This document shows positions 1 through 32,000 of a stretch of 32,000 nucleotides of DNA, piece after piece. Source of the stretch: Flavobacteriaceae bacterium (GTDB lineage: Bacteria; Bacteroidota; Bacteroidia; Flavobacteriales; Flavobacteriaceae). Below the pieces are notes generated by a model. That model was not told the DNA's origin and made no database searches. It was given only the letters and a program-made list of their open reading frames with translations. The stretch spans positions 660,001 through 692,000 of the forward strand of contig OZ245049.1 of assembly GCA_965224465.1 (NCBI GenBank), read 5' to 3'. Numbering within the stretch: position 1 is the first letter of the stretch; each line of letters opens with the position of its first letter. Position numbers and translations under genes: made by a program.

Positions 1-2135
1 GTAAATAAAAAATTCTGTTCATAGCTACGGGATACTAAAATAAGCCCTGTATTTATGACTCCTGCCTTATCAATAGCTGTTTTAGCCATTGTTTGTAATT
101 GAACATCGTTATATAAAGTATTAGTACCGGTTTTAAGAAAAATAACCAATACCTTATTCCCTGTATGATACTGTAATAACCGTAGTTTATCTTCGTATAC
201 CTGAAGTTTAGATGCTTCTAATAGTGAATTATTTCCTATAAAACCAAAATGTTTAATCTCTCTATTTGGCGGGTATTCCGTTGCACTGTCATTTATTTCA
301 CTATATAACAAGGCAAACTTCTCATTAACGGCATTTTGATGTGTTTCTAATATGGAGTCATAGTATGTAAATTGTTTGCATTTGTTCCCTTTAGGTTTTT
401 CTTTACAGTTTACAGCTATCGTTTTAGTTATAATTTTTGAAGTAGAATCAATTTTCTTTCCTTTATGTTTTTTTGCCTCTTTCCATGTTGTTTGGTATAA
501 TTTATTATTACATGGAGCTATATAGTGAAACCAATATACCTTTTTACTTTCATCAGATAAATCCACCAATTTAATCGGTAATTTTTCACCTCCAAAAACA
601 TAATCATTTCCATTTGCTACATATTCTTTTCCTTTAAAATTAATCCCCCTTACCGCACCTTGCGGGATGTTAGTAGCATTGGGAACAGAACTTATAGAAG
701 AATACGTAATAGAATTATTAACAAATGTAAAAGGCTGCCAATTAGCAGTTAAAAATACACGCTTTGATAATTCCCCTTCACTATCCCCATCAAAAACCCC
801 AATCCTCAATTTCGGATTGTGTATGGCTTTCCAATGTACATAAGGTAAATGCTCTCCTTTGTTATAATCTAGTAACCAATTGGTACTTCCTGTAGCATAT
901 TTATAACTATGAGAAGAAAACGGGTGTTTTAGCTGGAAGGCACCGTGGGCGAGTTCGTGTGCTACGGTTATCCCCCCAGCCCCCGAAGGGGGAGAATTTG
1001 CGGTAAAAATATAACCGAATTGTCTGCCTAATGGCATGAGTCCTTTTTCTCCTGCGGTGCTGGGCTGTTTGTCTGTTAAGATTAAATAATAAGCTTCAGG
1101 GTTAAAGTTACCATGCTCTTTTAATGCCTTATTTATACTACGCTGTTGCTCTGTGTATTGCGCTGCAAAGCCACTTTCTCCACTTTTTATAGTGCCGTCT
1201 GGTGTTAAACTGTTTAGGGTCGCTGTAAAATCGTTAATTACAGAAATATTTAGGCTAACTGCTGCTTGTTGGTAAATAGCTTTTAGTTTTTTTGTAATGG
1301 CACTTGTATTCGCTTTTGAAGTATTTACCAATACTACGACCACTTCCTTTATGGCAATTTGGTATTGCATAAAAGCCCCTGCTATTTGGTATTTATCGCC
1401 TTGTTTTACTAAGGCTTGGGTTTCTATATCGGCATCGCTTAGCGTTCCTTTTAATTTCAACGTATAGGAAGTACTAGTACTATCTACTTTTTTCAGTCCT
1501 ACACCATCTTTGGTTTTAAAAATAATGTCTTGAGGTTTTATACTATCGTTGGTAATTTTAAAATTGGCAACAATAAATTCTACCGTCCCTTTAGCTACCG
1601 CTTTGTAAGGCATGTAATAAGCTGACCCTAACTTTTTGTACAAGTCCTTGGTTTGTGGCTGGCTTGGGCTGTAGGCGTCGAATCCAGTAGGCAGTGTTGC
1701 AGTAGGCAGTTGGGTGAACGTTACGGTGACACCTTGTGCGGTGATGTTGGTGGCTTCTCCTTTGCTGTTTACGCCTGTGGTATTTTCCACAGTGGTAGTA
1801 CCGCCTTCGGCTTGTGGACCTAATTCGGTTACATTTCCTTGTTCGTCTACATGGTATTTTTTTGGTAGTACTGGTGGTTTTGCTTTAGGGTCTCCGCTGT
1901 CGGTTATTATATAGTCCTCGCCTCCAGATAATTCTACAATAGGTGCACCGCCTTTTCCTACTAATAATATATCTCCGTTGCTAGGGTCTACTAGGATTTC
2001 TGCTATTTGGAAGTTTACCTGTTTCACTGCATACGTTCCTTGCTGTTTTTGGATAGGGTGCTGCTGTGCTACTGCTATTTGAAAAAAGCAGGAACATAGG
2101 AATAGTAGGATTGTATGTAGGTTTTTATGTGGCAA
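1..2135 (-). CDS. Giant secreted polymorphic-toxin paralog 1; only the N-terminal ~711 codons are present, the 3' part runs off the left window edge
   Basis: Absent from the ORF track because it is open to the window edge. Nt 1-2128 are near-identical to 12248-14390 (paralog 3) and 771-2205 to 6171-7605 (paralog 2). It has the same TTG start context (caa at 2133-2135), the same signal peptide, and the HELAH codons at 945-959. Confidence 0.8.
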   Translation of the reverse strand, partial: MPHKNLHTILLFLCSCFFQIAVAQQHPIQKQQGTYAVKQVNFQIAEILVDPSNGDILLVGKGGAPIVELSGGEDYIITDSGDPKAKPPVLPKKYHVDEQGNVTELGPQAEGGTTTVENTTGVNSKGEATNITAQGVTVTFTQLPTATLPTGFDAYSPSQPQTKDLYKKLGSAYYMPYKAVAKGTVEFIVANFKITNDSIKPQDIIFKTKDGVGLKKVDSTSTSYTLKLKGTLSDADIETQALVKQGDKYQIAGAFMQYQIAIKEVVVVLVNTSKANTSAITKKLKAIYQQAAVSLNISVINDFTATLNSLTPDGTIKSGESGFAAQYTEQQRSINKALKEHGNFNPEAYYLILTDKQPSTAGEKGLMPLGRQFGYIFTANSPPSGAGGITVAHELAHGAFQLKHPFSSHSYKYATGSTNWLLDYNKGEHLPYVHWKAIHNPKLRIGVFDGDSEGELSKRVFLTANWQPFTFVNNSITYSSISSVPNATNIPQGAVRGINFKGKEYVANGNDYVFGGEKLPIKLVDLSDESKKVYWFHYIAPCNNKLYQTTWKEAKKHKGKKIDSTSKIITKTIAVNCKEKPKGNKCKQFTYYDSILETHQNAVNEKFALLYSEINDSATEYPPNREIKHFGFIGNNSLLEASKLQVYEDKLRLLQYHTGNKVLVIFLKTGTNTLYNDVQLQTMAKTAIDKAGVINTGLILVSRSYEQNFLF

Positions 2136-2179
2136 TATTTAGTTGTTTATCATTTTTTTTTGTTCTATTTGCATCGCTG

Positions 2180-2347
2180 CTAAGTCGGGAGACTTTGCGG
2201 AGCGGGGGTACTAGAGGTAACTTTACTATTAGCTACTGTTTTCTCCAAAGTAATTGTTTTATTTTTAAGGGTTTCAACAGTATTAAAACCAACAAACAGC
2301 AGTAAATTAAAGACTGCAACAACCAATATATAACCACTTTTTAGCAT
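2180..2347 (-). CDS. Possible 55-aa single-pass membrane peptide (MLKSGYILVVAVFNLLLFVGFNTVETLKNK...), below the ORF-track size cut-off
   Basis: Hand-translated. Its ATG (2345-2347) overlaps the stop of the upstream immunity gene in a TAATG arrangement. It has one hydrophobic helix. No equivalent ORF follows the orphan immunity gene at 7677, so it may be spurious. Confidence 0.25.
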   Translation of the reverse strand: MLKSGYILVVAVFNLLLFVGFNTVETLKNKTITLEKTVANSKVTSSTPAPQSLPT

Positions 2348-3357
2348 TAAACTATTTTGTTATTTTCTTCTTTTTCGAAAATGTGGAGAGTATTACTGTC
2401 ATCCAATAAATATAGCTTTCCTTTATGATACTCTATAGATTGTATTCTAACAAAAGTTTCTGATGGAAAATCTTCTAATAGTTCCAACTCCTGGTTTTCC
2501 GTATTAAAAAAACCAAACTTTACTTTTTCTCCTATTTGTCCTACAAACCATAGTTTGTTTTCGGAATATAAGTTTTTGTGAATTATAAAATCTTCCTGAA
2601 ATAAATCCGACACCTCTTTTTCTAAAACAACCTCTCCGTTTATAGGATTAAACACTTGGTATAATTTATTACTGCACCCATAAAGTAAATTTTCAAAACG
2701 ATTAAAGCAATGAGCTATTATAAACTTATCATTAATATTAACTTCAAAATACTCTTTCCAAAGAACTTCTCCTGAATCTTTATTTATCCCAACTAAAAAT
2801 TGATTGTCTTTTTCATTATAAGCTTCAATAAATAACACATCATCTATTACTTTTGGAGATAAATAGATAGTATAACCATCAGGTAATTGGTAGTTCCAGA
2901 GTCTTTTCCCGTTTAATGAATTTCTTAGATAAAATTTAGTTTTATCAAACCTTTCACTACAGAAAATAAGGCCTTTTATTGGAGTAATAGAATCAGTACC
3001 AGTATATGTCCATAATAGATTATAATTAAAATCAAATAAAGAATATTTTTTTTCCTTACGAGATAGTCTTTTCCTCCCAAATAAAACATTTTCTGAAACT
3101 ATTTTAAGTCCATCAAGCCCTTCGATACAAAATTTCTCAATTAGCTTATCATTAATAACTTTAAATAACTTTGAATTATCAAAAAAATATAAATCATTAT
3201 TTAAAGAAGAAAATTTCAACAGAGATAAATATTTCTTAAAACATATACCATTAATATAAGTTTTATCACCTTCTGCCAATGCATATAAAATATTTCCTGA
3301 AATATTTTTTAACCATGCACTACTTTGTCCCTTTATTTGTATATGTTTTCTTATCAT
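2347..3357 (-). CDS. Putative immunity protein for toxin paralog 2 (336 aa, possibly beta-propeller / PQQ-BamB-like repeats)
   Basis: The start overlaps the toxin stop (TAATG at 3355-3359). Repeated G-x-x-LW strand motifs (GKRLWNYQLP, GEVLWKEYF). Same size as the 339-aa ORF at 7677-8696 and the same C-terminal TLHIFEKEENN. The immunity role is inferred from position only. Confidence 0.6.
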   Translation of the reverse strand: MIRKHIQIKGQSSAWLKNISGNILYALAEGDKTYINGICFKKYLSLLKFSSLNNDLYFFDNSKLFKVINDKLIEKFCIEGLDGLKIVSENVLFGRKRLSRKEKKYSLFDFNYNLLWTYTGTDSITPIKGLIFCSERFDKTKFYLRNSLNGKRLWNYQLPDGYTIYLSPKVIDDVLFIEAYNEKDNQFLVGINKDSGEVLWKEYFEVNINDKFIIAHCFNRFENLLYGCSNKLYQVFNPINGEVVLEKEVSDLFQEDFIIHKNLYSENKLWFVGQIGEKVKFGFFNTENQELELLEDFPSETFVRIQSIEYHKGKLYLLDDSNTLHIFEKEENNKIV

Positions 3358-6300
3358 TATTGTTTTATAAGTTTAAATATATTTTCGAATTGACTTTCGA
3401 TTAAATCTTTTAATTCATCTGCGGTTTCAACTTGGAATTTATCAAATAACCTTTGATTTAAAGGTAAACCGTCAATTGCTTTTAGCATGTTTTCTTTAAA
3501 ATTCGGAGGATTTTTAGTACCGTTAAATATCCATTTTATATCGTCTAAGGATTGTGCATTGTTTAAGTCCTTTATAAATTGTTCGTTAAAATGACCTGGC
3601 GGCACCTTCTTAACTGATTTGAATTCGTAATATTTTACCCTTCGACTATTTGTAATATCAGCAACATCTACAAAGCGAGCTCCTCCAATATTTGTATAGT
3701 ATTCAAATTTGAGACTTTTACCTGAAAAATCATCTGAATGTTTACCTAAATAATAAACAATCCAATTGGCACCATCACTTTTAGCCTTTCCTTGTTTTAA
3801 ATCGCTTAAAACTTTATAAAAATCTTCTAGAATAATGTTTTTACCCGCTACATTTCTCCCGAAATCATCTAAATTCTTAACTACTGTTGAGTATGGTAAT
3901 CCATCTGCTCCTTTTAAAGACGTCAAAACTTCATCACTTAAACTAAGTGCTTTGAATGCAGGGCTTTTGCGTATGTCAGCAAAGGATTCCACAGCATCTG
4001 CTTTTTTAAACAATGGGTCGGAAACAGATTGTGGTTTCTCATATCGCTTTCTCAATAACTGCCAACTCTCTGCCAATTCTCCTCTTCGTGCAGCGTTTTC
4101 TCCTGTGCTTACAAATAATTTGCTTAAGCTGTTGGAAGTGTTAATGTCGGTTTTTAGGAGTGTTTTCTCTGCATCTGTTAATATAGTACTTGGAATCTCA
4201 TCAATCCAAGAGGGAATCTTAGATACCACCGTTGCGAGTTCATCCAATTGGCTTTTTATAAGTTGGGGGTTCGTATTGTTTTTTACATCGTTTAGGTCTA
4301 GCTTATTTATAAGTTTACGGTCTCCACTATGAATAACCGATGTAAGATGGAAATCTTCTGGATTTATTTCTGACAACCTTACCCTTTCTAGCGAAAAACC
4401 ATTAGTATTGTTCGCTTTCCTTGCTACGATACCATATAAATCATCAATCTTTCTCCCTGCTTTTAGACCTCCTTTTATATAGGCAGCACCAAAAAAAGGT
4501 ACAGCAGCTGACGCAGTATAAATAGTAAAATTTGTAGTATCGCTTCTTAGCCCAGCATATATTGCTCCAATAGGATCCGTTACAGTATCTGCTCCGGGCC
4601 ACATTCCTACAACGTCTAAAGTTCCATACATTACATCATCGAATAGAAATATTCCTTGAAAATCATAGAATTGCTCATCGGTTAACTCAGGGCTTAAATC
4701 AAGTGCAATTTCTACACCACTCCACCAAGTCCATTCTTCAACTGTTTCTTTCCATAGTCTAAATGTGTAGTTACCTTGTGTCTTTATCTCTATTGGACTA
4801 TCTGATTTTCCATTAGAACCATCAAAGTCCATATATACCTCTCTGAATTTTGCAATTTTATTTATATCCAACTTTTCCCAAAGAGACATATTAGCCAAGC
4901 CTCCTTGTTCTATTTCTACGGTTAATCCTTGCTCAATAAAGGAATTTACGCCTTTAATACATTCCGTGTATGTATTATTACTGTCTAAATAACAATTTCC
5001 ATCATGTTCACCACAGTGTGATAAATTTTCATTACGAGCTGAAAGACATGCTCTTTGCTTGTTGTAGGCTTCTTTAAATGATTTTGACCGATAAAAGGAA
5101 AGTGTCTTTATAAAAGTGGCTCCTCTAACATCATCTTTTGATTGATATAAATAATTCTGCAAGATTCCATCAGCATATTGATAGTATTTATTTACAATTA
5201 CTGGCTTTTTAATTGAAGCATATATACTCAATAAATACTCCAAACTATTACCATTTTTTCTAATAATGTTTTCATCAAACAATCCTTCATTGCTTTGGAT
5301 ATAAGCTGTTTCAGAGCACACAGTTGTAGACACTCCAAATAAGGATTCAAAAGGAGAACCATTAATAAGTACAAATACTATTTTTTTACTTTTATCAACA
5401 CTTTCCAATGCTTTATTCGCTATTTCACGCAACTGTGTGCTAGTGTATATGTTGTTGTTTTCGGTTCTTAATAAGCCTAGCACAAAATATGTATCTGTAT
5501 AATGGCTCAGTAAATGAAACTTATCCTCTAGTACATCCCATTGTTTTTCATTATCTGGTAACAACGAATTAGCTCCATCACTCAGAGAAAAAATATGCTT
5601 AAATTGCCCTTTAGTTCTATGCTTCGAAACCTTTGATTGATTAATTTCTGCTATTGCTTTTAATAATGATGTTTTTATTTCCCTTACAATACTATTATCA
5701 ACAATCAAATCATGGTTCATTTGTCTGCACCTAACATTTCCTTCCTCTTGTTTATTACCTGGTCTTATATCACATGTTCTAGCCGCTTCATACACTTGAC
5801 CTGTCGCCTGATTATTTACATGTACATTGTTTTCCGCATCAATATAAACTAACCTTGGTTCTTGATTAGTCTCTTCAAATTTATCAAACTTTATTTTTTG
5901 TCCTTTTTCATCTTTAACAAATGCTCCATTTCTATATTTCCAATAATATTTTTTATTATTACCTCTTATGGGATAAAATATATCACCCGACGAAAGTTCT
6001 CTTATTATAGAAATTCTTCCTATAGCTTCAGGGGTTTTAGAACCGACAAATGCAACAGGAACGTACCCTGCTCCTAAAATTATTGCATTCCCATATAGAT
6101 CTAAATAAGCATAATTTCTATTTTGGTACTCAACAGGAACACATACATAATCAAGTTTATCAAAGCTATATTCCCCTTCACCATCCCCATCAAAAATCCC
6201 AATCCTCAATTTCGGATTGTGTATGGCTTTCCAATGTACATAAGGTAAATGCTCTCCATTGTTATAATCTAGTAACCAATTGGTACTTCCTGTAGCATAT

Positions 6301-7535
6301 TTATAACTATGCGTAGAGAATGGATGTTTTAGTTGGAAGGCACCGTGGGCGAGTTCGTGTGCTACGGTTATCCCCCCAGCCCCAGAAGGGGGAGAATTTG
6401 CGGTAAAAATATAACCGAATTGTCTGCCTAATGGCATGAGTCCTTTTTCTCCTGCGGTGCTGGGCTGTTTGTCTGTTAAGATTAAATAATAAGCTTCAGG
6501 GTTAAAGTTACCATGCTCTTTTAATGCCTTATTTATACTACGCTGTTGCTCTGTGTATTGCGCTGCAAAGCCACTTTTTCCACTTTTTATAGTGCCGTCT
6601 GGTGTTAGACTGTTTAGGGTCGCTGTAAAATCGTTAATTACAGAAATATTTAGGCTAACTGCTGCTTGTTGGTAAATAGCTTTTAGTTTTTTTGTAATGG
6701 CACTTGTATTCGCATTTGAAGTATTTACCAATACTACGACCACTTCCTTTATGGCAATTTGGTATTGCATAAAAGCCCCTGCTATTTGGTATTTATCGCC
6801 TTGTTTTACTAAGGCTTGGGTTTCTATATCGGCATCGCTTAGCGTTCCTTTTAATTTTAAGGTGTAAGAAGTACTAGTACTATCTACTTTTTTCAGTCCT
6901 ACACCATCTTTGGTTTTAAAAATAATGTCTTGAGGTTTTATACTATCGTTGGTAATTTTAAAATTGGCAACAATAAATTCTACCGTCCCTTTAGCTACCG
7001 CTTTGTAGGGCATGTAATAATTTGCTCCCAACTTTTTGTACAAGTCCTTGGTTTGTGGCTGGCTTGGGCTGTAGGCGTCGAATCCAGTGGGCAGTGTTGC
7101 AGTAGGCAGTTGGGTGAACGTTACGGTGACACCTTGTGCGGTGATGTTGATGGCTTCTCCTTTGCTGTTTACGCCTGTGGTGTTTTCCACAGTGGTAGTA
7201 CCGCCTTCGGCTTGTGGACCTAATTCGGTTACATTTCCTTGTTCGTCTACATGGTGTTTTTTTGGTAGTACTGGTGGTTTTGCTTTGGAATCTCCGCTAT
7301 CGGTTATTATATAGTCCTCTCCTCCAGATAATTCTACAATAGGTGCACCGCCTTTTCCTACTAATAATATATCTCCGTTGCTTGGGTCTACTAGGATTTC
7401 TGCTATTTGGAAGTTCACCTGTTTTACTACATACGTTCCCTGCTGTTTTTGGATAGGGTTCTGCTGTGCTACTGCTATTTGAAAAAAGCAGGAACATAGG
7501 AATAGTAGGATTGTATGTAGGTTTTTATGTGGCAA
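3357..7535 (-). CDS. Giant secreted polymorphic toxin paralog 2 (1392 aa): signal peptide, zincin HEXXH domain, divergent middle region, nuclease-like C-terminal tip
   Basis: TTG start. Signal peptide MPHKNLHTILLFLCSCFFQIAVA/QQ. HELAH at residues 393-397 (nt 6345-6359). Residues 1-455 are near-identical to paralogs 1 and 3 and then diverge after GIFDGDGEGE. The ELAESW junction lies at nt 4062-4079. The last ~240 aa contain FVDVAD...YYEFKS, a D...ExK pattern. Confidence 0.8.
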   Translation of the reverse strand: MPHKNLHTILLFLCSCFFQIAVAQQNPIQKQQGTYVVKQVNFQIAEILVDPSNGDILLVGKGGAPIVELSGGEDYIITDSGDSKAKPPVLPKKHHVDEQGNVTELGPQAEGGTTTVENTTGVNSKGEAINITAQGVTVTFTQLPTATLPTGFDAYSPSQPQTKDLYKKLGANYYMPYKAVAKGTVEFIVANFKITNDSIKPQDIIFKTKDGVGLKKVDSTSTSYTLKLKGTLSDADIETQALVKQGDKYQIAGAFMQYQIAIKEVVVVLVNTSNANTSAITKKLKAIYQQAAVSLNISVINDFTATLNSLTPDGTIKSGKSGFAAQYTEQQRSINKALKEHGNFNPEAYYLILTDKQPSTAGEKGLMPLGRQFGYIFTANSPPSGAGGITVAHELAHGAFQLKHPFSTHSYKYATGSTNWLLDYNNGEHLPYVHWKAIHNPKLRIGIFDGDGEGEYSFDKLDYVCVPVEYQNRNYAYLDLYGNAIILGAGYVPVAFVGSKTPEAIGRISIIRELSSGDIFYPIRGNNKKYYWKYRNGAFVKDEKGQKIKFDKFEETNQEPRLVYIDAENNVHVNNQATGQVYEAARTCDIRPGNKQEEGNVRCRQMNHDLIVDNSIVREIKTSLLKAIAEINQSKVSKHRTKGQFKHIFSLSDGANSLLPDNEKQWDVLEDKFHLLSHYTDTYFVLGLLRTENNNIYTSTQLREIANKALESVDKSKKIVFVLINGSPFESLFGVSTTVCSETAYIQSNEGLFDENIIRKNGNSLEYLLSIYASIKKPVIVNKYYQYADGILQNYLYQSKDDVRGATFIKTLSFYRSKSFKEAYNKQRACLSARNENLSHCGEHDGNCYLDSNNTYTECIKGVNSFIEQGLTVEIEQGGLANMSLWEKLDINKIAKFREVYMDFDGSNGKSDSPIEIKTQGNYTFRLWKETVEEWTWWSGVEIALDLSPELTDEQFYDFQGIFLFDDVMYGTLDVVGMWPGADTVTDPIGAIYAGLRSDTTNFTIYTASAAVPFFGAAYIKGGLKAGRKIDDLYGIVARKANNTNGFSLERVRLSEINPEDFHLTSVIHSGDRKLINKLDLNDVKNNTNPQLIKSQLDELATVVSKIPSWIDEIPSTILTDAEKTLLKTDINTSNSLSKLFVSTGENAARRGELAESWQLLRKRYEKPQSVSDPLFKKADAVESFADIRKSPAFKALSLSDEVLTSLKGADGLPYSTVVKNLDDFGRNVAGKNIILEDFYKVLSDLKQGKAKSDGANWIVYYLGKHSDDFSGKSLKFEYYTNIGGARFVDVADITNSRRVKYYEFKSVKKVPPGHFNEQFIKDLNNAQSLDDIKWIFNGTKNPPNFKENMLKAIDGLPLNQRLFDKFQVETADELKDLIESQFENIFKLIKQ

Positions 7536-7605
7536 TATTTATTTGTTTATCATTTTTTTTTGTTCTATTTGCATCGCCGCTAAGTCGGGAGACTTTGCGG
7601 AGTGG
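6171..7605. repeat. Conserved toxin N-terminal block plus ~70 nt upstream, paralog 2 copy
   Basis: Near-identical to 771-2205. The coding part is near-identical to 13019-14390, which carries a 15-nt indel. Identity ends abruptly at the GEGE codons (6171). Confidence 0.9.
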
Positions 7606-7676
7606 GTTTTTATAATTCCTAATAATTCATCCGTTAAGCCTAGTTTATCTTTTACTGCTTTTGGTAACTTTCTAGT

Positions 7677-8696
7677 TTAAACTACAATGTTATTTTCTTC
7701 TTTTTCAAAAATATGGAGAGTGTTATCTTGGGTCTGAATATAAATGCGATTAGCATTCACATGAATACTCCCAATACCTCCATTTTCTGGTATAAATTCA
7801 TGTTTAAAAACTAGGTTTTTAGAATTCATATCTAAAACCCCAACTTTTGATTTATTATCTCCTAGTGTTTGTGTAAAATAGAAACAATCGTTTTTTACTG
7901 CACATCTATGGTCATGAATAGAATCAAAACCATTTTCTTTAATAAGGATATTAACATCCCATTCTTCTATTTCATTAGTAATAACATTGACTTTACATAA
8001 GATATTTTCAAATTTTGTGGTATAGATAAAATTGTTGTCTTTAAAAATACTAAATCCAAATCCATTATGCTTATATAGAACCTTTCCCGAATGCGCATCT
8101 AAACAAAATAAAGCGCCTTGCTCGTCTCCTGATACTGTAAAATAAATTTTATCAGATAATTCCAATATTTTACTACTTAAATAGGCTTTTTCTGAGTTAA
8201 TTAAATCAGAAAAATCGTGTTTCCAAGTTACACCCCTTGATTCAAAGCTATTAAACACTATTAAACCAGTATTATATCTGGAATCACCCGCTTGTATAAC
8301 ACCATAATTAGTAAATAATTTTTGTCCTCCATTTTGAAGGATAGGGATCTCTATAATTTTATCTGATTTAAAGATAATTTTACCTCTTTTTTTATAGGAT
8401 GCATAAGCAGTGTATTTAACGGAAAACACATAATAAAGATTTCCTTCAATTATAGCCTCTTGTCCGTCTTTGAAAGAATAGAAAAACGTTTTTTTATCTT
8501 GAAAATAATATATTCCATTCTTGTATCGACCAATTTGATTGGTTCTTTTAGATAACTGAATACTTGTCAGTAGATTATGTTGATTGTTATTTTCATATAC
8601 TAAAAGTTTGTTTTCAGTATTTTTAATACAAATTATATCTTTATCCATTAAAAGAATACCCGTATTTATCTTAATTGAGATATTAAATTTTATCAT
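7677..8696 (-). CDS. Putative immunity protein of the orphan toxin cassette (339 aa, same family as 2347-3357)
   Basis: Overlaps the end of the orphan toxin-tip reading frame by 4 nt. Shares size and the C-terminal TLHIFEKEENN with the 336-aa ORF. The 3'-terminal ~50 nt are highly similar to 2347-2400. Confidence 0.6.
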   Translation of the reverse strand: MIKFNISIKINTGILLMDKDIICIKNTENKLLVYENNNQHNLLTSIQLSKRTNQIGRYKNGIYYFQDKKTFFYSFKDGQEAIIEGNLYYVFSVKYTAYASYKKRGKIIFKSDKIIEIPILQNGGQKLFTNYGVIQAGDSRYNTGLIVFNSFESRGVTWKHDFSDLINSEKAYLSSKILELSDKIYFTVSGDEQGALFCLDAHSGKVLYKHNGFGFSIFKDNNFIYTTKFENILCKVNVITNEIEEWDVNILIKENGFDSIHDHRCAVKNDCFYFTQTLGDNKSKVGVLDMNSKNLVFKHEFIPENGGIGSIHVNANRIYIQTQDNTLHIFEKEENNIVV

Positions 8697-9522
8697 AAAA
8701 AAATTAATTTAAAATTAGAATCAACGAAGTTATCGATATGAATATTAGTTATTATATCATCAAGTTCATCAAAATTAAAAAAGTTTCTGAACTTTTTAGA
8801 TTTAATTTCGTCAACCCCATCAATTATACTTTGAATTGAACCCTTATTTTCTTTCAACCAGGTCTTTAACTTTTCCGCAGTCATTTCTGTTTTATCCATA
8901 CGATATTGAATTTCATTTAAATTATCCGCGTTAAACAAATCTCGTTCAATAAATTGCTCTTTTATAGTTTTACTAGATATACTTCCTGGTCCACTTTTGT
9001 ATTCTGTTTTTAAATTTCCGGGTGTACAATTAACACAAAACAAATCAATACTCGAATCATTATTAGTAGCTCTTGCATTGGGTACAGAATGCTCAAACCT
9101 AAGCTTTTTCCCTGCAAACTCTTTCCCGTTTGCATTTAAATCCCTTAAAACCCAATGTGCTCCTTGCTTTTGATTGTTGGTACCATTTTTAAAGGTACTT
9201 ACTATTTTATCAAATTATCTATGGTTGTGTTTGGGTTCTGATGTACGAATTGACCAAACTTATTTAAATCGTTTAACACATCGGCATAAGATGCAGAAAG
9301 TGTTCCCGTTTTATATCCATTTAAAGACGCTAAAACTTCATCACTCAAACCAAGGGGTTCGAATGCAGGGCTTTTTCGTATGTCTGCCAAGGCCTGTATA
9401 GCATCCGTATTTCTTGTTAAGCCTATTGCTGGGTTATTCCCTCCTGTTCTTTTATTTATGTGTAATAACTGCCAACTCTCTGCCAATTCAAGTTTCTGAG
9501 CGGGTTCAATAATTATAAAACG
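8693..9522 (-). pseudogene. Orphan (N-terminally truncated, frameshifted) toxin C-terminal cassette, homologous to the tip of paralog 2
   Basis: The frame is open from the stop of the upstream gene: ...PAQKLELAESWQLLH...ADIRKSPAFEPLGLSDEVLASL... (ORF 9202-9486). It continues in the -1 frame as FDKIVSTFKNGTNNQKQGAHWV...SSIDLFCVNC...KTEYKSG (to 8693). This aligns with paralog 2 residues ELAESWQLLRK...ADIRKSPAFKALSLSDEVLTSL...EDFYKVLSDLKQGKAKSDGANWIV...YYEFKS. The frameshift is at the T3 run (plus-strand aaa, 9212-9214). There is no start codon, signal peptide or N-terminal region. Confidence 0.75.
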
Positions 9523-10251
9523 TTATAAAACTGAACCATCTATTTGTAAAACACTACCATCAGAAATATTATATTTACTAGTCATAACCAATAATTTCTT
9601 CTTTAGTTTGGTGTAATACGGATGCCATTCAGTTAATCCTTCTTCTTCATCAAACATCAATGAATCTACCCATTTCAATCTTCTTTCAAACTCTGGATCA
9701 TTACATAGTTTTGAGATAATCAATAATCTAAAAAGCCATGCTGCCCCACCTGCTATAATTTCATGCCCATATTTCCCATCTACTTCTAATTGATTTACCT
9801 TTGCTAAAATATTCGGTAAAAAACTGTAATGTTCTACAAATTTAAACCCCGACTTTTCTAAATAATTTACTAGCCAATCAGCAAATTCTTCAACCTCCTC
9901 CTTCTTTTTAAAGAAATTGTACATGTATTTATTTTTGAATAAAGTCTTAAAACTAAAATCTTTTACAGAGTTTAAAAAAAGTTCATCTTTAGGCTTATAA
10001 CTAATTAGCGTATTTGTTGGTATCCCAATGTTCAGAATAACATCTTCTACTTCAAAAATTGAAGGCATTAAAGAACTAGCTCCAATAGTTCCATTTTCAT
10101 TAAAATTAAACACACAAAAATAAACCTTGTCATCAAACCTTTTGAGATAGCTTAGACCTGGTCTAGAATTTAATAATTTATAACTTCTTTCTAATAACAA
10201 GAAATTTAACCTATCAAATATAATTTTTTTTCTTACTTTTTTTTCAATCAT
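9523..10251 (-). CDS. Putative immunity protein for toxin paralog 3 (242 aa, no recognisable motif)
   Basis: The ATG directly abuts the stop of the 1381-aa toxin ORF, on the same strand. Role inferred from position only. Confidence 0.55.
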   Translation of the reverse strand: MIEKKVRKKIIFDRLNFLLLERSYKLLNSRPGLSYLKRFDDKVYFCVFNFNENGTIGASSLMPSIFEVEDVILNIGIPTNTLISYKPKDELFLNSVKDFSFKTLFKNKYMYNFFKKKEEVEEFADWLVNYLEKSGFKFVEHYSFLPNILAKVNQLEVDGKYGHEIIAGGAAWLFRLLIISKLCNDPEFERRLKWVDSLMFDEEEGLTEWHPYYTKLKKKLLVMTSKYNISDGSVLQIDGSVL

Positions 10252-13200
10252 TTAATTTACTTTTTTAATTAGTTCAATTGTTAAATTATCTATATCGTTT
10301 GCTGAGCCATGATCTGCAATTTTAAATATTTTTTGGTTAGATACCTTAAGAATATCATTTTCATTAAGATCAAATTCTAATTTAGTGTACTTCAATTTCA
10401 TCTCAGTTTGTCCATTAATAATAGCTCCAAAACCTTCTTTTTGTCGAATAGTAAATCCTGTTTTTTGACTCAATTTATTTTCAATGATAATAACATCTAT
10501 AATTTCATTTGTAGATTTACTTCTTTTTATTAGTACAATATCTGCTTTCATAAATCCATTTTTAGTTATTAATGGTATTTCCGTCAAAACTTGATAATCT
10601 TCTAGTCTCTTAATTCCAATACTATTTGTTAACTTAGCAATAAATGAAGGATTACTTTTATCGTTTATAAGTGTAACAATATTTTCTCCCAATTTCCTTC
10701 CTTCTGCAGAATAATGTTGAAATCGTTCAATATTCTTACTGCGTTTAATCCAATTTGACAGTTTAGTATCTTCATTTCGTCTTAATACTTCACCAATGAT
10801 ATCAAACTCATCAATACTAAGGTTCGCCCCTTTATGTGAGGTGATTCCTTTAACATATACTATATTTTCTTCTTTATTTAAAAGATTTAAAAACTCTTCA
10901 TCACAATCATCAATAAACTTAGATAAAGTAGATTTACCATCTACATCTGTTAATCTTTTTATCAAATTTTGATTACTCTTATTTAATTTACTGAATTTCT
11001 CAATTTTAATAGGGTCGGTTTTGACAAAAGATTTTGGATTAAATTTATGTAATACTTTCCAACTCTCTGCCAATTCAAGTTTCTGAGCAGGACTTTTACC
11101 ATCAAACAAGATACGTAAACCGCTATTTATATCGGTTTTTAAGGCCTTTTTTAATTCGTCCGTAAAAGAGATAGGTAAATCGGATAAAAAGTTGAGTAAG
11201 TTGTCTATTTTCTCCAATGGTAAACCATCAACTCTAGCCCATTGCTTAGCCTCATCCAAATTAGCACTCATGGAGGATGAAAAATGTTTTTCACCTTTGC
11301 TTAGATCTACAATATAATTAGGATCATGTATCGAAAAATGAGTTATAATCTTGCTATTATCTGTATGTGATATAATTTTAAATCGTTTGGCAGATTTTAA
11401 TGCAAATACGCCGTATTGTGTTACTCCAACCGCTACAACACTAACACCATACATACTAGCCTCTACGTAATCTCGTTCTTTGATTGCATAGATTATACCT
11501 ATAGCGTCGGGTATAAAATCTAAGCCTGTTGGGGCGAGCATTAAGGAAGCTACATCAATTTTATCGTACACCAATTGTTTTTCATCAACAACTTTATACA
11601 GATGTTCATTTGTTAATGCGAAATACTGCCCATCGGCAAATTTTACATTTGCCATATAATTTGATAAAAAATCCGATTTGTATTTATCAAAATGGAATTT
11701 TGCATAACTAATTCCTATATGTTCTAAACCTGCCTTTTTTACACTTGCGATATAAGGTTCTCTTAAATTTACAGGGTTATTATCTACAGGTAGATAATAA
11801 TTCTCAGACTTATTTACAAAAGCTAATCTATCATTTTCAATTGCTTTTTTAAGTTCCTGTTCATACCCCTCTTTCCAAATCCTGTACTTTTCAATATATT
11901 CGGGTCGTAATATAATACCGTATCCATCACCAGTTTTAACGCTTTTAAAAGGATTTGGTCTCTTTGCTTCTATTCTTTTTACTGCATCAAAAGAGGGACT
12001 TTTTAATAATACCAAATGATTGATAAATGGATAGCCCTTTACATGTGTATTATTTGCTTTATAGATAGATTTTATTTCTCCCGATGCATTAAAAATTACA
12101 AATTGTAATTGTACAGGCTTTGGAATTTCTTTGTAGAAATTTAAAAAATCACTATTAAAACTCTCTTTCTCTTTAAAATTAAACGATACCGATTCAAGTT
12201 CACCATTTCCATAACCACTACTATTATAACAATCAGTTGTATAATCGGTAAATAAAAAATTCTGTTCATAGCTACGGGATACTAAAATAAGCCCTGTATT
12301 TATGACTCCTTCCTTATCAATAGCTGTTTTAGCCATTGTTTGTAATTGAACATCGTTATATAAAGTATTAGTACCGGTTTTAAGAAAAATAACCAATACC
12401 TTATTTCCTGTATGATACTGTAATAACCGTAGTTTATCTTCGTATACCTGAAGTTTAGATGCTTCTAATAGTGAATTATTTCCTATAAAACCAAAATGTT
12501 TAATCTCTCTATTTGGCGGGTATTCCGTTGCACTGTCATTTATTTCACTATATAACAAGGCAAACTTCTCATTAACGGCATTTTGATGTGTTTCTAATAT
12601 GGAGTCATAGTATGTAAATTGTTTGCATTTGTTCCCTTTAGGTTTTTCTTTACAGTTTACAGCTATCGTTTTAGTTATAATTTTTGAAGTAGAATCAATT
12701 TTCTTTCCTTTATGTTTTTTTGCCTCTTTCCATGTTGTTTGGTATAATTTATTATTACATGGAGCTATATAGTGAAACCAATATACCTTTTTACTTTCAT
12801 CAGATAAATCCACCAATTTAATCGGTAATTTCTCACCTCCAAAAACATAATCATTTCCATTTGCTACATATTCTTTTCCTTTAAAATTAATCCCCCTTAC
12901 CGCACCTTGCGGGATGTTAGTAGCATTGGGAACAGAACTTATAGAAGAATACGTAATAGAATCATTAACAAATGTAAAAGGCTGCCAATTAGCAGTTAAA
13001 AATACACGCTTTGATAATTCCCCTTCACCATCCCCATCAAAAATCCCAATCCTCAATTTCGGATTGTGTATGGCTTTCCAATGTACATAGGGTAAATGCT
13101 CTCCTTTGTTATAATCTAGTAACCAATTGGTACTTCCTGTAGCATATTTATAACTATGAGAAGAAAACGGGTGTTTTAGCTGGAATGCACCGTGGGCGAG

Positions 13201-14397
13201 TTCGTGTGCTACGGTTATCCCCCCAGCCCCAGAAGGGGGAGAATTTGCGGTAAAAATATAACCGAATTGTCTGCCTAGAGGCATTAAACCACTTTCTGTG
13301 TTGCTATTTCCGCTGGCATCCACAGGCTGTTTGTCTGTTAAGATTAAATAATAAGCTTCAGGGTTAAAGTTACCATGCTCTTTTAATGCCTTATTTATAC
13401 TACGCTGTTGCTCTGTGTATTGCGCTGCAAAGCCACTTTCTCCACTTTTTATAGTGCCGTCTGGTGTTAAACTGTTTAGGGTCGCTGTAAAATCGTTAAT
13501 TACAGAAATATTTAGGCTAACTGCTGCTTGTTGGTAAATAGCTTTTAGTTTTTTTGTAATGGCACTTGTATTCGCTTTTGAAGTATTTACCAATACTACG
13601 ACCACTTCCTTTATGGCAATTTGGTATTGCATAAAAGCCCCTGCTATTTGGTATTTATCGCCTTGTTTTACTAAGGCTTGGGTTTCTATATCGGCATCGC
13701 TTAGCGTTCCTTTTAATTTCAACGTATAGGAAGTACTAGTACTATCTACTTTTTTCAGTCCTACACCATCTTTGGTTTTAAAAATAATGTCTTGAGGTTT
13801 TATACTATCGTTGGTAATTTTAAAATTGGCAACAATAAATTCTACCGTCCCTTTAGCTACCGCTTTGTAAGGCATGTAATAAGCTGACCCTAACTTTTTG
13901 TACAAGTCCTTGGTTTGTGGCTGGCTTGGGCTGTAGGCGTCGAATCCAGTAGGCAGTGTTGCAGTAGGCAGTTGGGTGAACGTTACGGTGACACCTTGTG
14001 CGGTGATGTTGGTGGCTTCTCCTTTGCTGTTTACGCCTGTGGTATTTTCCACAGTGGTAGTACCGCCTTCGGCTTGTGGACCTAATTCGGTTACATTTCC
14101 TTGTTCGTCTACATGGTATTTTTTTGGTAGTACTGGTGGTTTTGCTTTAGGGTCTCCGCTGTCGGTTATTATATAGTCCTCGCCTCCAGATAATTCTACA
14201 ATAGGTGCACCGCCTTTTCCTACTAATAATATATCTCCGTTGCTAGGGTCTACTAGGATTTCTGCTATTTGGAAGTTTACCTGTTTCACTGCATACGTTC
14301 CTTGCTGTTTTTGGATAGGGTGCTGCTGTGCTACTGCTATTTGAAAAAAGCAGCTGCATAGGAATAATAGGATTGTATGTAGGTTTTTAGGATTCAA
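10252..14397 (-). CDS. Giant secreted polymorphic toxin paralog 3 (1381 aa): signal peptide, HEXXH domain, divergent middle region, different nuclease-like C-terminal tip
   Basis: TTG start. Signal peptide MNPKNLHTILLFLCSCFFQIAVA/QQ. HELAH codons at 13192-13206. ELAESW at 11059-11076. The tip contains ADIVLIKRSKSTNEIIDVIIIENKLS, a D...ENK pattern. Confidence 0.8.
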   Translation of the reverse strand: MNPKNLHTILLFLCSCFFQIAVAQQHPIQKQQGTYAVKQVNFQIAEILVDPSNGDILLVGKGGAPIVELSGGEDYIITDSGDPKAKPPVLPKKYHVDEQGNVTELGPQAEGGTTTVENTTGVNSKGEATNITAQGVTVTFTQLPTATLPTGFDAYSPSQPQTKDLYKKLGSAYYMPYKAVAKGTVEFIVANFKITNDSIKPQDIIFKTKDGVGLKKVDSTSTSYTLKLKGTLSDADIETQALVKQGDKYQIAGAFMQYQIAIKEVVVVLVNTSKANTSAITKKLKAIYQQAAVSLNISVINDFTATLNSLTPDGTIKSGESGFAAQYTEQQRSINKALKEHGNFNPEAYYLILTDKQPVDASGNSNTESGLMPLGRQFGYIFTANSPPSGAGGITVAHELAHGAFQLKHPFSSHSYKYATGSTNWLLDYNKGEHLPYVHWKAIHNPKLRIGIFDGDGEGELSKRVFLTANWQPFTFVNDSITYSSISSVPNATNIPQGAVRGINFKGKEYVANGNDYVFGGEKLPIKLVDLSDESKKVYWFHYIAPCNNKLYQTTWKEAKKHKGKKIDSTSKIITKTIAVNCKEKPKGNKCKQFTYYDSILETHQNAVNEKFALLYSEINDSATEYPPNREIKHFGFIGNNSLLEASKLQVYEDKLRLLQYHTGNKVLVIFLKTGTNTLYNDVQLQTMAKTAIDKEGVINTGLILVSRSYEQNFLFTDYTTDCYNSSGYGNGELESVSFNFKEKESFNSDFLNFYKEIPKPVQLQFVIFNASGEIKSIYKANNTHVKGYPFINHLVLLKSPSFDAVKRIEAKRPNPFKSVKTGDGYGIILRPEYIEKYRIWKEGYEQELKKAIENDRLAFVNKSENYYLPVDNNPVNLREPYIASVKKAGLEHIGISYAKFHFDKYKSDFLSNYMANVKFADGQYFALTNEHLYKVVDEKQLVYDKIDVASLMLAPTGLDFIPDAIGIIYAIKERDYVEASMYGVSVVAVGVTQYGVFALKSAKRFKIISHTDNSKIITHFSIHDPNYIVDLSKGEKHFSSSMSANLDEAKQWARVDGLPLEKIDNLLNFLSDLPISFTDELKKALKTDINSGLRILFDGKSPAQKLELAESWKVLHKFNPKSFVKTDPIKIEKFSKLNKSNQNLIKRLTDVDGKSTLSKFIDDCDEEFLNLLNKEENIVYVKGITSHKGANLSIDEFDIIGEVLRRNEDTKLSNWIKRSKNIERFQHYSAEGRKLGENIVTLINDKSNPSFIAKLTNSIGIKRLEDYQVLTEIPLITKNGFMKADIVLIKRSKSTNEIIDVIIIENKLSQKTGFTIRQKEGFGAIINGQTEMKLKYTKLEFDLNENDILKVSNQKIFKIADHGSANDIDNLTIELIKKVN
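12248..14390. repeat. Paralog 3 segment repeated at 1-2128 (N-terminal block plus ~250 codons of the middle region)
   Basis: Read by eye: position 1 aligns with 12248, with scattered SNPs and one replaced patch (1021-1085 versus 13261-13340). Confidence 0.9.
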
Positions 14398-14415
14398 TTA
14401 TTATTTATTTTGTTT

Positions 14416-15057
14416 TTATAGTTGCCGTGCAGCTGCGGTAGTTTCTACTTCTTCAAAAACACAGCCTTTGAAATTATTGGCCTCCAGAGCTCTCCTTAAA
14501 TCTTCCCTTACAAATATTATTGTTGATTTTTCTTTCGTTCTAAAAATAGCAGGAAAGCCTTCTTTTGGTTCTTTTAAAACTAATTTTTTGATTCCTCTTA
14601 CTCCCTTTGAACTATATTTTGGAACTCTATAAACAGAATTTTCAAAATCAAAGTAACTATCCAGTTTGGGTAATCTTAATGCTAAATAATCTTCATTTGT
14701 TGGGATAGAATTATTTAACTCTAAATTATTCAAGAACCTATCTTTCAGACAAGTATCATCAAACATTATAACAGGAACTACATTGAATTTGAATTCGATG
14801 AATTTTTCAAAAACTTCCTTGACTTTTTTACTAACAATAAATATTCCTGAATTTGTAAAAGGAAAGTCAAACTTTGGTATATGAAAAAAATTAGCATCAA
14901 AATACAAATTATTCGGAAGTAATTCTACGTCATATAAGTTAGGGTTTGAAAAATAATAACATACTTTATCACTACCTTCAAAAGGCAAAAGTATAGCATC
15001 ATAATCAGGATCTGTTTTTCTGTTAGTATTTAATATTATTTTAAATTTTTTTGTCAT
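14416..15057 (-). CDS. Hypothetical protein, possibly an Imm11/Imm43 (DUF1629)-like immunity protein
   Basis: 213-aa ORF lying 18 nt upstream of toxin paralog 3. The C-terminal pattern FPAIFRTKEKSTIIFVREDLRRALEANNFKGCVFEEVE resembles, from memory, the ...FR....v.e.....l.....G..F..v ending of DUF1629-type immunity proteins. Unverified. Confidence 0.4.
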   Translation of the reverse strand: MTKKFKIILNTNRKTDPDYDAILLPFEGSDKVCYYFSNPNLYDVELLPNNLYFDANFFHIPKFDFPFTNSGIFIVSKKVKEVFEKFIEFKFNVVPVIMFDDTCLKDRFLNNLELNNSIPTNEDYLALRLPKLDSYFDFENSVYRVPKYSSKGVRGIKKLVLKEPKEGFPAIFRTKEKSTIIFVREDLRRALEANNFKGCVFEEVETTAAARQL

Positions 15058-15061
15058 ATCA

Positions 15062-15160
15062 TTAATTTAATTTTGATGGGGTCCAATCTTTTAAAACATC
15101 AACAGCATCTAGTTCAATTTCATCTAATAAATTCATTAAATCTGTATCTGAAAGACCCGA
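15062..15160 (-). pseudogene. Possible 3' remnant (32 codons, SGLSDTDLMNLLDEIELDAVDVLKDWTPSKLN*) of a gene truncated by the IS/intron insertions
   Basis: Hand-translated. The stop lies 4 nt before the ATG of the 213-aa ORF, which is toxin/immunity-like spacing. An in-frame TGA sits at 15161-15163, exactly where IS-end-like sequence begins. The frame is short enough to be open by chance. Confidence 0.25.
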
Positions 15161-15325
15161 TCACGCAGACTTGAAATCCGTGCGTCCCCTCATACACAAC
15201 AACTAACCCATAAATAACATACAAATATCTAATGCATTTTTTAAGATTTGCATGAGCAGCCTTATGTGATGTACTTTGTGGGCACGGATTTCAACCTTAA
15301 ATCCGCATGTCTAGACACAAAATAA

Positions 15326-15358
15326 ACCGCAAGACCTTTGTTTACAAAGGCTTGCGGT
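15326..15358 (+). terminator. Strong hairpin inside the IS left end, upstream of the transposase start (possible read-through blocker)
   Basis: accgcaag(a)cctttg-ttta-caaaggcttgcggt: a 14-bp stem with one bulge and a 4-nt loop, followed by a partly T-rich stretch. Confidence 0.35.
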
Positions 15359-15402
15359 TCTCAGTATTTTCACCTAAATTGGTGTTACGCAAAAGACTGA
15401 TT

Positions 15403-16698
15403 ATGAAGGTACTAAATTCAACTCACATTAACCCATTTGGTGGAATAAATTTTGTTTTTGAGGAATTAAACAAGCTTAAAATAGATGAGATTTTATCCGA
15501 TAATTTACCTCCATTACCTACACAATCGAAATATGATTGGAAGGATCTTTTATACTCTTTTTGGTCTATCTACTTTTGCGGAGGAAACTGTATTGAAGAC
15601 TTATCTATCAACCTAGGCAGTCACCTGAGAAACAACCCAATGGTTAAGGTACCTAGTCCTGATAGAGTTTTAGATAGATTTAAGGAACTAGCTATTCCTG
15701 AAGTTCTTTTTTCAGTTCCAAGAGGTAAAAGTCTTCATCAATTTAGTTTACATACAGAATTGAATGAACTTAATTTAAAAATTTTAAAAAAAATAGGATT
15801 ATCAAAAACAGAGAACTACACTTTAGACTACGACAATACTATTATTTTCACAAATAAAGCAGATAGCAGAAGAAGCTATAAAAAAGATTTTGGCTACTGT
15901 CCAGGTGTAGATATCATTGGGAATAACATTGTTTATGTTGAGAACAGAAATGGAAATAGCGATGCAAAAACACTACAATTTCAATCACTCACTAGAATGT
16001 TTTCTCTATTAGAAGAACAAAATATTAATATAGAATCATTTAGGGCAGACGGTGCTTCTTTTCAATACGATATTGTTAAACTAGTTGAAAAAAAGACTAA
16101 AACTTTTTTCCTTAGAGCGGTTATGAGTGGTGCTTTAGCTCAAAGGATTTCCCTTATTGATACTTGGGAAAAAGTAACATTAGGAGGAGAAGAAGCTTAC
16201 CGAGGAGAAATAAAATATACGCCTTTTATTAGAACAGCAAAAAGGAGAAAAAACAACAACAATTTAAAAGAATACCGCTTAGTTGTTACAAAAGTAAAAA
16301 GAGAAGATAATCAAATAAATGCTTTTACTAATGAAGCCTACAACTACTCAGCAGTACTAACAAATGATTATGAGAAAACGGCAACAGAAGTAGTTTTTTT
16401 CTACAATCAAAGAGGAGCTATAGAAAAAGAATTTGATGTTCTTAAAAATGATTTTGGATGGGACAATTTACCTTTTTCAAAACTAGAGCAAAACACAGTT
16501 TTCTTACTGTTTACTGCTATTTTCCGTAATTTATATCATCATATAATTTGTTCCTTCTCAAAAATATATAAAAATTTAAATCCTTCTTTTAGAATTAAAA
16601 AATTCATTTTTAGATTTATTACAACACCTGCAAAATGGATACAAAATGCTAGACAAAATAAACTAAGAGTTTATGGAAAGCTCCTTTACAACACGTAA
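15403..16698 (+). CDS. IS1380-family DDE transposase
   Basis: The ORF track opens at 15307, but that ATG lies inside the terminal IR, so MKVLNSTHINPFGG at 15403 is the likelier start. Blocks match ISEcp1-type transposases as I recall them: TLDYDNT..., FRADGASF..., FYNQRGAIEKEFDVLKNDFGW. Confidence 0.8.
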   Translation: MKVLNSTHINPFGGINFVFEELNKLKIDEILSDNLPPLPTQSKYDWKDLLYSFWSIYFCGGNCIEDLSINLGSHLRNNPMVKVPSPDRVLDRFKELAIPEVLFSVPRGKSLHQFSLHTELNELNLKILKKIGLSKTENYTLDYDNTIIFTNKADSRRSYKKDFGYCPGVDIIGNNIVYVENRNGNSDAKTLQFQSLTRMFSLLEEQNINIESFRADGASFQYDIVKLVEKKTKTFFLRAVMSGALAQRISLIDTWEKVTLGGEEAYRGEIKYTPFIRTAKRRKNNNNLKEYRLVVTKVKREDNQINAFTNEAYNYSAVLTNDYEKTATEVVFFYNQRGAIEKEFDVLKNDFGWDNLPFSKLEQNTVFLLFTAIFRNLYHHIICSFSKIYKNLNPSFRIKKFIFRFITTPAKWIQNARQNKLRVYGKLLYNT

Positions 16699-16979
16699 AA
16701 ACAACGAGTACGTAGCACTAAAACTTATCAGCAATAAAAAAACCTAAAACTTAGGGGAAATAACTACACCCTTCTTTTAAAAATCATTTGATTTTTAAAA
16801 TATGAAAAGTTAAAAAACATCTCTATCAAAAAAAACAATTCAAATATTCAGATTCCTGAAGTTATATATCGATATTAGATTAAATATTAAAGACATGCGG
16901 ATTTAAGGTGCAAATCCGCGCTATCACGTAGAAGGTATGGTCAAGTAGGAACAAGAAATTTCACCTCATTCCTCTCACA

Positions 16980-17013
16980 GAACCGTACGTGACAGTCTCC
17001 CGTCATACGGCTC
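16980..17013 (-). ncRNA. Group II intron domain V
   Basis: The minus strand reads GAGCCGTATGACGGGAGACTGTCACGTACGGTTC: a 34-nt hairpin with the AGC catalytic triad, 12 nt after the maturase stop codon. Confidence 0.85.
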
Positions 17014-17025
17014 TTATTGTACAAC

Positions 17026-17501
17026 CTATACTTCTGCATACCCAACTTGCCAATGATAGAAAAGATATGGATAATGTTTCTGTATTTTTCTCAAATATAC
17101 AAATCCTTTTTTCCTACTCCCTTTAAATCTTTTGTACTTGTTAAGTATCCATTTTACTAACCGATTATGTAAATTCCGAAACACCTTTACGAGACTTCTA
17201 TGACTAAACTTACCGTAATATTGAACCCATCCACGAATTTTTGAATTTAGCTCCTTCGCTATATCTACAAAATTTGCCCCCGTCCATCTATGTAATTGCA
17301 GATCTTTAAAAAAAGCTACTATTTTTGAATATTTAACCGTACTTATTGTACAGTCAAACCCTAAAAACATACCTCCTTTATTAGATGCTTTACTTTCTGG
17401 ACGAAAACTAAAACCAAGAAAATCAAACTTGACTTTCTTACCCTTTAAATTTCTCCGATAGTCTTTACAGTATACAATTACCGTCTTTTCAGGGTGAACT
17501 T
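17026..17501 (-). pseudogene. Group II intron RT/maturase, C-terminal fragment (end of RT domain plus X/maturase domain, no En domain)
   Basis: The frame continues from the IS junction: (LEVHP)EKTVIVYCKDYRRNLKGKKVKFDFLGFSFRPESK...GWVQYYGKFSHRSL...HWQVGYAEV*. Confidence 0.85.
17492..17501. repeat. Left 10-bp target-site duplication (gggtgaactt) of the ISAs1-family IS
   Basis: Identical to 18731-18740. Removing the IS and one TSD copy restores ...QCDLEVHPEKTVIVY... in the RT frame. Confidence 0.9.
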
Positions 17502-18730
17502 CAGGGAATTCGCATTTAAACTTTTCGTAAATCTCTAATAAATACCCTATCTTTGTAAGAGTTATCAGAAGGTCTGATAATAAAAAAAATGACTACAAAA
17601 GGTCCAGAATTAGAAAGAAATATCTTTGAAGAGAGTTTTTCCTCCCTTAAAGATCCACGAAGAACTTCAAAAGGAAACATCAGACACTCAATTAAAGAAA
17701 TACTATTCCTTACCTTGTCAGCTGTTATAAGCGGCTGTAACACATGGTGTTTAATTGAGGAATTTGGAAACTTAAAAATAGAATGGTTACGAAAATTTCA
17801 TCCTTATGCATCTGGAATTCCTTCTCATGATACTTTAGGAGCTTTTTTTAGCGCCCTAGATTCTAAGAAGTTTTCAAAATGTTTTATCAACTATGCTGCA
17901 TCTATTTCTACACATACAGAAGGAGATGTTATTTCCTTAGATGGGAAAACGGTTAGAGGAATTGGATCGAGAGTAAGAAAATATCCGATTCATATTGTAT
18001 CTGCATTTTGTTCAAAAAACCATCTGTCTTTAGCGCAAGAAACAGTAAATAAAAAAGAAAACGAGATAGTAGCTATTCCAAGATTACTAGAGTTAATTAC
18101 TATAAAAGGGTGCATTATTACTATTGATGCCATGGGGTGCCAGAAGAAAATAGCTGCAAAAATCAGAGAAAGAGAAGCAAATTATCTCTTGCAAGTAAAA
18201 GGAAATCAATCTGATTTAAAAGAACAAATTATCAAAATATTTAACCGAAAGACTTCTAGAAGCACAGCCGTTATGTATGAATGTGACCATGGTAGAATTG
18301 AGAAAAGGACTTGTCAGACAATCAATGATTTAACTTTTTTAGACGGAAAAGAACACTGGAAGGACTTGAAAACAATTGTAAGAATTGAATCTTATAGAGA
18401 ATATAAAAAAACGGGGAAATCCTCAAATACTTTCAGATATTATATTTCTTCACTCCCTATGGACGCAGAACTTATAAATAAATCTGTTAGAAGTCATTGG
18501 GCTATAGAAAACAACTTACATTGGAATTTAGATGTTATTTTTAAGGAAGATTATCAACTAAAACGAAAAGGAGATTCTGTAGAAAACTTTAATATGATCA
18601 CTAAAGTAGCTTTAGCATTATTAGATAATGAGAAATCAACTAAAAAATCTAAACCAACTAAAAGATTTAAGGCTTCATTAGATGATAGTTATAAAGAGTT
18701 AATTATGAATCTTTAAATGCGAATTCCCTG
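17502..18730 (+). mobile_element. ISAs1-family insertion sequence inserted in the group II intron RT gene
   Basis: Perfect 19-bp terminal IRs: cagggaattcgcatttaaa at 17502-17520 and tttaaatgcgaattccctg at 18712-18730. It is flanked by a 10-bp TSD and contains a 375-aa transposase ORF. Confidence 0.9.
17589..18716 (+). CDS. ISAs1-family (H-repeat-associated type) DDE transposase
   Basis: DPRRTSKGNIRHSIKEILFLTLSAVISGCNTWCLIEEFG, DGKTVRG, IDAMGCQKKIA, VKGNQ and SHWAIENNLHWNLDVIFKED closely parallel E. coli YhhI-type ISAs1 transposases. Confidence 0.9.
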   Translation: MTTKGPELERNIFEESFSSLKDPRRTSKGNIRHSIKEILFLTLSAVISGCNTWCLIEEFGNLKIEWLRKFHPYASGIPSHDTLGAFFSALDSKKFSKCFINYAASISTHTEGDVISLDGKTVRGIGSRVRKYPIHIVSAFCSKNHLSLAQETVNKKENEIVAIPRLLELITIKGCIITIDAMGCQKKIAAKIREREANYLLQVKGNQSDLKEQIIKIFNRKTSRSTAVMYECDHGRIEKRTCQTINDLTFLDGKEHWKDLKTIVRIESYREYKKTGKSSNTFRYYISSLPMDAELINKSVRSHWAIENNLHWNLDVIFKEDYQLKRKGDSVENFNMITKVALALLDNEKSTKKSKPTKRFKASLDDSYKELIMNL

Positions 18731-18740
18731 GGGTGAACTT
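18731..18740. repeat. Right 10-bp target-site duplication (gggtgaactt) of the ISAs1-family IS
   Basis: Identical to 17492-17501 and directly abuts the right IR. Confidence 0.9.
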
Positions 18741-19524
18741 CTAAATCACATTGTTTTAGTCGCTCTTGCAATTGTTGTAATACATGCTCTGCCTGTGATT
18801 CGCTTACACAGTGTATTATAATATCATCTGCATACCGTGCAAACCGTAGATCCTCAAACTCTTTATCCATCCATTTATCAAACGCATAATGCAAATACAA
18901 ATTAGCCAACAAAGGACTTATTACTCCGCCTTGTGGAGTGCCTTTACCTTGACGTGCTTCTAATTTACCATCTGCCGTTAATTTGGGCGCTTCTAACCAC
19001 CGTCTTATGTACATTTTTATCCATTTTTCTGATACATGCCTATCTAACGCAAGTAATAACTTGGTATGATTAACATTGTCAAAAAACTTTTTGATATCTA
19101 AATCTACAACCCATGCGTATTTGCGAACATTATCTTTTACTTTTGATAATGCTTGATGCGCACTTTTTAATGGTCGATACCCATAAGATGAATCGTGAAA
19201 TTCCAATTCCAAAACTGGCTCTAACAAGTTTTTAATTACCTGTTGTCCTATTCTATCTGCAACTGTTGGAATGCCTAAACTACGTGTTTTACCCCCTCCT
19301 TTGGGTATTTCTACTTCTTTTACCGCTGGCGGAAAATAGCTTCCCGAAGCCAATCGATTCCATAGGCTATACAAATTGTTTTCCAAATTTTCTTCAAACT
19401 GTTGAATACTCACTAGATCAACTCCTGCACTTCCTTTATTCGATTTAACTTTCTTAAAAGCTTTCCACACCATCGCTTTACTAATTGGTAATGGTTTTGC
19501 TTTCTCTTTAAAAATCCTACTCAT
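18741..19524 (-). pseudogene. Group II intron RT/maturase, N-terminal fragment (RT domains 0-7 with YADD)
   Basis: MSRIFKEKAKPLPISKAMVWKAFKKVKSNKGSAGVDLVSIQQFEENL...GIPTVADRIGQQV...GTPQGGVISPLLANLYLH...RYADDIIIHC. The ORF-track tail REFAFKDS* is read-through into the IS end. Confidence 0.9.
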
Positions 19525-20042
19525 AATTTTGAGTTGTTAATAAATTAAAAACTTGTACAATTTGACCCCTTCGCTCCGCTCTCATTACAAAAGATTCTTC
19601 ACTACTACGAGTCAATCCGTCACCTCTAAACGCTTTGATAATAGCCTTGTTATTACCTAACTTGAACGTTCTCTTTTAACAGCATTTAGAGGCTTCCTAT
19701 GTTCCAAAAATAAGCCTAAATAAAAGTCATGCCCTCTTAACGACGATTGCCATATAGCCAGTAAACAGGTAACCGCTATACTAATCCCTAAGACCACGGA
19801 ATGTCTCGGTTTTGACAATAAGTACGACTTCTCGACGCTTCTTCGACAGGTTCGCTTTCGCTCATCTCTTTTATTCTCACCTGACTCTTTACAAAGCCTT
19901 TTCCTTTCTCGCTTCACACCATAAAATTACTTCTATAGCATTAGAAAGGCAGTTTAGTACCCGCTCCTGCAAGCCGATACTGATGGACCTACCATCATCT
20001 TATTTTTAGTTACGTAAAGCTTACGCTTTACTCATAGCACAC

Positions 20043-20161
20043 TCCGAGCCATCGGGATTTTGGGTTAAAACTAGCTCCGTTTTGGCATAGGTATTTTGTA
20101 CTCCTAATAAAAATATTAGGAGAAAGAGAAGAAGATATTTGATGTGTTTGAGAAAATTCAT
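20043..20161 (-). pseudogene. 5' exon: start of a small signal-peptide ORF (MNFLKHIKYLLLFLLIFLLGVQNTYAKTELVLTQNPDGS...) interrupted by the group II intron
   Basis: Hand-translated: ATG at 20159-20161, then 39 codons plus 2 nt up to the intron 5' end. Typical n-h-c signal peptide. Same orientation as the intron. Confidence 0.35.
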
Positions 20162-20212
20162 TTGCTTTCTTACTTAAATCTAACATTAAACAGCAGTTGG
20201 GGTAAATGAAAG

Positions 20213-20548
20213 TTAAATATTATCACTTAAAAAGTTCTTCAATATATTAAGTTGGTATAAAATGTTTCCACTTGTTGATTGAGTTCTATTATTTACTGAA
20301 CGGTCGAACTGCCAAAGAGAATATTCTGTGTCATCTATAAAAATATTTACTGAAAAATGTCCTCCTATATCTCCATCAAAACAAATCCTAATATCTACAC
20401 TATTAAAATATTCCAGCCACCAATAACCTGTATAATTAGTTTTTTTTAACAAAACATATTCTTTGAAATTTTCATCAAAGTATTGCTCTACTAATTTTAT
20501 ACTCTTTACAGGGTTTAATCCTTCATTTTCTACCATATAACTTTCCAT
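20213..20548 (-). CDS. Putative immunity protein for small toxin a (111 aa)
   Basis: Overlaps the toxin-a stop by 7-19 nt depending on which start is used (M1 or M5), on the same strand. Role inferred from position only. Confidence 0.55.
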   Translation of the reverse strand: MESYMVENEGLNPVKSIKLVEQYFDENFKEYVLLKKTNYTGYWWLEYFNSVDIRICFDGDIGGHFSVNIFIDDTEYSLWQFDRSVNNRTQSTSGNILYQLNILKNFLSDNI

Positions 20549-21051
20549 GTATCTACATTTATTTTTCGAAAATCTTTTGCTCCTATATCAATAAGATATT
20601 CTGCCTCTTTAGATAAATATTCGTGACTTTGTGCTTTCCAAGGTTCTTGTGAAAAATAAAACTCTCTATTTAATGCTTTTTGCTCATCAATAAATTGCTT
20701 ATTTATCTTCCACATCTCATCTGCATTATTATTTACTAATGCTTCTGCTTCTTTCCATTTTGTAGAACCTAAATCAAAATAAGTATGGTCTGTGCCTGCT
20801 CTTTGTATATAAGAATTGGATCCTCCATCTAAATATTTCCCAAGCATTACTTTTGATTGGTCTCCTTGCTTAGTTGCCAACAAAACAAAATCATCTAATT
20901 GCTTAGATGTAAACTTCCCCACCCCCTCAGCCAATTCTTCAAGCCTTTCACTACTTTTTTCAATTGAAAAAAAAGTGTCGTTTGCACTTAAATTGAGTGT
21001 CGAAAAAACACTAAGTACAACAATTAGGAATATTTTAAATAAGCTGTTCAC
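20530..21051 (-). CDS. Small secreted polymorphic toxin a (173 aa): shared 41-aa leader plus a unique C-terminal domain of unknown type
   Basis: GTG start. Leader MNSLFKIFLIVVLSVFSTLNLSANDTFFSIEKSSERLEELA is identical to that of ORF 27910-28620. Unrelated sequence follows from codon 42. Confidence 0.65.
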   Translation of the reverse strand: MNSLFKIFLIVVLSVFSTLNLSANDTFFSIEKSSERLEELAEGVGKFTSKQLDDFVLLATKQGDQSKVMLGKYLDGGSNSYIQRAGTDHTYFDLGSTKWKEAEALVNNNADEMWKINKQFIDEQKALNREFYFSQEPWKAQSHEYLSKEAEYLIDIGAKDFRKINVDTWKVIW

Positions 21052-21057
21052 GGATTA

Positions 21058-21065
21058 CAAAGATA
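21058..21065 (-). promoter_or_regulatory. Candidate Bacteroidota -7 promoter box TAtcTTTG upstream of small toxin a (copy at 28627-28634 for toxin b)
   Basis: The minus strand reads TATCTTTG 6 nt before the GTG start, matching the TAnnTTTG consensus. No convincing -33 element was seen. Confidence 0.3.
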
Positions 21066-21449
21066 GTTGATTTCTTAGTTTTTGTTTTTCTTCAATTGAA
21101 AAAAAAATAAACACAAAGTTTAAGGCTTGATTTTTTGTAATTAATGCCTTATCGAAATTTTCATTTTTTAGAATAATGCTCTATGGCATTGATTATAAAA
21201 AATGAGCATCCAAGGGGTTTGGGGAATGGAAGATTCCCCATATAAATAAATCCTGCGTAGCAGACCTATTATTTTTTTTGTGCGGTTGGGAGCGTTGGAT
21301 GTGTGGCTATTTTGCATAATACCAGTTATAACTACCTGGAGTTTTTCACGCAAGAGTATTATAACTTGTATTATGTTACTTAGCTTGGGGTGGTTTTTAT
21401 GGCGGATTTTTTGCTTTTGTGCGGTGGCACAGCTCTTTGGATTTTCTTT

Positions 21450-21463
21450 TTTTCAATTGAAAA
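21450..21463. repeat. Perfect palindrome TTTTCAATTGAAAA; related copies at 20955-20972 and 21091-21100 (and all three again at +7,569)
   Basis: Read directly. One copy lies inside the shared toxin leader coding sequence (FFSIEK). The other two lie in the 575-bp non-coding spacer. Confidence 0.7.
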
Positions 21464-21626
21464 TAAAAACGATAAAAAAGAAAATACAATGTGCTGTTTT
21501 TGCGGTGGGTTGCAGAAAGTGTGACATAAAAACCACAGAAGGGTTGGCGTGCGGAACAACATAAAGCACAAAGGCTTTTTGCTTTTTCTGCAAAAGTTTG
21601 GGTTTTATGTTGTGGGGATTGGTCGG

Positions 21627-21905
21627 TTATTTCTCTCCATAATGAGAATGTGCATTTAGTACATAAACTGTAACTATTTCTTCATTTATAGAATACACTA
21701 ATCGGTGTTTATGGTTGATTCTTCCTGAATACAATCCTTTTAAATTATGTTTCAACATTTCGGGTTGTCCTGTTCCTGTTGTTGGGTGTTCCATTAATTC
21801 AGTTAATAATTTCTGTAACTTCTTTAAAATTGATTTATCTCCTACTTTTTTATGTTTCTCAATATCTTCTAAAGCGGTTTTAGAAAATTCTAATTTATAA
21901 CTCAT
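21627..21905 (-). CDS. yoeB: Txe/YoeB-family type II toxin (copy A, Gly at residue 61)
   Basis: GQPEMLKHNLKGLYSGRINHKHRLVY aligns with E. coli YoeB [26 protein letters not shown]. C-terminal HSHY. 4-nt overlap with the upstream antitoxin ORF. Confidence 0.85.
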   Translation of the reverse strand: MSYKLEFSKTALEDIEKHKKVGDKSILKKLQKLLTELMEHPTTGTGQPEMLKHNLKGLYSGRINHKHRLVYSINEEIVTVYVLNAHSHYGEK

Positions 21906-22153
21906 AAACCTAATAATTCACTTATTTCTTTAGGTGTAGAAATGGTTTTTGTTTCTCCATTTTGAACTTCTAAAACGCTTTGTTGAATACGTTCTATCAT
22001 CTTTGCATTAAAGTACATATCGTTCTCACTAACAAGAGTTAATGCATACGATTTATCTTTCCCCCTTTGAACAATTATATACTCTCCTTTATCTACTCTT
22101 TCGAAGTATTCTTTTTGATTTTGTCTAAATTCTCTACTGCTTATAACTAACAT
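21902..22153 (-). CDS. Phd/YefM-family antitoxin (copy A)
   Basis: The likely start is the internal ATG at 22151-22153 (MLVISSREFRQNQKEYFERVDKGEYIIVQRGKDKSYALTLVSE...), a typical Phd/YefM N-terminus. The longer track ORF (to 22216) would run through the operator palindrome. Confidence 0.8.
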   Translation of the reverse strand: MLVISSREFRQNQKEYFERVDKGEYIIVQRGKDKSYALTLVSENDMYFNAKMIERIQQSVLEVQNGETKTISTPKEISELLGL

Positions 22154-22167
22154 AATATCATATTTTG

Positions 22168-22184
22168 TGTACCAATATGGTACA
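22168..22184. promoter_or_regulatory. Candidate TA operator palindrome TGTACC-N5-GGTACA (copy at 29737-29753)
   Basis: Perfect 6-bp inverted arms about 15 nt upstream of the antitoxin ATG. E. coli yefM-yoeB operators are built on TGTACA hexamers. Confidence 0.4.
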
Positions 22185-22216
22185 ATATACAAATAAATAA
22201 GCAAAAAGTATTCCAT

Positions 22217-23158
22217 TTACCCTAAAGGATGAAACATTTCTATTTGTTTACTCAAATTCTTCATGTCTTTATTACGGTACTTTTCTATATTTCCAACATT
22301 TTTATAACCGCTTAAATATTGGGTTTTTCTTAATCCAAATAAATCTATCCAAATGCCTATTCTTGATTGTTTGAGTTGAGTTAATCTTTTAATGTTTATT
22401 GTTGGATTCTGCTCCTTTATGGTTTTTACTAATACTTTTAATTGCTCGTGTAAGCGTTGTTCTTTGTTGCAGTTTGGATTGAACAGTTTTTCGCTTTGCT
22501 CTGTATTTGGCTTGTTGTTTCTACCTATCCCTCTAAAATCGGTAATATAATCGTGAAAAGGAATTATCTGATTTGCTTCTAATTTTACTGTTCTGCTGTT
22601 CTTTCTTCTTACTCCTCCTGGGACTTTTATGATTCCTTTTTTTAGATCTAAATCTTCTAATTCTAAATTCATTAAATCTTGCTTGTCCAATGCTTGAAAA
22701 ATCATTAACCCCAATAGTAGTTTATTGCTGTATTTAAAATATCCGTGTTTAGTTTTGTCTTGATAATTGGTGTAGATTTCTTGTAGTTCTTCTTCTGTTA
22801 ATAAAATGATTTGCTCTTGTGCTACTCCTCTTAATCTTACATTTAAAGCAATGTTTTGTATTGCTTCTGTTGAGCTATTTAAAAGACGCTGTGCGTCTAA
22901 AAAGTGGTAATAATGTTCTATTGCTCTTAAAGTTGTATTGATACTTGTTTTTGATTTCTCTTGATTTTGTAAGTGTCCTATATAGTTTAATAACTGATTG
23001 TATTTTATCGTTTTCACGGTTAGTTTATTTAGCTGTAACCAAATTGTAAAAAGTCCTATTCTCATTATAAAATCCTTGATACATTTTTCGCTATAAAACC
23101 TATCTGTTAGCCATTTATCAAAGGCGAGAGGCTCGCTACCCAATTTATTATTTTTCAT
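22217..23158 (-). CDS. Divergent tyrosine-recombinase-like protein (313 aa, copy A)
   Basis: SAM-like N-terminal domain (TINTTLRAIEHYYHFL). C-terminal ...LKQSRIGIW...LSGYKNVGNIEKY resembles HxxR...Y boxes. The first Arg box reads FQALDKQDL instead of TG(L/M)R. 11-nt overlap with the upstream recombinase gene. Confidence 0.6.
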   Translation of the reverse strand: MKNNKLGSEPLAFDKWLTDRFYSEKCIKDFIMRIGLFTIWLQLNKLTVKTIKYNQLLNYIGHLQNQEKSKTSINTTLRAIEHYYHFLDAQRLLNSSTEAIQNIALNVRLRGVAQEQIILLTEEELQEIYTNYQDKTKHGYFKYSNKLLLGLMIFQALDKQDLMNLELEDLDLKKGIIKVPGGVRRKNSRTVKLEANQIIPFHDYITDFRGIGRNNKPNTEQSEKLFNPNCNKEQRLHEQLKVLVKTIKEQNPTINIKRLTQLKQSRIGIWIDLFGLRKTQYLSGYKNVGNIEKYRNKDMKNLSKQIEMFHPLG

Positions 23159-24005
23159 CCTGTATTAATTGGCTGTCTGCCTCAGACTCTTCAAGTATGT
23201 GCGTATAAATCTGTGTACTATCTAACCTTTTATGTCCTAAAAAATTACCAATATATTCTAACTCCATTCCTTGCTGTAAAAGATGTGTAGCAATGCTATG
23301 ACGTAAACTGTGCAGGCTCGCCTGTTTTGTTATCTCTGATTTCTTCATCAAAACTTTTAACCTGTTGTTTAAATATTGTCCTGTTACTTGTGGTTTTGAT
23401 TTTCCAACTAATAAATAGTTACTATTTGGATTGATTATTTCTCTTGCAAACTCAATATATTCTTTTAAATCTGCTATTACTTTTTTACTCATTGGAACGT
23501 ATCTACTTTGGTAATTCTTAGATGGTTTTACGTAGATTAATCCTTTGTTAAAATCGAGTTCTTTGGGTTCTAAATTAATGCCTTCTTTACTTCTTAATCC
23601 GCAACCATAGTAAATACTTAGCATTGCTTTATCAAATAAACCACTTGGACTGTGCCCATCAATTGAAGAAAAAATACTTTTAATTTCTACTTGACTAAAG
23701 ATTGTTTTTTCTGTTTTTATTTCTCTTTCTACTATAATTTTATTGACTGCTAATTTCTGTTTCTTAGTCTTTTCTAAAAAGGCACTATATCTATTTATTA
23801 CGTTAATATGACCTTGTATGTATTGTCTACTCGCTTTAGTTTGATGTAGGCCTTTTATGAAGTTTTCTATCTCTTGTTGATTAGCTTTTCTTTGATTTAA
23901 GTACTTGAAAAAGTTAGCTAATAATCTTACATATCCTTTAATGGTACTTTCTGCATAACCCAATCTAATCAACCAATTTTCAAAGTTTTCTAATTCTGTT
24001 TTCAT
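23148..24005 (-). CDS. Tyrosine recombinase/integrase, XerC/D-like (285 aa, copy A)
   Basis: Canonical boxes: YYGCGLRSKEGINL (Arg I), HSLRHSIATHLL (HxxR), LGHKRLDSTQIYTHI (His, Tyr nucleophile). Confidence 0.85.
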   Translation of the reverse strand: MKTELENFENWLIRLGYAESTIKGYVRLLANFFKYLNQRKANQQEIENFIKGLHQTKASRQYIQGHINVINRYSAFLEKTKKQKLAVNKIIVEREIKTEKTIFSQVEIKSIFSSIDGHSPSGLFDKAMLSIYYGCGLRSKEGINLEPKELDFNKGLIYVKPSKNYQSRYVPMSKKVIADLKEYIEFAREIINPNSNYLLVGKSKPQVTGQYLNNRLKVLMKKSEITKQASLHSLRHSIATHLLQQGMELEYIGNFLGHKRLDSTQIYTHILEESEADSQLIQDEK

Positions 24006-24072
24006 AGGGGTGCCTTGCGTTTTGAGATTTGTATTGAGGTACTGACTTAACTTACTGATAATCTTTCAGTTT

Positions 24073-24100
24073 AGTTCCTCACTAAGCTAACTGAGGAACT
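24073..24100 (-). promoter_or_regulatory. Hairpin AGTTCCTCA-N10-TGAGGAACT spanning the primase stop codon, within a cluster of TGAGG(T/A)AC repeats (copy at 31642-31669)
   Basis: Perfect 9-bp inverted repeat. TGAGGTAC also occurs at 24035-24042, 24103-24110 and 24111-24118. Confidence 0.3.

Positions 24101-32000: not shown

Follow-up and report, generated by a model that had tools for sequence, protein, structure and literature searches.

Polymorphic toxins of the TANFOR class, their BaCT DNase tip and the immunity protein BaCTic were described with experiments for Bacteroidetes (Jana, Salomon and Bosis, Life Sci Alliance 2020; PMC7073777). BaCT is an experimentally validated DNase toxin family, mutation of its ExK motif abolishes toxicity, and the BaCTic of F. 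hydatis has 358 aa (PMC7073777). The TANFOR head was proposed as the delivery domain of the class (PMC7073777). The window examined here is the whole stretch of 32,000 nucleotides, and with good confidence its positions 1-15057 (minus strand) are best explained as a whole as arrayed toxin/immunity cassettes that belong to the TANFOR class in a "headless" form.

The published TANFOR toxins and the window proteins share a homologous body of beta/Ig-like and HEXXH domains, a Sec signal peptide and the restriction to Bacteroidota. Both also have immunity genes behind the hypervariable C-terminal tips, several paralogs in a genome and small toxin genes downstream of large ones. In contrast, the head of about 480 aa (TIGR02542 and Fn3) that defines the class is absent from all three window toxins (G1, G2 and G3). 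The accessory genes flanking canonical loci, coding for a SprB/T9SS-CTD protein, a PKD lipoprotein and a signal-peptide protein of about 815 aa, were not found in the window. With respect to BaCT, the tip of G2 and a second, orphan tip are homologous to listed family members and have retained ExK. Directly downstream, the immunity ORFs encode 336-339 aa, compared to 358 aa for BaCTic. However, the G2 tip is about 30-41% identical to the characterised F. hydatis-type tips, and the tip of G1 and G3 is of a different family.

CDI systems (CdiA-CT/CdiI, orphan modules, VENN junction) and Rhs orphan cassettes resemble the locus in the constant part with a swappable tip/immunity pair, in the short conserved junction (here ELAESW, with 18 identical nt) and in promoter-less orphan tips and immunity genes downstream of the main gene. 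Unlike these systems, the window is without TPS domain, CdiB, haemagglutinin repeats and YD repeats. Its second exchange point is located far upstream, after the GDGEGE linker, and moves about 930 aa at once, and the "displaced" copies retain the signal peptide. MafB, Microscilla-N and APD1/2 (Zhang et al. 2012, PMC3482391) are comparable regarding signal peptide, lineage-restricted constant N-terminal domain, polymorphic C-termini and paralog arrays, but they have no sequence relationship to the window toxins and their domains carry no peptidase motif.

Results

The features of the array are compiled in Table 1. An earlier note, made from the DNA alone, had described three co-oriented large ORFs; the ORF list and the translations bore them out and place all of them on the minus strand. 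The start codon of the array toxin genes is TTG. An IS1380 transposase is encoded at 15307-16698, upstream of the stray Imm11/Imm43 gene, and the region upstream of G3 is IS-disrupted. Because of this start codon and this disruption, expression of the array genes is only putative.

Table 1 Features of the toxin/immunity array (positions in the window)
Feature	Position	Strand	Remarks
G1, 5' 711 codons of a headless TANFOR-class toxin	1-2135	-	runs off the left end of the window; duplicate of G3
I2, putative immunity protein for the BaCT-type tip of G2	2347-3357	-	336 aa; beta-propeller-like, BaCTic-like
G2, toxin, 1392 aa	3357-7535	-	Sec leader aa 1-23; constant block aa 24-~458; variable middle ~459-1150; ELAESW junction aa 1153-1158; BaCT-family PD-(D/E)xK tip about 1160-1392
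YYEFK, ExK of the BaCT-type nuclease tip of G2	3618-3632	-	E1304, K1306
GAATTGGCAGAGAGTTGG, junction of 18 nt encoding ELAESW	4062-4079 (G2); 9472-9489 (orphan); 11059-11076 (G3)	-	identical in all three
Constant block	6170-7535 (G2); 770-2135 (G1); 13017-14397 (G3)	-	
GDGEGE linker	6171-6188 (G2); 771-788 (G1); 13018-13035 (G3)	-	end of the constant region
HELAHGAFQLKH, putative zinc-binding/catalytic motif	6324-6359 (G2); 924-959 (G1); 13171-13206 (G3)	-	
Immunity gene of the orphan module	7677-8696	-	339 aa; I2 paralog; ATGA overlap with the orphan tip ORF
Orphan BaCT-family tip	8699-9504	-	no N-terminal part; frameshift near 9205-9214
I3, putative immunity protein for the G3 (and G1) tip	9523-10251	-	242 aa; ATG abuts the G3 stop
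G3, toxin, 1381 aa	10252-14397	-	leader and constant block of G2 type, middle region different from that of G2; ELAESW junction aa 1108-1113; second tip type with D...ExK motif (D1286, E1306-N-K1308)
IIIENK, putative ExK catalytic motif of the G3 tip	10474-10491	-	E, N and K invariant in 16 homologs
Stray Imm11/Imm43-family immunity gene	14416-15057	-	213 aa; 18 nt upstream of G3

G1 and G3 are 98% identical over 711 aa. The full-length G1 product (P0223, 1372 aa) is encoded on this contig of 5.24 Mb; it agrees with the 711 window residues at 100% identity and with G3, over the whole length and tip included, at 99%. G1 as a third toxin variant is thus ruled out, and since it duplicates G3 up to the tip there are only two full-length tip types. 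The claim of three toxins with swapped tips was overstated; two full-length tip types and one orphan tip are present.

The common block of 1.37 kb begins about 12 nt before the TTG start and reaches codon ~455. Its three copies show 94.8-98.2% nucleotide identity (blastn), in agreement with the near-identical first ~455 codons reported before. The higher GC content of the block was likewise confirmed (0.41; the middle regions have 0.31-0.33, the tips 0.26-0.32 and the immunity ORFs 0.26-0.28). The leader with its AVA/QQ end, already recognised as a signal peptide, is the sole segment with TM-grade hydrophobicity. The long Ser/Thr/Gly-rich region assumed to follow was not found as such: enrichment is mild (S 6%, T 9%, G 9%), and AlphaFold2 predicts with high confidence (pLDDT 86.7, pTM 0.82) beta-rich and Ig-like domains and then a metzincin-like domain. 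With a dN/dS of 0.24-0.33 the constant block is under purifying selection. The GDGEGE linker is predicted to be disordered (pLDDT <50 from model residue 422) yet conserved, EGE being kept in alignments. Family-wide identity falls after aa ~450 from 0.43-0.56 to 0.1-0.16, and the C-termini are hypervariable across the family. Past codon ~458, G2 and G3 are weakly collinear and their tips are unrelated, so the distant similarity noted for this part holds.

An exhaustive profile search with the constant block matched 2364 cluster representatives, 1093 of them at E<=1e-30. For most of these the matching region starts at aa ~410-440 in proteins of 1200-3500 aa. Fn3 was detected in 20 of 27 homologs and TIGR02542 TANFOR at the N-terminus in eight of the 27. 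The C-termini vary and their Pfam toxin domains include EndoU, TNT and lipase-like domains; P0005 carries Peptidase_M15_4. Judged by sequence, the window toxins are homologs of TANFOR-class polymorphic toxins, a class already described in 2020. Searches against Pfam and NCBIfam gave no matches to Rhs/YD, LXG, PAAR, haemagglutinin or T9SS-CTD in the window toxins, as had been stated before. The headless form, with the Sec leader joined directly to the block behind TANFOR/Fn3, also occurs in a few Tenacibaculum loci. One such short form (P0074) corresponds to aa 499-1535 of the canonical toxin P0220 of another strain and is 92% identical to its body; a count from the alignment gave about 83% identity for the constant block and about 99% for the variable part. 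The headless form of the TANFOR class is newly noted.

The zincin-like motif was found in G1, G2 and G3, and a zincin (metzincin-like) fold is predicted for its region. H, E, H and H of HExxHxxxxxxH are invariant in 74 aligned family members. The domain closes the constant block, precisely at the point where conservation across the family ends. Its model (pLDDT 87.6) matched archaemetzincin best among PDB structures (M54, 2x7m; E 3.9e-4, prob 1.0, TM 0.50/0.55); snapalysin (M7, 4hx3) was also among the matches (prob 0.82). Both share with it a beta-sheet and an active-site helix that carries HExxH, followed downstream by a third His. With TM ~0.5 the predicted fold match to metzincins is moderate. 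In contrast to these enzymes, with 12-14% sequence identity, the window domain is embedded in a toxin of 1400 aa, and unlike in canonical HExxHxxGxxH metzincins its third His is at +11, not +10, and Gly is absent. A consensus LMDY stretch could be the Met-turn; the window copies read LLDY, with Leu for Met. Releasing peptidases of other toxins (PVC-metallopeptidase/DUF4157, HINT, ZU5, caspase-like; PMC3482391) are also peptidase-fold domains inside the toxin and upstream of the toxic part, and PVC-metallopeptidase/DUF4157 is a zincin, too. However, the latter has HExxHxxQ...E, there is no Pfam DUF4157 match, and the window domain is located about 930 aa upstream of the C-terminus and does not adjoin the tip; autoprocessing is putative. 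The domain is not described in PMC7073777 nor covered by Pfam or NCBIfam. This conserved metzincin-like domain of the TANFOR class is newly noted.

The G2 tip shares 41% identity with the P0112 tip and 30% with that of P0115, for which Suppl. Data 3 of PMC7073777 gives BaCT at 1577-1867. Upstream of its ExK are the acidic residues E1278 and D1293, and the E...D...ExK columns are invariant in the alignment of BaCT-type tips. An inventory limited to G2 and G3 with unrelated tips was correct for these two, but overlooked the orphan module with its own immunity gene. The orphan tip matched the P0115 tip in tblastn at 9498-9205 (frame -3, 38% identity) and 9214-8699 (frame -2, 54% identity), with a combined E of 8e-69. 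Homology begins exactly at the AQKLELAESW junction, which directly follows the stop codon of I3. By homology, the G2 and orphan tips are assigned to the BaCT DNase family. The G3 tip has no profile similarity to BaCT-type tips (hhalign prob 0.3%), and no experimentally characterised homolog of it was found. The G1/G3 tip represents a distinct family, probably of nucleases too.

Stop of G2 and start of I2 overlap as TAATG, and G3 and I3 abut, as expected from the reported coupling of each complete gene to a small ORF. I2 showed weak Pfam matches to PQQ_2/beta-propeller. That its ORF occurs nowhere else in the window was incorrect: it has a paralog at 7677-8696 (27% identity, E 6e-10), an ORF with the same C-terminal LHIFEKEENN. 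A G2 relative in a metagenome locus (L002) is followed at the same position by a 332-aa ORF ending in LHIFTEEEN, compared to LHIFEKEEN of I2. I2 thus appears BaCTic-like based on position, size and shared C-terminal motif, not on direct comparison with WP_035620349.1. The ORF that immediately follows P0010, a small G3-tip-like toxin of Galbibacter mesophilus, matches I3 with 42% identity (E 2e-62). G3 tip and I3 travel together in another genus, a conserved toxin-immunity pairing. The coupled ORFs were listed before, whereas the Imm11/Imm43 gene (PF07791 1.1e-10, PF15570 2.5e-5) was missed. Its cognate toxin is not present, and no toxin remnant was found upstream of it.

Discussion

The polymorphic toxin/immunity reading of the earlier note is well supported by the many C-termini on constant-block homologs, the BaCT tips, the G3-tip/I3 pairing, the orphan modules and the stray immunity genes. 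Its suggestion of an undescribed Bacteroidota toxin-delivery architecture does not stand, as the proteins are homologous to TANFOR-class toxins published in 2020. As an independent architecture, unrelated to known classes, the Sec leader and the zincin domain would constitute the whole trafficking machinery. No TANFOR, T9SS CTD, Rhs, LXG, PAAR or TPS domain and no accessory genes were found in the window, and small Sec-signal proteins carrying a G3-type tip exist. Nevertheless, this is improbable: >1000 canonical toxins have, behind TANFOR and Fn3, a region homologous to the constant block (E down to 0). Because of this homology and of the short form 92% identical to a canonical body, the window toxins derive from the known class. 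Far less probable still are secreted or surface metalloproteases or adhesins, acting as degradative or virulence factors, with unrelated downstream ORFs. The invariant HExxH...H with its metzincin-like predicted fold and Ig-like and beta domains such as surface proteins typically have would fit, but not the family-wide hypervariable C-termini including known toxin domains, the tips homologous to BaCT, the conserved toxin-immunity pairing, or the orphan tip and the stray Imm11 and Imm49 genes nearby.

More weight, though still on the unlikely side, is given to headless genes as displaced reserve cassettes and not weapons themselves, a longer equivalent of the CDI/Rhs orphan modules. The 1.37-kb constant block would then be a homology arm to swap a whole variable region and immunity gene into a full-length TANFOR gene at another site of the genome. 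In Tenacibaculum, a canonical TANFOR gene indeed precedes the short forms within the locus (L008/L009, L010), and the variable part of P0074 is closer to the canonical toxin of another strain than its constant block is. The three constant blocks of the window (95-98% identical) look like gene conversion, and a true orphan tip is present. Unlike classic orphans, however, the genes have an intact Sec leader and a start codon position conserved with the Tenacibaculum short forms. The 4.1-kb ORFs are intact (a random 930-codon stretch is open in this genome with P ~1e-35) and purifying selection acts on the constant block. Reserve-cassette and weapon roles are not mutually exclusive.

As headless TANFOR-class toxins, the proteins consist of a Sec signal peptide, the constant block of ~435 aa, the conserved, disordered GDGEGE linker, a variable middle of ~650 aa, a short helical pre-toxin module ending in ELAESW and a toxic tip of ~230 aa. 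They would reach the periplasm via Sec and would then be released or presented outside the cell. The metzincin-like domain at the constant/variable boundary might, as a tentative idea, cleave or help deliver the variable part. The G2 tip would act as Mg-dependent DNase of the BaCT family, neutralised by the adjacent beta-propeller-like protein, and the G1/G3 tip (D...ExK, probably a nuclease) would be neutralised by the adjacent 242-aa protein. Recombination at two joints appears to generate the diversity: one is where the constant block ends, the other is the 18-nt ELAESW junction, the presumed site of tip exchange. We propose that the frameshifted orphan BaCT tip with its immunity gene and the stray Imm11 gene are remnants of earlier cassettes or are kept in reserve from them.

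Organisation of the toxin array

The earlier note had described three co-oriented giant ORFs with a near-identical start. These ORFs (G1, G2 and G3) were found at their positions, all on the minus strand. They have a DNA block in common, the constant block, which begins ~12 nt ahead of the TTG start codon and extends to codon ~455. Its nucleotide identity is 94.8% for G2/G3, 97.1% for G1/G2 and 98.2% for G1/G3. The block is also GC-richer than the other parts of the cassettes, as had been noticed: 0.41 versus 0.26-0.33, with 0.31-0.33 in the middle regions, 0.26-0.32 in the tips and 0.26-0.28 in the downstream ORFs. Past codon ~458, G2 and G3 are weakly collinear with ~25% identity over parts, rejoin at the motif ELAESW and end in unrelated tips, in agreement with the distant relationship proposed before. 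The coupling of both complete genes to a downstream putative immunity ORF (I2 and I3) could likewise be confirmed.

Features of the toxin array and of the adjoining mobile elements
Feature	Position	Strand	Description
G1	1-2135	minus	toxin ORF, partial, 711 codons; continues beyond window edge
I2	2347-3357	minus	putative immunity ORF, 336 aa; overlaps G2 as TAATG
G2	3357-7535	minus	toxin ORF, 1392 aa
Orphan's immunity ORF	7677-8696	minus	339 aa; ATGA overlap with orphan tip
Orphan tip	9498-9205, then 9214-8699	minus	two frames; begins with AQKLELAESWQLL at 9504, directly past I3 stop
I3	9523-10251	minus	putative immunity ORF, 242 aa; abuts G3
G3	10252-14397	minus	toxin ORF, 1381 aa
Imm11/Imm43-family immunity gene	14416-15057	minus	18 nt upstream of G3; adjoins IS1380
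IS1380-family transposase	15307-16698	plus	immediately upstream of toxin array
Group II intron reverse-transcriptase fragments	17026-17370 and 18703-19524	minus	flank the inserted transposase-like ORF
Transposase-like ORF	17589-18716	plus	inserted in the reverse-transcriptase gene
Small toxin / trailing ORF	20530-21051 / 20213-20548	minus	toxin of 173 aa
Small toxin / trailing ORF	27910-28620 / 27134-27907	minus	toxin of 236 aa; trailing ORF of 257 aa
Direct duplication, 3.5 kb	20929-24431 and 28498-32000		99.97% identical; continues beyond window
Primase/Toprim protein	24082-26622		846 aa; start of second copy at 31651-31950

Three toxin variants, as assumed before, are not present. P0223, a 1372-aa protein recorded on the same 5.24-Mb contig, matches the 711 G1 residues in the window at 100% and is 99% identical to G3 over the full length, tip included. 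Hence, G1 and G3 are recent duplicates. Furthermore, a frameshifted stand-alone tip between G2 and G3 (the orphan) with its own immunity gene had been overlooked. The protein of this immunity gene is a paralog of the I2 product (27% identity, E 6e-10, same C-terminus). Thus, I2 is not unique, and for this ORF the claim of occurring nowhere else in the window does not hold.

An identical 18-mer lies at the ELAESW junction at 4062-4079, 9472-9489 and 11059-11076. The sequences point to two nested exchange points. At the end of the constant block a ~930-aa cargo would be exchanged together with its immunity gene, and at ELAESW the ~230-aa tip alone. These two nested points would explain the diversification of the toxins.

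The region upstream of G3 contains IS elements and an interrupted group II intron. With the IS1380 element and the split reverse-transcriptase gene, the upstream context of the array is rearranged. For the Imm11/Imm43-family gene, no remnant of a cognate toxin was found upstream of it in the window. The direct duplication is a mobile-element module with two tyrosine recombinases (285 and 313 aa) and a 104-aa ORF. One small polymorphic toxin pair adjoins each copy of this module. The small toxins are Sec-signal proteins that agree fully in their first ~41 aa (MNSLFKIFLIVVLSVFSTLNLSANDTFFSIEKSSERLEELA) and differ at the C-terminus. A small ORF trails each of them; that of 257 aa encodes an Imm49-family immunity protein (Pfam 1.7e-24).

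Assignment to the TANFOR toxins

With an exhaustive HMMER profile search, 2364 cluster representatives (clusters at 50% identity) were obtained for the constant block, 1093 of them at E<=1e-30. A word-index search had given five matches and missed the query itself; the impression of a rare family was overturned by the exhaustive search. The family statistics refer to 72 representatives out of the top 150. In nearly all representatives the region resembling window aa ~30-460 starts at aa ~410-440 of proteins with 1200-3500 aa, which typically begin with a signal peptide and AQxYPVQV. An Fn3 domain was detected in 20 of 27 representatives and the TANFOR domain (TIGR02542) at the N-terminus of 8 of the 27. 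Among their C-termini are EndoU, TNT and lipase-like domains as well as one Peptidase_M15_4.

As described by Jana, Salomon and Bosis (2020, PMC7073777), polymorphic toxins with a TANFOR domain occur nearly exclusively in Bacteroidetes, carry Sec signals in ~87% of cases and end in many different C-terminal toxins. A link to the T9SS was speculated there from the nearby enrichment of SprB/CTD, PKD and Fn3 genes. By sequence, the window toxins are assigned to this class. In the body, which extends from Fn3 to the variable C-terminus, G1-G3 are homologous to TANFOR proteins, and they have polymorphic C-terminal tips with trailing immunity genes. Thus, the polymorphic toxin/immunity array was correctly recognised in the earlier note, but the delivery architecture considered undescribed belongs to a class known since 2020 (PMC7073777). 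No follow-up work on TANFOR toxins after 2020 was found in the literature searched.

The TANFOR domain itself (~147 aa) had no NCBIfam match in G1-G3 at E<=0.1. The predicted Sec leader, with K/H, a 17-residue hydrophobic core (hydropathy 1.77, the sole such peak) and AVA/QQ, runs straight into the block located at aa ~410-500 of canonical members. For whole proteins, middle regions and tips of G1-G3, Pfam and NCBIfam gave nothing, even at E<=10 on sub-segments. In particular, no match to TPS/haemagglutinin repeats, YD repeats, MafB-N, LXG or PAAR was detected at E<=0.1, and the absence of YD, haemagglutinin, LXG and PAAR signatures had been rightly stated before. The same is true for T9SS-substrate signatures in both databases; the upstream gene of related loci does match one. 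Sequence searches of the PDB with single proteins were without match, and with the family profile only Fn3 matches were obtained. For the middle region, sub-segment domain search and hydropathy gave no support for a PT-TG-like or a membrane-spanning segment.

Constant block and metzincin-like domain

The AlphaFold2 model of aa 24-470 (30-sequence alignment, pLDDT 86.7, pTM 0.82) consists of small beta domains, an Ig-like sandwich and an alpha/beta domain with HELAH on a long helix, and the chain turns disordered at the GDGEGE linker. A long Ser/Thr/Gly-rich region had been described for this block. These residues are only mildly enriched, and the region is predicted to fold well into beta and Ig-like domains. 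The dN/dS of the block among the three paralogs is 0.24-0.33, and it is under purifying selection among G1-G3.

Foldseek with the whole multi-domain model of 447 residues yielded low-TM Ig-like noise, and a domain-only model (aa 262-462, pLDDT 87.6) was needed. The single significant PDB match of this model was the archaemetzincin AmzA (2x7m; E 3.9e-4, prob 1.0, TM 0.50/0.55), with snapalysin lower in the list (prob 0.82). We regard this predicted zincin-fold match as moderate, not strong. The motif HELAHGAFQLKH is located on helix 127-139 of the domain model with invariant H, E, H and H, which supports the zincin motif seen before. Across 74 aligned members, H393, E394, H397, H404, D423 and W435 do not vary, and the motif is kept in 69 of the 72 representatives. 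The putative third zinc ligand, His at +11 without Gly, departs from the canonical HExxHxxGxxH. LMDY in the family consensus might be the Met-turn; the window copies have LLDY. No peptidase family in Pfam matched the domain, and PMC7073777 mentions neither a peptidase nor HEXXH. Right past this domain the conservation stops abruptly: family members share 0.43-0.56 identity with G2 as far as aa 450 and 0.1-0.16 beyond it.

Tips and immunity proteins

In PMC7073777, BaCT was described as a new tip, a PD-(D/E)xK DNase with demonstrated toxicity which needs Mg and ExK; its cognate immunity protein, BaCTic, is encoded downstream. The best match to the orphan tip is P0115 (Flavobacterium sp. IR1, 1867 aa), listed with BaCT at 1577-1867 in Supplemental Data 3 of that paper. 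The orphan tip is 38% (9498-9205) and 54% (9214-8699) identical to the tip of P0115. The G2 tip shares 30% identity with the P0115 tip and 41% with that of P0112, a TANFOR-type protein from Flavobacterium. E...D...ExK is invariant in the alignment of BaCT-type tips (A7) and corresponds to E1278, D1293, E1304 and K1306 in G2, where E1304-F-K1306 represents the (D/E)xK of the PD-(D/E)xK fold. From this identity and the invariant residues, the tips of G2 and the orphan belong to the BaCT family. Both I2 and the orphan's immunity protein (~336-339 aa) show weak beta-propeller signatures and are similar to the 358-aa BaCTic in size and position.

The G3 tip was rejected as BaCT by profile-profile comparison with BaCT-type tips (hhalign prob 0.3%), and the tip of G1/G3 represents another family. 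Most of its 55 homologs are Flavobacteriia proteins of 170-440 aa that bear a signal peptide of their own; their Trp junction (SWKLL) is conserved and D...E-N-K is invariant. In Galbibacter mesophilus a small toxin of this type lies downstream of a 1923-aa Fn3 protein and is trailed by a 239-aa ORF with 42% identity (E 2e-62) to I3. Since the I3 homolog adjoins a G3-tip homolog there, toxin and immunity candidate of the G3 type stay paired across genera.

Both tip families are preceded by a pre-toxin module of ~45 aa (LKxDxN, LF and ELAxxW, in this order), at aa ~1115-1158 in G2 and aa ~1075-1113 in G3. The module, for which Pfam has no model, was also seen in the related proteins P0007, P0115 and P0009 and in small stand-alone Sec-signal toxins.

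Headless and canonical loci

In the window copies the TANFOR-Fn3 head of ~480 aa is absent, and the constant block, with its first beta domain, directly follows the signal peptide. This headless form with a similar leader (KKNLHIISL) was also found in Tenacibaculum lutimaris and Tenacibaculum sp. UWU-22. A scan of genome contigs with a single protein gave no relatives; related loci were recovered with a scan from alignment A4. The canonical locus starts with a SprB-repeat protein of ~1700 aa with a T9SS C-terminal domain, followed by a ~457-aa PKD lipoprotein, the TANFOR toxin, immunity genes and a ~815-aa signal-peptide protein. SprB, Por_Secre_tail, PKD or Fn3 neighbour genes occur in at least 12 of 18 related loci. 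In the window, which ends inside G1, no TANFOR accessory genes were detected by tblastn.

The closing protein of ~800-815 aa (AQNLDIE(S/G)ITKSTK) was observed in canonical loci of Tenacibaculum and relatives (L003-L019, e.g. L006 14436-16838; also L002 82-2517). It matches no Pfam family and is not mentioned in the available part of PMC7073777. Perhaps it serves the TANFOR system as an outer-membrane component. In L001/L018, from a MAG of Tenacibaculum sp. (OZ251501.1), the canonical toxin gene is cut off within the constant block and has DDE transposases on either side; it is a decayed copy of the family.

In Tenacibaculum, canonical loci also house the short forms, which lie downstream of the canonical toxin (L008/L009, 12 kb apart; L010). 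Residues 499-1535 of the canonical toxin from a different Tenacibaculum strain share 92% identity with the UWU-22 short form; counted in the alignment, the values are ~83% for the constant block and ~99% for the variable part. Hence, the same cargo is exchanged between long and short forms. L010 of T. lutimaris further encodes a TANFOR-Fn3 protein of ~1074-1093 aa (5205-8483) without the HEXXH block and with a different C-terminus; small ORFs come next, and then the headless gene. Such an arrangement points to a third exchange point behind the head.

Implications for export and processing

The toxins would be exported by Sec to the periplasm and then be displayed on the surface or released by some route. 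The tip would enter a neighbouring cell and degrade its DNA, and the adjacent immunity protein would protect kin. The main rival to headless genes that act in this way is that they are kept as reserve cassettes which recombine into a full-length gene. Most of the data are compatible with reserve cassettes, and such a role does not exclude an autonomous function of the headless genes. Their variable ORFs of 930 codons are intact, which is very unlikely by chance in the AT-rich DNA here.

From where the metzincin-like domain lies and from its invariance, we tentatively propose that it helps to process or release the variable part. If releasing, it would parallel the releasing peptidases catalogued in other polymorphic toxins (PMC3482391). 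A structural, target-binding or envelope-degrading role is equally plausible. A more far-reaching proposal, which we consider improbable, is that this domain and not the TANFOR head is the functional core of the class. It would cleave itself at the conserved disordered GDGEGE linker and free the ~930-aa cargo; Sec leader and block would suffice for deployment. The exit through the outer membrane would use neither the classical T9SS-CTD nor another named system, but e.g. the ~815-aa protein.

Two features go beyond the literature surveyed, namely the headless architecture and a conserved metzincin-like domain where constant and variable parts meet. The locus by itself is one more toxin/immunity island of a marine flavobacterium. 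TANFOR toxins are widespread in Bacteroidota, with more than 2,300 clusters matching the constant block. Natural headless versions with signal peptide and an intact, selected body bear directly on the need for the TANFOR/Fn3 head in export, and a metzincin-like domain exactly at the constant/variable boundary of essentially every member is an obvious candidate for a processing step.

Follow-up and report, generated by a model that had tools for sequence, protein, structure and literature searches.

Polymorphic toxins diversify by swapping their tips at fixed junctions. In CdiA, the VENN motif closes a conserved domain of the delivery protein and can be followed by many unrelated toxin folds; the Rhs motif PxxxxDPxGL is part of an aspartyl autoprotease which cuts the tip inside the shell. 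Two-domain CdiA-CT tips combine an N-terminal domain for cytoplasm entry with a C-terminal nuclease. The annotation of tips, the search for orphans and the engineering of chimeric toxins have depended on the VENN and Rhs junctions. For the TANFOR/zincin class of Bacteroidota, descriptions to our knowledge cover no more than the family and a single tip (BaCT).

The sole paper on this class (Jana, Salomon & Bosis; Jana et al. 2020, PMC7073777) reported Bacteroidetes toxins of the TANFOR class, with BaCT as DNase tip and BaCTic as immunity proteins. BaCT was described there for the (D/E)xK region only, the N-terminal motif and the shared subdomain treated below being absent, and the paper reports no orphans, recombination or junction motif. 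We analysed a stretch of 32,000 nucleotides from a Flavobacteriaceae bacterium (the window), where the toxin family is known and the junction, ELAESW, was previously undescribed. The original prediction had not recognised ELAESW as a described pre-toxin motif, which agrees with its absence from PMC7073777. Pfam searches of par2, par3 and the orphan tip gave no match at E <= 0.1 to any family, PT-VENN included.

Toxin and immunity genes of the window

The toxin genes par1, par2 and par3, the orphan tip and their immunity candidates are listed in Table 1; the tip of par1 falls outside the window. The par2 protein has an HExxH zincin-like part (aa 1 to ~458), a variable middle (~459-1150) and a tip of BaCT-type PD-(D/E)xK (aa 1153-1392, window 3357-4079). 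The par3 tip (window 10252-11076) shares its N-subdomain with par2, but its nuclease core (D...ExK at ENK) is of another type. The N-terminus, MPHKNLHTILLFLCSCFFQIAVAQQ, is signal-peptide-like as judged by eye. The N-terminal part has a GC content of 0.41, against 0.25-0.32 for tips and immunity genes. Tips and adjoining immunity genes co-vary, and there are two tip types, each followed by its own small gene. The relatives of imm3 at two loci of other lineages (L002 and L015) follow par3-type tips, and the orphan immunity gene is 36% identical to the immunity gene adjoining a Hymenobacter BaCT orphan.

Table 1. Positions of the toxin, immunity and junction features in the window
Feature	Position	Strand	Remark
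par1, 5' part of third full-length paralogue	1..2148	-	97.8% identical to par3 12248-14410
imm2, 336-aa propeller-like immunity candidate for par2	2347..3357	-	BaCTic size and type
par2, 1392-aa polymorphic toxin	3357..7535	-	signal-like N-terminus, zincin-like region, variable middle, BaCT-type tip
Motif copy 1, ELAESW	4062..4079	-	par2 aa 1153-1158, opens par2 tip
GDGEGE codons of par2	6171..6188	-	near-identity of par2 and par3 DNA stops here
Orphan immunity gene, 339 aa, propeller-like	7677..8696	-	27% identical to imm2
Orphan tip, BaCT-type, without scaffold	8693..9504	-	49% identical to BaCT of Flavobacterium sp. IR1
Motif copy 2	9472..9489	-	opens orphan tip
33-nt direct repeat, one copy	9472..9504	-	1 mismatch to partner 11059-11091
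imm3, 242-aa immunity candidate for par3	9523..10251	-	35% identical to the L002/L015 genes
par3, 1381-aa paralogue	10252..14397	-	N-terminal 460 aa as in par2, middle differs
Motif copy 3	11059..11076	-	par3 aa 1108-1113, opens par3 tip
33-nt direct repeat, partner copy	11059..11091	-	pairs with 9472-9504
GDGEGE codons of par3	13018..13035	-	same family-wide conserved/variable boundary
Tyrosine integrases	22217-24005 and 29786-31574

For the body (zincin and middle), 88 homologues were found, many with FN3 and varied toxin tips, and every scaffold has the conserved zincin-like HExxH domain. The central scaffold of par2 is common to one of them, P0008 (56% identity, par2 aa 39-1106 against aa 527-1585), and the starts of par2 and par3 correspond to aa ~500-530 of the longer homologues. 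These longer proteins have weak TANFOR matches at aa ~40-180: the match at the N-terminus of P0008 is below the family cut-off (E 0.006), and those in P0098 and P0005 are weak but clearer. NCBIfam gave no match to par2 and par3, TANFOR (TIGR02542) included. On these alignments we assign par2 and par3 to the TANFOR/zincin class as short toxins without TANFOR and FN3.

The locus resembles this class also in the BaCT tips of par2 and the orphan (D...ExK) and in its immunity genes, which are BaCTic-sized and give faint PQQ/BamB propeller signals as in the supplement of PMC7073777. The gene order in Flavobacterium sp. IR1 (toxin, immunity, 98-aa BaCT fragment, immunity) is like that of the window. 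Unlike the described members, the window proteins lack the N-terminal ~500 aa (TANFOR, FN3) and carry their own signal-like peptide, and the par3 tip shares only its N-subdomain with BaCT and is accompanied by a different immunity family.

Besides the 18 nt of the motif, par2 and par3 have just the 5' 1.4 kb of their DNA in common. The main conserved/variable boundary between the two paralogues is ~650-700 aa upstream of the motif, at ...IGIFDGDGEGE. The proposal that ELAESW marks the tip junction stands, but as principal boundary between the paralogues it has to give way to GDGEGE. Together the two sites suggest modularity at two levels, one set by the family-wide boundary at ...GDGEGE and the other by the motif.

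Motif copies and the orphan junction

A scan of the whole window found the 18-mer GAATTGGCAGAGAGTTGG three times, always exact and on the minus strand, in agreement with the original prediction, and no further copy was found in the window with up to 3 mismatches allowed. E-L-A-E-S-W is in frame in all three, in par2, par3 and the orphan tip. By chance 0.02 copies would be expected, and three or more occurred in 0 of 100 shuffles, so we rejected a chance repeat as their origin. The DNA of par2 and par3 around the motif could not be aligned by blastn, which fits the description of the 18-mer as embedded in divergent DNA.

The orphan tip starts 15 nt upstream of the motif, immediately past the stop of imm3, with the residues PAQKLELAESW, and its reading frame is broken at a T-run (9212-9214). 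Its junction was predicted to be chimeric, and this was confirmed. On the 5' side it matches par3 over 33 nt with one mismatch (cc[c/t]gctcagaaactt followed by the 18-mer), and on the 3' side its positions 9464-9489 are exactly those of par2 at 4054-4079 (26 nt, the 18-mer and cagttatt). The 33-nt repeat pair brackets the par3 tip and imm3, 1587 bp in all. The orphan of the window keeps the motif; orphans do not always start there, because one in Hymenobacter montanus starts ~107 aa beyond the motif position.

A related-locus search with a narrow BaCT alignment gave 9 loci, none with several copies of the motif. A metagenome scan gave no match to the 26-nt junction and 36 to the 18-mer, all in unrelated contexts.

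The subdomain opened by the motif and its nuclease cores

By exhaustive profile search, the motif-bearing subdomain was identified in 99 protein clusters (at 50% identity). The motif has the consensus E-L-[AVI]-[DEK]-[SA]-W-K-x-L and lies in the first helix of the subdomain, W being present in 75/87 and L(+3) in 71/87. One protein, P0016 (LAKSWEVLL), was missed by the junction profile and is given no assignment. The proteins range from 290 to 2656 aa, and the distance from the motif to the C-terminus is constant (208-356 aa in complete tips, mostly 235-310 aa). The par3-type alignment has W and L as invariant residues, along with the catalytic D and K; in the BaCT alignment, W reaches at least 90% conservation. 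E133, D145, E159 and K161 are invariant in A5 (BaCT), and the modelled core is alpha/beta. AlphaFold2 models of the par2 tip (pLDDT 93.6, pTM 0.90) and the par3 tip (pLDDT 90.5, pTM 0.75) both place the motif in the first helix, and in the par2 tip the helical subdomain is packed against the nuclease.

Behind the motif there are 58 par3-type cores, 32 BaCT-type cores and 8 others, and no tip matched both core HMMs. The minor tip types had no match in Pfam or NCBIfam. In an hhalign comparison, the profiles of par2-type and par3-type tips match over their first ~110 columns and no further (probability 82%, E 1e-5). P0098, a 1867-aa protein of Flavobacterium sp. IR1 with BaCT listed at 1577-1867 (PMC7073777), is 30% identical to the par2 tip (215 aa, E 6e-20) and 49% identical to the orphan tip. 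By this similarity the par2 and orphan tips belong to the published BaCT PD-(D/E)xK DNases, and nuclease activity is predicted for them. The match of the par3 tip to P0098 is limited to the N-subdomain (E 0.002), and membership in the BaCT family was ruled out for it, since the profiles align only over those N-terminal ~110 columns. We regard the par3-type core as a second, undescribed predicted nuclease with its own immunity family. Sequence and fold searches of the PDB found no significant relatives; Foldseek gave weak matches only, PD-(D/E)xK nucleases among others.

It had also been considered that the motif is simply part of a conserved structural domain extending on both sides. This is half true, because the motif opens a conserved helical subdomain of ~110 aa; it is the first helix of that subdomain, which travels with the tip.

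The motif was found in only 6 of 89 scaffold homologues, and it is absent from those with AHH, deaminase, NUC, EndoU-family PF14436 or ART tips. The idea of a scaffold pre-toxin motif of the VENN kind is thus not borne out. The tips behind the motif are mainly of two nuclease families, one of them the published BaCT. What remains of the likeness to VENN and Rhs is the meeting point of conserved and variable sequence, not a scaffold-owned motif with many toxin folds. As with VENN/PT-VENN of CdiA, a short conserved peptide stands where tips and immunity genes are exchanged, and displaced orphan tips retain a junction stub able to support later recombination. Unlike VENN, ELAESW opens a subdomain owned by the tip, which scaffold relatives bearing other toxins lack, and it precedes mainly two nuclease families and a few minor cores. 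As with the Rhs motif, it marks the border between conserved body and variable tip, with orphan tip-immunity pairs downstream; unlike in Rhs, nothing suggests cleavage at ELAESW, and the window proteins have no YD repeats.

A putative processing or release signal, either a cut site (e.g. for the HExxH domain) or a recognition site for export or import, would make the DNA identity a by-product. The zincin-like HExxH of every scaffold would suit it, and so would the stand-alone secreted toxins, which have their own signal peptide and then the motif. Of 34 relatives, 4 have a self-cleaving PT-HINT domain upstream of the motif, ending ~40 aa before it in Hymenobacter (L009) and ~80 aa in P0168, the two in which spacing was read, and this fits a released fragment starting shortly before the motif. 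But HINT would cut ~40 aa upstream and not at the motif itself, and a packed helix, where the motif is modelled, is untypical for a protease site. We consider such a signal improbable.

The bipartite tips are also like the two-domain CdiA-CT tips, in that a shared N-terminal helical subdomain is joined to interchangeable cores, but the two are unrelated in sequence and fold, and an entry function is unsupported for the subdomain of the window. By this analogy we speculate, with considerable doubt, that the ~110-aa subdomain might be a transferable adaptor for scaffold release or target-cell entry, with the tryptophan helix as its handle. If so, the motif would delimit the unit actually delivered and would give the first experimental handle on the processing of these toxins.

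Breakpoints in other lineages and the proposed exchange

A DNA island of 130 nt (92% identity) is common to L001 and L002, which are alleles of one locus in an unrelated metagenomic lineage. The island stops 8 nt past the W codon, and the two tips are wholly different beyond. A stand-alone toxin (L015) is identical to the long-form L002 from exactly the K-S-W codons onward. Among anchored protein pairs, 52 were the same upstream and different downstream and 34 the reverse, in total 86 discordant pairs from at least 7 lineages, many of them from one metagenomic lineage and hence not independent events. The switch was at the motif or within a few residues of it in every discordant pair displayed. 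The motif is not the sole junction, because P0090 and P0160 have an additional breakpoint ~30 aa past it. Together with the orphan, these comparisons support the original prediction that exchangeable tips are joined at the motif. Because identity switches inside the motif in two other DNA comparisons and in many protein pairs, ELAESW is, as far as sequence comparison can tell, a real tip-exchange junction.

We give a probability of about 0.7 to the reading that the 18-mer, being the start of the first helix of the toxin module, serves as a homology patch for tip exchange. The C-terminal module would consist of the ~110-aa helical subdomain opened by the motif and then the catalytic core, each core type being paired with its own immunity-gene family. 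Because the motif is the most conserved stretch of the diverged tips, it may provide the patch for homologous recombination, through which paralogues, alleles and incoming DNA would exchange tips. In the window, an incoming par3-type tip with imm3 would have been joined at the motif, and an earlier BaCT-type tip with its immunity gene would have been pushed downstream as the orphan, retaining 33 nt of the junction; this is the order of events that we infer. Several points count against the patch. Here par2 and par3 are identical over just 18 nt, a short stretch for RecA-dependent exchange, and selection for functional chimeras would likewise leave breakpoints at a domain edge. The Hymenobacter orphan, the additional breakpoint of P0090 and P0160 and the non-independence of many discordant pairs also weigh against it. 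Recombination may be mechanistically favoured at the motif, or recombinants joined there may simply be those that survive.

The latter leads to structural conservation only, where W and L pack the first helix, chimeras joined at this edge survive and the DNA has no special role. It agrees with the confidently modelled helix in a compact fold, with W being as conserved as the catalytic residues, with breakpoints elsewhere (P0090/P0160 and the Hymenobacter orphan), and with the motif DNA, which differs by lineage (GAAAAYGCTAAAAGCTGG in L001/L002 vs GAATTGGCAGAGAGTTGG in the window). The synonymous choices speak against it: all five degenerate codons agree among the three copies (P ~2e-4, given the amino acids and local codon usage), two of them minority codons, TTG (15%) and GAG (22%). 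Elsewhere in these genes, identical residues were observed to share their codon at a rate of 0.49-0.67. Such codon identity is unlikely if the copies are independent. Also the L001/L002 island ends at the motif at the DNA level, and the L015/L002 identity begins to the base at K-S-W, the footprint of a crossover in a homology patch. As the only explanation we think structural conservation unlikely, and it is not exclusive with the recombination patch: both can hold.

A site-specific recombinase might instead use the 18-mer as its target, with the tips as integron- or shufflon-like cassettes. The three copies are direct repeats, and at a distance of 10-20 kb the window has two integrase gene pairs and further genes of mobile elements. 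However, these integrases are part of a separate 3.5-kb duplicated element, and the metagenome matches of the 18-mer were all out of context. The 18-mer has no inverted partner. We rejected this very improbable explanation, since the motif DNA varies between lineages with the same breakpoints and the 18-mer is not palindromic.

For the TANFOR/zincin toxins, nothing known is overturned by the homology patch or by the junction itself. A searchable motif now sets the N-terminal edge of BaCT-type tips, the BaCT N-terminal subdomain recurs with a second predicted nuclease core, which has an immunity family of its own, and the motif is documented as a site where orphans form and alleles are swapped. 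The junction can be used for annotation and chimera design, and its tryptophan as a target for mutation.

Toxin genes of the window and the repeated 18-mer

The 18-mer GAATTGGCAGAGAGTTGG is present in three exact copies, all on the minus strand, and no additional copy was found in the window even when three mismatches were allowed. Shuffling gave an expectation of 0.02 copies, and three copies were reached in 0 of 100 shuffles. The exact positions and the shuffle test thus confirm the triple occurrence noticed in the original prediction. The 18-mer encodes ELAESW (here called the motif) in the paralogous polymorphic toxin genes par2 (residues 1153-1158) and par3 (residues 1108-1113), and right where the orphan, a displaced toxin tip without scaffold, begins. 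Five degenerate codons, two of them minority codons, are alike in all three copies. With the amino acids fixed and codons drawn at the frequencies of these genes, the chance of this is about 2e-4; the empirical rate of codon agreement at other identical residues of the same genes is 0.49-0.67.

Comparison of the window with itself by blastn showed that only the 5' 1.4 kb of par2 and par3 DNA is alignable (94.7% identity). A stretch of 33 nt in the orphan (9472-9504) recurs with one mismatch in par3 (11059-11091), 1587 bp away, and another of 26 nt recurs without mismatch in par2; the two stretches overlap on the 18-mer. Therefore, the orphan junction is really chimeric, as had been proposed from its par3-like and par2-like sides.

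Features of the window, ordered as read along the minus strand
Feature	Position	Strand	Remark
3.5-kb direct repeat, one copy	28498-32000
236-aa ORF	27910-28620		before the Imm49 gene
Imm49 immunity gene	27134-27907	minus
3.5-kb direct repeat, other copy	20929-24431
Two DDE transposase genes and truncated reverse-transcriptase ORF	15307-19524		between toxin array and integrase element
Transposase gene	15307-16698		beyond the Imm11-like gene
Imm11-like (Imm11/Imm43-like family) immunity gene	14416-15057	minus	just 5' of par3
par3	10252-14397	minus	1381 aa
Zincin-end boundary (...NPKLRIGIFDGDGEGE) in par3	13018-13035	minus	par2/par3 near-identity of DNA ends
18-mer in par3	11059-11076	minus
imm3, candidate immunity gene of par3	9523-10251	minus	242 aa
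Orphan tip	8693-9504	minus
18-mer in orphan	9472-9489	minus
T-run breaking the orphan frame	9212-9214	minus	TTT within 9205-9215
Orphan immunity gene	7677-8696	minus	339 aa
par2	3357-7535	minus	1392 aa
Zincin-end boundary (...NPKLRIGIFDGDGEGE) in par2	6171-6188	minus	par2/par3 near-identity of DNA ends
18-mer in par2	4062-4079	minus
imm2, candidate immunity gene of par2	2347-3357	minus	336 aa
par1, third paralogue, 5' part only	runs off left window edge	minus

The orphan starts 15 nt upstream of its 18-mer, right behind the imm3 stop codon. Its frame is broken at a T-run, and one extra T (TTTT) would restore it, giving a full tip homologous to that of par2; either the orphan has decayed or the frameshift is a sequencing error in the homopolymer. 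No toxin gene stands in front of the Imm11-like gene. The truncated reverse-transcriptase ORF resembles a group II intron fragment. The 3.5-kb direct repeat (99.97% identity) contains two tyrosine-integrase genes, a Phd/YefM-like gene and the 3' end of a primase-like gene, and probably represents two copies of a mobile element. The 236-aa ORF, also on the minus strand, had no family match, and together with the Imm49 gene it may be another toxin remnant/immunity pair.

Scaffold class and location of the motif

Neither par2 nor par3 matched any family in Pfam or NCBIfam. A homologue search with par3 gave 88 proteins, mostly of Flavobacteriaceae (Tenacibaculum, Polaribacter, Oceanihabitans, Gelidibacter and Aquimarina among the genera), which typically carry FN3 domains and varied C-terminal toxins: AHH, deaminase, NUC, EndoU-family (PF14436) and ADP-ribosyltransferase. 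This class is the TANFOR-containing polymorphic toxins described by Jana, Salomon and Bosis 2020 (PMC7073777). Alignment of the window proteins with the longer homologues starts at about residue 500-530 of the latter; the window proteins are without the N-terminal TANFOR and FN3 part and have their own signal-like N-terminus instead.

Between par2 and par3, the main change from conserved to variable sequence comes at the end of the zincin region, the HExxH-bearing N-terminal part of the scaffold (...HWKAIHNPKLRIGIFDGDGEGE), and not at the motif. Divergence right after EGE is also seen in P0035 and P0073, two alleles of one locus, and in all scaffold homologues, and it is this boundary that seems to be the class's true demarcation motif at scaffold level. 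The architecture thus runs from a constant N-terminal part through a variable middle and the junction motif to a variable tip. The GC content drops along the series from constant part (0.41) to middle (0.31-0.34) to tip (0.25-0.32).

Only 6 of 89 proteins (the orphan ORF and the 88 par3 homologues) have an A-x-S-W-x-x-L resembling the motif in the position before the tip, namely the two window proteins, P0007, P0016, P0035 and P0073. Relatives with other toxins lack it, and the motif is not a scaffold feature. Exhaustive profile search with the junction alignment (A2) gave 99 clusters at 50% identity, with the consensus E-L-[AVI]-[DEK]-[SA]-W-K-[LI]-L, where 75 of the 87 sequences have the W and 71 the L(+3). 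From motif to C-terminus, complete tips measure 208-356 aa, mostly 235-310 aa, in proteins of 290-2656 aa.

Nuclease tips behind the motif

BLAST sorted the sequences past the first 110 residues into two large groups, the par2-type and the par3-type. With catalytic-core HMMs, 58 of 98 tips were par3-type, 32 par2-type, none both and eight other. These eight motif-bearing tips match neither core, which implies that the N-terminal subdomain also precedes other catalytic cores, at least three in number. The eight are P0124, P0180 (with the subdomain start in two tandem copies), P0162/P0164 and P0165/P0173/P0176/P0181, and none of the eight had a Pfam match.

P0098 (PAM94918.1, Flavobacterium sp. 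IR1, 1867 aa) carries the motif as LARAWKNL at residue 1606. The supplement of PMC7073777 lists a 1867-aa TANFOR protein of Flavobacterium sp. IR1 with BaCT, a PD-(D/E)xK DNase tip, at 1577-1867. The par2 tip matches P0098 with E 6e-20 and the orphan tip shares 49% identity with this protein; E, D and ExK are invariant in the BaCT alignment. In size, the products of the orphan immunity gene and of imm2 resemble the BaCT immunity protein BaCTic, and they share its faint PQQ/BamB propeller signal. The par2-type tip is thus the published BaCT domain.

The par3-type core is separate from BaCT. In its alignment the motif W and L are invariant, likewise D186 and K208, and hhalign joined the two types over the first ~110 columns only (probability 82%, E 1e-5). 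Its immunity genes (~220-242 aa) form a separate family co-varying with the par3-type tip. AlphaFold2 gave high-confidence models, with the motif in the first helix of both tips (par2: pLDDT 93.6, pTM 0.90; par3: pLDDT 90.5, pTM 0.75). Searching the PDB by fold and by sequence gave weak similarities at best, PD-(D/E)xK nucleases among others. The motif forms the first helix of the subdomain common to BaCT and its sister nuclease.

Breakpoints at the motif and tip exchange

P0073 (BaCT tip) and P0035 (par3-type tip) come from different metagenome samples and have the same neighbouring genes. Their DNA is 96% identical over 2.9 kb and then unalignable up to a 130-nt island (92% identical), which ends 8 nt past the W codon; beyond it they are again unalignable. 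L015 (P0197), a stand-alone toxin gene with signal peptide, is alignable with the long-form gene of locus L002 exactly from the K-S-W codons (79% identity along 1.5 kb, with near-identity close to the junction), and no similarity was found between the two upstream of these codons.

When all proteins were anchored on W, 52 pairs had ≥70% identity over 40 residues upstream and ≤40% over 100 residues downstream, and 34 pairs had the reverse pattern. The switch lay at the motif or within a few residues in every discordant pair displayed. Many of the discordant pairs belong to one lineage, from which P0105/P0125, P0112/P0122, P0141/P0178 and P0168/P0185 stand apart. Polaribacter sp. L3A8 has a scaffold gene that ends 19 aa past its motif; next come a stand-alone toxin gene, which carries a motif copy of its own, and then a propeller immunity gene. 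Stand-alone toxins of 348-363 aa with own signal peptide also lie downstream of tip-less scaffold genes (L015 10001-13254; L016 12813-14904), and the metagenomic ones have a second, degenerate motif helix (FRAWKIL) ahead of the real one. Three imm3-type immunity genes follow one another in L015.

The junction has exceptions. P0090 and P0160 show a further switch ~30 aa after the motif, and the Hymenobacter montanus orphan lacks its first ~107 residues, motif included. This locus (L009 1057-11466) encodes a 2199-aa zincin scaffold, followed by two propeller immunity genes; the BaCT orphan, truncated at its 5' end, comes next, with one more immunity gene behind it. PT-HINT lies upstream of the motif in Hymenobacter (~40 aa before it) and in three other relatives (~80 aa in P0168), and the motif would therefore be part of what is released.

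It had been proposed that ELAESW is an undescribed tip-exchange junction behaving like the VENN or Rhs pre-toxin motifs. The equation with those motifs does not hold, because ELAESW belongs to the tip. The reading as an undescribed tip-exchange junction is right and rests also on breakpoints at the motif in several lineages, independent of the window; how recombination proceeds there is inferred from these comparative footprints. A sequence-specific recombinase site was also considered, but the motif DNA varies between lineages, which argues against such a site and for ordinary homology-driven exchange of tips within a gene pool.

Follow-up and report, generated by a model that had tools for sequence, protein, structure and literature searches.

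In the genome of a member of the Flavobacteriaceae, the C-terminal domain of a toxin (here referred to as the tip) is encoded directly behind a full-length toxin gene and its immunity gene, and is itself followed by an intact candidate immunity gene. The question raised by this locus is how a tip without a start codon came to lie there, and what the gene retained behind it may still do. An earlier note had read the module as a silent orphan cassette inactivated by a 1-nt deletion. In this study, the module was analyzed within the whole stretch of 32,000 nt that surrounds it (the window) and compared with related loci. The orphan-module interpretation is supported: taken as a whole, with the history, function, and activities proposed below, it is quite probable that the module represents a displaced tip plus its cognate immunity gene from a flavobacterial polymorphic toxin with a Sec signal, paralog 3 being the presumed former carrier of this tip.

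At this locus, three or more full-length toxin paralogs follow one another in tandem, all in one orientation. The orphan module has the same orientation as the full-length paralog 3 toxin/immunity pair and lies downstream of it. The relevant features, in minus-strand order, are as follows.

10252-14397, minus strand: paralog 3, full-length toxin of 1381 aa with a signal peptide, a HELAH motif, and the junction PAQKLELAESW
11059-11091, minus strand: upstream copy of the junction repeat, 33 nt, within paralog 3
9523-10251, minus strand: immunity gene of the current paralog 3 tip (immunity 3), 242 aa; the orphan tip is read in the same frame, which the stop codon of this gene closes
9505-9522, minus strand: joint of 18 nt from the immunity 3 stop codon to the orphan, without homology to either full-length gene
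9472-9504, minus strand: downstream copy of the junction repeat, 33 nt (PAQKLELAESW), forming the 5' edge of the orphan
9212-9504, minus strand: portion of the orphan tip that precedes the frameshift (PAQKLELAESWQLLH...TTIDN) and corresponds to the N-terminal, helical half of the domain
9212-9214, minus strand: site of the frameshift, where the coding strand has a T3 run (plus strand: AAA) and one added T restores ...TTIDN-F-DKIV...
8693-9214, minus strand: orphan tip, part after the frameshift (FDKIV...KLIFL), with stop TGA at 8695-8693; contains the predicted catalytic core
9094-9092, 9046-9044, 9004-9002, 8998-8996, and 8956-8954, minus strand: predicted catalytic residues E133, D149, E163, K165, and Q179, respectively
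7677-8696, minus strand: orphan immunity gene, intact, 339 aa, with a predicted BamB/PQQ-like beta-propeller as its product; start codon and tip stop overlap in ATGA
3357-7535, minus strand: paralog 2, full-length toxin of 1392 aa, whose tip is the homologue of the orphan tip within the window
2347-3357, minus strand: paralog 2 immunity gene, 336 aa, a paralogue of the orphan immunity gene

The paralog 2 protein is identical to a database protein (P0027). An exact-sequence look-up in the contig index returned no record for the orphan immunity protein, P0026, or P0027; the orphan immunity protein forms a singleton cluster from one contig of 5.24 Mb.

Reading frame of the orphan tip

The absence of a start codon, signal peptide, and N-terminal domain, as claimed earlier, is borne out by the sequence at the 5' edge of the orphan. 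Past the TAA of immunity 3 (9525-9523), the next codons in frame are RFIIIEPAQKLELAESWQLLH..., again in agreement with the earlier reading; the TAA itself lies in frame, six codons before PAQKL, and there is no ATG. Neither a usable start codon nor a leader was found in the joint (9505-9522), and the sole start-like codon at this edge is a mechanical TTG within ELAESW. From here, the first tip frame is open to a TAG right after ...TTIDNLIK, and the second frame runs from FDKIVSTFKNG to the TGA at 8695-8693. The break was placed by tblastn with five relatives as queries: alignments in frame -3 stop at 9211 and those in frame -2 begin at 9214, which locates it at the T3 run where it had been proposed. 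An extra T in 9214-9212 yields IDNFDKIV, and the relatives read NFD, NFQ, NFS, or GFE across this position (N-F-D/E/Q/S). None of 2000 shuffles contains an open stretch as long as the longest one in the segment (173 codons; shuffle maximum 134), which is more than expected by chance. Programmed -1 frameshifting at AAT-TTG was considered and rejected, as no slippery heptamer is present and there is no start codon either. The segment encodes a toxin C-terminal domain without a start codon or leader of its own.

Homologues and predicted functions of the tip and immunity protein

The repaired reading of 271 aa is 35% identical to the paralog 2 tip over 208 residues (BLASTP, E=4e-26), in an alignment that spans the break and includes the matches ADIRKSPAF, LSDEVL, and NFDKIV~DFYKVL. 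The parallel that the earlier note had drawn between these tips, and would have given up had alignment software found no homology, was thus recovered. The claim of an intact 339-aa immunity homologue stands as well, the ORF at 7677-8696 being unbroken and its product 27% identical to the paralog 2 immunity protein (E=6e-10); the 3' ends of both immunity genes are 88% identical over 49 nt. The 4-nt overlap described before consists of the ATGA that the ATG of the ORF (8696-8694) shares with the tip stop.

Full-length toxins with the orphan tip, which the earlier note had suggested looking for in related genomes, do exist: the tip is C-terminal in a protein of 1907 aa (L001) and in the toxins of two further loci (L003 and L004), in both of which a PT-HINT domain lies just upstream of it. 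A profile search with the tip family yielded 476 clusters at 50% identity; the tip domain reaches the C-terminus in 125 of the best 150 of these clusters, and 56 of the best 150 profile matches are long carriers. Among 29 long carriers that were scanned, 14 contain fn3 domains, eight contain PT-HINT, and one contains a TPS domain and hemagglutinin repeats (CdiA-like). Small versions that consist of a signal peptide and the tip are found as well (L006, P0003, P0006, and P0008), and decayed tip copies adjoin a full-length immunity ORF in four loci (L002, L005, L007, and L009), in one of which (L007) an immunity 3 homologue is located 3' of a paralog 3-like tip. Relatives of the scaffold end in other tips, namely PF14412 (AHH), PF14424 (deaminase), PF03496 (ADP-ribosyltransferase), and PF13930 (NS endonuclease). 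No match above threshold was obtained in Pfam, which includes several Tox-REase models, or in NCBIfam for the tip, the fn3/HExxH scaffold of the large paralogs, or the orphan and paralog 2 immunity proteins, and PADLOC returned nothing for the tip or the large paralogs. Judged by the sequences of these carriers, the tip is a mobile toxin module.

D149, E163, K165, and S166 are invariant in 27 tip sequences, E133 and Q179 are at least 90% conserved, and the D, E, and K are also invariant in the 29 long carriers. An AF2 model built from the 27 sequences (pLDDT 83.5) places the secondary-structure elements in the order H105-120, E129-137, E145-153, E160-162, and H173-185, which fits an alpha-beta-beta-beta-alpha core, with the conserved residues on this predicted core. 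A previous AF2 model from eight sequences had a low-confidence core, and the Foldseek search with that model was meaningless. With the 27-sequence model, Foldseek found no neighbour and no REase-fold match in the PDB, and PDB profile and sequence searches with the tip gave nothing relevant; the sole BFVD match is a member of the same toxin family annotated as 'Metallo-peptidase family M12', which provides no functional lead. A signature of E, D, ExK, and Q is listed for Tox-REase-1, -6, and -7 (PMC3482391). Given the conserved E...D...ExK...Q on a predicted alpha-beta-beta-beta-alpha core, a restriction-endonuclease (PD-(D/E)xK) fold is likely, and a metal-dependent nuclease with this fold is the most likely identity of the tip.

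In all ten related Bacteroidota loci (10/10), the gene immediately behind the tip is homologous to the 339-aa ORF. Such tip/immunity pairs occur in several Bacteroidota families, often with overlapping stop and start codons, and the identities of tip and immunity protein co-vary (Spearman 0.64, p=0.035, n=11). Weak PQQ_2 matches in Pfam are seen for 11 of 16 members of the immunity family (best E=5.5e-5), the scores of the orphan and paralog 2 immunity proteins (17.4 and 13.5 bits, respectively) both being below the 27.6-bit cut-off, and three family members match Beta-prop_ACSF4. The immunity protein is most probably a beta-propeller, and it would act by binding to the tip and blocking it. 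As for its expression, no terminator-like site was found in 7400-10400, and since none lies between the gene and paralog 3, read-through expression is probable. The retained gene, probably expressed in this way, would protect the cell from neighbours that deploy the orphan tip. Two candidate promoter signals were discarded: a sigma-70 scan returned fewer sites than shuffled sequences, the sigma-70 model not being applicable to Bacteroidota, and a match to the Bacteroidetes -7 motif (TAnnTTTG) that precedes the immunity ATG by 74 nt, at 8777-8770, is no evidence for a promoter, as 15 kb contain 13 such matches.

The direct repeat and the proposed history of the module

The two junction copies at 9472-9504 and 11059-11091 form a direct repeat with 32 of 33 nt identical and a spacing of 1587 nt, and they bracket exactly the cassette of the current paralog 3 tip and immunity 3. 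The 15 nt that encode PAQKL match a body of the paralog 3 type and not that of paralog 2, and the orphan and paralog 2 junctions are identical at 26 of 26 nt over ELAESWQLL. ELAESW was also considered as a family-wide pretoxin or demarcation motif, which was rejected because it is missing in nearly all scaffold relatives. The 33-nt repeat is the footprint expected from C-terminal displacement. We infer the following course of events. The gene now called paralog 3 would formerly have ended in the orphan tip, until a cassette made up of the junction, the tip and immunity gene (242 aa) that paralog 3 has today, and the 18-nt flank entered by recombination at the sequence coding for PAQKLELAESW. 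This insertion would have duplicated the 33 nt and shifted the old tip and its immunity gene downstream, stripping the tip of its start codon, signal peptide, and delivery scaffold, and the later loss of one T in a T4 run would have broken its frame. Re-fusion via the 33-nt repeats would be mechanically possible and could yield an active toxin only upon reversion of the frameshift. The reservoir role for tip replacement that the earlier note had ascribed to the module is therefore weaker than that of a fossil with a retained immunity gene, as the frame of the tip is broken and re-fusion could draw on just 33-44 nt of homology.

This displacement has to be weighed against other origins of the module. 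A tandem array of at least three paralogs in the same orientation makes unequal recombination, and hence a deletion, plausible, so the module might be the 3' remnant of a fourth full-length paralog that lost its body, with no displacing cassette involved. Such an origin is rather improbable, as just 15 nt of body are kept upstream of ELAESW, the ~105 nt conserved upstream in the paralogs have left no trace within 9505-9522, and a near-perfect repeat with the paralog 3 junction that brackets one cassette fits an insertion and is unexpected for a random deletion end-point. The chance is slimmer still that the fragment stems from a small free-standing secreted toxin gene with its 5' end lost; the signal-peptide versions of the tip listed above show that such genes exist, but both PAQKLELAESW and the DNA encoding it correspond to the junction of body and tip in large genes of the paralog 3 type, not to a signal-peptide linker.

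The state of the two genes can also be read differently. Long-read assemblies are prone to homopolymer indels, and the source, a single 5.24-Mb contig, suggests such an assembly. If the one-base loss were an assembly or sequencing error, the cassette would be uninterrupted, silent, and directly redeployable via the junction repeat; it is consistent with this that the break is the single lesion in ~810 nt of the tip, that both open stretches are otherwise stop-free, and that all catalytic residues are kept. However, 3-4 T make a short run for an error of this kind, no stray frameshift is seen in the window's duplicated segments or in its long paralogs (1381 and 1392 aa), and orphan tip copies elsewhere (L002 and L009) are likewise frame-broken, which makes an error unlikely. 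The earlier note had considered an error in combination with an upstream start and leader, and the latter part falls away, since neither is present at the locus. The 339-aa ORF, for its part, could be an unrelated beta-propeller gene (e.g., accessory or periplasmic) that lies downstream by chance, given that it matches no recognised immunity family and has only weak PQQ_2/BamB-like matches. Its position directly 3' of the tip in all ten related loci, a divergence that tracks that of the tip, its persistence beside truncated tips, and a paralogous copy in the same position behind paralog 2 all argue against this, as does toxin-then-immunity being the standard gene order (PMC3482391), and a chance neighbour is considered very improbable.

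A displaced tip with a retained cognate immunity gene thus remains the preferred reading. It is textbook knowledge for CdiA and Rhs that tips are displaced and left as orphans with their immunity genes retained, and these concepts are unchanged; the same evolutionary process is now documented in a polymorphic-toxin scaffold of Flavobacteriia that goes unrecognised by domain databases, with an unusually clean recombination footprint, i.e., a 33-nt direct repeat around exactly one cassette. In addition, a toxin-domain family of ~476 clusters and its partner immunity family have been delimited, both unannotated; the predicted catalytic residues of the toxin domain can be tested. As the toxin is dead and the immunity gene beside it intact, one would predict that this organism competes, or did so until recently, with strains that deploy the tip. 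To our knowledge, the catalogues of polymorphic toxin immunity proteins published so far do not list a whole beta-propeller. It is conceivable, though this is put forward tentatively, that the pair is an uncharacterised one in which a whole beta-propeller protein neutralises a divergent nuclease of the restriction-endonuclease fold, the pair being associated with an fn3/zincin scaffold specific to Flavobacteriia. No T5SS, T6SS, or T9SS signature was found. In relatives (L001, L003, L004, and L006), full-length carriers have two conserved, unannotated genes upstream of them (826-1442 aa and ~310 aa), and this pair could export the toxin.

Comparison with known systems

Models of displacement and orphan formation have been described for toxin tips (Ruhe et al. 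2016, PMC4927057), and orphan cdiA-CT/cdiI and rhs-CT/rhsI modules are known (Poole et al. 2011; Jackson et al. 2009, PMC2935791; Koskiniemi et al. 2014, PMC3967940). As in these, a promoterless, start-less tip and its immunity gene lie behind a full-length pair in the same orientation, short homology to the parent gene is kept, and, as is often the case there, the tip is degraded and the immunity gene intact. The match to cdiA and rhs loci claimed in the earlier note thus holds for the structure of the module, but not for the parent genes, whose scaffold is one of Flavobacteriia and carries an HExxH motif and a signal peptide. Unlike CdiA, paralogs 2 and 3 lack TPS, Fil_haemagg/FHA repeats, and a VENN at the junction, and there is no cdiB-like ORF in the window; unlike Rhs, they contain neither RHS_repeat/YD repeats nor a PxxxxDPxGL motif, and no T6SS gene is found in the window. 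Moreover, the homology kept here is very short (33-44 nt), and ELAESW is local to the source genome.

The tip resembles Tox-REase-1, -6, and -7 in carrying the signature E133, D149, E163-x-K165, and Q179 at the extreme C-terminus of polymorphic toxins. It differs in that searches of sequences and structures linked it significantly to none of the known REase families or PDB entries, and in that its partner is a beta-propeller-like protein of ~340 aa instead of Imm49, Imm-PA2201, Imm23, or Imm54. By their description in PMC7073777, the TANFOR toxins of Bacteroidetes are similar as large secreted proteins with variable C-terminal toxins and adjacent immunity genes; membership in that group, as far as this description delimits it, is not supported, since the paralogs in the window have no Pfam domain at threshold.

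Lastly, the signal-peptide polymorphic toxins of the 'T2SS' class (Zhang et al. 2012, PMC3482391) differ from the present system in that its fn3/HExxH scaffold, tip, and immunity family are without a Pfam or NCBIfam model. The organization is otherwise alike: a constant 5' body is followed by a variable 3' toxin cassette and then by an immunity gene, silent toxin-immunity cassettes lie downstream in arrays, the releasing domain PT-HINT occurs in relatives, and toxin domains known to Pfam are found on relatives of the scaffold.

Layout of the toxin array and anatomy of the orphan tip

All genes relevant to the orphan module are on the minus strand, beginning in transcription order with an Imm11-family gene:

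15057-14416, minus: Imm11-family gene
14397-10252, minus: toxin paralog 3 (1381 aa)
10251-9523, minus: 242-aa ORF, immunity gene of the present paralog 3 tip
9522-7677, minus: orphan segment, between the 242-aa ORF and paralog 2
7535-3357, minus: toxin paralog 2 (1392 aa)
3357-2347, minus: 336-aa ORF, after paralog 2
from about 2135, minus: toxin paralog 1, continuing past the left window end

The three full-length paralogs stand in tandem (1-2135, 3357-7535, and 10252-14397, minus) and have in common a HELAH motif and an N-terminus resembling a signal peptide (MPHKNLHTILLFLCSCFFQIAVAQQ). In paralog 1 (P0026 in the database, 1372 aa) the body is ~99% identical to that of paralog 3 and the tip, i.e., the C-terminal toxin domain, is the same; paralog 2 departs after about residue 445 (overall identity 49%). 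The ~105 nt 5' of paralogs 1 and 2 are almost identical, whereas paralog 3 starts just 18 nt past the Imm11-family gene.

After the stop codon of the 242-aa ORF (TAA, 9525-9523), the same frame reads RFIIIEPAQKLELAESWQLLH... and ends past ...TTIDNLIK, while a second frame runs from FDKIVSTFKNG... to a TGA at 8695-8693. The earlier note took these for a single tip parallel to that of paralog 2, broken at a T3 run (9212-9214) and repairable with one T, and this was borne out: in tblastn with five relatives the frame switches exactly at 9211/9214, with query residue F in both alignments, and the added T restores NFDKIV where relatives have NFD, NFQ, NFS or GFE. Once repaired, the tip can be aligned across the break with that of paralog 2 (35% identity, E=4e-26), and the longest open stretch in the segment is 173 codons, versus at most 134 among 2000 shuffles. 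The claimed lack of a start also held, as neither start codon nor leader occurs between the 242-aa ORF stop and PAQKL, the in-frame stop lying six codons 5' of it. Since every conserved residue of the predicted core is retained, the apparent frameshift is the sole visible lesion; the source genome is present once in databases. The 339-aa ORF downstream (7677-8696) overlaps the tip by 4 nt, as had been stated, its start codon and the tip stop codon forming ATGA, and it matches the 336-aa partner of paralog 2 (E=6e-10).

Tip family, scaffold and predicted biochemistry

No model in Pfam, NCBIfam or PADLOC matched the tip. Word-indexed searches gave 7 relatives and a profile then 25; with HMMER, a full profile run against 1.84 billion representatives gave 476 clusters, of which 111 reached E<=1e-30. 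Among the best 150 of these 476, the domain extends to the C-terminus in 125; 57 short proteins have a nearly complete tip, 34 ORFs lack their N-terminal part (some possibly because the contig ends there), and 56 are long carriers, i.e., the full-length toxins that the earlier note had proposed to look for in other genomes. In the 29 long carriers scanned, fn3 was found in 14, PT-HINT in 8, and TPS with hemagglutinin repeats in 1, and their consensus contains the HExxH segment of the window paralogs. This C-terminal placement and these carrier domains identify the tip as a toxin module that is mobile and forms the C-terminus of polymorphic toxins. Relatives of the N-terminal scaffold in Tenacibaculum, Polaribacter, Gelidibacter, Oceanihabitans, Apibacter, and Flavobacterium bear PF14412 (AHH), PF14424 (deaminase), PF03496 (ADP-ribosyltransferase) or PF13930 (NS endonuclease), which confirms that the window scaffold is the body of a polymorphic toxin.

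In other genomes, large conserved ORFs (826-1442 aa) precede full-length tip carriers:

L001: 2559-5036
L006: 1525-4065
L003: 2-5249, with an additional ~310-aa ORF upstream of the carrier
L004: 3-5158, likewise with a ~310-aa ORF

These conserved ORFs, candidates for partners of the scaffold in export or in an accessory role, have no significant Pfam match, and none is present in the window.

With position 1 set at the E of ELAESW, D149, E163, K165, and S166 are invariant and E133, Q179, F180, and D184 nearly invariant in 27 tip sequences. The AF2 model from this deeper 27-sequence alignment (pLDDT 83.5, pTM 0.74) predicts helices 105-120 and 173-185 and strands 129-137, 145-153, and 160-162. 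This element order, and the E, D, ExK, Q signature of the conserved residues, match Tox-REase-1, -6, and -7, restriction-endonuclease fold toxins tabulated in PMC3482391. Neither profile nor structure searches linked the tip to a known nuclease; we give about an even chance to its being a nuclease of this fold. The paralog 3 tip (10252-10560, minus) has no Pfam match; its D...ExK-like pattern (KADIVLI...IIIENKLSQ), kept in the homologue at locus L007, suggests that it may be such a nuclease too. Structurally, the tip model had only one significant neighbour, BFVD A0A8S5LH46. This 918-aa protein fragment comes from a metagenome contig labelled 'Siphoviridae sp.', carries the annotation 'Metallo-peptidase family M12', and appears to be a further member of the toxin family filed among viral sequences.

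Predicted immunity partners, decay and neighbouring elements

A genome scan gave 10 loci, all Bacteroidota, with a homologue of the 339-aa ORF directly after the tip homologue in every one. Identities of the two co-vary (rho 0.64, p=0.035), and 11 of 16 family members have weak PQQ_2 (BamB-like beta-propeller) matches. Cognate immunity genes show such an order and behaviour (PMC3482391), and neutralisation is predicted. No terminator-like site was found between 7400 and 10400, so transcription continuing from paralog 3 could reach the orphan immunity gene. Decayed tips beside a full-length immunity ORF recur elsewhere:

L002 (Myroides): reading frame broken where the tip begins
L005 (Hymenobacter): 169-aa tip stump 3' of a full toxin whose own tip resembles that of paralog 2
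L007 (Flavobacterium MAG): tip cut by an IS200/RAYT-like gene
L009: frameshift within the tip

At L011 the immunity gene is in fragments too. L007 (1-3615) has the cassette order of the window, namely a paralog 3-like tip (50% identity), its immunity gene (34%), a truncated orphan-type tip, and the immunity gene of that tip, with the IS200/RAYT-like gene between the two modules; as there are only two cases, either chance or block transfer of cassettes could explain the shared order.

Directly 5' of paralog 3, the Imm11/Imm43-family gene (14416-15057, minus; Pfam E=1e-10) adjoins an IS (15282-16921; 31-nt terminal inverted repeats, DDE transposase 15307-16698); possibly it is a further orphan immunity gene, severed from its toxin by the IS. 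In the region made up of 17026-17370, 17589-18716 (plus), and 18703-19524, an IS whose DDE transposase lies on the opposite strand appears to interrupt a reverse transcriptase of group II intron type (RVT_1, E=5e-40). A second, small pair of secreted polymorphic toxins (20530-21051 and 27910-28620, minus) has the first ~41 residues in common (MNSLFKIF...SSERLEELA) and diverges completely thereafter; each is followed by a distinct small ORF (20213-20548, 27134-27907), one of which is Imm49 (E=2e-24), an immunity partner of Tox-REase-1 and -6 (Zhang et al. 2012, PMC3482391). A ~2.8-kb segment coding for two tyrosine recombinases and a YoeB/ParE-like toxin and antitoxin is present in near-exact copies (21168-24005 and 28737-31574), adjoined by a primase-like gene (24082-26622), the 3' end of which recurs at 31651-31950. 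The small toxins thus seem to be carried by an integrative mobile element that is present twice.

Recombination footprint and proposed origin of the orphan module

The stretch 9504-9472 (CCCGCTCAGAAACTTGAATTGGCAGAGAGTTGG) has 32 of its 33 nt in common with 11091-11059 within paralog 3, with homology fading beyond; for the 18 nt at 9522-9505 no match was found. The codons for PAQKL are those of the paralog 3 type, paralog 2 having NAARRG at that point, and downstream of ELAESW the orphan resembles paralog 2 (QLL). The repeat copies are 1587 nt apart and enclose exactly the present paralog 3 tip and its immunity gene. We infer that a cassette of these two entered the body/tip junction of a paralog 3 type gene, where it would have displaced an older tip and immunity pair, i.e., the present orphan module. 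As paralog 1 has the same tip, a cassette source within the same genome is possible. What sets the orphan module apart is chiefly its clean recombination footprint, along with its unannotated toxin, immunity, and scaffold families. The likeness of the module to orphan modules at cdi and rhs loci, proposed earlier, is supported; it is typical of them, and the same displacement model has been described for those loci (PMC4927057, PMC2935791).
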